From a virus (taxonomy: Duplodnaviria > Caudoviricetes), in IMG/VR virus record IMGVR_UViG_3300033145_002956, positions 1-51,355 of that record: 51,355 nt of DNA; one strand, given 5' to 3'. Below are positions 1 through 51,355 of this stretch, in pieces. The position numbers were made by a program, and so were the translations under genes. The notes beneath the pieces were generated by a model that saw nothing but the letters and a program-made list of their open reading frames with translations, did not search any database and had not been told where the DNA came from. How positions within the stretch are numbered: the stretch's first letter is position 1; every line of letters starts with the position of its first letter.

Positions 1-130
1 TGAGTTATACACATTAAACAATAGCATACTTTATTATAGACATTGTAATAAACAAATATAGAACATTATAGACATTGTAATAAAATATATAGAACTCAAC
101 CTCTCCATAAAAAAACATCTATCCTATCAT
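1..130. repeat. Left inverted terminal repeat (130 bp) containing a ~32-bp tandem repeat
   Basis: Reverse complement of 50982..51111 with one mismatch; internal tandem units ATTATAGACATTGTAATAAA...TATAGAAC at 33-64 and 65-95. Confidence 0.95.
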
Positions 131-392
131 TATCTCAATAGCAGAAGAGATCGGAGAAGGCAGGAGATAGGTTCGTATATATAGTCTGTCTTGTAGTTTT
201 TTTCTTGTAGTTTTCTTGTATAGTTATTCTATTGAAACTATTAGAATGTACAGGGATTTCTGCGTTGAAGTGCATAGCTAAAAAATCGTTTTTTGTTAAT
301 GTAGTTTTCGTTAAATGTTTGAAATTGTTGTGTGTGTGATCTCGTGAGGGTTCTAATTTGTCTCTACTATATATATAGTAGGAGTATATAAT

Positions 393-409
393 CGAAAGCT
401 TTATAAAGG
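393..409 (+). promoter_or_regulatory. Archaeal BRE/TATA promoter of left-arm operon
   Basis: CGAAAGCTTTATAAAGG; similar motifs precede genes near 5903, 12335, 16701 and 40040. Confidence 0.6.
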
Positions 410-441
410 CTGTATGTGAGGGGGGAGTGAAAGGTGAGAGT

Positions 442-627
442 ATGAAAAATAAAGAAAGCGAGAAGATCGAGCTTCTGATGGAGCTTGAAAAGGAAACCAA
501 GAATACCTATCGGTATGCTGTGGTGCAGGAGGGGGGCAGACCTCCTGCTGTGAGAACTGTATATATCGAGAAGTGGGCTGTCCCTTCTCACCCAGATAAA
601 ATAAAATTGACGGTAGAGGCGGTCTAA
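442..627 (+). CDS. Small hypothetical protein
   Basis: GGTGA SD before ATG at 442; first gene of an operon. Confidence 0.7.
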   Translation: MKNKESEKIELLMELEKETKNTYRYAVVQEGGRPPAVRTVYIEKWAVPSHPDKIKLTVEAV

Positions 628-1011
628 GTGTCTGTGGGTATGAGTGTGCATCATGTAACGAAGATCGAGGCTATGGCGAATGAGTCTTTGGGTTCAAAGG
701 TCTATAGTAGGCATTTAAAGGTCTATGCTAAGCAATGGTATGGAGAAGAACCAAGGGAAGTGTTGGACATTGTTCTCTTTTCAGATGATCTGGATAGACA
801 ACAGCTTGAGATTGAGGATACTAAGAAGCTTGCAGATCTTGTGTCCGATCTGCAAAATGCAAAGGTGGATGTTGAATATCCAGATGAACCAGAGCTGACG
901 CAGGGCTTTCAGAAGGTAACGATTACTTTTGCAGGAAAAGAATATACAGATGTAACTAATTTTATAGATGCAATACAAAAGAGGTTGTCGGGTGGTGATG
1001 GAGATGAATGA
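628..1011 (+). CDS. Hypothetical protein
   Basis: ORF abuts the previous stop codon; typical coding composition. Confidence 0.7.
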   Translation: MSVGMSVHHVTKIEAMANESLGSKVYSRHLKVYAKQWYGEEPREVLDIVLFSDDLDRQQLEIEDTKKLADLVSDLQNAKVDVEYPDEPELTQGFQKVTITFAGKEYTDVTNFIDAIQKRLSGGDGDE

Positions 1012-1186
1012 AGAAGAATTGAAGAAAACGCTACAGCGGTGTATGGCTTTGCTCGATGATGGAAGTATTATATCGGCTTCTGAGGAGATCAAAAAAGTAG
1101 CAATAAAGTTAGATGAAGAAGGGCTTGGAAGGACAATCAGAAGGATAAGGGAGGAAGTGTATGAAATGACTTGGAAGGACGAATAA
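998..1186 (+). CDS. Small helical hypothetical protein
   Basis: GGTGGTG SD; overlaps the upstream stop region. Confidence 0.6.
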   Translation: MEMNEEELKKTLQRCMALLDDGSIISASEEIKKVAIKLDEEGLGRTIRRIREEVYEMTWKDE

Positions 1187-1284
1187 GTGATGGGAATGAA
1201 GAACCGAAAAAGGAGATTTTTTATTGAGGAGTTTGGTATAACTCCTAAATTTTTGAAGAAAATAAAAAATGGAAAGGTGAGAGT

Positions 1285-2085
1285 ATGAAAAAAATAAAAG
1301 TGCCTCTTCCGAGAGGTAATAAAATGACCCTTATTTTAGGGGTTGGAGATAAAAAACAGCGTTTTTCCTGTAAAATAAGGAAAAGCGTTGCGAGTAGCTA
1401 TGGCATGTCTGGAAATATGATATGTCCTAAGTGTTTTGTTACTGCTGAGGGAGGGCATGAAATCCATAAAGTGGAGCAATACTACATTTGTCCTTCTTGT
1501 CAGAATATATACAAAAAGGGAGAATTAAAGTATAGGGTAACCGATGGCGTGGTCTATTCTGAAGAGGAGAGAAAAAAGTATTTAGGGTGGATCACGAGGC
1601 AGGAGATTGAGATGGTGGGTGTGGTTTCTCTTGATGAGATCCTACCAGCTATTGAGCTTGTGAGTACTACTTATGAGCTGTTTGGCGAACCAAAGGCTAT
1701 GCAGGGTATCTATACTTATCTGGATACTGAAAGGTTAGGTATTCTTGTAGAATTTGGTTACTATGGTGAGATAAGAAAGGGGATCATCATACCTTCTGCA
1801 AAGAAGTTGTTGATCCTCATGCTTAGGGATTCTGTGCTTGTTAAAGAGCCTGCTATTGAGATCGGTAATGGTGGTAGTGAGAGTTATAATACTCTGTTTA
1901 AGTTTGCTGAAAGTGAGAAAGGAACGAAACTCGTTGAGTTTCTTGAAGCTGTGCGTAATGGTACTTTAGATGAAATAAAGCCTGTTGAAGAACCCGAAAC
2001 TGTGAGTGAGGATGAGTTGGATACTTCTATTTTTGGGGAGATAGGTAAAGAGAAAAAGAAGATAGTTTTAACGGTGGAAAAATGA
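1285..2085 (+). CDS. ku: Ku-like DNA end-binding protein with zinc ribbon
   Basis: Collinear with prokaryotic Ku core by eye: CxxC...QYYICPSC bridge, VVYSEEE..., EIEMVGVVSLDEI.P...TYEL, GILVEFGYYGEIRKGII...LLILML; acidic tail; lies next to a ligase gene. Confidence 0.7.
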   Translation: MKKIKVPLPRGNKMTLILGVGDKKQRFSCKIRKSVASSYGMSGNMICPKCFVTAEGGHEIHKVEQYYICPSCQNIYKKGELKYRVTDGVVYSEEERKKYLGWITRQEIEMVGVVSLDEILPAIELVSTTYELFGEPKAMQGIYTYLDTERLGILVEFGYYGEIRKGIIIPSAKKLLILMLRDSVLVKEPAIEIGNGGSESYNTLFKFAESEKGTKLVEFLEAVRNGTLDEIKPVEEPETVSEDELDTSIFGEIGKEKKKIVLTVEK

Positions 2086-2216
2086 AATACTTTGAGATAT
2101 TTATTGATGATTTGAAAGAGGGTGTACGAAAGAAGGTATTGAGTTTTCTTGGGCTTAAAGATGCGAAAGAAGGTAATTACGATGTTTTTCCTCTTTTTAT
2201 TTTGGAGGAGGATTAA

Positions 2217-3017
2217 ATGTCTTCTCTTTCTTTTTTTGAACCTATGTTAGCTGAGTCTGTTGCTCAGATACCTAAGAATGATGATTGTCGTTATATCTTC
2301 GAGGAAAAATATGATGGCATGAGAGTTTTGCTTGTAAACAATAAGCTTGTGTCAAGGCATGGAACGAGGGTCGATCATGCTTTTCCAGAGTTACAGAAGG
2401 AGTTAAAGAAATTGTCGAAACATTCTGTTTTTGATGGTGAGCTTGTAATTTTCAGAGAGGGTTTGTGTGACTTCGATCTTGTTCAGGAAAGGAGAAGTAT
2501 GGATAATCCTTTTACTATTAAATATTATAGTAATCGGTATCCTGCTCGGCTTATGCTGTTTGATTGTCTTGTCTGGGAGGGAGAACCTGTAATGAACTAT
2601 TGTCTATGGGAGAGAAAAAAGCTTCTTAACGATGTTTCCTTTTTGAACGGTGGCTTTGTTCAAACTGTTCCTTTCTCGTCAGTGGTGAATGAGATTGTGA
2701 GAGATGGTATCGAAGGAGTTATCGCAAAAGATGTAAAGCAGGGGTATTACTGTGGCAAAAGACTCTGGAAAAAATATAGATTTATGTCGGAAACAGTGGT
2801 TAAGATCGTTGAGGTCGAGGATCATCCAGCGGGTTGTCTGTTGCATACTGAAGAAGGATGGAGGATTAATTTGGCAGGTAAGAAACGAACAGAGAAAGCA
2901 AAAAGGCTATTTAGAGAGGGAGAGTTTAAAGTCGAAATTTCCTACTTTGAGAAAACAAAAAAAGGAGAGCTTCGATTTGCTAAGTTTAAAAGATTTTTGG
3001 AACGAGAGAGGTTTTGA
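2217..3017 (+). CDS. lig: Minimal ATP-dependent DNA ligase
   Basis: Motif I EEKYDGMR, III FDGELV, IIIa LFDCL, IV EGVIAKD, V WKKYR, VI LRFAKFKRF. Confidence 0.93.
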   Translation: MSSLSFFEPMLAESVAQIPKNDDCRYIFEEKYDGMRVLLVNNKLVSRHGTRVDHAFPELQKELKKLSKHSVFDGELVIFREGLCDFDLVQERRSMDNPFTIKYYSNRYPARLMLFDCLVWEGEPVMNYCLWERKKLLNDVSFLNGGFVQTVPFSSVVNEIVRDGIEGVIAKDVKQGYYCGKRLWKKYRFMSETVVKIVEVEDHPAGCLLHTEEGWRINLAGKKRTEKAKRLFREGEFKVEISYFEKTKKGELRFAKFKRFLERERF

Positions 3018-3028
3018 AAGTGATCGTT

Positions 3029-3172
3029 ATGGAAAAAAAATATGAAAGAAAAAAGTGTTATCTGTGCGGATGGGAAATACCAGAAGGAGAAGAATACTAT
3101 TTAAATGGAAAAACATTATGCTGGCAATGCTGGAAGGGAGAAGTGGAAAATCCAGAGCATAGGGTGATCTAA
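3029..3172 (+). CDS. Small zinc-finger protein (47 aa, not in ORF track)
   Basis: MEKKYERKKCYLCG...LCWQCW; two CxxC pairs. Confidence 0.65.
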   Translation: MEKKYERKKCYLCGWEIPEGEEYYLNGKTLCWQCWKGEVENPEHRVI

Positions 3173-3221
3173 TGAGAAAACAGATCGTTGAATTTACAAA
3201 CAGATTTTTGGAGGGGTAAAA

Positions 3222-3410
3222 ATGACAGAAAAGAGAGTGATACAAAAACGAAAGGGAGAGTATCCTGTGTTATTTTGTGTGATTCCAGCTTTTTTTAGGC
3301 ATGTCTTTGGTTTTGATAAAGGTGATGTTCTCGATTGGAGTCTTGAAAATGTGGAAGGTGAGTGGTGCATAGTTATACGGTCTGAGAAAATAAGGTTTGA
3401 GGGGATTTAA
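3222..3410 (+). CDS. AbrB/MazE-like swapped-hairpin DNA-binding protein
   Basis: CVIPAFFRHVFGFDKGDVLDW resembles the AbrB pattern. Confidence 0.6.
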   Translation: MTEKRVIQKRKGEYPVLFCVIPAFFRHVFGFDKGDVLDWSLENVEGEWCIVIRSEKIRFEGI

Positions 3411-3592
3411 TGAAAGGGGCTAAGTGTGATCGATGTGGAAAGTTTAGAAAAGTTTGTTGTGAGTTAACTGCTTTCGATCCTGTTGAGGAAGAGCAGATAG
3501 CGTTCTTAGGGGATATTTGCTTGGATTGTATAGAAGATTTAAAAGAGTGGATGAAGATTCCTCCTTCACTAAAAAAGGTACGGGGTGAATAA
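3410..3592 (+). CDS. Small zinc-finger protein
   Basis: CDRCG...DICLDC. Confidence 0.7.
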   Translation: MKGAKCDRCGKFRKVCCELTAFDPVEEEQIAFLGDICLDCIEDLKEWMKIPPSLKKVRGE

Positions 3593-4028
3593 AGTGAAAA
3601 AGAAAATATTTGTATCGCTGGCAGTGTCTTTGATGATGTTGTCAGTGGTGCTGGCTCAGGAGGATGGAGCAGAAAAGATCGATACTCTTGTCATAAGGAC
3701 AAGGGTGGGTACTGACTACTACTGTGGTAGGTTGATCTACACAGGTATTAGTAGTGTGGAAGTTGTAAAAAATGGTAGAGCTGTTCATGATGTAGGGCTT
3801 CCTGCAGGGTTTGAGGTTGAAGTGCGAGTGCATAAATGGAATAACATAGACTTCGCTACTTGGGATCGAGACTTTGGTTGGTGTGGTGGCTCTCTTGTGG
3901 TTTTCCAGGGCGACTACGATGGGATCTATGTCATTGATGTCTTGCTCTACAAATATGGGACTCTAATAGATACGAAGCACATAGTTTACAACTTCCAAGA
4001 AGAGTCGTATAAACTGAGGTTCATCTGA
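3585..4028 (+). CDS. Secreted or exported beta-rich protein
   Basis: N-terminal signal peptide KKKIFVSLAVSLMMLSVVLA-Q; followed by a T-rich terminator. Confidence 0.7.
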   Translation: MNKVKKKIFVSLAVSLMMLSVVLAQEDGAEKIDTLVIRTRVGTDYYCGRLIYTGISSVEVVKNGRAVHDVGLPAGFEVEVRVHKWNNIDFATWDRDFGWCGGSLVVFQGDYDGIYVIDVLLYKYGTLIDTKHIVYNFQEESYKLRFI

Positions 4029-4057
4029 ACCTCTTTTTATTTTTTGAAGGTGATAAC

Positions 4058-4378
4058 ATGTTGAAAATAGAGAATTGTAAAATAAGAAAAGAAGATGATG
4101 AGATGTTTGTGGAGTATTGGGATCAAGGTAGGATGATGGGGTATGTTGCTTGGTTACACCGTTGGCATGGCGGTCCAAATCTTTTTGGTTGGCTTGGTAC
4201 TGTCTCTGATGGCTGGATAGTCGTTTTGAATAATGGCAGGGGCTACTTGTTTCCTCTTCATGGCAGGACAGGTGTTGTTGCCACGAGATATGTTGCTGAG
4301 AAGTTTGGTCTCGGACTTGATGATGCTAAATTCTACGCAGAGGTTTTGGCAAAGTGCTGGGAGTGTCAGGTGGTATAG
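4058..4378 (+). CDS. Hypothetical protein
   Basis: GGTGA SD, operon context. Confidence 0.7.
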   Translation: MLKIENCKIRKEDDEMFVEYWDQGRMMGYVAWLHRWHGGPNLFGWLGTVSDGWIVVLNNGRGYLFPLHGRTGVVATRYVAEKFGLGLDDAKFYAEVLAKCWECQVV

Positions 4379-4624
4379 ATGGGAATTAAACAGGAAGGGA
4401 AGATAATAGACATTCAGATAAATGGTGGTGGCGAAGAGATAATGACTATTCTTGATGAGTATTGTGAGGAGATTGCAGTTATACCTACAGAGGAAGGTAA
4501 AAACTATTTTCGGAGTTTTGAGGGGAAAGTACCTCCAAAGTTTGTGAGGCAGTGTATTTTTGCAGGGATATTCTTTGCTTTGAAGCATCCTGAGAGAATT
4601 GAGGTAATTAGGGAGGCGATATGA
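4379..4624 (+). CDS. Hypothetical protein
   Basis: Abutting ORF in operon. Confidence 0.7.
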   Translation: MGIKQEGKIIDIQINGGGEEIMTILDEYCEEIAVIPTEEGKNYFRSFEGKVPPKFVRQCIFAGIFFALKHPERIEVIREAI

Positions 4625-4863
4625 TGAGTGCTGAGGATGTGAAAAAGGAGAAGGAGAAGGAGAAAGAGGAAAAAAAGAGATTGGTTGGTGTGGACTGGTT
4701 TATGGAGAATTACTGTAAATGTTGCTCTAAGAAGAGTGGGGAGAAATCCTTTTGCGGTGATTTAGAGCAGTTGGGAAATTGTATTGAAGTCGAAAAGCTT
4801 AGGGTCTTAGGGAGGATTTTTGTGAGTGTAAATAGGGATGTTAGGGTGATCCTTGATGAATGA
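4621..4863 (+). CDS. Cys-containing hypothetical protein
   Basis: Overlapping start/stop (ATGA); YCKCC...C...C. Confidence 0.65.
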   Translation: MMSAEDVKKEKEKEKEEKKRLVGVDWFMENYCKCCSKKSGEKSFCGDLEQLGNCIEVEKLRVLGRIFVSVNRDVRVILDE

Positions 4864-5116
4864 GGTGCGAAAAGGTGTCGGTGCTGTATTTGTAGTGCAG
4901 GAAGGTATTGCTATCGTAGGACACATGGAAGTATTCGAAGCGTATGTTAGAGTTGAGGGCGTTCCTATCGAGGCGACTATAAGAGATTTGACAGTGAAAA
5001 AGATAGATGATACTTTAAAAAAGTTTCCGAAGCGATTTCTCTATCACATGCCTCTCTCTTATCCTCGTCTTTGGGCTAAAGCGAAAATGTATTTTGGGGG
5101 GATTCACAATGTCTGA
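4853..5116 (+). CDS. Hypothetical protein
   Basis: Coupled ORF. Confidence 0.65.
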   Translation: MMNEVRKGVGAVFVVQEGIAIVGHMEVFEAYVRVEGVPIEATIRDLTVKKIDDTLKKFPKRFLYHMPLSYPRLWAKAKMYFGGIHNV

Positions 5117-5474
5117 TCCTTCAAAGATGTTAAAAAAGTTGCATATTTTTATGGTGCTGTGGTTCTTTGGTTGTATGTGCTTCTCGGTGTATATAGAGAA
5201 CTGGATAGTTCTTCTGTGGCAGTTACTTTGCTTGGCTTTTTTTGGATTGTACTTTTATGAGTATCGTTATGCTGAGAAGATGTTTGCAGATTTTGATGGG
5301 ATGATAAAGGAGGGTATTGAGATTATGAGTAGGAGTGCAGAGGTAAGAAGAGCTATTGTTATCGAGCATTTAAAGTTGCTTAGAAAATACCAGGTGCAAG
5401 AGGAATTACTGCAATCCTTACAGAAGGATAATTGGGTTCTCCGGATGGGAGTCCTTGATTATGGAGGGAGATAA
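5109..5474 (+). CDS. Membrane protein with two TM segments and a coiled coil
   Basis: Two hydrophobic stretches at the N-terminus. Confidence 0.65.
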   Translation: MSDPSKMLKKLHIFMVLWFFGCMCFSVYIENWIVLLWQLLCLAFFGLYFYEYRYAEKMFADFDGMIKEGIEIMSRSAEVRRAIVIEHLKLLRKYQVQEELLQSLQKDNWVLRMGVLDYGGR

Positions 5475-5853
5475 TATTAAGATTTTGTACTTTGGTGACT
5501 TTGATCCTTCTGGAATGGACATTCAAAGGTATCTGAGAGAACGTTTGAGAGATGAGTTTGGTGTGGATGCAGATGTTAGGAGAATTGCTATAACCGATGA
5601 ACAAATCCAGAAGTATAACATACCTCCTGCTCCTGCAAAGAGGTCAGATACGAGGTTTAATGGCTTCGTAGATGAACATGGAGATCGTGCTGTGGAGTTG
5701 GATGCTATCGAGCCTAATGTACTGCAGGAAATAATTAGGAGTTCTATTAGGGCTTTGTTTGATGAGAAGATTTACCAAGAACAAAAACTGGAGGAGAAAG
5801 AGAAGCAGCAGGAGATTAAGAGAATGATTGAAGAATATTTTGGAGGTGCTTAA
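5455..5853 (+). CDS. Topoisomerase VI-A/JetD-like TOPRIM C-terminal fragment
   Basis: ILYFGDFDPSG DxD motif, RIAIT..QI..Y..P, VELDAIEP; the N-terminal half of the domain is missing. Confidence 0.75.
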   Translation: MIMEGDNIKILYFGDFDPSGMDIQRYLRERLRDEFGVDADVRRIAITDEQIQKYNIPPAPAKRSDTRFNGFVDEHGDRAVELDAIEPNVLQEIIRSSIRALFDEKIYQEQKLEEKEKQQEIKRMIEEYFGGA

Positions 5854-5966
5854 GAGATATACATTGACCGAGATACATTTTTTTATATATATCTTTTTCT
5901 ATACGAAAGCTTTTTATATATCTCTTGCGGATATATCTTTGTAAAAAATATATGAGGTGAAAAAAT

Positions 5967-6383
5967 ATGGCTGGTATACCGGATATTCCTCTAAAAAAAG
6001 ATGAGGAATTTGGAACGGAAATAACAAAGGGCGAGTTCAGAGGCGTTGTTATCGGCGTCAAGATGGTAGATAAGCATCCTGTGTCAGGTGTGGCCTTTCC
6101 ATTTGGAGAGTTGCTGTATATAGAAATAGAGCCTGACCCAGAAAAAGGATGGGAACACCAGGGGATTCTTTGTAATCCCAACACGAAAACAAAGCTCTCG
6201 AAGTGGTATCATGTCCAGAGTGCCTTTAGGAGATTAGGGTACACAAATATAAAAGACATTCTCGGAAAGGCATTTCTGTTTGAAGAGAAAATGGTTGAAG
6301 TTGGTGCGAAAGGTGGTGCTCAGGCTGTTATATTGCCTATAAAAGATATTACACCACCAAAAAAGGAGGCAAAGACTATTTAG
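5967..6383 (+). CDS. Hypothetical protein, possible OB-fold ssDNA-binding protein
   Basis: Own promoter and SD; beta-rich; lies upstream of a Sak4-like ATPase. SSB function is inferred only. Confidence 0.55.
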   Translation: MAGIPDIPLKKDEEFGTEITKGEFRGVVIGVKMVDKHPVSGVAFPFGELLYIEIEPDPEKGWEHQGILCNPNTKTKLSKWYHVQSAFRRLGYTNIKDILGKAFLFEEKMVEVGAKGGAQAVILPIKDITPPKKEAKTI

Positions 6384-6505
6384 GATGGATATTTGATTTG
6401 GGGAAGGAGTCTCTTCTCTTCATTCCTATGACCGCTCCTTCCCCACACCGCAACCTAAGGGAAAGGAGGTTGGGACTCCTCCTTTCCTATTTTTTTGGTG
6501 GTTAT

Positions 6506-7210
6506 ATGGTAAAACGTGAAGAACTTCGTAAGTTAATAAAGGAAAAAATTCTGTTGTATGGGGATACTGATACTGGAAAAACTTTTGCTTCTGTAAAGCT
6601 TGCTGCATATCTTGTGGAGAGTGGAAAGAAAGTTGTTTTTATCGATCCTGAGTTTGGATCTCAGCGTGAGCTTGATCTTCTGTCTGATGATATTCTTGAG
6701 GGTATTGATCTTCGTGTTGTTAGGACATATCCTGAGTTTCGAGAAGCGTGTATGGAAGATTCTGATTGCTTCTTGAAGATTATAGATGGTCTCTCTGAGG
6801 GTATGGAGTTGCATAGAAGGTTCTTGGAGGATAGGTTCATTGCTCAGGGAGAGTATATTGTTAAAGATAAAAAGTTTAAAATTGAGGACATAGAAACTTT
6901 TTCATTGCCCTGGCAGACATACGCAAAGCTATATAGTGATTTAGAGGGCGTTGTTTATAGGGCTATCCAGCATCGCTATCACTTTTTAATGACTATGCAT
7001 CCTTTGAAAGCTACAGAGAGCAGAATAGAGCTTACGCAGTCTATATTTCGAAAGATGGATACTGTTTTGGAACTCCGCCGAGATGAAACTTCTGAAGGTG
7101 GTGTCAATCGTTATGGTGTGATTAAGAAGAATAGGGGTGTTGATGTTTCTAACTGTGTGGTTTCTGATGTATTTGAGATCTTAAAAAAGAAGTTTGAGGG
7201 GATGATATGA
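6506..7210 (+). CDS. RecA-fold/AAA_24 (Sak4-like) P-loop ATPase
   Basis: Walker A ILLYGDTDTGKT, VVFIDPEFG, Walker B KIIDGLS, LMTMH. Confidence 0.75.
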   Translation: MVKREELRKLIKEKILLYGDTDTGKTFASVKLAAYLVESGKKVVFIDPEFGSQRELDLLSDDILEGIDLRVVRTYPEFREACMEDSDCFLKIIDGLSEGMELHRRFLEDRFIAQGEYIVKDKKFKIEDIETFSLPWQTYAKLYSDLEGVVYRAIQHRYHFLMTMHPLKATESRIELTQSIFRKMDTVLELRRDETSEGGVNRYGVIKKNRGVDVSNCVVSDVFEILKKKFEGMI

Positions 7211-7464
7211 AAGTGGAGAAAATAGAGTTAGTTTTGTCTAAATCAGTGGGGTCTTTACTTGTGACTATGGAGGGAAATTTTGAGTATCACAAAGAGAAGG
7301 GAGTTCTGAAGATTTCGACAGAGGGAATAGTTAAGTATGTGGTAGAGATGGTGGTAGGTGATTTTAGGATGAAGTTTCCTGTGTCTACTGCTACCCCGAA
7401 GGATTTTGGGGGTCTTATGGAGAGGATGAAGAAGCAAGAGCAAGATAGCAGTAAAGGGGATTAA
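7207..7464 (+). CDS. Hypothetical protein
   Basis: Coupled ORF. Confidence 0.65.
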   Translation: MKVEKIELVLSKSVGSLLVTMEGNFEYHKEKGVLKISTEGIVKYVVEMVVGDFRMKFPVSTATPKDFGGLMERMKKQEQDSSKGD

Positions 7465-8055
7465 ATGTCCTTTGAAGAGTTATTTTCTGAGCGTACTCTC
7501 CTCTTTTGGGATATAGAAACTTCGGGTCTGGATAGTGATTCACAGTTATATACAATAGGGTATAGTATTAATTTTCAAAGTACCTGTGTTGATCAGTTCT
7601 TTGAGTATGATGATCCTGTTGCGATGGAGAGGGGGGTTTTGGAGAAGTTTTTGGATGTCTTGGAGAAGGATAAAAAGTGGCTTTTTGTGACTTTTGCTGG
7701 GTCAAAGTATGATGTCCCTTTTTTGACTACCAAATGCTTGAAATATGGATACGATGCGTTGTCTCTCTGGAATGCTTGGCATCTTGATCTTATGTTTCTT
7801 TGGATGAAAATGATGCGTACTGGAAGATCTCCTATGACTTTCAAGGCAATGAGCAAAGCGTTGGGTATAGATCATGAGGATAAGTATGGTGGTTCTCTAA
7901 TGAGTTACTTCTATCGCAAGGGGGAGTATAATAAAATTGTTTCTCACAATCGTGCGGATGTGGATCTTCTCAAAAAGGTCTACATAAAAACAGAGCCTAT
8001 CTGTAAATGGAACTTGAAAAGGAGATATTATCAGTCGAAGGTGATCAGATGGTGA
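7465..8055 (+). CDS. DEDD 3'-5' exonuclease (YprB/RNase_H_2-like)
   Basis: ExoI FWDIETSGL, ExoII TFAGSKYDVPFL, HLDL, ExoIII HNRADV. Confidence 0.88.
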   Translation: MSFEELFSERTLLFWDIETSGLDSDSQLYTIGYSINFQSTCVDQFFEYDDPVAMERGVLEKFLDVLEKDKKWLFVTFAGSKYDVPFLTTKCLKYGYDALSLWNAWHLDLMFLWMKMMRTGRSPMTFKAMSKALGIDHEDKYGGSLMSYFYRKGEYNKIVSHNRADVDLLKKVYIKTEPICKWNLKRRYYQSKVIRW

Positions 8056-8213
8056 AAAAAGTTGGTATAGGTCTTAATCCTGTTGTACGGTGTCCTCGTG
8101 GGGATTTAATGCCTCTTAGATATTGTAGAGTTGTATGTCCTTTCTTTAAAGGTGTTGATGAGCAGGAGTTGGGAGTCAGATGTGCTTGGAGGGAGAGGCA
8201 TGGCGGAGTATAA
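8049..8213 (+). CDS. Small Cys-rich protein
   Basis: VRCPRG...YCRVVCPFFKG...VRCAW; GGTGA SD. Confidence 0.6.
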   Translation: MVKKVGIGLNPVVRCPRGDLMPLRYCRVVCPFFKGVDEQELGVRCAWRERHGGV

Positions 8214-8619
8214 TGAGAGGGAGGAGAGAAGAAAGTTTCGTGTCGCTGCGGAAAAGCTACATAAGCTTGTTCCTGCTTACAAGGTCTGGGTTGAGGACAT
8301 AGATGATGAAATAATTTCTAAGCTTAATGAGACTACAAAGGGAAAGATCGTTATAACTCGTCTGGGAAAGTATATTGTGCAGTGGTTTTATACGAATCCT
8401 AAGGCTATTACTCCTCAGAAGCGACAGAATACTTTTTATATCTTGCCTATTGGTATATATGAAAATCCTGAAGATAATGAGAAAATCAAAGTCGTTGATG
8501 AGGAAGGGACTGAGAAGATTATAGATGTGAGTGAGTCGAGTCGTCGTAGTAGTGCGAGAATCGTTGCCAGGATGCTTGCTTCATTGCACCTGTTAGATAA
8601 GTATCGCCGTTTTAGATAG
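8200..8619 (+). CDS. Hypothetical protein
   Basis: GGAGAGG SD before ATG at 8200. Confidence 0.65.
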   Translation: MAEYNEREERRKFRVAAEKLHKLVPAYKVWVEDIDDEIISKLNETTKGKIVITRLGKYIVQWFYTNPKAITPQKRQNTFYILPIGIYENPEDNEKIKVVDEEGTEKIIDVSESSRRSSARIVARMLASLHLLDKYRRFR

Positions 8620-8967
8620 TCTAAAAATTTCTTTTTATTATTCTTTTTTGTTTAGTCTCTTTTTGTTGATTATGATAAATAAGTTTTTGTGTGTTATATA
8701 TAGAAAAATGTATCTCTTTGTAAGGTACTATTTCTCTGTTACTTCTGTTTACTTTGAGTTTATCCTTTGGTGGTGTTCTTGTATTAAGTTTTATTAAATA
8801 CATATATAAAAAAAGTTGTAATTTAGTATCCATAAGCTTTATAAATGAAGGATACTAATTAATATCACATAAGAATTAAGTATATCCTTCTCCAAAGGAT
8901 ATATTTATAAGCATATATTAAATTGGAGATGTTACAATGGTATTATTTTGTTCGTTCTTAGGCGGCG

Positions 8968-10917
8968 GTGAGTATGACTGAAAAGCAAAGTGTCCGAAAG
9001 TGTCCCAAAAAATTTGCGAAAGTCACGAAAAAAGAAGGCGAAAATCGGCTTCTTTCTCAAGGTGTCCCAAAAAAGAAGCCGAAATCTGCCTCCTTTGATC
9101 AGGTGTCCCAACCTTTATTTTTGAAAAAAATCCTTATATTAAAAGGGCAGGGCTATTCCATTCGTCAGATTTCTGATCTGCTCAAAATTCCTAAGTCAAC
9201 CATATCTCGTTGGATAAAGAAGGCGAGGGAGACTATTGTTTTTGATTTGCAGGAGGTGGGACAGTGGGACAGTGGGACACCTGATAGTGGGACACCTATT
9301 TCTGGGATCATCGAGAAGATCGATATGAAGAGTGTTCCTGGCACGATCGATAAGAGAGGTGAGTACGGTGAGTTGCTTGATTTTCGTATGATCCCTATTA
9401 CTTATCAGTTGTTTTTTGCTAGATACGGTTTTCTTCCAAAGCATATATTTCCTATAAAAAAAGGAGAGTTGTCTTATAGTTCTTATCATACTGTGTATGT
9501 GCTTAAATTGTCTTCTGGAGAGGTTGTGTATTCTTATGAGGATTTTTCTGGTCGTAAGGGGTGTCATCTGGATGGGGTGGCGAAGAGGATTAATTGTGGT
9601 AGCGAGAACGGAAACCTTAAATTTGATGACTTTCTTTTATTAAGTAGAGAATATACGTTATCTCAAATCCTTGAAAATGAAGGTGATGTCTTGAAACTTT
9701 TAGGTTTTGGTGTTAAAGATATACATGAGCTTCAGAGTGATATGTCTGAAGGGGGTCTTAATTTTGATAATATCCAAAAAGTGGACTTAAAAGAAGCTTT
9801 TAATCAAGTAGCTCCTCGTGTTGTGGGAAATGAGGATGTGAAGGAGATTTTAACGTATTCAGTGGTGAGGAGAGATAGCAGAGATCCTCGTGGTTCATCT
9901 GTTCCTATCTGTGTTTTTGCTAATAGTGGAGAGGGGAAAACGTATCTACTCGATGATCTTTCTAGGGTGTTTTCAGCAGATATGTATCGTGCTGAGGACT
10001 TAACGCCTGCGGCTTTGGGTATGGTTGATCCTTCTACTGGAGAAGTGAAATACACAGGTCTTTCTGATATTATTCTGGTTGATGAGATTGACAAGGCTCA
10101 AGCAAAGACTATCTCTCTTCTTCTTGAAATTGCGGGTCTTGAAATTGGAAAAAGGGTAAGGTATGGTGTTAAATTTACAAAGGAGACGGGTTCTTTGCTA
10201 CTCTCTACTTTTCTCTTGAGTTCTAAACTTGGTATTTTTGATGAGGATAAGGGAGGTTCTTGGGGGCGAGTTGGGAATATTCATAGGCAGTATTTACGAA
10301 GGAATGTGCTTCTCAGGCTTCAGCAGGAAAGTAAAGAGTTGGATAATGAGTTGGTAGAGAAGGTTTTAGAGGGGCAGAGTGAGGAAGAGGTCTATGAATA
10401 TGAGACACTTGAGCTGTCAAAGCTTTTGTGTTTGTCTAAATTGTTTTTGATGACTTGTCAGTTTAAGATTAAGGATGTTGAAAAGATAAAGAGTATGTAT
10501 CTCTCTGAAGTTAGTGGCTTCTCCTTTGCTGGCTCTACGAATTGGTATAGAACCTTATATCGTCTTATAAAACTGCTTGCTGAGGGTAGAGCTTTGTGTC
10601 ATGGAGTAGATAGAGTAGATATTGATAAAAAGGTGATTTATGTTCTTCCTGAGGATTTTAGGAGAGTCATTGACATCCTCAAAAAGCATGCTCGTTCTCT
10701 TGGTTTCTATAAGGGTGAGATCACGCATGTCGATGAGCCAGAAGTTGAGCCTCCAGAGGAAATGACTATTGTTGAGTTTGATGAAGAGCAGTTAAAAAGG
10801 GTAGAAACTCCTTTCTTTGAGAAATGTGGTTACTGTGGAGAAAATAAGTTGATTTCTTATTTCTATAATGGAAATTATATTTGTGATGCCTGTTTGAAGG
10901 ATTTGGGGATGTCGTGA
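8968..10917 (+). CDS. Replication protein: N-terminal HTH, divergent MCM-like AAA+ helicase, C-terminal zinc finger
   Basis: HTH GYSIRQISDLLKIPKSTISRW; APRVVGNEDVKE; Walker A ANSGEGKT; Walker B ILVDEIDK; AEGRAL; terminal CGYC..CDAC. Confidence 0.8.
   Translation: MSMTEKQSVRKCPKKFAKVTKKEGENRLLSQGVPKKKPKSASFDQVSQPLFLKKILILKGQGYSIRQISDLLKIPKSTISRWIKKARETIVFDLQEVGQWDSGTPDSGTPISGIIEKIDMKSVPGTIDKRGEYGELLDFRMIPITYQLFFARYGFLPKHIFPIKKGELSYSSYHTVYVLKLSSGEVVYSYEDFSGRKGCHLDGVAKRINCGSENGNLKFDDFLLLSREYTLSQILENEGDVLKLLGFGVKDIHELQSDMSEGGLNFDNIQKVDLKEAFNQVAPRVVGNEDVKEILTYSVVRRDSRDPRGSSVPICVFANSGEGKTYLLDDLSRVFSADMYRAEDLTPAALGMVDPSTGEVKYTGLSDIILVDEIDKAQAKTISLLLEIAGLEIGKRVRYGVKFTKETGSLLLSTFLLSSKLGIFDEDKGGSWGRVGNIHRQYLRRNVLLRLQQESKELDNELVEKVLEGQSEEEVYEYETLELSKLLCLSKLFLMTCQFKIKDVEKIKSMYLSEVSGFSFAGSTNWYRTLYRLIKLLAEGRALCHGVDRVDIDKKVIYVLPEDFRRVIDILKKHARSLGFYKGEITHVDEPEVEPPEEMTIVEFDEEQLKRVETPFFEKCGYCGENKLISYFYNGNYICDACLKDLGMS
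8991..9296. repeat. Iteron-like TGTCCCA/TGGGACA repeats inside the replication gene
   Basis: TGTCCCA at 9001, 9063, 9104 (TGTCCG at 8991); inverted TGGGACA at 9257, 9265, 9273, 9288. Confidence 0.65.
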
Positions 10918-11063
10918 CGAATGACCAGTTCTCTATGCTCTGAGGACTGGTCGTGAAGTGTTGAGAGCAATGTGTATGTTTTAATATGCAAAAACTTTAA
11001 AAATGGTAGTGATTATTATCTCAGCAGTAGTAAAAGTAATTAACAACTGTTGAGGTGATAATA

Positions 11064-11225
11064 ATGGATGAAAAGTTTGTGGCCTTTTTGATTTGTGCAT
11101 TGGCGTTGATCATATACCTAAAGATGTATGGTGTTCCGCAGGTGTCTGCATGGCTATTCATTGCTGTTACTGTCTTTGTCTTGCCGCTGTGCGTTTGGTT
11201 GTGGATGATTTTTAGGAAGAGGTAG
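11064..11225 (+). CDS. Small two-TM membrane protein (53 aa)
   Basis: GAGGTGA SD; MDEKFVAFLICALALIIYL...; TATA box upstream. Confidence 0.65.
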   Translation: MDEKFVAFLICALALIIYLKMYGVPQVSAWLFIAVTVFVLPLCVWLWMIFRKR

Positions 11226-11226
11226 C

Positions 11227-11391
11227 ATGAGAAAGAGGAAGAATATCTGTAAGAAAAGTAAGAGTCAGGTTACGTTACATAGTTATCTTAAGGAGGGTAA
11301 TTTTGGGAAGACTGATTATTATAAAGGTTGGTGGAATGATGTACCTTTTACTGAAGAGGAGAAAAAAAGAAACTTGGAGTTGATAAAATGA
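11227..11391 (+). CDS. Small basic protein (54 aa)
   Basis: Fills the gap between coupled genes; stop overlaps the next ATG. Confidence 0.5.
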   Translation: MRKRKNICKKSKSQVTLHSYLKEGNFGKTDYYKGWWNDVPFTEEEKKRNLELIK

Positions 11392-12227
11392 GTCTTCAGG
11401 ATGATCTTGATTTTTTGAGGGATGTTTCTGTATATGAAACAAAGAAGAGGAGGGGGGGGTACTCACATGCTACTCTTGCGGAATATATAGCTAAGGCGTA
11501 TGATGTGTGTTCTCAGGAGCCTGTATATGTGCGTGAGCTTGCGAGAATCTGGCGAAAAGAGAAGGGCAGGGGTTCTTATATTTTCCTTGCGTCTTATGCC
11601 TTGAGGTTCCTCTTTGAGAGGGGGTATCTTCAGAGGGAGGATGTAGATGTTAAGTGGGTAGAGGGGTCGATGAAAAAAGAGACTGAGAGATTATGGTCTC
11701 AATATCATATATATTATAGGTTAACTCCTAAGGTGCATAAGTATGATGTTCGTTTTAAGGCTCGATCAGTGTTGAGATTGTCCCGTATAGGTCTTGAGGT
11801 TGCTATGAGGGTTGAGGATGTGTTGATCGATTTATGTAGACGGCTCTATGGTCGTGGGAATGTTTCTTCTACAGCTTTTTCTTCGCCTTTTCCAGATGTG
11901 GTTCTCTCTAAATATGAGAAGGTCATTGAGATCTCTACTCGTTCCGAGAATCCGATAGGTCTCTCTTATGTTTGGTCAAAAACAGAAGCTTATCCTGACT
12001 ATGATGTTCTTATAATTGCTCCTGCCTTTACTAGGAGAGTGTGGAAAAATACTCCTCGCTATGTTACGATAAAGCAGTATCCGGAGTCTGGGCTTTGCTT
12101 TGTGTGGGATCATTTGCGTTATACTAAGTTCTGGTTTGATGTCTGTCATCGGGATGTGGAGTTTGTCTCTGTATATGATTATCGTGAGGGTCTCAGGGAG
12201 ATCATAAAGGAGTTTGTGGGATTTTGA
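11388..12227 (+). CDS. wHTH plus putative PD-(D/E)xK nuclease
   Basis: E...FPDVVL...VIEIS and LIIAPAFT resemble a restriction-endonuclease fold; N-terminal wHTH-like part. Confidence 0.55.
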   Translation: MSLQDDLDFLRDVSVYETKKRRGGYSHATLAEYIAKAYDVCSQEPVYVRELARIWRKEKGRGSYIFLASYALRFLFERGYLQREDVDVKWVEGSMKKETERLWSQYHIYYRLTPKVHKYDVRFKARSVLRLSRIGLEVAMRVEDVLIDLCRRLYGRGNVSSTAFSSPFPDVVLSKYEKVIEISTRSENPIGLSYVWSKTEAYPDYDVLIIAPAFTRRVWKNTPRYVTIKQYPESGLCFVWDHLRYTKFWFDVCHRDVEFVSVYDYREGLREIIKEFVGF

Positions 12228-12376
12228 TCTTTGCCTTATCTCTCTTATTCTATTGTCGTAATTTTTTTGGTTTTTTTCCTTTTTCTTTATTGTAATGAAT
12301 ATATAAAACTGGTCATAAGTGCCTTTTTTACCGTAAAGCTTTTAAATGGGGTCTCTCTTATCGGGTAGGTGATGCT

Positions 12377-12766
12377 ATGGTAAATGGTGTAAGTGCAGAC
12401 GCAAGAATCCCAAAGGGGACGTATAGGGCTATTGGTGCGATACTCATTGCTGTGTTGACAGTCGTAGTTGCTTATGTTTGGCAGGACATACCTGTTGAGG
12501 TATTTGCATTAAGTACAGGTGTTATGACATTTTACTTTGGTACGAGAGCTGTGGAGGATAGAAGAAAATCTCCCTCTGTGTATCCTCTGTGGCTTCCTGT
12601 TGGAACTGTGAGATTTGCTCTGTGGATGATTTATCTCATAGGCTTTGCTCTCTATGTTCTTGAGTATGGCTATATTCTTAGGGAATTGGCTACTCTTGCG
12701 ATTTATGCGTCTGTTTGGTATTTTGGAAATAGATTTTTGGGAGATTTTAAGTTAGGAGGTAGATGA
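12377..12766 (+). CDS. Four-TM membrane protein, holin-like
   Basis: Internal duplication ending in FYFGTR and WYFGNR. Confidence 0.6.
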   Translation: MVNGVSADARIPKGTYRAIGAILIAVLTVVVAYVWQDIPVEVFALSTGVMTFYFGTRAVEDRRKSPSVYPLWLPVGTVRFALWMIYLIGFALYVLEYGYILRELATLAIYASVWYFGNRFLGDFKLGGR

Positions 12767-12862
12767 TCTCTTGGGCAGAGAAGGCGGCTTTGGTGTTTTC
12801 ACTCTCACCTTTCCCCCCTGTAAGCCAAGAGGTCAAAAAATAAAATAGAAGGTGATGTAAAA

Positions 12863-14377
12863 ATGAAAATAAAAAAAATAGGAGCAATATTGGCAGGAGC
12901 TGTGATGATAGGTAGTGCGGTAGCTGCTGCTTGGGAACCAAGTGAAAACGTGGATTTTTTTATAAATCCTGATACAGGACAACCAAATGCTGTTATTGTA
13001 GTCGGTGCAAACGCTGCGGCTTCTGATGTAACGGCTGGTGCTTGGATTGCAGCACAGATAGGGAACATGGCTTTCAAAGAGGTAGAAGAGGAGATAGTAG
13101 GTAAATGGACTTGGGAAGGAGAAGGTGTAGGAGAGTTCGGAGCTAAATTCCTCATTCCTACAGATGATTTCCACGAACAATTAGATTCTTTGTACTGGAA
13201 AGATCTAGATGAGAACGAAGTATATTCTGAAGGGGATGTTCATGAGTGGATGTTACTGTGGCCGGGCTTGTTCGGGGCGGACTACAATTTGCAGATACTC
13301 CATGGGAACAACCCTGTAATGTACTGTGCTCACATACACGAGGGTGAGACTTTCAAGTTCTTAGGAAACTACTACTATCCAATAGAAATAAGTCCCGACC
13401 CAGATTTGTCAAGTTGGGGAATGACACAGGGGACTATACTCTGCGGAGATGTAGAAGAATATCCAGAGAGAACAATTTCTATAGGACCATACTATTTTGG
13501 AGACTATAAGGTAGTGTTCAAAGATATTTCTGTGTATGATCCTAGAAGAGTTTTGCTAACTATAGTAGATCCATCGGGAAAAGAACATTCAAGAATTGTA
13601 GAAGATGAAGGCAGTACAACTCTCTTTGATGATGAGGATAGACCTGTCTTTGTCTTGACTGTTAATGATATATTCTTGGGTGTGACTACCACCGAAGCTA
13701 AAATTCAGGTTACCACCTATGCTAACTACGGTGAAATAGAGTTTCCGAAGTACTGTCTCAGCGACGGGCTTGAATACTGGAATCTAAGTCTCTTCGATTG
13801 TGGACCCGAAGAAAATGGCTACAACATACATTTATGGTTTAGTGGATTCTTTGGGTACTATCCAGAATACTCTCCCTTGAATAGGACTATCAGCATACCA
13901 ACGTTCGATCTAACGAAGATAGAGAACTTCGACTATGTCTCCGGAAACTACATATCAGTCGATTTCGATGCAACCCCTCACTACAACGGAGAACTCATCT
14001 GGGATCTGAGCAAAGTTACTGTGACCCAGAAAACTGGTGACTTCACCAAGAAGTTGGTTCCCGTAGTAATAGACCCAACTCAGCTAGTAGTGAACGATGA
14101 CGAAGTAACAATTGCACACAAATTGAGTTACAACCTGATCTTAGTAGGTGGACCAGGGCTTGTACTTCAGCCAAATGGTGAAAAATTACCAGCGAACACA
14201 CTAACAAACGAAATTGTTGAAAATAATCTGTCAGCGGTAGACTGGTACACTGCTACTGGAGTATATGAGTATATTGAAGATGTGTACTCAGACAAAGATG
14301 TGATAATAGTAGCTGGCGCAGATAGGGTTGCTACCAAAAATGCAGTCATTGCTTTGCTGACTGATTTGAATGCATAA
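12863..14377 (+). CDS. S-layer protein (Methanococcales/Thermococcales S_layer_N/S_layer_C type)
   Basis: MKIKKIGAILAGAVMIGSAVAAA signal; IVVGANAAASDVTAGAWIAAQIG; C-terminal NLILVGGP..AN.LT and IIVAGADRVAT. Confidence 0.88.
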   Translation: MKIKKIGAILAGAVMIGSAVAAAWEPSENVDFFINPDTGQPNAVIVVGANAAASDVTAGAWIAAQIGNMAFKEVEEEIVGKWTWEGEGVGEFGAKFLIPTDDFHEQLDSLYWKDLDENEVYSEGDVHEWMLLWPGLFGADYNLQILHGNNPVMYCAHIHEGETFKFLGNYYYPIEISPDPDLSSWGMTQGTILCGDVEEYPERTISIGPYYFGDYKVVFKDISVYDPRRVLLTIVDPSGKEHSRIVEDEGSTTLFDDEDRPVFVLTVNDIFLGVTTTEAKIQVTTYANYGEIEFPKYCLSDGLEYWNLSLFDCGPEENGYNIHLWFSGFFGYYPEYSPLNRTISIPTFDLTKIENFDYVSGNYISVDFDATPHYNGELIWDLSKVTVTQKTGDFTKKLVPVVIDPTQLVVNDDEVTIAHKLSYNLILVGGPGLVLQPNGEKLPANTLTNEIVENNLSAVDWYTATGVYEYIEDVYSDKDVIIVAGADRVATKNAVIALLTDLNA

Positions 14378-14588
14378 ATTCTTTCCTTTTTTTTCTTTTT
14401 TTAAGAGAGGAGAAAATGGAAACAGAGAAATTTGATATTTTGCTTTTGGCGAGTGCTTTGATAGTTGTTACGGTAGCTTTTGCGATCATGGCGTATATTA
14501 TTTTGAAGTGATCTGGGCTCAAGTGCAGGGTGCTTTCATCATATCACCATTCCTCCTATGAAATGATTCTCCTGCTGAGAAACTCAGA

Positions 14589-14924
14589 TTGCTTTCCTTT
14601 TTGGAGGTGAGAAAATTGAAGAAGATTGAAGCAAAAAAGAATTCCATTTTGATAGCTGGGGAAGTAGAAATATATCCTGAAGCGATTTATGTGCATCGGG
14701 CGTTTGGAGTAGAAGAAAAAAGAGCAGGGGAAATAGGGAAGTGTGTTAGAGCTCTTCACATTATGGAGGGTTGTGAATCTCAGGTAATTTTGAAGTTGGC
14801 GGAGAAATTCGTATTGCCTAATGAGTTTCTTTTTGCAGTCTGGTTATGTGGATGGCATTATCAGAGGATGGAGATCAAGTCTCTCTTAGTGAAAGCTGGA
14901 GTGCCAGCAGATTTTTTGTGGTGA
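14589..14924 (+). CDS. Hypothetical protein
   Basis: ORF; true start is probably downstream of GGAGGTGA near 14616. Confidence 0.55.
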   Translation: MLSFLEVRKLKKIEAKKNSILIAGEVEIYPEAIYVHRAFGVEEKRAGEIGKCVRALHIMEGCESQVILKLAEKFVLPNEFLFAVWLCGWHYQRMEIKSLLVKAGVPADFLW

Positions 14925-14925
14925 A

Positions 14926-15036
14926 TGCGGGGTAGAGAAGTCAGGAGTTCTCGCTGGGCTCATGAATCTCATCACCAGCTTCTTTTCTTCGGATTGGGCA
15001 ACCCAGAAACCGGTGGTTCAAATCCACCCCCCGCAA
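14926..15036 (+). tRNA. tRNA-Met(CAT), initiator-like, with 36-nt intron at 37/38 (14965..15000)
   Basis: Acceptor TGCGGGG/CCCCGCA, D stem GAGA/TCTC, anticodon stem CTGGG/CCCAG, T arm GGTGG-TTCAAAT-CCACC; BHB with CTCA:TGGG helix and TGA and CAA bulges. Confidence 0.92.
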
Positions 15037-15179
15037 CTTATATTCTCTTTTCATTATATCCTCTTTTTTTATATTCCTTTTTTCCTCTGATTTAGAAGAG
15101 AGAATATCTTTTTTTTATATATCTTTTTTGATATATACGCTACAAAAATTATTTAAGTATATATGTTTTAGAGATAAGC

Positions 15180-16379
15180 ATGGCTACAGATATAGCAAAG
15201 TTAGCACCGTCTCTTCCTACGAAGAAAATGAAAGAGGCATTGCCTAAAGTTAGTTATGATATTAAGGATGCGATGCAGGCTGAGAGGAAAAGGTTGGGGT
15301 TGAGTTGGGAGGATTACTTCAGGATGAAGGTGGGTAAGAGTTCTCCATCGACTCCATCAACACCGTCTCAGACTAATGAGATTTCTAGTTTGCATCCTGA
15401 TCTCAATGTTGCTGGTGTTCCTGTTTCTCCTTTACTTCTATCGCAGGAGACTAAAGAGGAGTTTACAAAGGAGTATTATGAGATGTTGAAGGATCAGATA
15501 GGTCTTCGTAGGAAACAGATTCAGGAGGAGATAGAGGAGCAATTTGGAAGTGAAGGTGGAAGTATGTCGAAAGCACTTGAGAAGGTTATAGAATACCAAG
15601 CTTTGTCAAAAGCTTTGGAAAGTATGGGTAAGAGTGAGAAAAGTAAGGAAGGTGATAAAAAAATGGATGCGTCAGATATGATGTTATTGATGATGCTGAT
15701 GAACAATCAGCAGCGAACACCGCCACAACAGCAGCAGACTATGGACCCGATGACTATGATGATGTTTATGCAGATGATGCAAAAAGAGCCGCCAAAGGAG
15801 GACGATAAAATGTCGAATTTTCTAATGCAGTACATGCAAAATGAAATCTCGGGGCAGCGGGAGGCGAACAAGCAGCTTCTTGCGGAAATGATGCAACAGA
15901 AGAGAGAAGAAAAATTAGCTAGTGATCAGAAAATGCTTTTGGATCAACAGGCACAGATTTTTCAGGCTTTTAAAGATGAGGTTGCTCAGCAGTTTGCGAA
16001 CTTTACGCAACAGCAACAGCAACAGTTAGAGCTTGTTAGAAGGCAGAATGATCTGGAAGAGAGTTTGAGGAAAACTTTGAGTATAATTGATCAGATCAAG
16101 GAATTTGAGGAACATGCTAAGGAGATAGGTATCTCTAAGGGGCTCTCCTCAGAGGAGTCTCAGAAAGCGGTTGCTGAGGCGACAGCTGGGAGAAATGATC
16201 TTCTTCTAAATATCATTCAGAAGGGTCTAGAGTATATATCAAAGCAGACTGCTTCAAAGCCTGTTCCTACGCCAGTGCCACCGGTGGCTCAGTCTTCGCC
16301 GACTCCGCCGCCTCCGAAACCGGAGGTGGAGGCAAAGCCCCCGCCGCCTATTAAATTTATAGAAAAGAAGAAGGAATGA
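15180..16379 (+). CDS. Met/Gln-rich coiled-coil protein with Pro-rich tail
   Basis: Low-complexity MMM/QQQ tracts; possible N-terminal RHH-like segment; TATA box just upstream (probably leaderless). Confidence 0.8.
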   Translation: MATDIAKLAPSLPTKKMKEALPKVSYDIKDAMQAERKRLGLSWEDYFRMKVGKSSPSTPSTPSQTNEISSLHPDLNVAGVPVSPLLLSQETKEEFTKEYYEMLKDQIGLRRKQIQEEIEEQFGSEGGSMSKALEKVIEYQALSKALESMGKSEKSKEGDKKMDASDMMLLMMLMNNQQRTPPQQQQTMDPMTMMMFMQMMQKEPPKEDDKMSNFLMQYMQNEISGQREANKQLLAEMMQQKREEKLASDQKMLLDQQAQIFQAFKDEVAQQFANFTQQQQQQLELVRRQNDLEESLRKTLSIIDQIKEFEEHAKEIGISKGLSSEESQKAVAEATAGRNDLLLNIIQKGLEYISKQTASKPVPTPVPPVAQSSPTPPPPKPEVEAKPPPPIKFIEKKKE

Positions 16380-16660
16380 GTATGAAGATACCTAGAGAGT
16401 TGGCTAAGTTCATACTGCCAGATATAAAGGTAGATGTCTTTGCTTTGAAAAAAGAGATAGATGGGGGAATGACTCCTCAAGATTTTGTCTATCGCTGGTT
16501 TTCTAAAGGTGGTATTATACAGGGGCAGACTAGGGCTATTATGGTGTCTAATAATTCTTTCTTTCGCTTTTTAGCTTCTGAGAAGGGTAAGAAGTGGATT
16601 AGAGATAATCTTGATGGTTTGTTGGATTATCTTTATGAGCTTGCGAAGAAAGATACCTGA
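16376..16660 (+). CDS. Hypothetical protein
   Basis: Coupled ORF. Confidence 0.7.
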   Translation: MSMKIPRELAKFILPDIKVDVFALKKEIDGGMTPQDFVYRWFSKGGIIQGQTRAIMVSNNSFFRFLASEKGKKWIRDNLDGLLDYLYELAKKDT

Positions 16661-16738
16661 AGATAGATATTCTATTATCTATATCCTCCTATAAAAAGCA
16701 GAAAGCTATTTAAATGACTACTGCTATATATACTTAGT

Positions 16739-17587
16739 ATGACAGACGAAGAACCTGAAGTGCTAACTGTTGATGGATGGGAAGAAGTCTATCCTGGTAT
16801 GTTTTGGAGTGATGAGGACAAAGCTCACCTTCGGGTGAAATATGGTGATGACAGGTATAAAGTGGAAGTCAAGCCTGAGGATTCTGACGTTTGGGAAGAA
16901 GTTGATTCTGCGGATACTTTGGTTAATGCTTACAAAAAGGCTGAGAAATATATGAAAACTCATTCTCCTCCTAAAGAGTCTAAGTTTGTTATGGAAAAGA
17001 ATGGAAGGAAGTATATCTGGCATCCTTTTGAGGGTAGATGGATAGATATTGCTCTCTTTGAAGATTTTCATGAAGCGTACAAGGCTGGGAAGATTAAGAA
17101 TGCTTTAGATGCTTTAGAATGGTTTAGTAAGAAAGAGAAGGAGGTGTCTCCAACTGAGAAGTTCAAAGGCATTCACAAGGAGCTGACTGATAAACTGATT
17201 GATTTCTTTGAGTCTTCTGAAGGTAAGAGAGTTGTGGAGAAGTATGAGAAGGAACATCTTGATTCTCTTAAACGCTTGGTGGAGACTGAAGTTGAAGAGT
17301 ACAAAAAGTGGTATGCGATATATAAGTATCTTCCAGAGATTCGTGGGGATGTGAATCTTCAGAAGAAAGTTTTTGGTAAGGAGCTCTCTAAAGATGAGCT
17401 TGCAGAGTTAGAAGTTTTGATTGGTGATAGTATCAAGAGAAAAGAGGAAAGTGCTGAATTAATGCAGAGTGACTTTGTGAGATATGCTCCTCTCAAAGAA
17501 CTTGGCTGGGAAGCTCATCATCATTCTTTAGTTCCTATTGCTCTTGGTATTGGAATCCTTTACATTCTGAAGCGTTACTATGAGTAG
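16739..17587 (+). CDS. Protein with C-terminal membrane anchor
   Basis: LVPIALGIGILYILKR tail; promoter at ~16701. Confidence 0.75.
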   Translation: MTDEEPEVLTVDGWEEVYPGMFWSDEDKAHLRVKYGDDRYKVEVKPEDSDVWEEVDSADTLVNAYKKAEKYMKTHSPPKESKFVMEKNGRKYIWHPFEGRWIDIALFEDFHEAYKAGKIKNALDALEWFSKKEKEVSPTEKFKGIHKELTDKLIDFFESSEGKRVVEKYEKEHLDSLKRLVETEVEEYKKWYAIYKYLPEIRGDVNLQKKVFGKELSKDELAELEVLIGDSIKRKEESAELMQSDFVRYAPLKELGWEAHHHSLVPIALGIGILYILKRYYE

Positions 17588-17592
17588 GTGGC

Positions 17593-17967
17593 GTGATGTT
17601 TATTGATCGTCTCACTACTGATGTATATGACATTCTGACTATAGATGTTTCTGTCGTACATGATAGGGTGGATTTGGATATCTTAGGGTTGGATTATAGT
17701 AGATATGGATATATCCTTTTTATAGATGAGATCGATGCTCCTGCCCTTCTTTCGCATTATTATCTCCGTATAAATGATATTAATGCTGATCCGATTGATT
17801 TTGTTGCTTCTGGTGGATTTGGTTACCACTATATTCATAGGGCATATTTTACCAATACTGAAACGACTGCTGGAGATGTGGTTCTTGAGATAGGGGGTGT
17901 TTCCAAAGCACTTCTGGAAGAAGATACTATGATCTTGGAGGGGTTTAGGAAACTTTTAAAAATGTAA
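17593..17967 (+). CDS. Beta-rich putative virion protein (paralog of 45193..45495)
   Basis: Shared YD..TIDVS..H..VD.D.LG..Y and R.YFTNT...AG..VL..GV.K. Confidence 0.7.
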   Translation: MMFIDRLTTDVYDILTIDVSVVHDRVDLDILGLDYSRYGYILFIDEIDAPALLSHYYLRINDINADPIDFVASGGFGYHYIHRAYFTNTETTAGDVVLEIGGVSKALLEEDTMILEGFRKLLKM

Positions 17968-18083
17968 CTCTCCTATTCTTGTTATGGTTAAAAAGAAAGA
18001 GCTTACTCGTCTTGAAGTCTTGGAAAGATTGAAGCAGAGTGCTGAGCGTAGAAAGGAAATAATGGAGAATCTGAAGTGATCCG

Positions 18084-18896
18084 ATGCCTGAAAAATCACC
18101 CCCAGGAATCCGAAAGTGGTTGGAAAAATTGGCAGTAAAGCACGCTGTAGATATAGATATTGGCGAGTTTAGGGATCACATGGACTCTTCTGTTTCTGCT
18201 AGTGAAAATTGGGATAAGGCAAAGAAGTATCTTTATGAAAGGTATGGGATTGTGTGCGGTGCTGATGAGGAGCGGATGAGAAGGGCGATCATAGAGTCTG
18301 CTGAGGATGAGGAAAAAAAGTATGTTCAGGATTTTATTGCACAGTATAAAGATATTTACCCTGATTTATTTGAGAAGTATGGAAGTGGTGAGTTTACAGA
18401 GGAGGAAGTGGATAGAGATATTGAGTTAGAGCGTGAGATATTAAGGGGGAAGGTTAAGAGTCTTGAAGCACAGCTTGAAGCTGAAAGGAAAAAGGCCGTT
18501 CCTCCTGAAGAAGTTGCTTTGAGAGTTGTAAAGGAGACTGTGAAGGAGGAGATGGAGAGAGCTAAAGAGCTTGAAGAGAAAAGGATGAAGGAGCTTTCTG
18601 ATGCTTTGGCTCATGCTCTTAGGGAGCTATCTGAGGGTGTAGATCGTAGGCTTAAGGGTATAGAAAAGAAGATAAAGAAAGAGGCTCCTGTTCCGTCTGA
18701 GACTGTTGTTATTGCTCCCCAGATACCTGTTGTTAATACTGAGGATGTTGTAAAGGTGGATGATGAATGCATTGCGAGAGAGATGAGGGCTATCTTTAAA
18801 GAGAGATATGGTAGAGATCTGGATGAATGGAGAAATGAAATTCGCTTCTTGAAGGGAAAAGATAAAGAGAAAGCAGATAATGTTGAGTATTTATGA
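18084..18896 (+). CDS. Coiled-coil protein, possibly frameshift-joined to the next ORF
   Basis: E/K-rich heptads; 17-nt overlap with 18880. Confidence 0.7.
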   Translation: MPEKSPPGIRKWLEKLAVKHAVDIDIGEFRDHMDSSVSASENWDKAKKYLYERYGIVCGADEERMRRAIIESAEDEEKKYVQDFIAQYKDIYPDLFEKYGSGEFTEEEVDRDIELEREILRGKVKSLEAQLEAERKKAVPPEEVALRVVKETVKEEMERAKELEEKRMKELSDALAHALRELSEGVDRRLKGIEKKIKKEAPVPSETVVIAPQIPVVNTEDVVKVDDECIAREMRAIFKERYGRDLDEWRNEIRFLKGKDKEKADNVEYL

Positions 18897-19233
18897 TCTT
18901 GCTGTGGAAAATTGTAGGGCTGCTAAAAAGGAGTATCCTAAGATGAATCCTCAGCTTCGTGGTGCATTATCTCAGTTGATGTATTTTGATGAGAAAAAAA
19001 ATACTTGGGCTTATGTTTTTCCCCAAACGGAAGCGTATTGGAATCCGATTCTTCGGGCTGAGCATTTTCCGAAGTGTATGACTCCTGACTTTATTTTATA
19101 TAAGGCTATAAGGGAAGGGAAGATAGATCGTAGTGATTGTCTCGATGCTGGTATTCCTGACTGGAAGATAAATGCTATGCTCCGAGAGGGAAGGAAAGTT
19201 GCTGAGAAGTATGGGTTTGGTGAGCTACTATGA
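18880..19233 (+). CDS. Hypothetical protein, possibly the C-terminal part of the previous gene
   Basis: No clear SD before the ATG. Confidence 0.55.
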   Translation: MLSIYDLAVENCRAAKKEYPKMNPQLRGALSQLMYFDEKKNTWAYVFPQTEAYWNPILRAEHFPKCMTPDFILYKAIREGKIDRSDCLDAGIPDWKINAMLREGRKVAEKYGFGELL

Positions 19234-20831
19234 CTACTCGTGCTTGGGAGCAGGATAGGCCTTTTACAAAGGAGCAGGTGGATGCTTTCAATAGATATAC
19301 TCATTATCCTGTTGACATAAATAGAGAGTTTGAGAGTACTGTAAGGCAGAAGGAGAGGGAGATATGGGATAAGCTCTCTCGAGCTGGTAAGGAGGAGATG
19401 TCGGATGAGGTACAGGAGGCTTACCAGCGTTACCGAAAGGCGTTGTATGATTATTACTTAACTGAGAGTGGTATTCGATCTTATGCTCCTCCCTGGACAG
19501 TTGTTGGAAGGGCTAAGTATCCTACGGGTCGTGTGGAGAAAGCGGCAGCGAGAAGTAGGGCAAATTTGGAGAAGGTAGAGAAAGCAGAGAAGAGATTGGA
19601 TAGTGCAATAAAAAGACAGTTGAGTCAGGTTATCTATGCGAGTGATCCAGAGGCCATAAAGAAGTATAAGGAAAAGTTAAAGAAGCTTGAGGAAACTCAT
19701 GCGTTGGAGAAAAAAATTAACGATTATTTTAAGAGGACTGGGAAGTTGCCAGAAGATATACCTGATTATCTTCGAGAGAAAGCACTTTCTAATTTGAAGT
19801 TTTCTTACGAAAAGCGCCCTTTTCCTTCTTATGAGTTGTCTAGCAACACCGCAGAGATGCGTAGGATAAAAAAGAAGATAGAGGAAATTTCGAAATTGAG
19901 AGCAGTGCCTACGACAGAGAAGGTTATAGGCGATGTTAAAATTGTGGAGAATGTGGAGTTAAATCGTGTACAGATATTCTTTCCCGAAAAGCCTCCTGAG
20001 GAGATAAGAACCTACATGAAGCAAAATGGCTTCAGATGGTCTCCTCGAAACAAGTGCTGGCAGAGGCAGAGGTCTAATAGAGCAACTTATCTCGCAGAGG
20101 AGATCGTTAATAAGTATGTGGATCTTCTTGGGGGGATTGTACCTACAAAAGGGAAGATTGTTCCAGCGTTTGGTTTAGAGATGAAGCCAACTACACATCA
20201 TCAAAAGCAAATAGCTCTAAATATGTTTCTTGAAAGGGTTAAAGCGGGTGAAATTAAGGGATGGACTGGAGAGTTGTATCTTGTAGGTTCTTTTCTTGAG
20301 GGGAGAGATACTGAATACAGTGATGTAGATATAGTTATGCAGACAGTAGGTTATTTTTCTCCTGATATGGCTTCTGATCTATTCAATATACAAAAAGATA
20401 TATTACAAGATAGAGGTGTTTTTATAGATGTTTTACATAAGTTTCCTGAAGAGCCATACAAGTTGCTTCTGAAGGTTGAAAAGAAGCCTGAAGCTACCGC
20501 CACTTTTGTTGCTGGTGTGATTCCTCCTGAGCTTACGCCTGCTGAGGCCATAAAAGCAAAAAAGCAGAAGGTTTTAGCTGAGATTCCTATTGAAGAAAGG
20601 CAGAGGAGGGAGGCTGAGAGGAAGCATAGAGAGTTAAAGAGGAAGGAAGCTGAGGAAAGAAAGAAGAGATATGAGGCTATTCTGGAGGGTAAAAAGAAGC
20701 CACAGGAGTATTTGGATGCCTATATTGGACAGACAAAATTGGATAAATATGTTAAAGTCATTATTTTTGTTGGTGTTGGGGCGATTACTCTGAGATTTCT
20801 GGAGCAGGTTTTGGGGAGGGAACGACTTTAA
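19230..20831 (+). CDS. Polyvalent-type protein: DUF3560-like region, minimal nucleotidyltransferase domain, C-terminal TM
   Basis: YELSSNTAEMRRIKKKI, NRVQIFFPEKP...NGFRWSP...WQR; LYLVGSFLEG...SDVDIV; VIIFVGVGAITL tail. Confidence 0.7.
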   Translation: MTTRAWEQDRPFTKEQVDAFNRYTHYPVDINREFESTVRQKEREIWDKLSRAGKEEMSDEVQEAYQRYRKALYDYYLTESGIRSYAPPWTVVGRAKYPTGRVEKAAARSRANLEKVEKAEKRLDSAIKRQLSQVIYASDPEAIKKYKEKLKKLEETHALEKKINDYFKRTGKLPEDIPDYLREKALSNLKFSYEKRPFPSYELSSNTAEMRRIKKKIEEISKLRAVPTTEKVIGDVKIVENVELNRVQIFFPEKPPEEIRTYMKQNGFRWSPRNKCWQRQRSNRATYLAEEIVNKYVDLLGGIVPTKGKIVPAFGLEMKPTTHHQKQIALNMFLERVKAGEIKGWTGELYLVGSFLEGRDTEYSDVDIVMQTVGYFSPDMASDLFNIQKDILQDRGVFIDVLHKFPEEPYKLLLKVEKKPEATATFVAGVIPPELTPAEAIKAKKQKVLAEIPIEERQRREAERKHRELKRKEAEERKKRYEAILEGKKKPQEYLDAYIGQTKLDKYVKVIIFVGVGAITLRFLEQVLGRERL

Positions 20832-21168
20832 TTTTGTATGGCAGTTTAAGCTTTGTAATACCTTTTTTTTGCATTTCTTTTATTATTTGATACGCTTGTT
20901 CTTCTGTTACTTCTATTACTTTGTGTTCCTTTTCTTTAGATATTGTTTCATAGAACTCTTTTACTGCTTCTGCTGCGGGGGGTAGGGTTCCTTCTTTCTT
21001 CTTTCCTACTATGCTATGTGCGGCTTCGCTAAATTGTATGAGTGTTTTGAGTCTCTTCTTGCTTGAGGCTTCGATGCTTCGGTCTACTTTCTTCCTTAGT
21101 CTTGGTATTCCCTCTCGTATATATATTTCATATTCTTCCATGTTTAAACTATTTAAAGGAGTGTACAT
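20785..21168 (-). CDS. Basic protein, paralog of 21239..21580
   Basis: QFSEAAHSIVGKKKEGTL..AAEAVK; start probably at ATG 21141. Confidence 0.65.
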   Translation of the reverse strand: MYTPLNSLNMEEYEIYIREGIPRLRKKVDRSIEASSKKRLKTLIQFSEAAHSIVGKKKEGTLPPAAEAVKEFYETISKEKEHKVIEVTEEQAYQIIKEMQKKGITKLKLPYKIKVVPSPKPAPEISE

Positions 21169-21238
21169 ATAATGAGTGTGGGATCGGGCACGCAGATCGA
21201 TAGAGTTGTCTGGTTACTAAAAAGTTAGGTGATGTAAA

Positions 21239-21580
21239 GTGCCTATAAGTATATTTGGACAGGAATGTTCAATAATGAGAATAGGAAGCAGGCAGCTCAA
21301 TCTTAGGGGGCCTGCTAAAGCAAACAAAGCAAATTTTGTGATAAAGAGTAAGTCAGTACCGAGTCATACTAAAGAGTGGCTTGGTGTAGCTATTGCCTTT
21401 GCAGAGGCTGCTCATTCTGCAAGAGGAGGAACTCTTGAGGATGTAGTGCTGGCTGTGAAGAAGGGTCTTAGTGGTAAGGACTTTGGTGGTGCGGCTGCGG
21501 CTGCTAGAAGGAGAGAAATGAGATTGGCTTCGTATGATGGCAATATAGCTAAGATGAAAAGAGAACTTGCAGCAAAGTAG
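21239..21580 (+). CDS. Basic Ala-rich putative nucleocapsid/DNA-condensing protein
   Basis: AFAEAAHSARGGTLEDVVLAVKKGL; first gene of the structural operon; GGTGA SD. Confidence 0.6.
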   Translation: MPISIFGQECSIMRIGSRQLNLRGPAKANKANFVIKSKSVPSHTKEWLGVAIAFAEAAHSARGGTLEDVVLAVKKGLSGKDFGGAAAAARRREMRLASYDGNIAKMKRELAAK

Positions 21581-21590
21581 GTGACCTCAC

Positions 21591-21974
21591 ATGAACATTT
21601 TTAAAGACTTGGATTTGTATGAAGTCGGCGGTGAGGTCTTAGGTCTGTATGGTGCCGAGTTTGTCGTGGAGTGGATACAGAAGTTTGTCCCTTCACTGTC
21701 CGAATGGATGCAGGCACTGGCTAAAGGTGTAGTTGGTGCAGGTGTCATAATCGGAAATAAAAAATATGGATTTGCTACTGGTGACTTGGAGAAGTTCGTT
21801 AATGGACTTGGAGAAGGTCTGATGGTCAGTGCTGGGTTTGATCTTTTGCAGTATGTACTGCCAAGACAGACTTCCAGTAGAGTTGCATCGAGGTATGTGC
21901 CAAAGAGAGTTGCTCAGCCTATAGCACCTCTTAGACCGCAGTATGCAAGAGAAATAAGATTTCTTGGAAGGTGA
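21591..21974 (+). CDS. Putative membrane-associated virion protein
   Basis: Gly/Ala-rich amphipathic helices and a basic tail. Confidence 0.65.
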   Translation: MNIFKDLDLYEVGGEVLGLYGAEFVVEWIQKFVPSLSEWMQALAKGVVGAGVIIGNKKYGFATGDLEKFVNGLGEGLMVSAGFDLLQYVLPRQTSSRVASRYVPKRVAQPIAPLRPQYAREIRFLGR

Positions 21975-21978
21975 TTAG

Positions 21979-22560
21979 ATGTTGCAGGGAATAATACCAC
22001 TTGGTGAGCTTGAGAAGATAGATATAAAGGGTATCAGAGATGCTGTTCAGAAAAGGCTAATTGAAAAGATGTTGTACGCAAAGATTGTTACTAGACCTGA
22101 CGATGTTAAGATTAGAGATCTTGTTTTTGGTGATTCTTCTGATGCGACTGACTTTGTGGATCTTGATGGTCCGGCGACTGCTGCTGTAACAGGTCAGGAG
22201 CACTGGCTGATAGATTCATCTGCGTTTACTGCTGGTGATCTAAGTAGTATCCTCGCTTCGGGTACAACTTGTCCTGACAACAAAATGATTGGTATCTTCG
22301 GATTCTTTGACTTATCTCCTATTCCTGAGCTAACTGCAATAAGGTTCAAGAGAGGGTCAGATGTGCTTAACTTCTGGGAAGTTGAGCAGTGCTATGTGTA
22401 TCAGGATCTCCCAGGGGGAATGACTTGGGAACCAGTTATATATGAGCAGAACGATCCGATGGATATAGAGATGAATGTGACTGGAGGAAGCACAGATCTA
22501 AGAATAGGACTATACGCATATATCGCTGAGAGATACGGCGAGCAGGTCACAAGTCCTTGA
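21979..22560 (+). CDS. Putative single jelly-roll major capsid protein
   Basis: N-terminal helix then beta-rich core (IRDLV..D, IGIFG, TAIRFKRG, PVIYE..D.MDIE, L.AYIAE..G); size and operon position fit. Fold is inferred. Confidence 0.55.
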   Translation: MLQGIIPLGELEKIDIKGIRDAVQKRLIEKMLYAKIVTRPDDVKIRDLVFGDSSDATDFVDLDGPATAAVTGQEHWLIDSSAFTAGDLSSILASGTTCPDNKMIGIFGFFDLSPIPELTAIRFKRGSDVLNFWEVEQCYVYQDLPGGMTWEPVIYEQNDPMDIEMNVTGGSTDLRIGLYAYIAERYGEQVTSP

Positions 22561-22565
22561 GGTGA

Positions 22566-22898
22566 TTGTGCATGGCTAATGTTACATTGGACACACCACA
22601 GGGTCTTGGTCAGGGCTTGAAGACGCAACTCTATGATTATACTTTCTCAGCTAAGGCAACTACTGGGAAAACTGGAGGAATTACTCTTACTCTTTCGCAG
22701 TTTGATAAGATTATCAATGCGAGAGTAAGTGGAACTGTTGCAGGATATGTTGCTCAGCCTTCAACGATTTCAGGGAATACAGTTAAGCTCAAACTGTGGA
22801 AACAGGATGCTACTACAGGAGTTCTAAAAGTTGCGAGTACTGCTGCTATTGCTTCAGGTACGGTGGTCTATCTCACCGTTACGGGCTATAAAGTTTGA
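22566..22898 (+). CDS. Small Thr/Gly-rich beta virion protein
   Basis: Structural operon; beta-strand pattern. Confidence 0.65.
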   Translation: MCMANVTLDTPQGLGQGLKTQLYDYTFSAKATTGKTGGITLTLSQFDKIINARVSGTVAGYVAQPSTISGNTVKLKLWKQDATTGVLKVASTAAIASGTVVYLTVTGYKV

Positions 22899-23042
22899 TC
22901 TTCCAATACCGAGATAGATAGAAATGGTATCTTTTTTATTATTTGAGGAATTGAAGAAGAGTATAGAAAGTGTGCCTATTGTGTACTTTCCTCTTTTTCT
23001 GGTTTTTTTCTTAGGTTACCTTTCTGTCTTGTCCGTTATTGG

Positions 23043-23539
23043 TTGCTTGGCGAACCTATGAAGTCTGGTGCTAAGAAGTCTAATATGGCTCAGGTTTTGT
23101 TCATAGAGCCTGTGCCGTTAATTACGAAGGACTTTGGAAGCTTGTCTGCTGGGAGTTCTTCTTCCTTGACAGAGATGGATACTGAGCTTGAGGTTGAGGC
23201 TAATCAACTTCTACAGTTGCGGATAATACCCTGTGATGATATTGAGATAACGGTGAAACAGCCTAGAGGTGTAGGGAAGTTCTCTACGAGATATACTACT
23301 TCCTCTCTAAAGTTAATGCCTGAATCTAATGCGTTCCAGCGTTTCCAAGAGTCTGAGATGTTTATTAGAGAGGATGATGTGATATACTTAAGAATCCAAC
23401 GGAGTACACTCAGTCTCGCAATAAAGTTGCTTTTGTAGGATACAAGTATCTCCTTAGATACCTTTCTGTAGCAGAAGCTAGGAAAATAACAATCTATACT
23501 TGGGTCCCGACCTTTGGTGCTGGGAAGTATAGTTCGTGA
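23043..23539 (+). CDS. Beta-rich capsid-like protein with an apparent frameshift near 23388
   Basis: Alternate frame continues KNPTEYTQSRNKVAFVGYKYLL...GKYSS to a stop at 23539, just before the next SD. Confidence 0.55.
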
Positions 23540-23549
23540 GGTGAATTAG

Positions 23550-23882
23550 ATGGGTGAATTTCATCATCAAAGTCATGAGATTGCTACTGCGTCTTCGGAT
23601 GTTCAGTTGTATAAGTTGACCTCAGGTAGAAAAGGTTATGTTAGGGCAGTTACTTTGCTAAATGAGGCGTCTACTTCGTCTAAGGTTTCTCTCTGGGATG
23701 CGGTATCTACGTCCTCTGGTACTGCTATGTACGCTTTCAGACTTGCTAGTAAAGAGTCGGTTGCTCTCGGTAAAAATGATCTTGGGGAGTTGTCTTTCTA
23801 CAATGGACTTGTAGTTCAGGCAAGTGCGGCTACTGGAGGAGGGAAGGTCTTCGTTTACGTCAATGTTGAGGAAGTTGTATAA
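23550..23882 (+). CDS. Small jelly-roll-like virion protein (penton-like)
   Basis: YVRAVTLLN...VSLWD...L.FYNGLVVQ...VYVNVEE. Confidence 0.6.
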   Translation: MGEFHHQSHEIATASSDVQLYKLTSGRKGYVRAVTLLNEASTSSKVSLWDAVSTSSGTAMYAFRLASKESVALGKNDLGELSFYNGLVVQASAATGGGKVFVYVNVEEVV

Positions 23883-23893
23883 GAGGCGGTCTA

Positions 23894-24336
23894 ATGAAAT
23901 TTGGTAATAGGAAGGAGAGGATTACAGGTAAACTTGCCTTAGCCAATTCAATAAAAGATAGTGATGTGGCTACAGGTGCTGCAATCGCTTACTCTAAACT
24001 TGCCTTAGCCAATTCAATAAAAGATAGTGATGTGGCTACAGGTGCTGCAATCGCAGGGTCTAAAATTAGTCCTGACGTAACAAATGCTGTGATAGGTGCA
24101 GCTTCGGGGTATAAAATAGCAAGGGGTAGTGTATCTGTTACTGGATCGACGAGACTGTCACTGCTGTAGTTGCTTCTCTTGAGAGTATTGGTACTGGTGC
24201 TGGTGATCCCTTTGTGGTTACTGCGAAGCCTGCTACTTCTGGATCGACTTCTAAAATTGTGCTTTCTGTGTACCAAGATAATGGTGCTACGGCGACTACT
24301 GCGGCAACGGTTAATTGGATTGTAGTGGGTTCATAG
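23894..24336 (+). CDS. Spike/fibre-like protein with 22-aa tandem repeat; frameshift or deletion near 24150
   Basis: 66-nt-period repeat at 23929-24054; alternate frame continues VVASLE...TVNWIVVGS* to 24336. Confidence 0.6.
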
Positions 24337-24347
24337 GGGGGAGTTCT

Positions 24348-24491
24348 ATGGAGAAGTCTACTGAAGAGCTCCTCATCATTGCTGGCGTAGTTTTAATCAT
24401 AGCCTTCCTTATCTATAAGAGTAGCCAGAGGTCTCATCAAACTATAATCGAGCCTACGGAAAAGGGTGGATATGTCATTATTGAGACGTGA
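24348..24491 (+). CDS. Small single-TM protein (47 aa)
   Basis: MEKSTEELLIIAGVVLIIAFLIYK; stop overlaps the next GTG. Confidence 0.6.
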   Translation: MEKSTEELLIIAGVVLIIAFLIYKSSQRSHQTIIEPTEKGGYVIIET

Positions 24492-25150
24492 TCGCTGTGG
24501 AAAGAGAGACAGTAGAAAAAGCAACTGTGTTATTTGGAGGGCTTGTATTACTTGCAGGTCTCTTAAAGGTTCATGCTCAGCCTCCGCCTCCTCAATGTGA
24601 AACTGCATGTGAGATAAGTTGTCAAGCGTGTGAAATCTGTGAGGCTGGAGAGGTTCCATGTGGTACTTGCGAAACTGTGTGTGAAACCACATGCGAAACC
24701 TGTGAATTTGAACTCCCTCCCTGCGAAACTTGTGAGGCTGGAGAAGTCCCGACTCCACCTGTTCCTCCGATTGAAATTGAAATGCCTCCTGCTTCTGTAA
24801 AGAGAGTGTCTAAAATGATTTCATTTAGCAAAACTATAGATGGATCGTATGAAGTGCTTAGGGAAGATACAGCGGGAGCTATAAAAGAACTTCTATTTGC
24901 TTCTCCTTCAGATAATTACAAGATTAAAGTAGTTCTTGACGGCTCTAATGTTTATGATGATACCTTTGCTAATTTGCAGTCTATTTCTTCAGGTTTGAAC
25001 GACCTTGCTGCATACTCCTCAGGAGGAACTTATTACTTGAACATTACTGAGTTGTATTATCTAAAGAGCTGTGTTATTGCTATTGAGACTTATGAGAGTA
25101 TTGCTTTCTCTAAGCTTTATATCAAGTATGAGGTGCATGAATATGCCTGA
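24488..25150 (+). CDS. Membrane-anchored protein with C-E-x-x repeats and a beta domain (paralog of 34899..35375)
   Basis: N-terminal TM, CETACEISCQACEICE..., C-terminal NYKI.V..DG...YDDT domain. Confidence 0.8.
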   Translation: MIAVERETVEKATVLFGGLVLLAGLLKVHAQPPPPQCETACEISCQACEICEAGEVPCGTCETVCETTCETCEFELPPCETCEAGEVPTPPVPPIEIEMPPASVKRVSKMISFSKTIDGSYEVLREDTAGAIKELLFASPSDNYKIKVVLDGSNVYDDTFANLQSISSGLNDLAAYSSGGTYYLNITELYYLKSCVIAIETYESIAFSKLYIKYEVHEYA

Positions 25151-25535
25151 GATGGTAGAGATTTTAGATCAATTAAAAAAATTAAAGGGTATCTCTACGG
25201 GGTCTGCCTCGGTTACTGTAGCTAGTACTGCACCTATTACTGGTACTGTGACTGTTGGGGTGAGTCTCCCCTTGACTGTACTTAGAGTTGGTCAGATCAC
25301 TGTAGGAGCTACAACCTCAAAAGCTCTTACTTCCTCGTGTACTTCTAAAGCTGTAGGTCTTGTTGCTCATTCTGGCAATGCAGGCAAGGTCTACTTTGGG
25401 CATAGTTCTTCAGTGTCAACTTCCAGCGGTTTTGAGTTGTCTGTACCTGTATCTTTATCTATTGATAATGCGAATAAAATTTATGTAATAGCAAGCACTT
25501 CGGGTCAGAAGGTCTGTTGGGTGGTGTTGAGATGA
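25143..25535 (+). CDS. Beta-rich virion protein (paralog of 35368..36046)
   Basis: GQITVGATTSKALTSSCTSK...NANKIYVIA...QKVCW. Confidence 0.75.
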   Translation: MPEMVEILDQLKKLKGISTGSASVTVASTAPITGTVTVGVSLPLTVLRVGQITVGATTSKALTSSCTSKAVGLVAHSGNAGKVYFGHSSSVSTSSGFELSVPVSLSIDNANKIYVIASTSGQKVCWVVLR

Positions 25536-26620
25536 CTGGTGAGATAAAGAAGAGGAATGATCTTTCTTTGCCTGGTCGAAGTAAGTGTCTTATTATGGAT
25601 GATGATTATATTTATTACAGTAAGGAGTCTGGTGGCAGTACAAGTGTGTACTATATTAGCATATTAGACTTCATAGGTGATAATGCTGAGACTCTTGTGG
25701 GCACAAGATCACCTAATACTGGTTATACTTCTATTTATACGATGAAACTCGATAAGTTGGATAATATGGATATTTTAATTGGTAGTATGTTGCAGTATAG
25801 TGATACAGATATAGACGAGCTTTTCTGCTATTGGAAAAATGTTCATACTTCCCCTACTCGACAGGATGGAGTTACTGGTTATTGGGAATATGAAGGGATG
25901 GTTGGATGGACAGGTGCGAATGATTACTGTTATTATATAGGTTCTTCTTCTGCTGGTGATCATGGTGTTGTTCGTGATAGGCGTTATGTGAACACAAGTG
26001 ATTATGCGTCCAAGTCTGGTGGCACTGGTGGTTTTGGTAATTGGCATGATGTAGCATGTAGTAATAGATATATCCATGGTATAGACTTGAGAGTTGGGGG
26101 TGTTGGACCTAGTGGGATCTATGGAATCTATGATGTTACTAAGTGGGATGATGCTTGGGAAGATTTTGAACTTTATTATGCTTCTATTTCTGGAAGATCA
26201 GGTATTATTTATGATAGTGTGAATGATAAATTTATAAGTTGGGGGTATAATAATCGTAGAATCTACATAGCTGATCCTACTTCTTCTAATCCTGATGCAG
26301 TATATTTTGACACTCCTTCTTCTGAGGGAAATGTTACTGATGTGAGATCCTATGGAGGATATCTATATATTGGTACTACTACAAATGGCAAGGTTTTGGT
26401 ATATGATATATCTGGTAATAAGAAAGGGGAGTATGATACGGGTGTTGCATCGCCAATAACAGCGGTTGCTGCAAATGCATCTTATGTTTGTGCAGTTTGT
26501 AGTGGATGGATGTATTTGTGGAAAATAGCAGGCGTTCCAGTTTCGGTTAATATGTCATTCCCTCTTGGTGGTCTTAAGTCTCGTTCGATTATCAGCTTTG
26601 CCAGAGGTGTATCAATATGA
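25532..26620 (+). CDS. Putative beta-propeller receptor-binding protein
   Basis: Y/G/S/D-rich blades (GGYLYIGTTTNGKVLVYDISG; ITAVAANASYVCAV). Confidence 0.6.
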   Translation: MTGEIKKRNDLSLPGRSKCLIMDDDYIYYSKESGGSTSVYYISILDFIGDNAETLVGTRSPNTGYTSIYTMKLDKLDNMDILIGSMLQYSDTDIDELFCYWKNVHTSPTRQDGVTGYWEYEGMVGWTGANDYCYYIGSSSAGDHGVVRDRRYVNTSDYASKSGGTGGFGNWHDVACSNRYIHGIDLRVGGVGPSGIYGIYDVTKWDDAWEDFELYYASISGRSGIIYDSVNDKFISWGYNNRRIYIADPTSSNPDAVYFDTPSSEGNVTDVRSYGGYLYIGTTTNGKVLVYDISGNKKGEYDTGVASPITAVAANASYVCAVCSGWMYLWKIAGVPVSVNMSFPLGGLKSRSIISFARGVSI

Positions 26621-27009
26621 AAAACAAAAAAATTGTTATTGGTCTTGGTGCTCTTGGAATAGGCCTCTACTTACTGAGTAGGGCAAGAGCTTGTCCTACA
26701 GATGTTCCCTGTGGGGTATCTGAAATCTGTGGAGATTGTCAGGCTATTTGTCAGGTAGGTGAGGCTTGCTATACTTGTGATGTTTCCTGCGAGCCTGTTT
26801 CTCAGCAGTGTGGAACTGCTGAGTGCGGGGTAGGTTGTGAGGTTTCTTGTGAGGAGACCTGTGAGCTTCGTTGTGAGGAAGGTTGTATGGTCGATTGCCA
26901 GACTGCATGTCAGGCTCAGTGCGAATGGATGACTGAGCAGTGCAAAATCTGTGAAACTCTTTGTGAAGTTCACTGTCAGGTAGGATGTGAAGTTTCTGTG
27001 GAGGGCTGA
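26617..27009 (+). CDS. Membrane-anchored Cys-x-x-x repeat protein (putative rSAM substrate)
   Basis: MKNKKIVIGLGALGIGLYLL followed by more than 20 Cys, mostly C-[E/Q]-x-x. Confidence 0.85.
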   Translation: MKNKKIVIGLGALGIGLYLLSRARACPTDVPCGVSEICGDCQAICQVGEACYTCDVSCEPVSQQCGTAECGVGCEVSCEETCELRCEEGCMVDCQTACQAQCEWMTEQCKICETLCEVHCQVGCEVSVEG

Positions 27010-27010
27010 A

Positions 27011-30000
27011 ATGGAGAAAAAAAATCTTGCTATCGTTGGAGGTTTAGGTGCATTGGCCGCTTATTTATATTATACTCGTAGACCTTGTGAGCTGTGTGAG
27101 ACCTGTGAGACTTCATGTGAGTTTTCATGTCAGACTTGTGAAATTTCTCAGGATGTTCCTGATCATTGTGGTCGAGATAATCCCGATTGGAAACATGATG
27201 ATCAGATTTATGATGTAACTTCTGTAATGAACTCTCAGGGCTACTCTGGATATTGGGAGTTAGATGTAACTATGCATAATGGACCATCAATCATATCTAT
27301 TTATGGGCCTGAAGAGCCTCCAGAGAGAAGTGATAAAGAAAAGGTACAATCGTGGCTTAGTGGTTTTGACTTGCATAGAGGCTTTTGTTATATTGATAAT
27401 AATTATTACTGGCTTAAATATCCAGCATCTTTGACACATACTCCTTACCCTCCGTGTCTTACTTGTGAAGTCGCCTGTGAGTCTTCATGTATGGAGAGTT
27501 GCGAGGTTCACTGCCAGACAGGTTGTGAGGTCTCCTGTGAGGCTGACTGTGAAACAGCATGTCAGGTTGGATGTGAGATTTCGGTAGAGCCACCGTCTCC
27601 TCCTGAGAAGAGGAAGTTAAGTATCCATGCAGAGGAGGGAGGCACAACTGATCCGTCTCCTGGCACTTACTATCATGATCCTTTGGATGTTGTTAGAGTC
27701 TTGGCAATTCCCAATTCAGGATATATCTTTGATCATTGGTCTCTTGGTGGGTCAAAGTTTTATCCTAATCCTATTGATGTGCTGATGGATGCTGATATTA
27801 ATTTGATAGCTTACTTTAAGGAAGCTCCATCGCCACCTTGTGGTACAGAGGATGTTCCTACACCTCCTCCTCCTGAACCTGGAACTGGGCATGTTTTAGT
27901 TACTTCTTTAGAGGTAGAGAGTGTTCCTGCTACTACAGAGGGAGGATGTAACACTTTACATTATGAAGCTGTGCTGACAAATCCAGGTTCTGAGTCTGCT
28001 ACTCACCATGTGGAGATTTACTTGGAGTATGGCGGTACTTCCTCAAGTATCTACAGTCAGGATGTTACTCTTGAGCCTGCTCAGACTAAATATCTTGCTA
28101 ATAATATCAGAATGTGCCTAAGTGGAACTTTAACCGTAGGTATGTCTGTAACTATTCGGGTAGTTGCAGAAAATGAAAAATCTGCGAGTGTTGTGCTTTA
28201 CCCCGGACCAACTCCTCCTCCTTGTACTACTCAGTGTGAGATCTGTGAAACTCCTTTTGAAATATGTGGTGTTATAGAAACATGTGGAACTTTAGAAACT
28301 TGTCCTACGGATGTTTGTAGAGTATCTTGTGAGATTCCCTCTGAAATTCTTCCTCCTTCAGGAATTGAAGTTTGGGTATTCTCTCAGCCAGAGGAGATTT
28401 GTCCTCCATGTCCTTTAGCTGCTAGGGCTGCTCAGGAGGTTGCTAGTGAGTATAATGTAGGTTTTAAGGATATAGATACCTTTACTGATGAGGGTAGAGT
28501 GTTGGCGGAGCAGTATAATGTTACGAGCACTCCTACTACAGTAGTCTTTGTAGATGGTACAGTAAAATGTAGATGGGAAGGGTATTTTTCCAATCTAAAG
28601 GATGTTCTTAGGGATTGTCTTGATCAGTATGTGTCAATTCCAGGTAGAAAGGTGCTGTTTTATATAGATGGTACTCTTGTGCATCAGGCGCAGGTAAGTT
28701 CTGTTCTCACCGAGTCTGCTTTTGATGAGTGTTACTTTGCACATGGTGGTAAGAGTGGTAATGAGGAGCTGGGTCCTCCTACTTTTGCAGGAGAGAAGTT
28801 TTGTTTTCATGCACATATTGGAGGAGAGTGGGGAGTGACTTATTCTCTCTTTGGATATACTGCTGAATCTGGGACTCATACTGTTACTGCGAAGCTTGTT
28901 GATGAAAATGGTAATGTTTTGGATACATGCTCGAAGACATATTCGATTGAAGCTCCTCCTCCTGAAGAGTGTACAATTGATGATGATGTCTGGAAACATG
29001 GAGATGAAGTCTATGATGTTACAGAAGTCATGAATCGTAATGGTTATGATGGGGAGTGGACTTTGTCAGTCACGATGCGTAATGGTCCGACAGGTATAGA
29101 GCTATTTGGTCCAACTGAGCCGCCTGCAAGGGAAGAGTTAAAGATGATAGCTTCATGGCAGGCGGGATATGATCTTCATAGGGGTTTCTGTCCAAAGGAC
29201 AATAATTATTATTGGTTACATTATCCTGTTGAGCTTACTCAGATTTCTGGCCCTACACCGTCTTCATCGGCTTTGTCTTTTGAGGGTGTTACAATAACTT
29301 CCTCTGGTGGTACTCATCCTTCAGATTTCGATGTTTCTGGGCGTGTTTCTAATCCAAATGCGTTTCCCGTAACTACAACAGTGGAAGCTTGTTATGCAGT
29401 TAAGGGGGGTTCCAATGAGACGGATTGTGATCTACAGACTCTTACTGTTCCTGCTCATGGTTCCTCCTCCTTTAGTATACACCTCCATGTTACGAATTGG
29501 TGCATTCCTCCTTATAAATGTGGTGGCAGTTGTACTGTTACTGTAACGGGAGATAAAATAGGGGATTATGTATCTCGGAAGTTTATGGCAGATGGAAGTG
29601 CCGAGCCTTATGAATATGGTGGAGGAACAGGTGAGCCTCCTGATGTTTGGTGTGAGATGTGTGATGTTTCCTGTGAGGAAACCTGCGAAATTTCTTGTCA
29701 GGCTGATTGCGAAGTTGCTTGCCAGACAGGCTGTGAAATCTCTTGTGAGGAAGAATGTGAATTATCCTGTCAATCTGCTTGTGAGTGGTGCATGATCTCT
29801 TGTGAAAACTGCGAAGGTCGCTGTGAAACAGGTTGTGAGGTTGCTTGCCAGACTTCTTGTGATGTTTCTTGTGAAGATTACTGTGAAAAGGCTTGTCAGG
29901 GAGCATGTGAGTTGGCTTGCGAAGAGAATTGTGAATATGCCTGTCAGGCTTACTGTGAATCTTACTGTCAAATTGGTTGCGAAGTGTCTTGTGAAACGGG

Positions 30001-30223
30001 TTGTATGGTTTCTTGTCAGGCGTCTTGTCAAGTGTCTTGTCAGGCTACCTGTGAAAGGGCTTGTCAAACCACTGCTGAATACTGTGCAACTCATTGTGAA
30101 ACCACCTGTGAGGCTATGTGCATGACGCATTGTGAGTATTGCGAAACCAGTTGCGAGCTTCAGTGTCAGACTATGTGTGAGGTAGGTCATGAAGGAGTGT
30201 GTGTAAATATAGAACCATATTAG
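27011..30223 (+). CDS. Large multidomain surface/virion protein with Cys-x-x-x tracts, InlB-B-repeat-like, Ig-like and thioredoxin domains
   Basis: N-terminal TM; four Cys tracts (about 46 Cys in the last); GTTDPSPGTY...A.PNSGY.FDHW; CPPC...STPT thioredoxin; duplicated ~90-aa domain. Confidence 0.85.
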   Translation: MEKKNLAIVGGLGALAAYLYYTRRPCELCETCETSCEFSCQTCEISQDVPDHCGRDNPDWKHDDQIYDVTSVMNSQGYSGYWELDVTMHNGPSIISIYGPEEPPERSDKEKVQSWLSGFDLHRGFCYIDNNYYWLKYPASLTHTPYPPCLTCEVACESSCMESCEVHCQTGCEVSCEADCETACQVGCEISVEPPSPPEKRKLSIHAEEGGTTDPSPGTYYHDPLDVVRVLAIPNSGYIFDHWSLGGSKFYPNPIDVLMDADINLIAYFKEAPSPPCGTEDVPTPPPPEPGTGHVLVTSLEVESVPATTEGGCNTLHYEAVLTNPGSESATHHVEIYLEYGGTSSSIYSQDVTLEPAQTKYLANNIRMCLSGTLTVGMSVTIRVVAENEKSASVVLYPGPTPPPCTTQCEICETPFEICGVIETCGTLETCPTDVCRVSCEIPSEILPPSGIEVWVFSQPEEICPPCPLAARAAQEVASEYNVGFKDIDTFTDEGRVLAEQYNVTSTPTTVVFVDGTVKCRWEGYFSNLKDVLRDCLDQYVSIPGRKVLFYIDGTLVHQAQVSSVLTESAFDECYFAHGGKSGNEELGPPTFAGEKFCFHAHIGGEWGVTYSLFGYTAESGTHTVTAKLVDENGNVLDTCSKTYSIEAPPPEECTIDDDVWKHGDEVYDVTEVMNRNGYDGEWTLSVTMRNGPTGIELFGPTEPPAREELKMIASWQAGYDLHRGFCPKDNNYYWLHYPVELTQISGPTPSSSALSFEGVTITSSGGTHPSDFDVSGRVSNPNAFPVTTTVEACYAVKGGSNETDCDLQTLTVPAHGSSSFSIHLHVTNWCIPPYKCGGSCTVTVTGDKIGDYVSRKFMADGSAEPYEYGGGTGEPPDVWCEMCDVSCEETCEISCQADCEVACQTGCEISCEEECELSCQSACEWCMISCENCEGRCETGCEVACQTSCDVSCEDYCEKACQGACELACEENCEYACQAYCESYCQIGCEVSCETGCMVSCQASCQVSCQATCERACQTTAEYCATHCETTCEAMCMTHCEYCETSCELQCQTMCEVGHEGVCVNIEPY

Positions 30224-30231
30224 GTGATAAG

Positions 30232-32580
30232 ATGAGTGGAAATATTAAAGATTTAGATATAGAGAAAATGAGAAAAAGTCAAAGGTCTGTAGTAAATTTA
30301 GTTGCGTACACTACTGAAGCCTGTAATTTAGCCTGCGACTACTGTCACGAGAAAGGTACGCCTATCTTGATGGCAGATTGCAGTTGGAAACCTATAGAGT
30401 TGCTTGAGGTAGGGGATAAAGTAATGGGTTTAGTTAAAAAGAAGAGTTCAACTGGAAAAAGTGAAAATTGGACTTTTGCTAAAACAGAGGTGGAGGCTAC
30501 TACTTCGAGAATTTCGGATACTCTTGTACTGTCTACAGACAAGGGTGATTTTATTTGTACTCCTGAACATAAGTGGTTAGAGAGGCATCATGGTTATAAA
30601 GAATGCAAGGATTTTGTTGAAGGGCAGTTTATAAAGTATGTTTCTCCTCCTGTTGTTGTCGAGGAAACAGAGAATTATAAACTTGGATGGCTTGTTGGAA
30701 TTATTCTTGGTGATGGAACTGTCTCTTGGTATGACTATGATTATGGAAAGATTCGTAGATTTAGGTTAGCTGTTAAGGATAAGGAAATCATTGAACGTTT
30801 TAAGAATTATATGTGGGATGTTCCTTTCCATGATTTTATTATGAAAACAAGGACTGGTAATCTCTTTGCTATTAGAACGGACATCATATCTTGTGCGGAG
30901 AAAATAAGAGATTTGAGTCGTTTGTGGATAGATGATTTTGATTTCTATAGAGGTTTCTTAGGAGGAATCTATGATGCTGAAGGGTATACAGATGGTTATT
31001 CTATAAGAATTGCGAATAAAGATTCCTATATCCTTTCAAGAATTAGAGAGTGTCTCTCTAAATTAGATTTTATGTATGTTTATGAACCGGCGGAGACTTC
31101 TACTAGTCGTACTCCTAAAATACGAGTACTTGGAGGTATGGCACAGAATGTAAGGTTTATTGCTTTGGCTAATCCTTCTATTGGTAGGAAACGTCAGGTA
31201 CTTGAGGGTAAGCAAGTGCATGGCAATGCTCAAGTTTTAGGGCTTAGAGAGGGTGAGAAACAGAGGGTGTACAATATTATGACTGGAACGGGTAACTATG
31301 TTGCTGGAGGTCTAGTATCCAAGAACTGTTTTGTTCCTAAAAAGAAGAATCCTAAAAGCATGGATAACAAAACAGGGGAAGCTATGGTTGATTTTCTAAT
31401 AAAAAATTCTGGTGCTGAAAAAAGAGTTTCCATTGCTTTCTTTGGTGGCGAACCCTTACTTAACTTTGGGCTTATAAAACATGTCGTTAATTATGGTAGT
31501 AGAAAGGCAAAGGAAGCTGGGAAAGTTATGAATTTCTCGGCGACTACGAATGGAACGTTATTTGCTCTAAAACCTGAAATACTTAAATATTGGGAAGAAC
31601 ATAAGCTTGGTGTTCTCCTTTCTATAGATGGATGCGAACAAACCCACAACCTTCATAGAAAGACTAAGGATGGAGAAGGTAGCTGGAAATTGGCTATCCA
31701 GTGTATTCCTACACTCAGACGTTATCTTAAAATGTTTACAGTTAGAGTTACATACTTCCCAGATCACTTCGATCTTCTTGAAGATATTATGGCTCTCATG
31801 AAGCTCGGTGCTCCTAATATTGCTGTTGTTCCTGTGGCTGAGGCTGATTTTGATAATCCAGAGACTTGGTCTAAAGTCGAGAAGATGTACTGGGATCTTG
31901 CGAAAGTTTTTGTTTCTCTTGCTCGAAATGATTGTATTCTTCCTCTTTCCTTTGAGAGAAAGATGTTACTTGATATGTGGAGAATCAGGCACGGTGGCTC
32001 TCGTAAAAGAGGTCCCTGTGGAGCTGGTAAGGGAATGCTTGGAATTTCAACTGAAGGAATAGCGTACCCATGTCACAGATTCGTGGCTCAGGATAAGTAT
32101 AGACTTGGAGACGTTTTCAATGGTATTGATCCTGTAAAGAGGGCAGAGTTTTTGCAGATAAATCAGGATAAAATAAAAGGTGATCTTGAAGACTGTGCTA
32201 TGTGTAGAGCCTTTGAAGTCTGTGGTGGCAGTTGCATCGCTAACAATAATGTGTGGTGTGATAGCATGTACCAGAGTGTTGGAGGTCACTGTAAGATTAT
32301 TAGACTGAGATATGATATATGTAATTATATATATAATCTTTTGGTCTATAAAGAAAAGAATTCTGCTTTAATCAATTATCTTACTACTCATAGCAATATG
32401 GGGAGGAGAATGATAGGTGGACAGGGTAAGGGACAGCCTAAACGACCACCATATCCACAAAATATAAATACTCCAAAGACTATAGATGAGTCTATACGTC
32501 TAATAAAAGAGGGGCTCAAGACAGCTCCTCCTGACATAAAGGAGAAATTAAAAAGAGAACTAAATTTGGAGGTTAAATAA
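30232..32580 (+). CDS. Radical SAM/SPASM peptide maturase (anSME/SCIFF-like), intein-containing
   Basis: CNLACDY[intein]C, FFGGEPLLN, TTNGTL, LSIDG...H...R; SPASM CGAG..GI...G..YPCHRF...C..C.....CGGSC...C. Confidence 0.93.
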   Translation: MSGNIKDLDIEKMRKSQRSVVNLVAYTTEACNLACDYCHEKGTPILMADCSWKPIELLEVGDKVMGLVKKKSSTGKSENWTFAKTEVEATTSRISDTLVLSTDKGDFICTPEHKWLERHHGYKECKDFVEGQFIKYVSPPVVVEETENYKLGWLVGIILGDGTVSWYDYDYGKIRRFRLAVKDKEIIERFKNYMWDVPFHDFIMKTRTGNLFAIRTDIISCAEKIRDLSRLWIDDFDFYRGFLGGIYDAEGYTDGYSIRIANKDSYILSRIRECLSKLDFMYVYEPAETSTSRTPKIRVLGGMAQNVRFIALANPSIGRKRQVLEGKQVHGNAQVLGLREGEKQRVYNIMTGTGNYVAGGLVSKNCFVPKKKNPKSMDNKTGEAMVDFLIKNSGAEKRVSIAFFGGEPLLNFGLIKHVVNYGSRKAKEAGKVMNFSATTNGTLFALKPEILKYWEEHKLGVLLSIDGCEQTHNLHRKTKDGEGSWKLAIQCIPTLRRYLKMFTVRVTYFPDHFDLLEDIMALMKLGAPNIAVVPVAEADFDNPETWSKVEKMYWDLAKVFVSLARNDCILPLSFERKMLLDMWRIRHGGSRKRGPCGAGKGMLGISTEGIAYPCHRFVAQDKYRLGDVFNGIDPVKRAEFLQINQDKIKGDLEDCAMCRAFEVCGGSCIANNNVWCDSMYQSVGGHCKIIRLRYDICNYIYNLLVYKEKNSALINYLTTHSNMGRRMIGGQGKGQPKRPPYPQNINTPKTIDESIRLIKEGLKTAPPDIKEKLKRELNLEVK
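30343..31326 (+). mobile_element. Intein with LAGLIDADG homing endonuclease (328 aa)
   Basis: Starts CHEKGTPILMAD; block B CTPEHKWL; LVGIILGDG and FLGGIYDAEG; ends VYNIMTGTGNYVAGGLVSKN before Cys. Confidence 0.93.
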
Positions 32581-32581
32581 A

Positions 32582-33010
32582 ATGGTAAATTGTGTAGCGA
32601 ATGACTTCAAAGGTGAAGGCTCGGTAATTTACTACAGTGGAGAAGGTTCAAGTCCTGCTCTTGATTGGTATGCTGAGCAAACTGGTAAAGATTGGCAGCT
32701 TACGGTGGATTATAGACAAGTGCTGGAGTTTCGTTACTATGGTACTTCAGAGCCCCCAGAGAGAGATTTAAGTCTCCAAGTCATGGATTGGCAGGCTGGA
32801 TATATGTGGGGTAGATTTCAGGTGAATCAGTATTGTGAAAAAGATCCCAATGGAGGTTATTATTACTTGGTGAAATATGCGGCAACGCTTGAAGAGGTTA
32901 CTGTTCCTCCTGTTCCTCCTGTTCCTGATGAGATGAAGTACATAATTGCTGCAATATTGATAGGAGGAGTTGCATTGATGGCTTATAACTCTTTAAAGAA
33001 GGAGGTCTGA
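32582..33010 (+). CDS. Membrane-anchored protein with 'EPPER' domain
   Basis: Paralog of the N-terminus of 33014; C-terminal TM. Confidence 0.8.
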   Translation: MVNCVANDFKGEGSVIYYSGEGSSPALDWYAEQTGKDWQLTVDYRQVLEFRYYGTSEPPERDLSLQVMDWQAGYMWGRFQVNQYCEKDPNGGYYYLVKYAATLEEVTVPPVPPVPDEMKYIIAAILIGGVALMAYNSLKKEV

Positions 33011-33013
33011 TAA

Positions 33014-33865
33014 ATGGTGCTGTGGTGCGTTCCTGATGATTTTAAAGGTGTCGGAAAAGCCGATTATTTCTCTGGTAGTGGTAGGAGTGCTTCTTTAGAT
33101 TGGTGGTCTGAGCAAACAGGTAAAGAATTTGAGCTTACGGTAGATTACACTCAGGTCTTGGACATTGTTTATTATGGAACAGATTGTCCTCCAGAGAGAG
33201 ATTTTAGTGATCAGATCAATGATTGGCTCAGCGGTCATATGTGGGGGAGATACCAAGTTAATGACCGATGCGAAAAAGATGAAAATGGAGGGTATTTCTA
33301 CTGGGTTAAATATAAAGCAGAGTTATATGAGCTTGAGCCTACGCCTCCCCGTTTTAGAATGGAGTGTAAGTTGCTTCCCTTAGTGCCGAACGCAATTTAT
33401 AATCTATCTGCTAAAATATCTGAATTTGTATATAATCTACTCCAGAAAGTTACACCTTTGGGCTTTACTATTGAAAATTGCTATGTGGAGAATAGTACTC
33501 TCTATGTAGATTTTAAAGAGGAAGGTAGTCCAATTGGTTGGGCTGTGGTAGCTATTGTAATTGCTGTATGTGCTGCTTTTGGTATTGCAGTTGTCTCTTG
33601 GAAGGGTATTGTAGGTGAGAGAGAGATGACAAAAAGGCAGACTGCTCTCCAAGATTTTTGGGATGCTCGTTATCAAGCTCTTATAGGTGAGGGTGTCGAT
33701 CCTGAAACTGCTGCGAGGCTAGCAACTGATGCATCGGAAGCGGTGAAACAAGAGCAGGAGAAGGAGAATTGGACGAAGTATCTTATGTATGGCGTGCTTG
33801 CCATTGTTGGTATTATAGCTGTGAAATATTTGGTGATTCCAATGCTTGAACATAGAGGTGATTGA
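33014..33865 (+). CDS. Membrane protein with 'EPPER' domain and two TM segments
   Basis: DFKG.G...YSG.G.S..LDW..EQTGK shared with the previous gene. Confidence 0.8.
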   Translation: MVLWCVPDDFKGVGKADYFSGSGRSASLDWWSEQTGKEFELTVDYTQVLDIVYYGTDCPPERDFSDQINDWLSGHMWGRYQVNDRCEKDENGGYFYWVKYKAELYELEPTPPRFRMECKLLPLVPNAIYNLSAKISEFVYNLLQKVTPLGFTIENCYVENSTLYVDFKEEGSPIGWAVVAIVIAVCAAFGIAVVSWKGIVGEREMTKRQTALQDFWDARYQALIGEGVDPETAARLATDASEAVKQEQEKENWTKYLMYGVLAIVGIIAVKYLVIPMLEHRGD

Positions 33866-34418
33866 TTTGGCTGAACTCTATTGGGGAGAAAGAGAAGCAA
33901 AAGTAAATATTGCACAGGAACTCGCTAAGATGGGAATAACGATGACATTTATCTGGTTTGCTGAGTGGCTCTATCGTAGGATTTCATCGCCTGTATCGTC
34001 TGGTATGTCTTGTTCTGTAGCTTCTCAGTTTCCTCTAGATTCGCCTTACAATCATTTAGAACCTGTGGTTGGTGTATCCTCTCTCCAGGATGTAGCTAAT
34101 TATATGTCAACATTAAAGTATCATAGAGATCCTTTCTTCAAAGATTACTATCAACCTGTTCATGTAACTATGGAGAAGGGTACAGGCGATTGTGAAGATA
34201 TGGCTATTGTTGCTGGTAGTCTCGTGCAGTCCTTAGGTATTACACCTTCATTTGCGTATCTTTACAACCCTGATGAGCTAGAGGGACATACTGTGGCATA
34301 TTGTATTTATGATGGCTATTTATGGATTTTCTCTAATAATAAAACTTATGTCCTTGAAGCTGAGAGGGTAAGTAGTCTTGTGGATATTTTTGATTATCAG
34401 TGTGTGGAGGTGCTTTAG
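33858..34418 (+). CDS. Transglutaminase-like cysteine protease-fold protein
   Basis: GTGDCEDMAI (catalytic Cys), EGHTVA (His), WIFSN. Confidence 0.8.
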   Translation: MIDLAELYWGEREAKVNIAQELAKMGITMTFIWFAEWLYRRISSPVSSGMSCSVASQFPLDSPYNHLEPVVGVSSLQDVANYMSTLKYHRDPFFKDYYQPVHVTMEKGTGDCEDMAIVAGSLVQSLGITPSFAYLYNPDELEGHTVAYCIYDGYLWIFSNNKTYVLEAERVSSLVDIFDYQCVEVL

Positions 34419-34661
34419 ATGCCTATTGATCCAAAGCAGATAAGAGAGGTTGCGAAAAAATATGAGAAGGATAGTAATGGAATTACCCTAAAGGAAATGG
34501 TCTGGTGGCTTGTCGATAAGCGTGAAGAGACGGTAAATACTATGAATGTCTTGAGTGTTGCGGTGTCGAAGAATACTACAGCTATCGTGTATCTGAAGTG
34601 GGTAGTAGGATTTATTATAACGGGCTTAGTTGGAGCTTGGGTATATATTTTTGCGAGGTGA
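34419..34661 (+). CDS. Coiled-coil protein with C-terminal TM
   Basis: LKWVVGFIITGLVGAWVYIF. Confidence 0.7.
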   Translation: MPIDPKQIREVAKKYEKDSNGITLKEMVWWLVDKREETVNTMNVLSVAVSKNTTAIVYLKWVVGFIITGLVGAWVYIFAR

Positions 34662-34882
34662 TAAAAACGGAGTCTAAAGATTTGTTACTTCTCGGTGTTC
34701 TTGCAGTTGTGGGATATTTAGTCTATAAAAATATCTCAAAATCTTCGGCTTCTGGATTAGGTCTTGGTGGAAGAGGTAGAGCTGGGATGCCTAAGACAGA
34801 GGCGGAGCGTGTTGCTACGCATTTGAGTCGTTATGGAACAACTCAGTTGCCTCCGAGAGGTTCTGGACTATTGAGAAGATAA
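34658..34882 (+). CDS. Small N-terminal-TM basic protein
   Basis: LLLLGVLAVVGYLVY...PKTEAERVATH...LPPRGSGL. Confidence 0.65.
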   Translation: MIKTESKDLLLLGVLAVVGYLVYKNISKSSASGLGLGGRGRAGMPKTEAERVATHLSRYGTTQLPPRGSGLLRR

Positions 34883-34898
34883 ATATTTAAGTAGGGAA

Positions 34899-35375
34899 AT
34901 GAGAGATATTGTTATGTTTCGCAGAAGAGACTGGGCTTCATTGATTATACAGGCAGAGTTAACAGGTAAAAAAATAGCTGAAGCTGGGAGTGTTCAGTAT
35001 GAAACTGTTGTTAGGGAAAAGCCAAAAACTACAGAAATTTATGCTCAGAAAGACCTTACTCTTGATAGTAACTCAGTTTTTGTCGATGTCAAAGGATATG
35101 GGAAGGTTCATGAAATATTTTTAATGACAGATAGCCAGAACTACAAAATTTATGTCAATGTTGATGGAAAAGATCTTTATGATGATACTTATTCTCATTT
35201 AAGAGAAATGAGTAGATTCTTAAATGAGATCGGAACGAGAACAAGTGGCTCTTATTATATTCTTTCAATTGTAGATATTCCTTTCTCTACATCTTTATAT
35301 ATTCGTGTTGAACCTTCTGAGTCTATCGTTTTTAAAGAGGTCTCAATAAAGTATGAGGTAGGTAATAGTGTCTAA
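34899..35375 (+). CDS. Beta-rich virion protein (paralog of the C-terminal domain of 24488)
   Basis: NYKIYVNVDGKDLYDDTY...YYILSI...ESIVF....IKYEV. Confidence 0.75.
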   Translation: MRDIVMFRRRDWASLIIQAELTGKKIAEAGSVQYETVVREKPKTTEIYAQKDLTLDSNSVFVDVKGYGKVHEIFLMTDSQNYKIYVNVDGKDLYDDTYSHLREMSRFLNEIGTRTSGSYYILSIVDIPFSTSLYIRVEPSESIVFKEVSIKYEVGNSV

Positions 35376-36046
35376 CGTCAATGATATAAATACAGATGCT
35401 TCTGGAGACATCCAAGTCGATGTTAAAACTATGCCTTCTATTTCTGTAGCTACTGGTGTGGTTAAGGTTTCTAAAATTTTATCTACCTCTCCTGTTACTG
35501 GTACGGTCTCTGTTGGAAATATTAATTTAGATGCTTCCTCCGATGTTCAGGTCGATGTTAAAACTATGCCTACTGTGAATGCTACGGGATATGTCACGGT
35601 CAAAAGTCTCTGTTGGAAATATTAATTTAGATGCTTCCTCTGATGTTCAGGTCGATGTTAAAACTATGCCTACTGTGAATGCTACGGGATATGTCACTGT
35701 AAAGAACTTCCCAGCTACTCAAACTGTAAGTGGTAGTGTGTCTCTAGTGGGAACTTCTCCAGTGGATGCAGATATTCAGCCTTTGTCTTCTATAAAAACA
35801 GGTCAGATTACTGTAGGAGCTACAACCTCAAAAGCTCTTACTTCCTCGTGTACTTCCAAGTGTGTTTCTGTAGAGCCTCATTCTGCAAATACTGGAAAGG
35901 TGTATGTTGGTGGGGATTCTTCGGTGACTACATCTACAGGTTGGGAACTCGTAGCACCTATTTCGTTTGATGTCGATAATGCTAGCAAGATCTATGTCAT
36001 AGCAAACCAAGCAAATCAGAAAGTTTGTTGGGCGGTGTTGGGATGA
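35368..36046 (+). CDS. Repeat-containing virion protein; +1 frameshift near 35605
   Basis: Near-identical repeat with 100-nt period (35506 and 35606); removing one A from the AAAA run joins the two ORFs. Confidence 0.65.
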
Positions 36047-37272
36047 CACGAATAACTCATGGTTTTCATAACGATCATGCTAAACTCAAGCATCTCCTTT
36101 GGTCTGAGGCAGGGCATGTCTTTGACACTGATGTGGATTTCAATTCACAGAAAATCTATTTAGATCAGACAAACCTACCAAACACATATATCTGGGAAGA
36201 TGGTACAAATCCTATCTTCAATTTCGACACTGGAGATCAGCTTGTGTACGATATATCTGCTAATCAGTTTTTATTTAAGATTGGTGGTACTACTGAATTA
36301 TCTTTGAGTTCTACTGAGTTGAATCTTTATACCAACAATATAAGGATAGATGGAGATGCACAAGAGGGACATATTCAGATAGGTGGAGGTTATAGATGGA
36401 TTGGTCTAAAAACGAGGAATAATGGTTATTCATGGGCATTTGGTGATGACGCTAATGAAACTCTCCAGATTTCAAAATATGATCATGGAATCTCTACTTG
36501 GGATTGGGGAGTAATCGCAATAGCTTCGTCTACAGGAAATGTACAGATTAAACATAATTTAAAAGTTTTGGGAAATTTAAATATGGATAATAGAAATATT
36601 GACGATGTTGCCTCTATAGATGGCGGAGGAGATGCTGTTGTTTTTGATGATAATATTCAAATCTTAAGGAATGGTGCAACTTTAATTCTTAAAACATCAA
36701 CACAAGATGGTGCTGACCGCCCACGAATTAAATTCGACAATAACAACCAAGGATATTTTTATGGCGATGATCATGCAAAACAGGTATTCGGGTTTGTATC
36801 AGGATTTTCAGGAACTCGAACGTATGATGCTGAAGTTAGGATACATGGCAAAGCTACAACCAGTTGGGGGAAATATCTTCAATTAACGCATGATGGGGCG
36901 GATGGAATTATAGGAACAGATGCAGGAGACATAAAATTTGATCCTGCTGGGGATATTAATATAAATGACAATCTAATCAAAGACCCAACGTTCGTAAGAG
37001 TCGGTGTATCAGCAAATCATACAACATCAGGAGAAACATTTATTGGTTGTGATTCAAGTGGTGGTTCTTTTACTATCACTCTTGCTACAGCAGATTGTAT
37101 ATCGGGTCGTGTGATAATAATAAAAGATGAGGCAGGGTCAGCAAATACATATCCCATTACAATAGCTACTGAGGGAACAGAAACTATAGATGGTGACAAT
37201 GACATATCCTTAGCTGGAAATTATAGTTCATGCAGACTCTATTCAGATGGTTCAAATTGGCATGCTTTTTAA
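36043..37272 (+). CDS. Fibre/spike-like receptor-binding protein
   Basis: Beta-repeat shaft; C-terminal DSSGGSFTITL...IIIKDEAGSA...ITI....ETIDG...L.SDGSNW domain common at the ends of viral fibres. Confidence 0.7.
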   Translation: MTRITHGFHNDHAKLKHLLWSEAGHVFDTDVDFNSQKIYLDQTNLPNTYIWEDGTNPIFNFDTGDQLVYDISANQFLFKIGGTTELSLSSTELNLYTNNIRIDGDAQEGHIQIGGGYRWIGLKTRNNGYSWAFGDDANETLQISKYDHGISTWDWGVIAIASSTGNVQIKHNLKVLGNLNMDNRNIDDVASIDGGGDAVVFDDNIQILRNGATLILKTSTQDGADRPRIKFDNNNQGYFYGDDHAKQVFGFVSGFSGTRTYDAEVRIHGKATTSWGKYLQLTHDGADGIIGTDAGDIKFDPAGDININDNLIKDPTFVRVGVSANHTTSGETFIGCDSSGGSFTITLATADCISGRVIIIKDEAGSANTYPITIATEGTETIDGDNDISLAGNYSSCRLYSDGSNWHAF

Positions 37273-37287
37273 ATGAGGTGAAAAATA

Positions 37288-37442
37288 TGGAAAATACAAA
37301 AGATATGAAATATAGGATAGATAGTGTAGGAACGAACAAGAATTTAAATGCATACATAGATGTACCCAAACTTAACCTGCAAACGAACAGCATGAGGTTC
37401 TACAACTCCAAAGGTGAGTGTGTTGGAACTCTACATAGATGA
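37288..37442 (+). CDS. Hypothetical protein, probably frameshifted near 37430
   Basis: Alternate frame continues LYIDDDPIWFEGNVDESAKILLDEVIKEY. Confidence 0.45.
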
Positions 37443-37534
37443 CGACCCCATCTGGTTTGAAGGAAATGTCGATGAGTCAGCAAAAATCCTCTTAGATGAG
37501 GTAATAAAAGAATATATGAATTGGAGGAACTTAT

Positions 37535-37717
37535 ATGAAAATAGATGAAAGAATAAATTTTTGGAGAAATCAGTTGTTGATGGTAAATTCTCAACTATTT
37601 GAGCTCTATCAACAAAGACTGATAGTACAGAATATGCTTCAGGAATTGGAGCTTTTGAAAAGACAAGAGGTGAAAAAGGATGAAAGTAAAGGCAAGCAAA
37701 ACGATAAATCTAAGTGA
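37535..37717 (+). CDS. Small coiled-coil protein
   Basis: GGAGG SD; heptad pattern. Confidence 0.6.
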   Translation: MKIDERINFWRNQLLMVNSQLFELYQQRLIVQNMLQELELLKRQEVKKDESKGKQNDKSK

Positions 37718-37940
37718 AATTGATGTAAAGTTAATAGCTTTTCGGCCTGACGATAAAGTTATTGAAGTTCGTTGGGAAGAGAATGGAAAAAGAAACAGTA
37801 AGACTTTGAGAAAAGATGATTTTACAGAGAAGGAGGTGTCTCAGTTAAAGAAGTTCTTCTTTGAAATAATAAAAAAAATTGATTTTGTTACGGAAACTGA
37901 GAATCCCATTGATTTTGAGTCTGTAGACAGGTTTGTATAA
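37680..37940 (+). CDS. Hypothetical protein
   Basis: GAGGTGA SD. Confidence 0.65.
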   Translation: MKVKASKTINLSEIDVKLIAFRPDDKVIEVRWEENGKRNSKTLRKDDFTEKEVSQLKKFFFEIIKKIDFVTETENPIDFESVDRFV

Positions 37941-37954
37941 TATAGTATGTGAAT

Positions 37955-40003
37955 TTATTTACAGCATCCTGTACTCTTTATATTTTTTTTGACTGTATTT
38001 TTGTCTTTCTTTCTCATTTTCATTCTTGCTACTACGTCTTCTATTCTCTTCTTTTCCAGTTCTTGTACTAAATTCATTTTCTCCCACTTTTCATATAATC
38101 CAAGCATTTTTAGAATTATCTTTGGGATGTCTATTATGCTATTGCTCTCTTCTTTGTTGCTTGTGTAGTAGAAGGCGTCTATATAGTGTTGTGTGCTTTT
38201 AAATCCATGATCGCTTGTCATTACTAAATTTTTATAGTCAAAGAAGTCTATTACTTCTTTAACGTAGTTGTCTATGAAATAATATACACTGTAGTCATTT
38301 CTGTGACATAGTACATCTACAATGCTTGTTCCTAAAAAAACAACGTTTGTGGGGTATTTCTTATAGAGATCGAAGAACAGGTGCAGTTTATCCATCTCAA
38401 ATTCTTTAGCTTTTATGAGTTCAACATATCCAGCATTTGGGGGAGGTATAAATTCTGGTTTGTACCATTCTGGAAGCTCTTTCTCAAGCCATTTAGGGTA
38501 GCAGTAATCTTTTCCCGAGGTTGGAAAACCACTAATGATATAGCCATTTATTGGTCTTGGTGGCCATGTAATTGGCATATTAAAAAGCCACTCACTGTAC
38601 GCATCGCCGATAATATCAAAGATTGTTATCGTCTTTATATTTGTAAAATACTGTTCTCCTCGTGTCCATCCTCCGCTTGTTATTCCGTGAATTTTAGGTT
38701 CGACTCCTGTATATATTGTACTCCAACAGTTGTGGACTGCGATGTTGTTTATTGTGTAGGAGTTGTCTTCTGCGACTTCGAGGTTGTATACTTCGCCTTC
38801 GTAATCCTCTTCTTTTATGTCTCTTATTGAGATTTCAAAAGTGTTTCCTTTCCTTGTCCAAAGTTTTTGTTTTACTTCTTCATTGGTTTGAAGAATTACA
38901 TTGCCAAATTCTGCGTTTGCTGAGAGCCTATATGCTTTGTGTGTATTTCTACCTTTGTTAGAAAAGGATGTAATTCCACTGACGACACCTATTTTTAGGA
39001 GCATTCTTTGCACTGTTTGGAGGATAGGCAAACAGATGGAGGTTATATAATAATTGTTTTTTCTTTTGTGTCCATCTCCTTTCCAGTATCCTCTTATTAA
39101 TGCCTTTATTAAGTAAGGAGGCAAATATTCTATTTTAGGGGGTATCTTCTTTATACCTTTTGGGGTATTTCCTTCTTTAAATTGTCTGAGGAAATAGTAA
39201 AGTCCTTTGTGTCGTAGCCTTAGTCTAGCAGCGCCTGTATGAAAATGGATGTCACATTTACCAAAGGTGCTAAGATATTTTTGGTACTGTGAGATTAGTT
39301 CTTCATTCAGTTCGTTGAAAGTGATCCTCACATTGTAATTTCCATCAAAAAAAATGCTTCCATCTGCTAACCACATACCCACAAATTCCCAGAATCTTGC
39401 TTTTTGAAATTCTTCTCTTCTTATTGTCTTCGCTCTATTGTTATATGTGTTTATTTTTTTATAGAATATCTCTGGGTCTATCTCAGGGTATTTTATTGAG
39501 GGTACTACTAATCTATATTCTTTACTTATGTCTTTTGCTTCTATCCATTCTTGTTCTTGCGTTCTTATTGTGATGGGTTGTATTTTATGTTTTCTTTTTT
39601 CGTTGTCATAGTGCCTATACTTCTTTGTGGCTCTAATCGGATGTTCAGGAGTACAGAGTATATCTTCCATGTAGAAAGGAGAAATATGTACAATCTTCCC
39701 TTTGTAAAATCTTTTAAAAACCTTAGTAACTGTTTGGAAGCGCCCTCTGTGTGTTAAAACTTTGTCTCCTTCTTTAATTTCACTTATGTCTTTTTCTCCT
39801 TCTATTGTTGTTACTCTATGTCCTTTTGGAAAGCATGGACCCGAGTGTGGAACAATGTCGTCTGATAAAATGCTTCTGTGTACTCCAAGCTTTCCTTCTT
39901 TGCTAAGCTTTTTAAAGGTCGGATAAGAGTTTAAATATCGTAGAAGGTACAGCCCTGATACGCCATCAATTCCGAGCATTAATAAATCCAACTTTGCTGT
40001 CAT
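37955..40003 (-). CDS. Alkaline phosphatase superfamily (NPP/phosphodiesterase-like) protein, intein-containing
   Basis: LGIDGV, PHSGP[intein]CWSTIYTGVEPKIHGI, N.P.TWPPRPING..ISG, D.LCH, MTSDHGF. Confidence 0.88.
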   Translation of the reverse strand: MTAKLDLLMLGIDGVSGLYLLRYLNSYPTFKKLSKEGKLGVHRSILSDDIVPHSGPCFPKGHRVTTIEGEKDISEIKEGDKVLTHRGRFQTVTKVFKRFYKGKIVHISPFYMEDILCTPEHPIRATKKYRHYDNEKRKHKIQPITIRTQEQEWIEAKDISKEYRLVVPSIKYPEIDPEIFYKKINTYNNRAKTIRREEFQKARFWEFVGMWLADGSIFFDGNYNVRITFNELNEELISQYQKYLSTFGKCDIHFHTGAARLRLRHKGLYYFLRQFKEGNTPKGIKKIPPKIEYLPPYLIKALIRGYWKGDGHKRKNNYYITSICLPILQTVQRMLLKIGVVSGITSFSNKGRNTHKAYRLSANAEFGNVILQTNEEVKQKLWTRKGNTFEISIRDIKEEDYEGEVYNLEVAEDNSYTINNIAVHNCWSTIYTGVEPKIHGITSGGWTRGEQYFTNIKTITIFDIIGDAYSEWLFNMPITWPPRPINGYIISGFPTSGKDYCYPKWLEKELPEWYKPEFIPPPNAGYVELIKAKEFEMDKLHLFFDLYKKYPTNVVFLGTSIVDVLCHRNDYSVYYFIDNYVKEVIDFFDYKNLVMTSDHGFKSTQHYIDAFYYTSNKEESNSIIDIPKIILKMLGLYEKWEKMNLVQELEKKRIEDVVARMKMRKKDKNTVKKNIKSTGCCK
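38729..39835 (-). mobile_element. Intein with LAGLIDADG homing endonuclease (369 aa)
   Basis: Starts CFPKGHRV; CTPEHPI; FVGMWLADG and LIRGYWKGDG; ends VYNLEVAEDNSYTINNIAVHN before Cys. Confidence 0.93.
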
Positions 40004-40075
40004 GTCTATCTTTATGAGTACACATTTAAAAAGTTTTTCCGAAATCTTTATAAATGTCTTCTCATATATTCTTTC

Positions 40076-40729
40076 ATGACAGAAAGTAAAACTGAAGATG
40101 GTATGCCTGCTATGAATATTGCTCTTGCGTTGAATACAGGAGGTACTTGTGCTACTAAGACTCTTGAGACTTTCCTTATTAACATTATACGCTTTTTGTC
40201 TAGTAGGCAGGACAAATGTCTTGTGAATTATATATTTGTGGAAGCAGAGTCATCGAATCCTTCTCGGGCTTCTAATATGTTGTGTAAACAGTTGATTGAG
40301 CTTGACTATGACTATGTATTCTTCTTTGATTTGGATATAGTGATGCCTCCAAATTTACTTACTGATCTGATTGAGAACGCTGAGAAAAAAAACTTAGATA
40401 TTGTTTGTGGATGGGCTTATCAAAAGGATTTCCCGCCAAAAACCAATTTATTACTGAGAGAGGAAGGAGGCTATGCAGTAATAACTGAGATTGGAACTAA
40501 AGAGTTGTTTGAGGTAGATGCTACTGGTCCTGCCTGTATGCTTTTAAGGAAGGGTGTAATAGAATCCATTGAGCCTCCCTGGTTCCAAGATTCACAGGGA
40601 AATTTTAAGGAGGGTGATACCTTTGTTGGTCCAGATATAAGACTCTGTGAGAAATTTAAGAAGGCAGGCTATAAGATATGGATTGATCCTAATCTGCGAT
40701 GTGGTCATATAGGTAGGTATGTATTCTAA
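40076..40729 (+). CDS. GT-A fold (GT2-like) glycosyltransferase
   Basis: YVFFFDLD DxD motif, EVDATGPACMLL, D..LCEK...GYKIWIDP...CGHIG. Confidence 0.82.
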   Translation: MTESKTEDGMPAMNIALALNTGGTCATKTLETFLINIIRFLSSRQDKCLVNYIFVEAESSNPSRASNMLCKQLIELDYDYVFFFDLDIVMPPNLLTDLIENAEKKNLDIVCGWAYQKDFPPKTNLLLREEGGYAVITEIGTKELFEVDATGPACMLLRKGVIESIEPPWFQDSQGNFKEGDTFVGPDIRLCEKFKKAGYKIWIDPNLRCGHIGRYVF

Positions 40730-40738
40730 GGTGATTGA

Positions 40739-41206
40739 GTGTATAAAGTGTATCCCAACGCTGTAATTCCAAAGAGGGAGAATGTGAGTATAGGAGATCA
40801 TAGTGTCATAGAGGATTTTGTACTTATTTATTCTTCAAAGGTGGAGATAGGGAAGTATGTGGAGATTGGAGCTGGTACGAAGATTGTTGGGAAAGGAGAG
40901 CTATATATAAGTGATTTTGTTACAATTGCTCCAAGTTGTGTAATAATCACTTCGACTCCCAATCTGCATAAGGAACTTATGGTGTCCTCTATGATACCTG
41001 ACAACATGAGAGATCCTATTATCGGAAAGACTTTTATAAGAAATCATGCTTTCATAGGTGCGGGTTCTATTATCCTTCCTAATGTGGAGATTCAGAGGAA
41101 GTGTGTTGTAGGTGCTAATTCTACAGTTCTGTCTAATTCTGTGCTTGAATCAAATTCGGTATATGTTGGTTCTCCTGTTAAGAAAGTAGGGGTGAGATTT
41201 AGATGA
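40739..41206 (+). CDS. Hexapeptide-repeat (LbH) acetyltransferase
   Basis: IGDHSVI, IGKYVEIG, FIGAGSIILPNV, VVGANS, YVGSPVK. Confidence 0.88.
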   Translation: MYKVYPNAVIPKRENVSIGDHSVIEDFVLIYSSKVEIGKYVEIGAGTKIVGKGELYISDFVTIAPSCVIITSTPNLHKELMVSSMIPDNMRDPIIGKTFIRNHAFIGAGSIILPNVEIQRKCVVGANSTVLSNSVLESNSVYVGSPVKKVGVRFR

Positions 41207-41442
41207 AATTAGATGCCTTCATACCAGATTATGAGCCTCATAAAAGATTACCTGTAAAATTGTCTAAAAAGTCACCTAAAAAATTACCTAATCAGTGCGT
41301 AGTAGATCATGATTGTGAGGGGGAAGTTAGAATAAGAGAGACGAATCGTGAGGGTGTTGTGATACCCCTATGTGACAAACACTATAAAAGATTGGTTAAG
41401 GTTGGTCTTGATATAAACTTGTTTATGTCTGGAGGTAAATAA
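41203..41442 (+). CDS. Small putative zinc-binding protein
   Basis: C....DC...LCDKH. Confidence 0.6.
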   Translation: MKLDAFIPDYEPHKRLPVKLSKKSPKKLPNQCVVDHDCEGEVRIRETNREGVVIPLCDKHYKRLVKVGLDINLFMSGGK

Positions 41443-41443
41443 G

Positions 41444-42553
41444 ATGATTAAAGTTTCAAAGCCTATGGTAGGTCAAGAAGAAATAGACGCAGTTGCAGAG
41501 GTCTTGAGATCGGGTAACTACGTCTCTGGAAAAAAAGTTGAAGAGTTTGAAAAAGCCTTTGCTGAGTACATCGGTACAGATTATGCAGTTGCGGTGAACT
41601 CTGGAACGGCTGCATTACATCTTTCATTGCTTTCTCTTGGTATTGGTAAGGGTGATAAAGTTATCGTGCCACCTCTCTCTTTTTTTGCTACTATTGAGGC
41701 GGTACTCTATACAGGGGCTACTCCTATCTTTGCGGATATAGCACCGAGTTCTTTCAATATTGATCCTGAATCTATAAAGACGATTGTCGAAAAAGAGGAT
41801 ATACAGGCTATAATCCCTGTTCACTTTATGGGGATACCTTGTAATATGAAGAGAATTATGGATATTGCGAGGAAGAATGATATATATGTAATCGAAGATG
41901 CTTGTCAAGCTCATGGTGCATCTATAGAGGGCAAAAAAGTTGGTAGTTTCGGAGATGCTGGTTGTTTTAGTTTTTATGCTACAAAGAATATGACCACAGG
42001 AGAGGGAGGTATGATAACAACGAATAATCCCATTATTGTTCATTTATCTAAAATCATGAGAAATCATGGTATGCTTGATCGTCATACTCATGCTGTGTTA
42101 GGATACAATTACCGCATGACAGAGATGGAGGCTGCTATGGGTCTTGTTCAGCTTAAAAAGCTTGATGAAGCAAATGCTGTGAGGTGGAAAAATACAACTT
42201 ACTTATACAGCAAGCTTATTGATGTGGCTTGGATAGATGTCGTTTATTTTCCCTGTCGTGGAGACAGTGGACAGAGATCTGTTTTCTACTGGTGTCCTAT
42301 ATTGGTGTCTGAAGGTACGTTGGGTATGAAAACTAAGAAGCTGGTCAAACTTCTCAGAGAGAAAGGTGTTGAAGTTCGTTATCGCTACAAAAAGCCACTT
42401 TATAAGCAACCAGTTCTTCGTAGATTGGGCTGTAACAAGTTGCACCTTTCCAATGCGGAGAAAGTCGCAGGAAAATATATCGGTCTCCCGAATCGTAGCG
42501 ATATGACGAAAGAAGAGTTAGATTTTGTTATAAAAACTATTAAGGAGGTGTAA
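41444..42553 (+). CDS. DegT/DnrJ/EryC1/StrS PLP-dependent sugar aminotransferase
   Basis: AVNSGTAALH, IEDACQAHG, FSFYATKNMTTGEGG, GYNYRM. Confidence 0.95.
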   Translation: MIKVSKPMVGQEEIDAVAEVLRSGNYVSGKKVEEFEKAFAEYIGTDYAVAVNSGTAALHLSLLSLGIGKGDKVIVPPLSFFATIEAVLYTGATPIFADIAPSSFNIDPESIKTIVEKEDIQAIIPVHFMGIPCNMKRIMDIARKNDIYVIEDACQAHGASIEGKKVGSFGDAGCFSFYATKNMTTGEGGMITTNNPIIVHLSKIMRNHGMLDRHTHAVLGYNYRMTEMEAAMGLVQLKKLDEANAVRWKNTTYLYSKLIDVAWIDVVYFPCRGDSGQRSVFYWCPILVSEGTLGMKTKKLVKLLREKGVEVRYRYKKPLYKQPVLRRLGCNKLHLSNAEKVAGKYIGLPNRSDMTKEELDFVIKTIKEV

Positions 42554-42555
42554 AT

Positions 42556-42861
42556 ATGTATAATTTTCATAAATGTATAAATAGCTGTATAGAAAAAGAA
42601 GATTTAGAGAGTTTGAAACTATTTGTGGAATTGCTTTTGGCAGAGCGTCTGAGTTCTATGGCAGACTACAAAGAACTCGTCTTTTGTAATGTGGTTAAGA
42701 GTGATGATTTTATTGCTAAGACTTTAGCAATCGATGCACAAGATATAGTTTATTGTGTTAAGACACTAGAAGCTATACCAGAAGGAGATTGGGATACTAT
42801 AAGGAAGCTCTTTTCCCAATGGGATGTAGATGTCGCATCTAGAATAGTTGAGGAGGTGTAA
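42556..42861 (+). CDS. Hypothetical protein
   Basis: GGAGGTG SD; inside operon. Confidence 0.7.
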   Translation: MYNFHKCINSCIEKEDLESLKLFVELLLAERLSSMADYKELVFCNVVKSDDFIAKTLAIDAQDIVYCVKTLEAIPEGDWDTIRKLFSQWDVDVASRIVEEV

Positions 42862-42863
42862 TT

Positions 42864-44039
42864 ATGGAGGATAATATTCTTGTAACAGGTGCGGAGGGTA
42901 CTATTGGCTGGCCTGTGTGTATGAGATTAGCTTTAAAATATCCAGAAAAAATGATAGTCGGTGTTGATAATGGGAGTAGAAGTTTATGGGTATATGACTG
43001 TGGTAGTGTCTCTGCAATTCCCATAGCTTCTATGAAAGAGAGAGTAGATGCCTTTGTAAATGAGTTTGCTCAAGTAAATCTCTCTCTTCAGGAACGTGAT
43101 GTGAGAAATGGGTTTCTAGAGAGGGTAATAAAACATGAGAAGATAGGTACTGTTGTTCATCTGGCAGCACAACCTTCAGCTCCTTACAGTATGAAACGTC
43201 CTTTGTACACACTTAGAAACAACAATGATGCTACATTACGGCTTATCTTAGCTATAAAAGAAGTCAATCCTAAAATTAGACTTATCGAAACTACAACTAT
43301 GGGTATTTATGGCACACCCCCAATAGAGATAGAGGAAGATTTTTATGTGGTTCCCGAACCAGAAGCTTTTGATTTTTTACCCGGACATGAACATCGCAAT
43401 CCTACTTATGCACAGAGGCACAATCTACCTCTCCCCCCTTTTCAAGGCGGAAGTTGGTATCACAGATCGAAATCGTATGATGCCAGCATGTTGCAGTTTG
43501 CTTCTTTTCGCTATGGTATTCCTACTGTGGATTTAAGGTTGGGTGTTGTGATAGGTGTGGGTACTACTGAAACTAAGAAAGATCCGAGACTTGCTACGAG
43601 ATTCGATTTTGACTTCTATTTTGGAGTTCTTGCCAATCGTTTCGTTGCTCAGGCTCTAACAGGTTATCCTCTTACAGTTTATGGGAAAGGAGGTCAAACA
43701 AGAGGATATATCTCTCTTGAAGATACTGTGCAGAGAATAGTAAATGCAGTTGAACTCTCCAATGATGGATACTTACCAATAAATATATTGGATAAGTGTT
43801 ATAGTGTTAGAGAGATGGCTGAGCATGTGGCTAAGGCTCACTATGGAACAGAAGTTCAGACTGTACCCAATCCCAGAAAGGAGAGTGAGGATCATTATTA
43901 CAATCCTTCTACATCGAGGATGAGAAAATTGCTGGGAGAGCCAAAGGATTCCTTAGATGATGTTCTAAGAGATGCGTTCACTACTCTTGAGCCTTACAAA
44001 GAGAGAATTGCATCTCACAAGGAGGCGTTTATGAAATGA
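42864..44039 (+). CDS. sqdB: UDP-sulfoquinovose synthase (SqdB/Agl3 family)
   Basis: HLAAQPSAPYSM, TTTMGIYGTP, GGSWYHRSK, ATRFDFDFYFG..NRFVAQA..GYPLTVYGKGGQTRG, NPRKE.EDHYY. Confidence 0.88.
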   Translation: MEDNILVTGAEGTIGWPVCMRLALKYPEKMIVGVDNGSRSLWVYDCGSVSAIPIASMKERVDAFVNEFAQVNLSLQERDVRNGFLERVIKHEKIGTVVHLAAQPSAPYSMKRPLYTLRNNNDATLRLILAIKEVNPKIRLIETTTMGIYGTPPIEIEEDFYVVPEPEAFDFLPGHEHRNPTYAQRHNLPLPPFQGGSWYHRSKSYDASMLQFASFRYGIPTVDLRLGVVIGVGTTETKKDPRLATRFDFDFYFGVLANRFVAQALTGYPLTVYGKGGQTRGYISLEDTVQRIVNAVELSNDGYLPINILDKCYSVREMAEHVAKAHYGTEVQTVPNPRKESEDHYYNPSTSRMRKLLGEPKDSLDDVLRDAFTTLEPYKERIASHKEAFMK

Positions 44040-44923
44040 ATCTTTTAATTACGGGTGCATTGGGATATATTGGAAGTGCTCTTCTAAGAGAGTTGAATCC
44101 TTCTAATTTTGGAATAATAAGGATTTTGGATAATCTCTCTGTTGGGAAGGTAGCGAATATGATGAATCTACCGTACACTCCAGAGCTAGACATAGGAGAT
44201 ATTCGGACAAAAGAGGAAGATGTGTATCCTGCAATGGAAAATATTGATATAGTAATACATCTTGCTGGGCTGACCACTCTCCCTCAATATTCTCCTGAGA
44301 TGATAGGGAGGACTATGAGTATAAATGTTTCGGGTACGGAAACTTTATTAGACGTAGCGGAAGATTGTGGAGTCTCTAAATTCATTTATGCTTCCACCTG
44401 TAATATCTATGGTAAGAACTCAAAGATGAATTTAAACGAAGATGATCCTGTTGATCCATTGAATCCTTATTCAAGAACAAAATACTTGGCTGAGCAAGAG
44501 GTTTTAAAAAGAAAATCTTTGTCTCCATTGTGTTTGCGTTTGGCAACTAACTATGGGTGGTCTCCTGGAATTAGATGGAACTTAGTGATCAATAAATTCG
44601 TGATGTACAAAGCCATGAGAGAGCCTCTGCCTGTCTATGGAGAGGGTAATAACTGGAGAGCCTTTATCCATGTCCAAGATACTGCTAGAGCCTTCCTACA
44701 TGGGTTAGAGAAGAATTTGGAGGGGGTCTATAATGTTGGGGATGTCAATTTTACAGTGCAGGATATTGTTCACCTACTGAACTATAATAACATTACATAT
44801 TTTCCAGAAAGGGAGAAGTCCAGCTATCATGTTTCTTTTGACAAGTTTACGAAAACAGGGTTTGCTCCATCTGTTTCAGTGGAAGAAGGAATTAGAGATT
44901 TGGAAAGGAGATTTGGATTATGA
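44036..44923 (+). CDS. NAD-dependent epimerase/dehydratase (extended SDR)
   Basis: ITGALGYIGS, IHLAG, YASTCNIYG, YSRTK, RLATNYG. Confidence 0.92.
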   Translation: MNLLITGALGYIGSALLRELNPSNFGIIRILDNLSVGKVANMMNLPYTPELDIGDIRTKEEDVYPAMENIDIVIHLAGLTTLPQYSPEMIGRTMSINVSGTETLLDVAEDCGVSKFIYASTCNIYGKNSKMNLNEDDPVDPLNPYSRTKYLAEQEVLKRKSLSPLCLRLATNYGWSPGIRWNLVINKFVMYKAMREPLPVYGEGNNWRAFIHVQDTARAFLHGLEKNLEGVYNVGDVNFTVQDIVHLLNYNNITYFPEREKSSYHVSFDKFTKTGFAPSVSVEEGIRDLERRFGL

Positions 44924-45156
44924 GATTCAGGAAAATCAGATTCAGGAAAATTAAGCTTAAATTGTTATTTGCTGAGGGGATAGTCTACAGAGGCTTCATT
45001 ATTTGCGTTCAGACTATCTTCTTTTGGATTCTAACTGGCAGTTTTAGGTGGGCTATCGGTACGTCACTGGCTTGGAACTGTGTAAATATGTGTTGTTATT
45101 ACCTCTACCACTATGTTTTCCTTAGAATGTTCAAAATGGGGAAGGAAGATCCCTAA
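44920..45156 (+). CDS. Small membrane protein (DUF2061-like)
   Basis: IVYR...FFWILTGS...A....N...YYLY. Confidence 0.55.
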   Translation: MRFRKIRFRKIKLKLLFAEGIVYRGFIICVQTIFFWILTGSFRWAIGTSLAWNCVNMCCYYLYHYVFLRMFKMGKEDP

Positions 45157-45192
45157 CAAAACATTTTTAAATCTCTATCCTAATATAGATAC

Positions 45193-45495
45193 ATGACAAT
45201 TTTATCGGATATGTATGATGTAGTAACGATAGACGTCTCTACAACGCACAATGATGTGGATATAGATCAGTTGGGCTTTTCTTATGCAGAGTGGGAGTTT
45301 ATAAAGACGATTACTGTAGTTTCTTCAGCTATAGCAAGTTTCTATCTGTGTTTTGATGATAGGGGTAAAAATAAGATTCCTGTGAAGAGTGGTGATGAAT
45401 TTACTGACATGAAAATAAAGAGGATTTACTTCACTAATACACTAACTGCGGCGGGAAATGCGGTATTGTATCTTGATGGTGTCAAAAAAAGGTGA
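45193..45495 (+). CDS. Beta-rich putative virion protein (paralog of 17593..17967)
   Basis: Shared motifs; TTTTTAAA TATA box upstream. Confidence 0.7.
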   Translation: MTILSDMYDVVTIDVSTTHNDVDIDQLGFSYAEWEFIKTITVVSSAIASFYLCFDDRGKNKIPVKSGDEFTDMKIKRIYFTNTLTAAGNAVLYLDGVKKR

Positions 45496-46049
45496 TTGGC
45501 ATGACATTGGGAGTTAGTAAGTCACATATTGTGGATACAGAGCATTCTTTATGGGTAGATGGTGATGGAGCAGTACCCATGTTCGATGTGGAAAGGAGAA
45601 GAGCGTATTTATCAAAACAATTTTTCGCATCATATCGTTGGTTAAATGTCACAGATGGTACTGCGAAATATTTGCATTTTAGGACTCCTTCTACTATGGT
45701 AGATATTGTGTTTACGGCGGAGGTGTGTGGGAAGGCATGGGTAGATCTCTTTGAGAATCCCTCATTGTCTAATAATGGAACAGAAATATCCATATTCTGT
45801 ACGAACAGAGAAGATCCTGCCACAACAGAAGCGAAAGTGTATAGAGATCCAACTGTTACATCAGAAGGTACATGCATAGAAACTACTCTAATTGGGACTC
45901 CTGGAAAGTTTACTTTGACTGGTGGTATCTCTGTAGGCTATGGGTACTGGTACTTAAAGAGCAATACTTCCTACTTATCAAAGATAACAAATAAAGCGGG
46001 ATCTGCTTCTGATATAGGAGTAGCATTAACCTTTTTTGTCAATGAATAG
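45492..46049 (+). CDS. Putative virion protein
   Basis: Beta-rich; LFENP....GT.I...NR, LKSNTSYL.KITN. Confidence 0.65.
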   Translation: MIGMTLGVSKSHIVDTEHSLWVDGDGAVPMFDVERRRAYLSKQFFASYRWLNVTDGTAKYLHFRTPSTMVDIVFTAEVCGKAWVDLFENPSLSNNGTEISIFCTNREDPATTEAKVYRDPTVTSEGTCIETTLIGTPGKFTLTGGISVGYGYWYLKSNTSYLSKITNKAGSASDIGVALTFFVNE

Positions 46050-46213
46050 GGGAGAAAAATGAATAGGAAGGAATATCTCTTACTTATTCTACGAACTTAA
46101 CAACTCCAAGAGAAGTTTTGAGTCTCGCCTTATTATACTCTTCTTCTCCAACTTCATAAATCTCTTCCCATATTGATGCTGGGAGCAGTAAATGGATATA
46201 TTTTTCTTCCATT

Positions 46214-46630
46214 TTATCCCCTGTATTTCTTCTTGATCTTTCTCAATGCCTCTGCGGTATCGGGGGTAGCAATCTCCTCAATGCTTTTCCAAAAGGAAAA
46301 GCATCCTGCTGGTATATGCTTATCAATTTCACTAACAGTTTTCTCGATAAAAACATCAACTGGATAGGGTATCATCCTACAAATAGTATTGATCAATGTC
46401 TCATCTATGCTTTCTTCTGAAAGAATTTCAAGAACAAGATTATAAATATCATTTACAGTATATCCTTTCTCTTCAAGCATTTTTTTCGCATATTTCAATC
46501 TTGAAAGTCCCTTTAGTTTTATTGTGTATATATATTTACTCATTTTTTCACCAATTCTTGGATTCAAAGAACAACTCAAATTTACCTTTTCTTTGCTTCC
46601 ATATTCTAACAGGCAAAACAGCATTTTCAA
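46214..46630 (-). CDS. Hypothetical protein
   Basis: Part of the minus-strand operon; start probably at MSKYIY. Confidence 0.6.
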   Translation of the reverse strand: MKMLFCLLEYGSKEKVNLSCSLNPRIGEKMSKYIYTIKLKGLSRLKYAKKMLEEKGYTVNDIYNLVLEILSEESIDETLINTICRMIPYPVDVFIEKTVSEIDKHIPAGCFSFWKSIEEIATPDTAEALRKIKKKYRG

Positions 46631-46897
46631 CTATTTCTTTGAGCTTTTCAATACATGCTTTCCAGAGCCATGAGTCCAAATACTTCTACAGATAAGGAAG
46701 GCCGACTTTTTTGCTCTTTTTCCTCCTTTGCGTTCAACATAGAATTTCTCTACAGCTTCATGTTCTATAGCTTGCCATACAAGATCTGTAAAAGCTTCTA
46801 TTCTCTCTTTCAGTATTTTTATTTCTGTTTCTATTTCTTCTATTCTACCAACTGCCTTTCCTAATTCAAAGGGTATATTTATTTCATATTTACTCAT
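46631..46897 (-). CDS. Coiled-coil hypothetical protein
   Basis: GAGGTG SD. Confidence 0.6.
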   Translation of the reverse strand: MSKYEINIPFELGKAVGRIEEIETEIKILKERIEAFTDLVWQAIEHEAVEKFYVERKGGKRAKKSAFLICRSIWTHGSGKHVLKSSKK

Positions 46898-47031
46898 TTT
46901 TGCACCTCATATCCATTCATGACCTGTCCATTTAAAGAGTTTTCTGCAATGCTCGCATCTACAAACAAAACTTCCTGTTGGGTTATTGAGAACATGATCT
47001 CCAATAATGGAGCAGATCGGAGGAGGCTTCA

Positions 47032-47310
47032 TCAATCTTTCACCTCACCATCCAATTTTTCTCTTAATTTATGTAATTCTTTAACTATGGCGTCAACTTT
47101 ATCCCATTGAGCATCTGTACTTGCGTTTATCTCTGATCTTCGTTTATCTAACTCCTCTTCTGTAATTTCTCCTTTATCATATCTATACTCTATTAAATTA
47201 TGCGCTGCATCTGCATGAGCTGTTGGGTCTCCCATCTCCTCTAATCTCTTCTTGAGATACTTTATCCTTTCATAGTCCCTCAATTCTTCTAAAATCTTCA
47301 TATAATTCAT
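47032..47310 (-). CDS. Hypothetical protein with SHOCT-like motif
   Basis: RYDKGEITEEELDKRR. Confidence 0.65.
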   Translation of the reverse strand: MNYMKILEELRDYERIKYLKKRLEEMGDPTAHADAAHNLIEYRYDKGEITEEELDKRRSEINASTDAQWDKVDAIVKELHKLREKLDGEVKD

Positions 47311-47624
47311 GTTATACGAACCTCTTTGAGCTTCCAGAATTTTCTCATCTCCTCTACCCTCTTAGCCAATATGTAGAGGTCTTCTATGTATATAGCTCTA
47401 CCAGTCTTCGAAAGACAGTCCGTTCTTGGATGATTCTCAAGAAATCCACTGTACACAAACACAACTATAGTCCCAGAGGAAGATAACCTTATTTCAGCAA
47501 AGTCCTCACTGTTCTTATATGGTTTTCTACATAGCCATTCTCTCCTGTGAGAACTTCTCAAGCTCACAAAAACAGATTTAGTACCCCACCTATTGTCAAA
47601 AAGAGTGAATTTTCCTTTTGTCAT
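47307..47624 (-). CDS. Hypothetical protein
   Basis: Coupled ORF. Confidence 0.65.
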   Translation of the reverse strand: MTKGKFTLFDNRWGTKSVFVSLRSSHRREWLCRKPYKNSEDFAEIRLSSSGTIVVFVYSGFLENHPRTDCLSKTGRAIYIEDLYILAKRVEEMRKFWKLKEVRIT

Positions 47625-47971
47625 TTTTTTACCCCCCTTATTAGCTTTCCTTTTTTCTCTCTATTTTTAATGGCTTCAGCAATTTTGTCTTTTATTGCGT
47701 CCATCATTAGATCGGTACAAGATTGGAGGTCTCCCTCAAAAACGCCTATTTCACGTCCATTAGGATCGTAGAATGTCAACGTGTATCCCTTCTTGATTAT
47801 CTTTCCCTTTTCTCCCTCATATTTATTTTTATCCTTCAATTTCTCATGGATTACAAGCGTGAATCTACAATGTTCTGAGCTTATACTTATGTCCTCGACT
47901 TTGACATCTCCGTGCTTCTCGGCTTCCTGTGCGATTCTCACAACAATAGCCAACAGATCAGATTCTTTCAT
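47621..47971 (-). CDS. Hypothetical protein
   Basis: Coupled ORF with GGTGA SD. Confidence 0.65.
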   Translation of the reverse strand: MKESDLLAIVVRIAQEAEKHGDVKVEDISISSEHCRFTLVIHEKLKDKNKYEGEKGKIIKKGYTLTFYDPNGREIGVFEGDLQSCTDLMMDAIKDKIAEAIKNREKKGKLIRGVKK

Positions 47972-48246
47972 TCGATCACCTTTGGGCGTCTGAAGAAGCC
48001 TTTTATACTCTCTATTATCATCTCGAAATTCGTCGCTGGGCGATATATATCTATTGTTCCATCCTTATTTTTTATCAGTTCAAGATTTTGTCCCTTATAT
48101 TCTATACAGTATGCTGCGTCAACGACCATTCTTTCAGGATGTATCATTATTTTTACGATGCTTGGATCGTATGGATTTTTCTCTGTATAAACAGGTGATG
48201 GCTTCCTCACCTTCGTTGCTCTATTCTGTGTATCATATACTGGCAT
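47968..48246 (-). CDS. Hypothetical protein
   Basis: Coupled ORF. Confidence 0.65.
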   Translation of the reverse strand: MPVYDTQNRATKVRKPSPVYTEKNPYDPSIVKIMIHPERMVVDAAYCIEYKGQNLELIKNKDGTIDIYRPATNFEMIIESIKGFFRRPKVIE

Positions 48247-48255
48247 ACACGAACC

Positions 48256-48399
48256 TCACTTTTGGGGTATCTGTACAACCTTTCCCTTTTGTGAGTAACA
48301 ATATCCACATGCAGGACAACAGTAGAAGTACCAATCGTACTCACCACATTCTACAACCAATTTGAGCATGTGATCTCTATTACATTTTTGACACAACAT
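48256..48399 (-). CDS. Small zinc-ribbon protein (47 aa)
   Basis: MLCQKC...YCCPACGYC; GAGGTGA SD. Confidence 0.65.
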   Translation of the reverse strand: MLCQKCNRDHMLKLVVECGEYDWYFYCCPACGYCYSQKGKVVQIPQK

Positions 48400-48427
48400 T
48401 TATTCACCTCTTTTATTCAGTTCATCC

Positions 48428-49300
48428 TCGACAATTTTACAAACCTTCTCAAGAAAAGTCTGCCACTTCTTACAATGTAGTCTGCCTTTCAGTTCTATTA
48501 CTTTATAGTACAATTCATCTGGAATGTACTTAAATGTTATATTTAATATCTATATTTCCTTCGTGTAATTGCTATTATACAAACCTCTCCATATATTCTG
48601 TCCACTCTTCCATATGTCTTCTTTGCTCCATCCTTTTTACATCACTACGCCACTGTTCCATTTCATCTCCCCAAATGCAATCCAAAAGATTGTAAAGTAT
48701 GGGGAGAATTACGAACACATACAACACCATTGCCAAGAGAATCAATCCAAAATTCATGTTATCCATTTTAAAGCTATTTGTTATCTGTTCTAGTGTTTTC
48801 CCAGATCCAAGATGACACAAGCTTGTCCACAAGACTATATATATTAGCATTATCCCATTCTCTTGGGATCGCTCCAAGTATTCTGTCATAGTTTTCCAAG
48901 ACGATGATATAATCTTTATATATCTCTATCTCAAGTTTTGTTATTACCCTCTTTTCTGTACTACTTTTTGTCATTCTCTATCCCTCCCCCTACTTTATTT
49001 CTATCTTCTTTAACTTTTTCTCTAATGTAAAATGCAAGACTATCCAACTCGTAACGAATGCCATGTATATTCTTGGTAATAGGATTACTCTCACATTTTT
49101 CCTTTATCCTACCCAATATGTTTGCCCACCTTAAGGCCTCTTCCATCCCATCTAAGCCCTCCTTTGCTTCTGCATCCAGCTCCTCATCGACAATTTTACA
49201 AACCTTCTCAAGAAAAGTCTGCCACTTCTTACAATGTAGTCTGCCTTTCAGTTCTATTACTTTATAGTACAATTCATCTGGAATGTACTTAAATGTTATA
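48428..49300. repeat. 114-bp direct repeat (48428..48541 and 49187..49300) encoding an RHH-like segment
   Basis: Two copies identical by inspection. Confidence 0.9.
48774..48974 (-). CDS. Hypothetical protein
   Basis: GGGGGAGG SD; coupled ORF. Confidence 0.55.
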   Translation of the reverse strand: MTKSSTEKRVITKLEIEIYKDYIIVLENYDRILGAIPREWDNANIYSLVDKLVSSWIWENTRTDNK

Positions 49301-49320
49301 ACTCATTGCTTATTGTTCAT
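48961..49320 (-). CDS. RHH-like regulator fusion with an in-frame TGA at codon 6
   Basis: ATG at 49320 reads MNNKQ*VITFKYIPDELYYKVIELKGRLHCKKWQTFLEKV. Confidence 0.5.
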
Positions 49321-49387
49321 TTTGATATATACTCTAAAGTATGCATAAGCTTTATATACTCTACCTACTTTCTTGATAGTGATACCT

Positions 49388-49525
49388 ATGAAAAAAGGAA
49401 AAGTTATAACCATAAAGGACATACCAGTGGATTTGTTTTTTAGAGCTGTAAAGCTTAAAGCTGAGCTTCACTGTAAGACTTGGGGAGAGTTCCTTAAGAA
49501 GGTTGTGAAGAAATTAGAGGGATAA
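49388..49525 (+). CDS. Ribbon-helix-helix-like regulator (45 aa)
   Basis: MKKGKVITIKDIPVDLFFRAVKLKAELHCKTWGEFLKKV; paralog of the divergent RHH genes. Confidence 0.7.
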   Translation: MKKGKVITIKDIPVDLFFRAVKLKAELHCKTWGEFLKKVVKKLEG

Positions 49526-49527
49526 GG

Positions 49528-49941
49528 ATGGATGATCCAATAGGACATGGTAGAGCAATGGCAAGGGTTATAGAGGTAATGGAAACTGCGGACGAGAGGC
49601 CTATGAGGAAGTATACCTCAGATTTAGAAAATTTGAAGGTGGATATATTTATAGAAATGAATCGTCCCTCTTTTTGCGGTGAAAAAGGACTTGTGTTGTT
49701 TTTTGGATTTTTATTGATGTTGTTAGTGATACCTAATCCTTACTTCGGTCTGTGGTCGGGTAGAGGGGTATATTATCTCCAAACAGTAATAATAGTGTTC
49801 TTATTGATTCTTGGTGCGTTTTTATGTAGTGTGTGGTTATATCTGAAGACAAGAAAAGCGATAAGGAAGTATGACAGGTTGATAGAGGAGAAAGATAGAG
49901 AAGAGATTAAGAGAGAGATGCATATATTTGGATTGTGGTAA
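49528..49941 (+). CDS. Two-TM membrane protein
   Basis: Two hydrophobic segments. Confidence 0.65.
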   Translation: MDDPIGHGRAMARVIEVMETADERPMRKYTSDLENLKVDIFIEMNRPSFCGEKGLVLFFGFLLMLLVIPNPYFGLWSGRGVYYLQTVIIVFLLILGAFLCSVWLYLKTRKAIRKYDRLIEEKDREEIKREMHIFGLW

Positions 49942-50042
49942 TCTCTGAGGAGGTGATTTTGTGTATGAATATACAGGTATAATAGTGTTTTTGGGACTGC
50001 TAATAGGTACATCGTGGCTACTGTGACTTCGTGTAATTGCTA

Positions 50043-50735
50043 TTATACGAAGTTGATCGAATTAATATTCTTGAGGAACATCTCACCAATGTACTTTGAA
50101 TATGCAGGAGGTACAGCTTGTGCAAGCATCTTCTTATCTGTTATCCAATCTATACCCATGGCGTGTTGCCATACTTCCAATTTAGATTTATTTTCAAGAC
50201 CATTCAATTTGCAGTAATTGTGCTTAGAATCGTTTCCACCATGACCTGCCACAGTGACATAATACCCATCTTTGACTAGTCCTCTATGTTTCTTGTGGTT
50301 GGGCTGTGGCACTTTGAAGCCATGTATCTCAAAATACCTGTGTCTTATCACCTTTAATCCAAACATCTCCCCACAGAGCATTAAATCCTTCCGTATGGGT
50401 GACCCAGGAACATTCTCAATAATGAATGGCTTCCCACTATCAAGAAGGATCTTCCGTGTACGACTTATGAGGTCAGGGTAGGATCTTCCCTCATTGTGCC
50501 ACCGTCTTGCTGCATAAGAGTAAGCTTGACATGGGGGAGAAGCCCATATAAGATCAAATTGCGCATAGAAGTCTTCATAGTAGGGAAACATCATTTTCGT
50601 AACATCATTCTGTACAAAGATGAAAGGATATTCAGGTTGAGGGTTTATGTCAACTCCTATTATCGTGTCAAAACCGGCCATCTTCAAGCCCATACTTGCT
50701 CCACCAGCTCCACAATACAAATCCAAAACCTTCAT
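50043..50735 (-). CDS. DNA (cytosine-5) methyltransferase, short viral type
   Basis: LDLYCGAGG, WASPPCQ, IIENV, RHR.F, AVPPAY. Confidence 0.92.
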   Translation of the reverse strand: MKVLDLYCGAGGASMGLKMAGFDTIIGVDINPQPEYPFIFVQNDVTKMMFPYYEDFYAQFDLIWASPPCQAYSYAARRWHNEGRSYPDLISRTRKILLDSGKPFIIENVPGSPIRKDLMLCGEMFGLKVIRHRYFEIHGFKVPQPNHKKHRGLVKDGYYVTVAGHGGNDSKHNYCKLNGLENKSKLEVWQHAMGIDWITDKKMLAQAVPPAYSKYIGEMFLKNINSINFV

Positions 50736-50822
50736 ACTTTTACTAAGAGTCCATGTTAAAAAAACTTCGTATAACAGAAAAAGAAAGACATTCCAATCTA
50801 TCTATTCTACTATCTAACCTAA

Positions 50823-50893
50823 GTCATGAAATCCATCAAAATTTTATGACTATCCTATAGCTTATGTCATGAAATCCATCAAAATTTTATGAC
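50823..50893. repeat. Two identical 28-bp imperfect palindromes
   Basis: GTCATGAAATCCATCAAAATTTTATGAC at 50823 and 50866. Confidence 0.9.
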
Positions 50894-50981
50894 ATCTATT
50901 GTTACTCTAATGTAAGTTACACAATGAAGTTAATTTATCATGTCTATTTTAGTAGCTATGAACCTATTTAGTTAATCATGG

Positions 50982-51111
50982 ATGATAGGATAGATGGTTT
51001 TTTATGGAGAGGTTGAGTTCTATATATTTTATTACAATGTCTATAATGTTCTATATTTGTTTATTACAATGTCTATAATAAAGTATGCTATTGTTTAATG
51101 TGTATAACTCA
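50982..51111. repeat. Right inverted terminal repeat
   Basis: Reverse complement of 1..130. Confidence 0.95.
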
Positions 51112-51334
51112 ATGCTATTGTTTAATGTGTATAACTCAGTAGATAAGACAGAATCCAAAACAAGACAGGATACGCCCCCGAATAGCAAATAGAACTGGAA
51201 TGTCTGTCAGTTTTGCTTTCCTTTGGAAAGCAAAACTGACAGACATTCCAGTTCTTTTTTTTTTTTTTTGGCGTATCCTGTCTTGTTTTGGATTCTGTCT
51301 TATCTACTGAGTTATACACATTAAACAATAGCAT
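51112..51334. other. Terminal fold-back hairpin: TTT loop, 31-bp stem, 14/14-nt mismatched bubble, 65-bp outer stem
   Basis: 51191-51221 pairs with 51225-51255; bubble CCCGAATAGCAAAT faces T14; 51112-51176 pairs with 51270-51334. Confidence 0.9.
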
Positions 51335-51355
51335 ACTTTATTATAGACATTGTAA

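Follow-up and report, generated by a model that had tools for sequence, protein, structure and literature searches.

A virus-encoded Ku-like protein and a neighbouring minimal ATP-dependent DNA ligase as a probable end-joining pair

Known Ku systems and the viral pair

Prokaryotic non-homologous end joining (NHEJ), as known from Mycobacterium and Bacillus subtilis, is built from a Ku homodimer and LigD. An archaeal Ku-LigD example, Methanocella paludicola, is cited in PMC7719229, where 10 of 243 archaeal genomes are reported to contain Ku together with a ligase domain, in agreement with the rarity of archaeal Ku stated in the first-pass annotation of this DNA. The window, by which we mean the whole stretch of DNA analysed here (51,355 nt; IMG/VR record IMGVR_UViG_3300033145_002956; Duplodnaviria; Caudoviricetes), resembles these systems in several respects: a gene for a Ku fold lies beside one for an ATP-dependent ligase, the profile nearest to the ligase is that of the LigD ligase domain (TIGR02779), and Ku is encoded by one gene, with the length of about 250-270 aa typical of homodimeric Ku. 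There are also differences. The pair is carried by a virus and not by a cell, the viral Ku keeps the full four-cysteine zinc ribbon, and the ligase, unlike LigD, has only 266 aa, is without an AEP polymerase or phosphoesterase domain and falls far below the equivalog cut-offs. Further, in bacterial systems the C-terminus of Ku recruits LigD, according to sources that include PMC12848934, whereas the ligase contact predicted here lies on the core and N-terminus of Ku.

Virus-encoded Ku proteins are known from the mycobacteriophages Omega (gp206), Corndog (gp87) and Dylan, and the window protein is colinear with gp87. We take gp87 to be the Ku gene of Corndog; it is labelled hypothetical protein in the GenBank record. 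Corndog gp87 is without the conserved first zinc knuckle, while the window Ku has both. Mycobacteriophage Ku serves the joining of the phage's own genome ends, as the first-pass annotation says of Omega and Corndog, and for circularisation of the genome these two depend on the LigD of the host (PMC12848934); the window virus, in contrast, carries its own ligase. The 11 viral Ku sequences listed in a 2025 survey (PMC11936186) are all from actinobacteriophages, which use a host ligase. The pairing of Ku with a ligase is found again in distant relatives of the window virus.

Phage Mu Gam is likewise a phage-borne member of the Ku superfamily, but it acts mainly as an exonuclease shield and depends on the NAD-dependent ligase of the host. 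Gam is much smaller than the window Ku. It attaches to double-strand ends and, together with a ligase, can promote their joining (PMC8987985).

There is also a resemblance to eukaryotic Ku70/Ku80 with DNA ligase IV-XRCC4, where a ring on the DNA end recruits an ATP-dependent ligase, and the best PDB match of the window Ku is in fact a Ku70. However, eukaryotic Ku is a heterodimer of proteins of about 600-730 aa with vWA and C-terminal domains, and BRCT and XRCC4 modules bring in its ligase. The window system is without such modules, and identity to solved Ku chains is 8-14%.

The features of the locus are collected in Table 1. Ku and ligase genes are separated by 131 nt, a gap filled by a 44-aa ORF that overlaps the Ku stop codon in an ATGA and meets the ligase start in a TAAATG junction. 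As read from the sequence, these three genes are translationally coupled. The following 52-aa gene may belong to the same transcription unit as the ligase, and the leader upstream of Ku may act as promoter. In sequencing runs X3 and X5, strain variants have segments replaced or inserted at 2048-2106, within the region coding for the Ku tail, and at 2205-2211. Because this stretch varies between strains, the 44-aa ORF is probably not core to the Ku-ligase module.

Table 1. Coordinates of the Ku-ligase locus and of the genome ends in the window.
Feature	Position	Strand	Description
Left inverted terminal repeat	1..130	.	99% complementary to 50982-51111
Leader of the Ku-ligase gene string, intergenic	1187..1284	+	terminator-like hairpin 1227-1246, A/T-rich stretch, GGTGA ribosome-binding site
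Ku-like gene	1285..2085	+	266 aa, ATG start, GGTGA ribosome-binding site 7 nt upstream
Four-cysteine zinc ribbon (predicted)	1423..1500	+	C47-x2-C50 ... C69-x2-C72, within bridge insertion residues 34-92
Most conserved motif of the Ku family	1825..1845	+	R181-D182-x-x-L-[IV]-[KR]187, main predicted ligase contact
Ku C-terminal tail	2017..2085	+	conserved [ST]-[FW]-L-[DE]-type motif, here LDTSIFGE
ORF between Ku and ligase	2082..2216	+	44 aa, without family match
Ligase gene	2217..3017	+	266 aa, ATP-dependent DNA ligase, PF01068
Ligase loop 96-104	2502..2528	+	DNPFTIKYY, predicted insertion at Ku dimer surface
CxxC...CxxC protein	3014..3172	+	52 aa, overlaps ligase stop codon by 4 nt; PHROG matches weak
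Right end	50982..51355	.	inverted terminal repeat 50982-51111, fold-back palindrome, 48-nt copy of window start

The Ku-like protein and the ligase

Against the Pfam Ku family (PF02735; COG1273) the window protein scores 14.4 bits (E 0.035), below the gathering cut-off of 25 bits, in a partial match of residues 58-137 to profile positions 31-114 of 190. It should be noted that this sub-threshold score belongs to the window sequence only; three relatives exceed the cut-off. A search of 1.84 billion representatives gave 59 relatives at E <= 0.001, and because of this number and the conserved gene order the Ku observation is not due to chance. The family alignment (A2) holds 51 sequences, the window Ku and 50 relatives. 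Ten of the 59 matches were left out of it: P0001, which is 98% identical, the fragments P0003, P0038, P0048, P0050, P0054, P0057 and P0058, and the two weakest, P0059 and P0060.

In this family PF02735 matches 15 of the 51 members at E <= 0.1, the best at 6.3e-8. When ten relatives were re-scanned, three were above 25 bits across profile positions 2-175 of 190, namely the Ku proteins of the metagenomic loci L003 (27.9 bits) and L005 (28.2 bits) and P0018 (29.4 bits), all linked to the window Ku at E 1e-17 to 1e-25. For another three of the ten (P0004, P0005 and P0017) there was no Ku match at E <= 0.1. Aligned by hhalign, the family is colinear with Corndog gp87 over 213 columns (E 1.8e-4, identity ~15%).

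Other sequence searches gave less. A profile search of PDB sequences had marginal Ku matches (E 0.81 and 0.87) below zinc-finger and RNA polymerase matches, and with the single window sequence the only PDB match was ribosomal protein S27 (E 1.5). The Pfam scan of the protein gave no Gam family at E <= 1. PHROGs is without a family for this clade: the window Ku matched 0 families there, and three families were matched by one of the 51 members each. Using tblastn, no match to the window Ku or P0018 was found in 50,697 deposited phage/virus records. Automatic annotation has not missed the clade altogether, as PF02735 is assigned to 56-58% of the members in two neighbouring ESM Atlas clusters.

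The first-pass annotation had aligned this protein with Ku by eye, had placed a zinc ribbon in its bridge region and had proposed a check by AlphaFold and Foldseek. Both assignments stood, and the check found the Ku core fold, in which a barrel of seven beta-strands carries an inserted bridge and a C-terminal arm. The AlphaFold2 model from the 51-sequence alignment has a pLDDT of 90.5 and a pTM of 0.86. All 31 PDB matches listed by Foldseek are Ku at probability 1.00, among them human Ku70/80 and the Ku of B. subtilis and M. tuberculosis. The best is Ku70 (7zyg_A, E 5e-9), and against the two bacterial proteins the TM by target is 0.57-0.59. In BFVD the sole two matches at E <= 0.001 are phage Ku proteins, again at probability 1.00, with Mycobacterium phage Dylan Ku as the best (E 4.1e-10), and the structure rows of the ESM Atlas are bacterial Ku with TM 0.50 and 0.48. 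The structural modelling thus confirms a very divergent Ku, with a predicted beta-barrel core, a zinc-ribbon bridge, a helical C-terminal arm and a K/E-rich tail. By analogy with known Ku proteins, it would form a homodimeric ring and bind DNA ends.

In the secondary structure of the model the zinc-ribbon insertion lies between barrel strands 2 and 3, and its motifs are CPKC (47-50) and CPSC (69-72). C47, C50, C69 and C72 are present in 50, 49, 50 and 47 of the 51 members, and 46 keep all four. The ribbon would be expected to bind zinc. The second CxxC knuckle aligns with CEDC of Corndog gp87 in hhalign. The bridge region of Ku was reportedly derived from a zinc ribbon (Krishna and Aravind, 2010). 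In the family's most conserved motif R181 is found in 41, D182 in 46 and an R or K at position 187 in 50 of the 51 sequences. At the C-terminus a K/E-rich linker is followed by LDTSIFGE and then by KKKIVLTVEK.

The ligase has a clear family assignment, with 86.7 bits (E 2.2e-24) against PF01068 where the cut-off is 26.2. From its motifs and domain matches it is a minimal ATP-dependent DNA ligase, predicted to consist of a nucleotidyltransferase domain and a short OB-like C-terminal domain. For the latter, residues 210-260 score 18.9 bits against PF14743 (cut-off 28) and 13.4 bits against PF04679 (cut-off 27.5), and R253 is conserved. Ten residues are invariant in all nine aligned sequences: K31, D33, G34, E75, D116, E166, G167, K171, K186 and R253. 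They are spaced as K31-Y-D-G-M-R36 and E166-G167-x3-K171, and we assign them to motifs I (KxDGxR), III, IIIa, IV and V. The residue predicted to be adenylated is K31 of KYDGMR.

The best NCBIfam model for the ligase is TIGR02779 (NHEJ_ligase_lig, E 8.1e-29), yet the protein stays below the LigD equivalog cut-offs, with 100.8 vs 227.75 bits for TIGR02779 and 72.5 vs 373.2 for TIGR02776. Outside the clade the nearest homologs have LigD-type domains or the LigD name. In the ligase, in the neighbouring ORFs and in the other ORFs scanned there is no AEP polymerase or phosphoesterase domain, nor any polymerase or nuclease domain for end processing that would go with the pair. Without help from host enzymes or further viral ones, joining would be limited to ends that are compatible or blunt.

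Pairing of Ku with the ligase

In the first-pass annotation an ATP-dependent ligase was said to follow Ku and to form a pair with it. The ligase does follow, though not directly, as the 44-aa ORF lies between, and its pairing with Ku is borne out by gene order, parallel divergence and a predicted complex. In each of the six related loci found, the Ku homolog has a homolog of the ligase close by on its downstream side. These loci represent four distinct elements, after merging L003 with L004 and L006 with L007, and their Ku proteins are 27-33% identical to that of the window. The genes between and around the two change among the six loci, but the adjacency is kept. All six come from metagenome contigs; none was found when viral contigs and genome contigs were searched. 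The locus L002 is missed by tblastn with the window Ku at E 1e-4 and was recovered with alignment A5. The gene contexts read are those of only four distinct elements besides the window. Pairwise identities of Ku and of ligase are correlated (Spearman 0.94 over 10 pairs). Parallel divergence of this kind would be seen in any pair of genes that remain together in one set of genomes.

The complex was predicted from three chains, two Ku and one ligase, with custom alignments, and only the ligase was scored. Three runs gave ipSAE values of 0.78, 0.77 and 0.76, while the best of three controls gave 0.01. The ipSAE mark is reached by 58 of 80 solved complexes and by 2 of 110 mismatched pairs, a calibration that holds roughly for three chains and custom alignments. 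At least 89% of the contacts are common to the runs, and the partner pLDDT is at least 84.

In the prediction the ligase contacts both Ku copies, through residues 96-100 and 102-104 on its own side and 182 and 184-188 of Ku. The interface involves the most conserved Ku motif and a clade-specific ligase loop, in which N97 is invariant in the seven Ku-linked ligases and absent from the two LigD-like outgroups. These results support binding of the ligase to Ku, at the level of a model. The conserved Ku tail is absent from the confident contacts, unlike in bacteria, so that either the predicted interface or the analogy is incomplete.

We consider it probable that Ku and ligase form a self-contained viral two-component end-joining module. 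In this mechanism the Ku homodimeric ring, with an intact four-cysteine zinc ribbon as its bridge by homology, would thread onto a double-strand DNA end. Next, the cognate ligase of 266 aa would dock on a composite surface of both Ku subunits, to which one copy contributes its RDxxLI[KR] motif and the second its N-terminal strand region, and would seal the juxtaposed ends. Ku may in this way stimulate ligation. The likely substrates would be the virus's own double-strand ends, either when an incoming linear genome with inverted terminal repeats is joined or circularised, or when breaks made by host nucleases are rejoined. Genome circularisation, repair of nuclease cuts and maintenance of the inverted-repeat termini are all candidate roles, and the pair may also, as suggested in the first-pass annotation, protect or seal hairpin ends or repair CRISPR or restriction cuts. 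The virus would bring both proteins because few archaea have Ku.

An alternative is that Ku, like Gam, only caps the viral ends against host exonucleases, and that the ligase is an ordinary replication or repair enzyme that acts independently of Ku. Mu Gam is a Ku homolog with protection from RecBCD as its main role, as stated in PMC8987985, where joining of ends by Gam with E. coli ligase is also cited. A ligase for replication is common among viruses, the present one also has helicase-like, primase and exonuclease genes of its own, and the pair is without end-processing domains. However, it is unlikely that the two proteins act separately, given that the ligase adjoins Ku in six of six loci despite the changing genes, that the predicted interface is strong, separated from the controls and made of conserved, clade-specific residues, and that NHEJ ligase domains are the closest profiles for the ligase.

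Genome ends, host and implications

The ends of the window suggest a second alternative, in which the genome is linear, its ends are covalently closed hairpins and the pair acts specifically on the inverted repeats there; fold-back ends would be held and sealed after replication or resolution, instead of general end joining. The repeat at positions 1-130 is the reverse complement of 50982-51111, its boundary at 130 is reproduced by an independent contig (run X3), and the right-hand copy is followed by a fold-back palindrome with arms of 110 nt each at 51112-51221 and 51225-51334, 93% complementary. Read-through of this palindrome accounts for an apparent direct terminal repeat of 48 nt. The Ku-ligase module lies 1.3 kb from the inverted-repeat end, and a bacterial Ku has been solved on hairpin DNA, according to the title of entry 8v53.

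On the other hand, no Holliday-junction resolvase, protelomerase or protein-primed polymerase was found in the larger ORFs and 49 further ORFs of the window, and the palindromic junction could be an artefact of assembly or amplification. The contig ends of L002, L004 and L006 show no fold-back, although such ends need not be genome ends. Further, the replication genes of the relatives differ widely, with PolB in some and PCNA plus an RFC-like loader in others, which argues for a general-purpose module. We therefore regard a dedicated telomere function as quite unlikely.

Finally, it is highly improbable that the protein is not a functional Ku but a zinc-ribbon DNA-binding protein with a Ku likeness due to convergence or model bias: the low identity to solved chains, the high superposition RMSD (13-25 A), the sub-threshold single-sequence Pfam match and the lack of a usable AlphaFold2 model from the 3-sequence alignment A1 (pLDDT 32.8) would fit this, but Foldseek finds Ku only in two libraries, the relatives above the Pfam cut-off match almost end to end, the phage Ku alignment is colinear, the ESM Atlas neighbours carry PF02735, and the high RMSD fits a mobile bridge in the monomer model.

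The host of the virus is probably archaeal. Family members are found on contigs binned with Thermococci and Thorarchaeota, and among the genes on the Ku-ligase elements are those for PCNA, an RFC-like loader and a PolB with an intein. The named DegT homologs, at about 50-53% identity, are mostly archaeal and include Chloroflexota and Bipolaricaulota as well, while the primase matches bacterial phages and one Methanofastidiosa virus. The homolog search gave no match for the helicase-like protein, and in the family scans of the window's ORFs no terminase, portal or capsid family was recognised. The literature search found no description of Ku in archaeal viruses; the supplementary Ku sets of PMC7719229 and PMC11936186 might include members of this clade.

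Taken further, the locus might represent a distinct virus-specific NHEJ lineage in archaeal viruses, with an ancestral metal-binding zinc-ribbon Ku, a stripped-down ligase and a Ku-core interface unlike cellular recruitment modes, an idea that we hold only tentatively and consider rather doubtful as a whole. The cellular modes contrasted here are those through a C-terminal tail, a polymerase domain and BRCT.

On that reading, a complete system for end joining would fit into about 530 aa in all, which is unusually little, and there would be a reservoir of Ku for the archaeal domain among its viruses, of relevance to the idea, already proposed, that Ku in cells, eukaryotic ones included, is of viral descent. 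The small size of the pair (266 + 266 aa) makes it attractive for biochemistry, for structure work and as a portable end-joining tool for laboratory strains without NHEJ. A virus lineage with both parts would show that viruses can import complete end joining into hosts that are without it, which bears on the survival of linear viral genomes in the face of host nucleases and of cuts by CRISPR or restriction systems. It would also have a bearing on the origin of Ku, and the zinc-ribbon origin of the Ku bridge may be visible here in a living, metal-binding form.

Identity of the Ku-like protein and its bridge

The product of ORF 1285..2085 is a real, highly divergent Ku, as judged from sequence and structure-model searches. 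Against the Pfam Ku profile the protein scores 14.4 bits (E 0.035), below the cut-off of 25, and the match is partial, with residues 58-137 placed on profile positions 31-114. A PDB sequence search with the protein alone gave no sequence relative, and a word-based search gave two close homologs only. An exhaustive representative search with a three-sequence profile returned 59 proteins at E <= 0.001, all of 135-279 aa and 45 of them at E <= 1e-10. The Ku-family alignment (A2, 51 sequences) consists of the window protein, its relative P0002 and 49 of these 59 matches; seven fragments, the two weakest matches and one near-duplicate were left out.

AlphaFold2 followed by Foldseek, the check proposed in the first-pass annotation, points to the same family. 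The pLDDT of the model rises from 32.8 with three sequences to 90.5 with A2 (pTM 0.86), and 109 PDB matches are found at E <= 0.001. The 31 matches listed are all Ku chains, among them Ku70 7zyg_A (E 5e-9), B. subtilis Ku 9vnq_A (E 1.1e-8, TM by target 0.59) and M. tuberculosis Ku 9i91_B (E 1.6e-8, TM 0.57). In BFVD only two structures match at E <= 0.001, the Ku of Mycobacterium phage Dylan (4.1e-10) and a Ku homolog from an uncultured member of the Caudovirales; the third-ranked match has E 0.011. The ESM Atlas structure search gave bacterial Ku at TM 0.50 and 0.48. Clusters neighbouring the window Ku in that atlas are 83-95% viral, and in two of them 56-58% of the members carry PF02735.

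Within the family, 15 of the 51 members match PF02735 at E <= 0.1 (best 6.3e-8). When ten relatives were re-scanned seven matched and three exceeded the gathering cut-off, covering profile positions 2-175 of 190: the Ku homologs of metagenomic loci L003 and L005 (27.9 and 28.2 bits) and the relative P0018 (29.4 bits). P0004, P0005 and P0017 gave no Ku match in this re-scan. Further, hhalign places the family colinearly on the mycobacteriophage Ku Corndog gp87 across 213 columns (probability 48.5%, E 1.8e-4).

In the model, an insertion at residues 34-92 lies between barrel strands 2 (25-33) and 3 (107-115), which is the site of the Ku bridge. It contains two CxxC knuckles, C47-x2-C50 and C69-x2-C72, in agreement with the zinc ribbon noticed earlier in this region. 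The four cysteines are kept in 50, 49, 50 and 47 of the 51 members, respectively, and the full set in 46; other near-invariant positions are Q65, Y67, R84, E131, D182 and F219. Judged from the alignments, the predicted ribbon is the bridge itself rather than an extra domain, because relatives span the Pfam profile through the cysteine segment at about equal length: in the L003 Ku, 168 residues fall on 173 profile positions. In the hhalign alignment Corndog gp87 retains the second knuckle (CEDC) and lacks the first. Krishna and Aravind are said to have derived the Ku bridge region from a zinc ribbon in 2010, and the four-cysteine bridge agrees with this.

The ligase and its pairing with Ku

The window corresponds to a complete virus record in IMG/VR (51,355 bp). 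Nearly all its genes lie on the + strand, and the Ku gene is the first of a tight string. The ORF calls reproduce the first-pass coordinates of both genes exactly. The order of ligase after Ku was also correct, while the gap between them proved to be filled by a 44-aa ORF.

Features around the Ku-ligase pair and intein-bearing genes of the window
Feature	Position	Strand	Remarks
Intergenic leader	98 nt before ORF 1285..2085	+	terminator-like hairpin, GGTGA ribosome-binding site
Ku-like ORF	1285..2085	+	266 aa
44-aa ORF	2082..2216	+	start overlaps Ku stop codon (ATGA)
Ligase	2217..3017	+	start codon abuts stop codon of 44-aa ORF
52-aa CxxC protein	3014..3172	+	4-nt overlap with ligase gene
Radical SAM protein with Hint and LAGLIDADG parts	30199-32580		intein-bearing
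Type I phosphodiesterase-like protein, intein splicing domain and LAGLIDADG	37955-40003	-	intein-bearing

Sequencing run X3 contains a related strain (~97% identity over 199-2233) with other sequence in place of 2048-2106, and in run X5 letters are inserted at 2205-2211; the region of the 44-aa ORF is therefore variable between strains and probably not core to the module. In all, the X3 strain has three replaced stretches, 987-1013, 1152-1186 and 2048-2106, where it carries 261, 512 and 177 letters of its own; the Ku gene is surrounded by such hot spots of gene-cassette exchange.

Related loci came from the metagenome collection only; the viral and genome contig collections searched gave none. 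A ligase homolog (29-33% identity to the window ligase) lies downstream of the Ku homolog in all six loci, which represent four distinct elements beside the window, as L003 equals L004 and L006 equals L007 in both genes. The spacer is 21 nt long in L006/L007, 611 nt in L005 and ~1.1-1.2 kb in L002 and L003, and contains unrelated small ORFs, so the two genes remain together as their surroundings vary. Their pairwise identities move in step (Spearman 0.94, 10 pairs), which shows co-inheritance and nothing beyond it. The replication genes of other carriers are quite unlike: L006/L007 have PCNA and an RFC-like loader (L006 8464-10002), and L002 has a serine recombinase and, at 826-4089, a family B polymerase that contains a LAGLIDADG intein.

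The ligase matches PF01068 with 86.7 bits, and its OB-domain matches are weak. Among NCBIfam models the NHEJ ligase domain TIGR02779 fits best (E 8.1e-29), at 100.8 bits, far under the equivalog cut-off of 227.75; the closest proteins beyond its own clade have LigD-type domains or are named LigD. No polymerase or phosphoesterase domain was found in the ligase or elsewhere among the window ORFs scanned, and the earlier description as a minimal ATP ligase holds. The enzyme looks active, since key residues are invariant across nine aligned ligases: K31 (KYDGMR), D33, G34, E75, D116, E166, G167, K171, K186 and R253.

A complex of two Ku copies (A2) and one ligase (ligase alignment A6) was predicted, with the ligase as the scored partner. 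Three runs gave interface scores (ipSAE) of 0.78, 0.77 and 0.76, and the best of three controls 0.01. For calibration, 58 of 80 solved complexes pass the ipSAE mark, as do 2 of 110 mismatched pairs; these counts are a rough guide for a three-chain prediction with its own alignments. Between runs at least 89% of contacts are shared, partner pLDDT is at least 84, and this model supports Ku-ligase binding. The ligase (residues 40-54, 71, 96-107, 119) would contact residues 87, 182, 184-188, 213 and 217 of one Ku copy and 4, 6-10, 32, 36 and 38-41 of the other. Ku 181-187 is the most conserved family motif (R in 41/51, D in 46/51, R or K at position 187 in 50/51), and ligase N97 (loop DNPFTIKYY) is invariant in 7/7 Ku-linked ligases and missing from 2/2 LigD-like outgroups. 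We know of no solved complex with an interface of this type and the window Ku is 8-14% identical to solved Ku, so that recall of a known structure by the predictor seems unlikely. The Ku ring would follow by homology, the ligase being the only scored chain. The Ku C-terminal tail (window 2017-2085; A2 columns 411-447) ends, behind a K/E-rich linker, in a conserved [ST][FW]L[DE]-type tip, to which part of the clade adds a KKxxVxV strand. As this tail lies outside the confident predicted ligase interface, it likely has another partner, e.g. a clamp or host factor.

We consider it probable that Ku and ligase work on the double-strand ends of the virus as an end-joining module that is self-sufficient. 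A Gam-like Ku that protects ends, beside an unrelated replication ligase, would have to accommodate the conserved linkage and the predicted binding, and we regard it as unlikely.

Genome ends and host

The first 130 nt of the window recur as reverse complement at 50982-51111, and next after this copy comes a palindrome with 110-nt arms (51112-51221 / 51225-51334). The 48-nt 'direct terminal repeat' of the record is the window start re-read past this fold-back palindrome. The repeat boundary at 130 is also seen in an independent X3 contig, which runs on into 50953-50981 in reverse complement. A linear genome that carries inverted terminal repeats and had its ends read head to head, via hairpin ends or replicative junctions, would account for this; the palindromic end structure may also be an assembly artefact. 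There is a 27-nt tandem duplication (51085-51111 and 51112-51138) in the left palindrome arm, and a poly-T run (about 51255-51271) in one arm where the other has ~14 nt of mixed sequence. Such termini would suit a dedicated telomere role of the pair at hairpin ends; no resolvase or protelomerase was found among the window ORFs scanned, and we think this role improbable.

The host is likely archaeal. The only Ku-clade members with a name come from MAG contigs that bear the labels Thermococci archaeon and Candidatus Thorarchaeota archaeon. The PCNA and RFC-like loader genes of L006/L007 and the intein-bearing polymerase of L002 point the same way, as do a weak MCM-like helicase match and two intein-bearing genes in the window; for DegT, the named homologs are mainly archaeal with others too. 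An S-layer protein of Methanococcales type (12863-14377; TIGR01564 71.8 bits, cut-off 25; PF05124 E 2.5e-22) hints at the host group or a virion surface mimic. Close relatives come from a marine-sediment run and fragments from hydrothermal-vent runs; the run that matches best may be the source sample. Among the window ORFs scanned, none could be assigned to a capsid, portal or terminase family.

Elsewhere in the window, 26617-30223 (ORFs of 130 and 1078 aa) is an unusual cysteine-ladder protein: dozens of repeats of 12- or 24-nt period encode C-x3-C-x3-C strings (CE/CQ-rich), with a thioredoxin-domain match (phrog_22, E 2.9e-7). A sugar-modification cluster (40076-44923) holds a family 2 glycosyltransferase, a hexapeptide-repeat transferase (probably ORF 40739-41206), a DegT aminotransferase and two NAD-dependent epimerase/dehydratases. 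The 132-aa protein at 5455-5853 resembles the C-terminal part of phrog_6247 'DNA topoisomerase' (E 1.7e-31), with weak Toprim-like matches (JetD_C, DUF2399). Repeats comprise 100-nt tandem units (35384-35703, within ORFs 35368-36046), a 247-nt segment common to two ORF ends (25290-25536 / 35801-36047, 72% identity) and a 127-nt direct repeat in a minus-strand region (48415-48541 / 49174-49300, 97%).

A probable viral end-joining pair

That ORF 1285..2085 is not a Ku could appeal to its own low Pfam score, and is very improbable given the Ku matches of the model and the relatives above the Pfam cut-off, which bear out the first-pass assignment.

A Ku with an ATP-dependent ligase is a known system, and part of the neighbouring ESM Atlas clusters is auto-tagged Ku. 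In the available text of PMC7719229, just 10 of 243 archaeal genomes have Ku and a ligase domain, and that of a 2025 survey (PMC11936186) counts 19 archaeal Ku and 11 viral Ku sequences, all from actinobacteriophages. Ku in archaeal viruses is not described in the literature searched, taken without the supplementary tables of these two papers, and 'Ku70' and 'archaeal viruses' never occurred in one paper. The clade is absent from PHROGs and has no tblastn match in deposited phage and virus genomes. What is new is that a virus carries both parts, that the zinc-ribbon bridge is intact, that the ligase is minimal and that the surface predicted to recruit it differs.

Mycobacteriophages Omega and Corndog come nearest as a precedent: they circularise their genomes via host LigD (PMC12848934), whereas the window virus has a ligase gene of its own. 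In a host without NHEJ the virus would need such a ligase, and Ku and its cognate ligase would join the double-strand ends of the virus without one from outside.

Follow-up and report, generated by a model that had tools for sequence, protein, structure and literature searches.

A viral radical SAM/SPASM enzyme encoded beside proteins with periodic Cys tracts: a candidate thioether-stapling system

Analysis of a complete IMG/VR virus record (51,355 nt, hereafter the window; terminal overlap of 48 nt) revealed three co-directional genes whose products combine an N-terminal hydrophobic segment with C-[E/Q/M/D]-x-x tracts, followed by a gene for a radical SAM (rSAM)/SPASM enzyme. Judged from sequence, thioether stapling of the three tract proteins by the adjacent enzyme is the best reading of this locus and a reasonably probable one. 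The virus is of archaeal type. The locus is laid out as follows:

24488..25150, plus strand: p220, N-terminal hydrophobic segment, 13 Cys
26617..27009, plus strand: p130, N-terminal hydrophobic segment, 23 Cys in 130 residues
27011..30223, plus strand: p1070, giant multi-domain tract protein, N-terminal hydrophobic segment, 90 Cys
27086-27139, 27455-27574, 28223-28246, 29651-30064 and 30083-30178: Cys runs of p1070, with 6, 11, 3, 36 and 9 Cys
30232..30342, plus strand: rSAM N-extein, carrying C-x3-C-x2 of the SAM-cluster motif
30343..31326, plus strand: LAGLIDADG intein, 328 aa, at the third Cys of CX3CX2C
31327..32580, plus strand: rSAM C-extein, with the remainder of the radical SAM core, the full SPASM signature and a tail of ~60 aa
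32582..33010, plus strand: p142, domain X and a C-terminal hydrophobic anchor, kept downstream of the rSAM gene in the related contigs L002 and L003
33014..33865, plus strand: p283, domain X and membrane segments
33846..34418, plus strand: transglutaminase-core (cysteine-protease fold) protein, PF01841 at 24.6 bits (cut-off 23)
34899..37272, plus strand: second copy of the flanking cassette (p158, p155, p415)

With the p1070 stop codon at 30221-30223 and the rSAM ATG at 30232, the enzyme gene begins 8 nt past p1070; this spacing, the positions and shared strand of the tract genes (24488, 26617 and 27011) in the ORF listing and the build of their products are all as described in a first-pass annotation made from the letters alone. 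Within p1070, 65 of the 90 Cys fall in runs spaced 3 or 4 residues, and 46 were counted in the last 200 residues, matching the earlier estimate of about 46 in the C-terminal tract. The protein contains 53 C(i)-C(i+4) pairs, whereas 2000 shuffled versions of it average 7.4 and never exceed 17, and the C-terminal tract alone contains 39 (shuffles: mean 10.6, maximum 22); the Cys periodicity is thus far above chance. It is maintained at the protein level, as Tandem Repeats Finder reported only short, weak arrays of 12 and 24 nt. The Cys content of other plus-strand ORFs of at least 100 aa in the window is 1.24%. Besides its tracts, p1070 includes a 95-aa 'domain X' with two invariant Cys, present twice (nt 27152-27445 and 28967-29242), an InlB B-repeat (aa 211-280) and a thioredoxin-like CPPC domain (~aa 464-544; both numbered in the 1078-aa frame from GTG 26987), and its orthologues measure 805 aa in L002 and at least 1026 aa in L003.

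The two smaller proteins follow the same plan. In p220, the N-terminal segment has a signal-peptidase-like site (VHA/Q, read by eye), C-E-x(2,3) runs with 5 Cys apiece occupy nt 24596-24640 and 24659-24703, and the C-terminal domain is a paralogue of p158 (158 aa), encoded at 34899 (E 1e-20); an orthologue of p220 is present in L002. In p130, runs at nt 26728-26751, 26767-26790, 26824-26922 (9 Cys) and 26941-26988 (5 Cys) lead to a C-terminus reading ...CEVSVEG, and its L002 orthologue is 86% identical with every tract Cys kept. No Pfam or NCBIfam family matched p130, and none of the tract proteins matched the NCBIfam models of CXXX-repeat targets at E <= 0.1.

The residue after Cys, said earlier to be mostly Glu or Gln and sometimes Met or Asp, is indeed E in 44, Q in 20, M in 4, T in 1 and D in 1 of 70 non-initial tract Cys. 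Comparison of the window with L003 showed that the tract Cys are kept in 61/62 cases (98%) and position +1 in 49/52 (94%, with the substitutions E>D, E>Q and M>Q), compared with 27/53 (51%) at +2, 32/53 (60%) at +3 and 545/793 residues outside the tracts. This pattern supports selection acting on the tract Cys and the following E/Q/M. A gamma-methylene is common to E, Q and M; metal-ligand chemistry is not. We further analysed the ends of 28 runs from 12 proteins (three from the window, P0203 and eight from independent viral loci). Past the last Cys of a run, E/Q/D occurs at +5 in 15/28 and at +4 in 9/28, against a background of 0.171 (binomial P 1.2e-5 for +5), while positions -1 to -9 before the first Cys showed no enrichment in this set. 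Moreover, a non-acceptor at +1 follows 4/16 run-initial Cys and 0/70 later Cys (Fisher P 9e-4). These end effects give the runs a direction, in line with stapling.

The enzyme gene is interrupted by an intein (aa 49-376 of the 793-aa frame) that begins CHEKGTP and ends ...VSKN before Cys+1, scoring 34.3 bits to PF14528, over the cut-off, and 25.2 bits to PF05203, under it. Its boundaries are fixed because the intein-free allele P0001 (98% identical) and the homologues P0002 and P0003 span the junction, all reading ...CDY/CFVPKKK... (slash at the insertion site). The C-extein bears the SPASM signature CX17C with GX4C, CX2CX5CX3C and a downstream Cys, and the enzyme is, by its motifs, a three-cluster rSAM/SPASM protein. 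P0001 scored 281 bits to PapB, 223 to QhpD, 208 to nif11, 197 to SCIFF, 126 to the CXXX-repeat family and 102 to anSME, and reached no curated family cut-off, PapB being closest (281 against 340). The enzyme, initially labelled 'anSME/SCIFF-like', is better described as a PapB-like protein that lacks an RRE and reaches none of the curated cut-offs; the absence of an RRE had been noticed earlier and stands. In our tree it falls in an RRE-less clade, outside the PapB and SCIFF clades (SH-aLRT 100 each).

These comparisons bear on what the enzyme would make. The nearest curated families (PapB > QhpD > nif11 > SCIFF) all make Cys thioethers, which supports the same chemistry here, and among PDB entries the thioether synthase CteB matches best (E 5e-39). 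According to the available excerpt of PMC10288494, the 'catalytic proximity' residues of CteB are F112, F152, T186, S210, H363 and Q364; in a hand-read alignment, the corresponding viral residues are F, F, T, S, H and R, a match in 5/6 positions, compared with 1/6 for the excerpted set of the sactisynthase StsB (Y, T, I, S, K, L). It is conceivable that the enzyme acts on the tracts and yields something other than side-chain thioethers, namely alpha-carbon (sactionine) thioethers, C-C or C-O cross-links, epimerisation or Cys oxidation, since no equivalog cut-off is reached, the clade is uncharacterised, and similar SPASM enzymes, going by the matched family names, do many chemistries. We regard this as unlikely, given the thioether maturases among the four top models, the far lower scores of sactisynthase models (RumMC, 77-91 bits), the CteB-like active site and the conserved E/Q/M/D neighbour, which resembles the acceptors of PapB, QhpD and CrpC.

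In the window, L002 and L003 alike, the rSAM gene follows immediately after the tract genes. Tracts kept without the enzyme, which the first-pass annotation had named as evidence against stapling, were not what we found: the pairing persists in both related metagenomic contigs fetched, whose rSAM proteins are 87% (L002) and 82% (L003) identical to that of the window, although such close kin (82-98%) are not independent. A census covered the 80 best rSAM/SPASM loci from IMG/VR, in which proximal means within 2 kb; the co-occurrence test proposed earlier was positive, as 15/80 loci contain 18 strongly periodic Cys-rich ORFs in the proximal zone, all on the rSAM strand, compared with 2 loci in the larger distal flanks. 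A laxer Cys-density filter weakens the association (proximal, same strand 51/80, many of them near-duplicates, and opposite strand 16/80; distal, 25/80 and 15/80). The association recurs in unrelated viral contigs with differing repeat periods, and the tract proteins of independent loci measure 194-972 aa and carry extra domains. Some pairs lie within phage tail or virion modules and follow the same C-[Q/E/M] rule: L099 encodes a 368-aa protein with 38 Cys at period 4 (+1: Q18 E11 M3 D1 L1), L099 and L150 have the pair beside genes matching the phrog 'internal virion protein' (E 2e-29 and 5e-17), and L150 also has it near a 'tail protein' match (E 3e-52). PapB was the best model for 8/8 such viral rSAMs tested, and in 9/10 Cys-neighbour rSAMs checked CX3CX2C lies at aa 12-29, too near the N-terminus for an RRE to precede it; the exception is L087, with the motif at aa 60.

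This recurrence weighs against a view in which the tracts are metal, Fe-S or disulfide-ladder elements with no need of an enzyme and the rSAM enzyme, encoded there by coincidence, modifies something else, for example the AlkP-like protein, a cofactor or a glycan. Twin-CX3C proteins use i/i+4 Cys pairs for helix-helix disulfides, Cys and Glu are good metal ligands, the N-termini resemble export signals, and the CPPC/WCGGC thioredoxin-like domain of p1070 and the invariant Cys of domain X point to thiol-disulfide chemistry; the authors of the CrpA study likewise linked that protein to growth on pyrite and possible metal binding (PMC13692751, in excerpt). Yet Q and M freely replace E at +1, a misfit with carboxylate ligation, and by geometry a period of 4 would not stay on a single alpha-helix face across 36 successive repeats. 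As for other targets, the glycosylation genes form their own block 8 kb away, and the AlkP-like protein, raised previously as an alternative substrate, lacks a C/S-x-P-x-R motif, which argues against an anSME-type activity. We consider this view improbable. That only p130 is a true RiPP-like precursor, cleaved from its N-terminal segment to release a peptide acting on a host or competitor, while the big proteins merely share the repeat, fits its size and layout (an N-terminal segment, then a Cys-rich core), the nearby transglutaminase-core gene and the small leader-plus-Cxxx ORFs ahead of two rSAM genes in Erwinia jumbo phages, but is very improbable given the equally strong position-specific conservation in p1070, the large tract proteins of independent loci and the lack of a transporter among the scanned ORFs.

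Comparison with known systems places the proposed stapling between several precedents. In Methanococcus voltae, CrpC sets ranthionines on the 28.8-kDa CrpA at CAGM, CAVD, PCAGD and CPLV(L) motifs (PMC13692751, September 2026, in excerpt). This archaeal-world pair shares with ours a rSAM/SPASM enzyme with three [4Fe-4S] clusters, a large, repeat-bearing, Cys-rich partner encoded adjacently, acceptors that include M and D, and ranthionines, shown there and proposed here; it differs, as far as the excerpt describes it, in belonging to TIGR04463 (where the viral enzyme scores 64 bits, cut-off 525), in having an RRE and a conserved 47-residue N-terminus, both absent here, in a repeat of 17 residues rather than 4, in a target much smaller than p1070 with its 65 run Cys, and in being cellular. 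As described in PMC9413430, PapB forms thioethers between Cys and the beta-carbon of Asp or the gamma-carbon of Glu, and C-Xn-D spacings of n = 0-6 are tolerated; like our proposal, the PapB/PapA (freyrasin, NF047865) system has the donor N-terminal to the acceptor, repeated motifs and a tolerant ring size. A true PapB-type enzyme (locus L005), however, scores 434 bits, and at that locus the PapA motif, C-x3-D, sits in a peptide ORF of 51 residues ahead of an ABC-transporter-like gene.

CteB/CteA (SCIFF; PDB 5WGG/5WHY; TIGR03974) is the nearest solved structure, and the SCIFF core CGECQTSCQSACKTSC has a period-4 C-Q-x-x rhythm; the cut-off is, however, 425 bits, the ~90-aa N-terminal domain of CteB is absent here (query residue 18 aligns with CteB residue 92), and SCIFF peptides are bacterial with about six Cys. 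Their link is disputed, Cys32-Thr37 in vitro or Thr34 on co-expression, in the excerpted review (PMC8172795), which also describes Cys-to-Glu/Asp cross-links set by QhpD in QhpC. QhpD (TIGR03906), likewise a rSAM/SPASM protein, makes methylene thioethers in a subunit that ends outside the cytoplasm. Against its model the viral enzyme stays below the cut-off (223 against 453 bits); QhpD also sets three links rather than the dozens proposed here, and it belongs to a pathway devoted to maturing an enzyme cofactor, for which a protease and an exporter are reserved. Among viruses, Erwinia jumbo phages (vB_EamM_Caitlin gp171/gp172) encode rSAM/SPASM enzymes with Cxxx-repeat ORFs ahead on the same strand, PapB again being the best model (129.5 bits); the phage enzyme is only 25.8% identical to ours, and its targets, leader-plus-core ORFs measuring 81-154 aa as stop-to-stop frames, carry C-[S/T/G]-x-x repeats. 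Those ORFs are unannotated in the record or annotated on the wrong strand. The CXXX-repeat system joins a rSAM maturase (TIGR04115) to targets with Cys at every fourth residue, and the viral enzyme falls far below its cut-off of 350 bits.

The thioether stapling proposed earlier is thus supported in part, by enzyme family, RRE absence, synteny, selection and co-occurrence. For its contrast of large targets with short peptides, CrpC/CrpA now provides a published precedent on a large archaeal Cys-rich protein (PMC13692751). Against stapling count the lack of an RRE or an evident leader for substrate recognition, the hints of thiol-disulfide chemistry in p1070 and domain X, and N-termini that look Sec signal- or anchor-like by eye (ARA/C, VHA/Q and a VVAC lipobox-like motif in L002), so that export could separate the tracts from an enzyme that is cytoplasmic and sensitive to oxygen. 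The earlier statement that no separate peptidase or transporter is present stands for the transporter among the ORFs scanned; it is unsafe for the peptidase, as the transglutaminase-core protein (orthologues in L002 and L003) could act in processing, as a peptidase, or in cross-linking. In p415, the last 90 aa are similar to baseplate proteins from tailed viruses of haloarchaea (phrog_20556, E 1.8e-13; 39-44% identity to the listed proteins of HCTV-2, HHTV-2, HVTV-1 and others), and Pfam and PHROGs recognised no capsid, portal or terminase among the window ORFs tested.

In the proposed stapling mechanism, the intein would splice out so that Cys+1 becomes the third Cys of CX3CX2C, giving a ~455-aa, RRE-less enzyme with three [4Fe-4S] clusters. 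A 5'-deoxyadenosyl radical would take a side-chain hydrogen from the acceptor, whose carbon, possibly the gamma carbon, would bond to Cys sulfur in a ranthionine-type, non-alpha thioether. By sequence logic, the preferred register would run from Cys(i) to the E/Q/M/D after the next Cys (i+4 or i+5), and linking would go on repeat by repeat to build small rings that overlap in a chain, at most ~95 links altogether (65 run Cys of p1070, 20 of p130 and 10 of p220). CrpC/CrpA (2026) and QhpD/QhpC are precedents for this kind of system; what is new is that pairs of a periodic Cys-rich ORF and a rSAM/SPASM gene recur among IMG/VR viral loci. The stapled proteins may form stiff, reduction-proof rods or stalks in an adsorption or surface module of the virus.

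The first and last 48 nt of the 51,355-nt window, a complete IMG/VR virus record, are identical, indicating a circular or terminally redundant genome, and almost all of its genes lie on the + strand. The genes and domains that concern us here are arranged as follows.

24488–25150 (+): p220, a tract protein, first gene of the region, followed by p154 and p367
26617–27009 (+): p130, a tract protein, after p367
27011–30223 (+): p1070, a tract protein, with its start one nucleotide past the p130 stop
30232–32580 (+): the radical SAM/SPASM (rSAM) gene, followed by p142 and p283
27152–27445, 28967–29242, 32582–32899 and 33014–33337: domain X, about 95 aa, with two invariant Cys and a W..G....R motif
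33846–34418: a transglutaminase-core protein after p283, with the motifs GDCED (Cys) and GHT (His), kept in the related metagenome contigs L002 and L003
past the transglutaminase-core gene: p158 and p155, a second copy of the cassette of the p220 C domain and p154 (E 1e-20 and 1e-42)
downstream of p158/p155: p415, with C-terminal 90 residues that are baseplate-like (haloarchaeal tailed viruses)

Three tract proteins beside the rSAM gene, as reported in the first-pass annotation, were confirmed: p220, p130 and p1070 each start with a hydrophobic segment and contain 13, 23 and 90 Cys, respectively. Its further counts also held, since 46 Cys lie in the last 200 residues of p1070 (about 46 had been estimated for the C-terminal tract) and the rSAM gene opens with an ATG at 30232, 8 nt past the p1070 stop. 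With a run defined as at least three Cys at a spacing of 3 or 4 residues, p1070 contains runs of 6, 11, 3, 36 and 9 Cys (65 run Cys in total), p130 contains runs of 3, 3, 9 and 5, and p220 two runs of 5. The 53 C(i)–C(i+4) pairs of p1070 compare with a mean of 7.4 and a maximum of 17 over 2000 shuffles; this periodicity cannot be chance. The residue following a non-initial tract Cys is E in 44, Q in 20, M in 4, T in 1 and D in 1 of 70 cases, much as annotated (E or Q, sometimes M or D). No Pfam or NCBIfam family covers the tracts, and an ESM Atlas search with p130 gave no usable match. Recent DNA slippage was rejected as the origin of the repeats because the tandem arrays are only weak and short.

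The 793-aa frame of the rSAM gene comprises an N-extein, a 328-aa LAGLIDADG intein and a 417-aa C-extein. The protein belongs to the radical SAM superfamily (PF04055, 49.6 bits against a cut-off of 29.5; motif CNLACDYC), and the intein is inserted exactly at the third Cys of its CX3CX2C motif, a residue that serves as intein Cys1 in the precursor and as Cys+1 once spliced. The intein begins with Cys1 at aa 49, ends in ...SKN before Cys377 and scores 34.3 bits on LAGLIDADG_3 (cut-off 22.5); its penultimate residue is Lys, where His is usual, and Hom_end_hint reached 25.2 bits, under its cut-off of 32.1. Three intein-free homologues, P0001, P0002 and P0003 (98%, 87% and 83% identical), lack exactly the intein segment and read ...ACDY-CFVPKKK..., which fixes the junction. 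As the 98%-identical P0001 is without the intein (30343–31326 missing), it must have been gained or lost very recently. A second intein (Hint + LAGLIDADG, aa 56–425), inserted between ...PHSGP and CWSTIYTG, lies in an AlkP-superfamily phosphodiesterase-like gene at 37955–40003 (−), so that the genome has two intein-bearing genes.

The SPASM signature was tested as seven Cys for two auxiliary clusters (CX9-15GX4C, gap, CX2CX5CX3C, gap, C) and proved complete, with CGAGKGMLGISTEGIAYPC at aa 607–625, a second block, CAMCRAFEVCGGSC, at aa 666–679 and further Cys at 687, 698 and 708. PF13186 was not reported for the window protein at E ≤ 0.01; precomputed matches to it exist for some distant homologues only, P0001–P0003 not being among them. 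The best structure alignment, with CteB (5WGG, E 5e-39), places residue 18 of the query opposite CteB residue 92, and the spliced enzyme has about 30 residues before the cluster motif, leaving CteB residues 1–91 without a counterpart and hence the viral enzyme without an RRE. The cluster motif accordingly starts at aa 32 in P0001, compared with aa 105–110 in PapB-type proteins. The first-pass annotation had seen no separate RRE; the alignment and the position of the motif extend this absence to the enzyme itself.

Scores against curated maturase families all fall below their cut-offs. On the PapB model (NF047865, cut-off 340), the precursor, P0001 and P0002 scored 263.4, 281.0 and 287.2 bits, and the positive control L005 (PapB-type, Paenibacillus) 434.2. 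P0001 reached 222.6 bits on QhpD (TIGR03906, cut-off 453), 197 on SCIFF (TIGR03974, cut-off 425) and 126.1 on the CXXX-repeat maturase (TIGR04115, cut-off 350); anSME (TIGR03942, cut-off 349) gave 84–102 bits, and the CrpC family (TIGR04463, cut-off 525) gave the precursor 63.8 bits over its N-terminal half only. Other NCBIfam scores of P0001 were 208 (nif11), 170 (not_ScfB), 153 (CcpM) and 104 bits (HxsB). The enzyme is therefore a relative of Cys-thioether maturases and a member of no curated family, which retains the kinship implied by the earlier anSME/SCIFF-like label and removes both family names (SCIFF 197 < 425, anSME 84–102 < 349). No six-Cys SCIFF peptide was found beside the viral rSAM, and the locus departs from the classical ranthipeptide layout of an N-terminal RRE with a short leader-bearing precursor, its candidate substrates having 130–1070 aa. 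An anSME-type role, in which the rSAM would mature the AlkP-like protein, was rejected because no C/S-x-P-x-R motif was seen by eye and PF01663 is a phosphodiesterase, not a sulfatase, family.

The substrate cavity of CteB is described as including F112, F152, T186, S210, H363 and Q364 (PMC10288494). By hand mapping under an assumed +3 offset, the corresponding residues of the viral enzyme would be F, F, T, S, H and R, five of six then being identical; the offset was based on the Phe directly after the motif, which is PDB chain residue 115 as against the numbering of that paper. The set given there for the sactisynthase StsB (Y, T, I, S, K, L) has one of six in common with the viral enzyme by the same mapping. 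The C-terminal tail of the rSAM, about 60 residues, is conserved among P0001–P0003.

In a tree of 100 rSAM/SPASM proteins (P0006, P0043 and P0050 left out as fragments), the three viral sequences form one clade (SH-aLRT 100), which joins, with weaker support (88), other RRE-less proteins of metagenomic or uncultured-archaeal origin (L004, P0004/5, P0009 and P0010/15). A separate 60-row clade (95) contains the PapB clade (100) and the SCIFF clade (100), and a second tree of 58 hand-picked rows (L149 left out as too short) agrees. The viral rSAM thus falls outside the SCIFF clade.

A metagenome scan returned two contigs, L002 and L003, in which genes for a giant tract protein, an intein-free rSAM, a p142-like protein and a transglutaminase-like protein stand in the same order; p220-like and p130-like genes are present in L002 only, the 5' end of L003 being cut. 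Because the two are close kin, their synteny alone is weak evidence. In the alignment of the window with L003, tract Cys are kept at 61 of 62 positions and the +1 residue at 49 of 52, its changes being E>D, E>Q and M>Q, and conservation at +2 (27/53) and +3 (32/53) is below that in the rest of the protein (545/793). Tract length varies by blocks of whole repeats, the C-terminal tract of L002 being about 70 residues shorter. No confirmed relative emerged when IMG/VR was scanned with p367, P0203, the C-extein and the domain-X alignment, the window's own or near-identical records possibly being omitted.

Co-occurrence of rSAM and Cxxx genes across viral genomes, which the first-pass annotation had proposed as a check, was assessed by an IMG/VR scan with an alignment of the RRE-less homologues. 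This gave 190 confirmed rSAM/SPASM stretches from 222 candidates, the best 80 of which are L087–L166. Under a strict filter (8 or more Cys, a Cys content of 7% or higher, and a single spacing of 2–6 that occurs 6 times or more and accounts for 40% or more of gaps), 15 of these 80 loci have 18 ORFs within 2 kb, all on the rSAM strand, and distal flanks have such ORFs at 2 of 80 (304 kb proximal, 502 kb distal); the expected association was thus found. A lax filter (any 32-residue stretch with 7 or more Cys) has a much higher background: among the same best 80 of 190 loci, same-strand ORFs occur proximally at 51 and distally at 25, opposite-strand ORFs at 16 and 15, and 13 of the 51 represent one repeated locus type (L104–L115, L117).

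Repeat periods vary among the viral loci, with periods of 2 (CTCTCT, CNCNYC), 3 and 4. Period-4 loci resembling the window include L099, L150/L152, L127/128, L163/164, L104 and others, and over eleven period-4 proteins the +1 residue is Q in 64, E in 51 and D in 36 of 224 cases. The tract protein of L099 has 38 Cys in 368 aa (+1: Q18 E11 M3 D1 L1) and no match among GenBank phages. In both L099 and L150, an RRE-less rSAM (CX3CX2C at aa 24 and aa 15) sits between a collagen-like G-x-x repeat gene and the tract protein, and matches to the phrog 'internal virion protein' lie near the pair (E 2e-29 and 5e-17); a further nearby gene of L150 matches the phrog 'tail protein' (E 3e-52). PapB was the best model for all eight viral rSAMs scanned (129–281 bits). 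Eight viral Cys-tract proteins matched no family of known function in Pfam or PHROGs, their matches being PHROGs of unknown function and one sub-threshold YmaF match.

Two observations on other viral loci are recorded here in their own right. At L102, L103, L135 and L156, an rSAM match of about 360 residues is spread over about 2 kb, and no SPASM motif is present in the ORF that carries the cluster motif; each of these genes may contain an interruption, whether an intein, an intron or a frameshift. At 1104–2151 of Erwinia phage vB_EamM_Caitlin (L084, NC_031120), three ORFs on the same strand, each with a leader-like N-terminus and a C-[S/T/G]-x-x core (21, 20 and 5 Cys), precede the radical SAM genes gp172 and gp171; the record leaves these ORFs partly unannotated and has gp176 annotated on the opposite strand.

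Among species-representative genomes, at least 53 of the best 80 loci are ordinary SCIFF systems, in which the core, CGECQTSCQSACKTSC, has the same C-Q-x-x rhythm as the viral tracts, and six more are five-Cys variants. Other cellular loci (L044, L062 and L068) have an rSAM beside Cys-rich proteins of 185–251 aa, with twin-arginine-like signal sequences in those of L062 and L068. The closest cellular match among these best 80 loci, at 34% identity, is L004, from a MAG of an uncultured archaeon; its positions 1–8800 hold four rSAM/SPASM genes together with a 748-aa YcaO-like and a methyltransferase-like gene (the last two identified by eye), and the contig starts with a contig-cut ORF of C-H-[S/A]-S repeats.

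On these comparisons, thioether stapling of the tract proteins, as originally proposed, is the best-supported reading and a fairly probable one: the co-occurrence of rSAM and tracts and the kinship to thioether maturases favor it, and the position of the enzyme below every family cut-off counts against it. Overall, the proposal is partly supported. The spliced enzyme would form non-alpha thioethers between tract Cys and neighboring E/Q/M/D side chains. PapB is described as linking Cys to Asp C-beta or Glu C-gamma and as accepting C-Xn-D with n = 0–6 (PMC9413430), QhpD as forming Cys to Glu or Asp links within a protein subunit (PMC8172795), and CrpC as acting on the 28.8-kDa CrpA at CAGM, CAVD, PCAGD and CPLV(L) motifs (PMC13692751). 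With a gamma-methylene common to E, Q and M, the free exchange of these residues at +1 is easier to reconcile with a thioether acceptor than with metal ligation.

The register of such links was approached by counting residues around 28 runs in 12 proteins (a single protein for each distinct locus, the L002/L003 orthologues being left out). After the last Cys, E, Q or D occurs at +5 in 15 of 28 runs and at +4 in 9 of 28 (background 0.171; P 1.2e-5 for +5), as in CEVSVEG, CEISVEPP, CEISQD, CEVGHEG, CQSTGQT, CESAAQN, CQYKSET and CESGFET, and no position before the first Cys is enriched in these runs. The +1 residue of run-initial Cys is relaxed, with non-acceptors in 4 of 16 cases compared with 0 of 70 for later Cys (P 9e-4). 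A tract would thus start with a 'donor-only' Cys and end with an extra 'acceptor-only' half repeat. This pattern hints at a register of Cys(i) to residue i+4/i+5, which predicts both features; an i to i+1 link, an upstream acceptor or metal binding would predict neither. With no RRE and no leader, the enzyme may recognize the repeat itself or dock on a folded domain.

One part of p1070 may bear on the redox state of its thiols. A thioredoxin-like segment with a CPPC motif lies at about 28376–28618 (aa 464–544 in the 1078-aa frame from 26987), every model score being under its cut-off; it is present in the window and in L003 (WCGGC there) and missing from the L002 orthologue. This domain may hold thiols reduced until stapling, or may signal disulfide chemistry instead.

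In addition, p1070 includes an InlB B-repeat domain and two copies of domain X, which recurs in p142 and p283 and matched no Pfam family. At E ≤ 1e-3, a set of 1.84 billion proteins contains 101 representatives of domain X, and since Cxxx tracts occur in only 3 of the 101 (two apparently being the L002/L003 orthologues, by length and Cys counts), the domain is not tied to the tracts. The six representatives inspected are all rich in Cys, and several of them have a signal peptide or a C-terminal anchor; p142, P0237 and P0261 carry domain X with a C-terminal anchor only and no signal peptide, and P0270 has a signal peptide. The N-termini of the tract proteins resemble, by eye, signal peptides or anchors. 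Should the tracts be exported, they would have to be modified first, as happens for QhpC and for sulfatases. We speculate that a membrane assembled inside the cytoplasm would reconcile the anchor and signal observations.

The two-gene cassette is duplicated at 24488–25535 and 34899–36046, flanking the tract/rSAM block on both sides, and of the two copies of its first gene, only the upstream one has gained Cys tracts together with a signal-like N-terminus. The transglutaminase-core protein could be a processing protease or an isopeptide cross-linker for the same proteins. The C-terminal 90 residues of p415 match phrog_20556 (E 1.8e-13) and are 39–44% identical to baseplate proteins among the matches listed. 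No capsid, portal or terminase was recognizable among the ORFs compared with Pfam and PHROGs, and the small proteins at 21–24 kb and 34–36 kb had no match in Pfam and PHROGs scans. The tract module is linked to structural genes only through the baseplate-like C-terminus of p415 and by analogy to L099 and L150, and its products are putative virion proteins.

Elsewhere, the window encodes a ligase, a ParA-like protein, an RNase H-fold exonuclease, a primase and a weak MCM-like P-loop protein for replication, together with a C5 methylase and glycosylation functions; a search for tRNA genes gave none. A sugar-modification block at 40076–44923 comprises a GT2 glycosyltransferase, a hexapeptide acyltransferase, a DegT aminotransferase and two NAD epimerase/dehydratases. 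Copies of the DegT gene that are 72–82% identical occur on three other small contigs, and its named matches at 50–53% identity are mostly archaeal (Archaeoglobus, Hodarchaeota, Methanofastidiosia, Woesearchaeota and Nitrosopumilus), with some bacterial. A 504-aa protein at 12863–14377 matches PF05124, an archaeal S-layer outer-domain family (E 2.5e-22), a hint that the host is archaeal and that the virus may mimic or reuse its envelope proteins.

A curated bacterial family (TIGR04115) already covers rSAM genes with adjacent Cxxx-repeat targets. From QhpD/QhpC and CrpC/CrpA (September 2026), the principle that an rSAM/SPASM enzyme puts thioethers on a large Cys-rich protein is known. Unlike these three, the window system belongs to a viral genome, has an RRE-less enzyme outside all curated families with an intein inside the cluster motif, offers candidate substrates that are putatively membrane-anchored and multi-domain (up to 1070 aa, 65 run Cys), and apparently sits in an adsorption module; that such rSAM/tract pairs are common in viral contigs is a further difference. 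In the open PMC and bioRxiv literature, our search turned up no account of virus proteins being cross-linked through radical-SAM thioether chemistry. Supplemental Data set 1 of PMC13692751, described there as covering RS-associated Cys-rich proteins 'in bacteria, archaea, and eukaryota', may already include relatives of the tract proteins.

More tentatively, we propose a broad class, undescribed in the open PMC and bioRxiv literature searched, of viruses of archaea and bacteria in which RRE-less PapB-like rSAM/SPASM enzymes, encoded in virion, tail-fiber or adsorption modules, might make thioether-ring ladders out of the C-[D/E/Q/M]-x(0-2) tracts in large structural proteins. Such ladders would be an enzymatic, reduction-proof substitute for disulfides, made in the cytoplasm before assembly, and the window, where a single 1070-aa protein contains 65 run Cys and a cluster-motif intein would gate the enzyme, would be the most extreme case among the loci compared. 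If this is true, the very short list of protein-level thioether cross-links (QHNDH, CrpA) would gain a whole set of viral cases, the presence of rSAM/SPASM genes in phage structural modules would be explained, and C-[DEQM] repeats beside an RRE-less SPASM enzyme would provide a simple search rule. Leaderless, RRE-less maturases of this kind might also staple arbitrary repeat proteins, which would make them useful in protein engineering. Viruses would then be using RiPP-type radical chemistry for materials and not for antibiotics, the products being long protein rods that owe their stiffness and stability to dozens of irreversible sulfur–carbon staples.

Follow-up and report, generated by a model that had tools for sequence, protein, structure and literature searches.

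The window analysed here, a stretch of 51,355 nt (no N, 39.1% G+C) that constitutes the entire IMG/VR virus record IMGVR_UViG_3300033145_002956, looks like the genome of an uncultured archaeal virus to judge by its archaeal-viral gene content, and its terminal fold-back is best read as a telomere of the hairpin type, in a lineage of archaeal viruses that is unplaced and carries a predicted Ku-like protein and an ATP-dependent DNA ligase. [quoted passage not shown] Among archaeal viruses, hairpin-ended genomes are documented for the rudiviruses in passages of PMC5062984. If the ends of the present genome are closed, they would add a lineage without detectable relative in the collections searched and with a different tool set, i.e. 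Ku and ligase without a recognisable Rep, resolvase or protelomerase.

[quoted passage not shown] Two palindrome arms of 110 nt each (51112-51221 and 51225-51334), which are 93% complementary, lie 3 nt apart. Outward from the central TTT, a perfect 31-bp stem is followed by segment B1 opposite T14, then by 65 perfect bp made up of segment S (38 nt) and unit U (27 nt), and finally by the remaining inverted terminal repeat (ITR). Folding of 51085-51355 as single-stranded DNA gave -115.9 kcal/mol vs -20.1 +/- 3.4 kcal/mol for 200 shuffled sequences (z = -28.4), none of which folded as well. The only breaks in the continuity from ITR to hairpin are the 3-nt loop, the 14x14 mismatch, a 27-nt indel and one mismatch. 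An initial annotation of this DNA had described an ITR, stems, a 14-nt bubble and a TTT loop as well as a re-entry into the sequence of position 1, and all of these elements were recovered at the same positions, with the last 48 nt of the window being identical to positions 1-48. Two of its details need to be refined. The outer stem of 65 bp is indeed perfect over this length, but it does not lie wholly beyond the ITR as had been assumed, since its outer 27 bp are the second copy of U. Likewise, the poly-T side of the bubble is correctly placed, with T14 opposite B1, while the homopolymer itself comprises 15 nt if the last T of the stem (51255) is counted. Apart from this T15 run, no homopolymer in the window exceeds 8 nt. 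Within the 14x14 block, chance pairing would occur at 6 of the 14 'bubble' positions. The word CCCCGAATA (51176-51184) occurs a single time in the window, on the B1 side, and recurs in the apex palindrome of a relative (see below); judging from this distribution, it may be a recognition word.

Table 1. Positions of the terminal elements and of selected genes in the 51,355-nt window.
Feature	Position	Strand	Basis or remark
Left ITR	1-130	+	opens with 27-nt unit U' (1-27); 20-nt iterons 33-52 and 65-84, minus strand
Predicted Ku-like DNA-end-binding protein, zinc ribbon, 266 aa	1285-2085	+	fold and family matches
Minimal ATP-dependent DNA ligase, 266 aa	2217-3017	+	next gene after Ku; PF01068, E 2.2e-24
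ParA-like ATPase	6398-7210		Pfam
RNase H-fold exonuclease-like protein, 196 aa	7465-8055		RNase_H_2 / DNA_pol_B_exo2 domain (Pfam)
Helix-turn-helix and weak MCM-like ATPase	8968-10917		Pfam
S-layer-like protein	12863-14377	+	PF05124, E 2.5e-22
Protein with PHROG 'primase' region and nucleotidyltransferase domain	19230-20831		Pfam, PHROGs
Radical SAM protein, intein-bearing	30199-32580	+	Pfam; Hint, LAGLIDADG
Type I phosphodiesterase-like protein, intein-bearing	37955-40003	-	Pfam; Hint, LAGLIDADG
Sugar-nucleotide/glycosylation block (glycosyltransferase, hexapeptide acyltransferase, DegT-type aminotransferase, two epimerase/dehydratases)	40076-45156	+	Pfam
Cytosine methylase	50043-50735	-	Pfam
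28-nt repeat in two exact copies, ends inverted (GTCAT...ATGAC); putative protein-binding sites	50823-50850, 50866-50893	+	just inside right ITR
Right ITR	50982-51111	+	iterons 51028-51047 and 51060-51079; unit U 51085-51111
Second tandem copy of 27-nt unit U	51112-51138	+	right arm only; outer 27 bp of the 65-bp stem; absent from the relative in X3
Segment S, 38 nt	51139-51176	+	perfect pairing with S' (51270-51307); two CTGTCTTRT words, minus strand
B1, CCCGAATAGCAAAT	51177-51190	+	left side of 14x14 mismatch
Inner palindrome	51191-51255	+	31-bp stem (51191-51221 / 51225-51255); TTT loop 51222-51224 is the symmetry centre
T14	51256-51269	+	right side of 14x14 mismatch
S', then re-entry into left ITR	51270-51355	+	S' 51270-51307; 51308-51355 identical to 1-48

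The two copies of the ITR (1-130 and 50982-51111) are 99% complementary over 130 nt with a single G/T mismatch, and the reverse complement of 1-110 is found exact at 51002. Overall, the arms differ in four ways, namely in the loop, in the 14-nt block, in the one G/T mismatch and in the 27-nt indel that corresponds to the extra U of the right arm. The word CTGTCTTRT is present in six copies vs 1.19 expected, a number reached by none of 100 shuffles. Four of these copies are placed in S/S' (51143-51168 and 51278-51303) and one just inside the left ITR (186-194), and the word may act as a binding word. Possible protein-binding sites are furthermore suggested by the two 28-nt repeats, which have no other copy in the genome and none at the left end. 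The relative keeps the surrounding stretch 50773-50972 with 4 other letters in 200.

The contig as such is compatible with several topologies. It passes through the palindrome and re-enters its own ITR, and for this reason carries a 48-nt 'direct terminal repeat'; IMG/VR labels the record with 'direct terminal repeats' and as 100% complete. One assembly graph (unique sequence, then repeat, then apex loop), built from identical short words, is expected for a linear genome capped on either side by the same hairpin, for a double-stranded head-to-head or end-to-end junction and for a circle with one palindrome. Hence, the label 'circular/complete' has no weight in either direction, and behind a catalogue entry of the kind 'direct terminal repeat, complete, circular' there can be a linear genome whose hairpin was traversed during assembly. 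A similar ambiguity applies to the bubble. The distance between B1 and T14, which flank a common 31-bp stem, amounts to 65 nt, so that shorter assembly words cannot phase one with the other, and the same contig is expected from two perfectly paired, unlike ends (one with B1, the other with A14:T14) or from a double-stranded junction of ends. In the initial annotation, the mismatch had been held against a simple fold-back artefact. This argument is sound insofar as a plain fold-back copies its template and would thus yield the complement of B1 instead of T14, but it does not prove an imperfect hairpin. Within the reading of closed ends, two forms receive roughly equal weight from us. Either each hairpin would contain a true mismatch bubble with B1 opposite T14, in flip and flop orientation, or the right end would harbor B1 and the left end A14:T14, each of them perfectly paired. 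We know of no precedent for a pure T tract of 14 nt opposite 14 unrelated bases, and the T14 tract, which is accounted for by none of the readings considered here, is the main oddity of this terminus.

The fold-back could in principle have been generated in vitro or in silico. According to this explanation, a polymerase folded back at the small natural inverted repeat TGCTTTCC-TTT-GGAAAGCA while the DNA was amplified or the library prepared, or the assembly followed a chimeric path, which would create the inner 31-bp stem together with a false closure. Short inverted repeats are the typical place for fold-back chimeras, and the window folds back exactly at one of them. We nevertheless consider an artefact very unlikely, as it is at odds with the sequence of T14 for the reason given above, as the ITR (1-130 / 50982-51111) is independent of the fold-back, and as a second, independently assembled data set folds back beyond the same repeat.

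This second data set belongs to a mosaic relative of the virus. Among ten public runs, all of them available as contigs, none contained the virus itself, and the best share of its sampled words in any of them was 0.19. At 80% likeness, the comparison comprised 19 records of run X1 and two records of run X3, and the relative is present in either run with a high depth. Two contigs, X1 record 7 and X3 record 8 (10,801 nt), have their end at window position 50972. This lies 10 nt short of the inner ITR boundary, a place where a repeat would break them. X3 record 9 (354 nt) spans 51017-51232 with 13 other letters and with a single U copy (27 nt missing at 51085). Its last 30 letters form the perfect palindrome TCTCTCCCCGAATAT followed by ATATTCGGGGAGAGA, and the contig ends 15 nt beyond the centre of this palindrome, which is the stop expected at a fold-back for assembly words of 31 letters. 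The independent data set likewise folds back past the same repeat, with its apex 23 nt further out than the TTT of the window. After the same TTT loop, the relative has no more of the return arm than its first 8 nt before it continues to another apex, a difference that can be cited in favor of an artefact in the window. Provided that the relative's palindrome is symmetric, the apex of the window would correspond to that of the relative minus 49 nt between two direct 8-nt GGAAAGCA words. Long palindromes are prone to central deletions of this kind, be it in vivo or in vitro, and the TTT apex of the window could thus be a derived or minority form. The 15 letters beyond the relative's centre, in turn, could rest on few reads, and an open blunt end with rare fold-back reads could look alike. 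Sequencing depth in X1 at 51085 is 919 vs 498-545 in neighbouring single-copy contigs, and X3 record 9 has a depth of 191 vs 132.6 for record 8; these ratios weakly suggest a two-copy repeat, as they are contig means, not copy numbers, and blind to circle vs linear. X3 is without a contig over 51233-51355 and X1 has little over 51179-51224, which is uninformative because palindromic contigs were placed once and 51243-51271 was masked. The contigs compared do not tell B1 from A14. Over 41356-50972, stretches of 95-99% identity between relative and window alternate with replaced or missing blocks (e.g. skips of 1361, 757, 921, 1186 and 2192 nt), and the methylase region 49372-50707 has no cover from the relative in X1/X3.

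A second line of evidence is provided by the genes near the left ITR, from which the Ku-like open reading frame (ORF) is separated by 1.2 kb, with the ligase directly after. ORF 1285-2085 itself gave a weak zinc-ribbon match and no match to the Pfam Ku family PF02735 at E <= 0.01. By exhaustive search, 51 relatives were collected, 43 of which were aligned with the query, leaving out the near-identical P0022 and the short or weak P0023, P0054, P0064, P0067, P0069, P0070 and P0071. Twelve of the 44 aligned family members are matched by PF02735 (best E 6.3e-8). Moreover, the AlphaFold2 model of the protein (pLDDT 89.1, pTM 0.85) was compared with the PDB using Foldseek, and all 28 matches listed are Ku proteins (human Ku70/80, B. 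subtilis, M. tuberculosis) with a probability of 1.00, E 2.3e-9 to 1.4e-7 and TM 0.41-0.51 on the query. A tblastn comparison of the window's Ku with 50,697 phage and virus records remained without a match at E <= 0.01. Its fold and position predict a role in the end system, in which the ligase may either seal resolved ends or join ends. Given that Ku and ligase are encoded 1.2 kb from the repeat, the virus most likely has DNA ends at some stage. A permanently circular genome becomes less likely in consequence, whereas closed and open ends are not distinguished; in fact, Ku and ligase suit open, joined ends at least as well as closed ends. Regarding precedents, a literature search for Ku protein together with viruses of archaea gave the review PMC13685816 as the only paper naming both, and passages of this review describe no archaeal virus Ku. 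A virus-borne archaeal Ku beside a telomere would make it testable how hairpin or open ends escape Mre11-Rad50, a subject of passages in the same review (PMC13685816).

The adjacency of Ku and ligase near the repeat is also the main asset of a scenario in which the virion DNA is linear and open-ended with long imperfect inverted repeats. Ku and ligase would join these ends after entry into the host, and the contig would represent the intracellular circle. In this case, the centre of the palindrome would be the joint, and TTT, perhaps together with T14, would be filler or end-joining scars. Ku-encoding mycobacteriophages may serve as a precedent, since they reportedly circularise their genomes by end joining, as Pitcher et al. 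are said to have described in 2006. The 3'-5' exonuclease-like protein (7465-8055) and the nucleotidyltransferase-domain protein (19230-20831) could conceivably trim or extend such ends, and the halt of the relative's contig at its palindromic tip would also result from a physical end that is blunt, given a small number of fold-back reads. Yet, error-prone joining during each infection should blur the joint, while a single clean sequence was assembled, and no enzyme is in sight that would reopen the circle at its centre. Arms of 240 bp far exceed any need of a cutting site, and the equal length of B1 and T14 (14 nt each) would have to be a coincidence. We regard open ends as a minority possibility.

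A permanent circle of 51,307 bp with one long imperfect palindrome, for example an iteron-bearing origin, appears quite unlikely to us. The record closes on itself and is called complete with direct terminal repeats by IMG/VR, but this closure depends wholly on the contig running back into the inverted repeat, as would also be seen for a linear genome with hairpins, and thus lends no weight to a circle. More specific support could be seen in the iterons of both arms, in transcription that diverges from the palindrome region and in the 31-bp hairpin followed by T15, which resembles a terminator; oligo-T tracts stop archaeal transcription. However, no plus-strand gene is located upstream of this putative stop within 50760-51190. 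It is also difficult to see why a virus devoid of DNA ends should carry a Ku, palindromes as long as ~480 nt are not stable within a double-stranded circle, and the contigs of the relative break both at the repeat boundary and at the palindrome centre.

With regard to enzymes that could maintain such ends, the window has 123 ORFs of 70 aa or more, and 72 distinct ones were compared with Pfam, the remainder being mostly overlapping or antisense frames; the narrower profile scans covered 60 ORFs (PHROGs) and 10 ORFs (NCBIfam). No family B or protein-primed polymerase, nor any polymerase family, was detected by Pfam among the 72 ORFs; only the exonuclease-like domain of the 196-aa protein was found. 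Without a protein-primed polymerase, the repeats do not resemble the repeats of terminal-protein systems. Junction resolvases, rudiviral or HUH Rep proteins, tyrosine recombinases and protelomerases were likewise not found in the 72 (Pfam), 60 (PHROGs) and 10 (NCBIfam) ORFs; several ORFs had no match of any kind, and a divergent enzyme may therefore be among them. Two candidates were considered and rejected. As a resolving enzyme, the product of ORF 11388-12227, which combines a winged helix with a possible nuclease motif, was dismissed, having only two homologues besides itself and an unusable AlphaFold2 model (pLDDT 38.3). As a breaking-rejoining enzyme, the Toprim-like protein of ORF 5455-5853 (+, 132 aa) was dismissed, as its relatives occur in 75 ordinary tailed-phage records and are not specific to hairpin replicons. 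The latter protein matches positions 166-292 of the 303-position PHROG 6247 'DNA topoisomerase' (E 1.7e-31), the N-terminal half of which was not found in the ORFs upstream of 5455-5853, and it gave no sequence match in the PDB.

Taken together, the ITR that is continuous with the fold-back, the lack of a protein-primed polymerase, the presence of Ku and ligase and the fold-back of the relative make a telomere-type end the best explanation, as the initial annotation had proposed. Closure of this end, which formed part of the same proposal, would be a further and more tentative step. For a linear genome with closed hairpins, the following pathway can be envisaged. The genome would be a linear duplex with inverted repeats of ~240 bp and with both strands joined at each tip. 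Tip-crossing reads would lead the assembler from the right arm round the hairpin into the shared repeat and in this way produce the 48-nt repeat. During replication, the hairpin would be converted to a double-stranded palindromic junction, which a junction nuclease, be it the host Hjc or an unrecognised viral protein, may then extrude or cut before the nicks are sealed by the viral ATP-dependent ligase. A ligase step after junction-nuclease resolution is part of the model proposed for poxviruses and rudiviruses in passages of PMC5062984. The viral Ku could form a ring on the tips and shield them from end nucleases such as Mre11-Rad50, which are described as a threat to hairpin telomeres in passages of PMC13685816. 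Finally, an initiator might be bound by the iterons of the repeat.

In a more speculative version, to which we assign a rather low probability, the closed hairpins would contain a permanently open 14x14 bubble with T14 on one side and CCCCGAATA on the other, and thereby possess a built-in replication start behind Ku-capped tips. Such a bubble could load the viral helicase and permit priming on the oligo-T strand, or it could expose a single-stranded nick site. Replication could then start at the telomere without melting, while the zinc-ribbon Ku would cap the tips. If true, this would be a telomere design that has not been described for any archaeal virus.

Hairpin-ended viruses are listed in passages of PMC5062984, according to which the Rudiviridae (SIRV1/SIRV2) are archaeal viruses with linear dsDNA, ITRs, hairpin ends and head-to-head intermediates, which a junction resolvase is proposed to resolve; ITRs of up to 2 kb are found in rudiviral genomes of 25-35 kb. 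The present genome shares with them the archaeal-viral character, the ITRs and the hairpin-type ends, the latter being read from the sequence in our case. Rudiviruses, however, possess genes for a Rep nickase and for a Holliday junction resolvase. Neither enzyme was found among the profile matches of the present genome, nor was any rudiviral coat protein family. To our knowledge, Ku and ligase are not features of rudiviruses. The hairpins of pox-, asfar- and chloroviruses exist in flip and flop forms and are A+T-rich with scattered unpaired bases, and these viruses have a ligase. Similarities to the window thus comprise an incompletely paired hairpin that is continuous with the ITR, an unfolded hairpin as replicative junction and a viral ligase. 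In contrast to the window, pox-type hairpins do not contain a 14x14 block with one homopolymer side, and pox-type viruses use a RuvC-like virus resolvase, which was not found here. In addition, they belong to the giant viruses of eukaryotes and bring their own polymerases.

The telRL sites of N15, PY54 and phiKO2 are palindromes in a circle or junction that are cut and rejoined into two hairpin ends, as stated in passages of PMC13685816. These sites resemble the present terminus in that the ends may differ outside the core, and the apex of the relative is a perfect 30-nt palindrome. On the other hand, a protelomerase of the TelN, TelK or ResT type was not found, a ligase is not needed in these systems, and the centre of the window is an odd 3-nt spacer. 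With respect to the perfect symmetry of protelomerase targets around the cut, perfect 31-bp arms flank the odd TTT in the window and are followed by the 14-nt asymmetry. A mismatch bubble near the nick site, with flip and flop arising by hairpin transfer, is known from parvovirus hairpins such as the left end of minute virus of mice. Parvoviruses differ, however, by their single-stranded genomes of ~5 kb and by an HUH-helicase initiator, and no HUH protein was detected in the window. By its enzymes, the window falls outside the rudivirus, pox-type, N15-type and parvovirus systems alike. With respect to Ku, a Ku-like gene is described for Cluster O phages in passages of PMC4351075. Ku-encoding mycobacteriophages (Corndog, Omega) share with the window a virus-borne Ku homologue that is tied to genome ends. 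These phages are tailed, have short cohesive ends and use a host ligase.

None of the collections searched yielded a relative whose ends could be read. Telomere words gave no pattern match in viral_contigs, metagenome_contigs and genome_contigs, with one of the metagenome patterns being blind to an apex of the type seen in the relative. For ligase and helicase, no relative was found in viral_contigs or genome_contigs. GenBank phage and virus records contained neither a DNA match to 50700-51355 nor a protein match to the S-layer-like protein. The 'primase' alignment contains 13 loci that share only this domain with the window, plus the methylase in four of them, and these loci are consequently uninformative on the ends. 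No Rfam family reached its gathering score, no tRNA was found, and a scan for consensus promoters and terminators gave nothing usable.

The host lineage is weakly hinted at by two protein clusters (P0073 and P0086) that are related to the window's Ku-like and helicase proteins and that carry the NCBI name 'Thermococci archaeon' for proteins from a metagenome-assembled genome (MAG); alternatively, a viral contig may have been binned with that MAG. GC skew ranges from 0.19 to 0.42 per 2 kb over 1-46000, corresponding to a strong excess of G over C on the coding strand, and flips at 46-50 kb, where the genes turn to the minus strand. The flanking genes on either side of the palindrome would be transcribed away from it, which would also suit a telomere region. 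The two intein-bearing genes share a 32-nt stretch (30539-30570 and 39641-39672) that is 78% complementary. Lastly, the hydrothermal-vent runs X5 and X9 contain many short contigs over the sugar-nucleotide/glycosylation block (40076-45156), most of which are less than 90% alike and probably represent cellular homologues.
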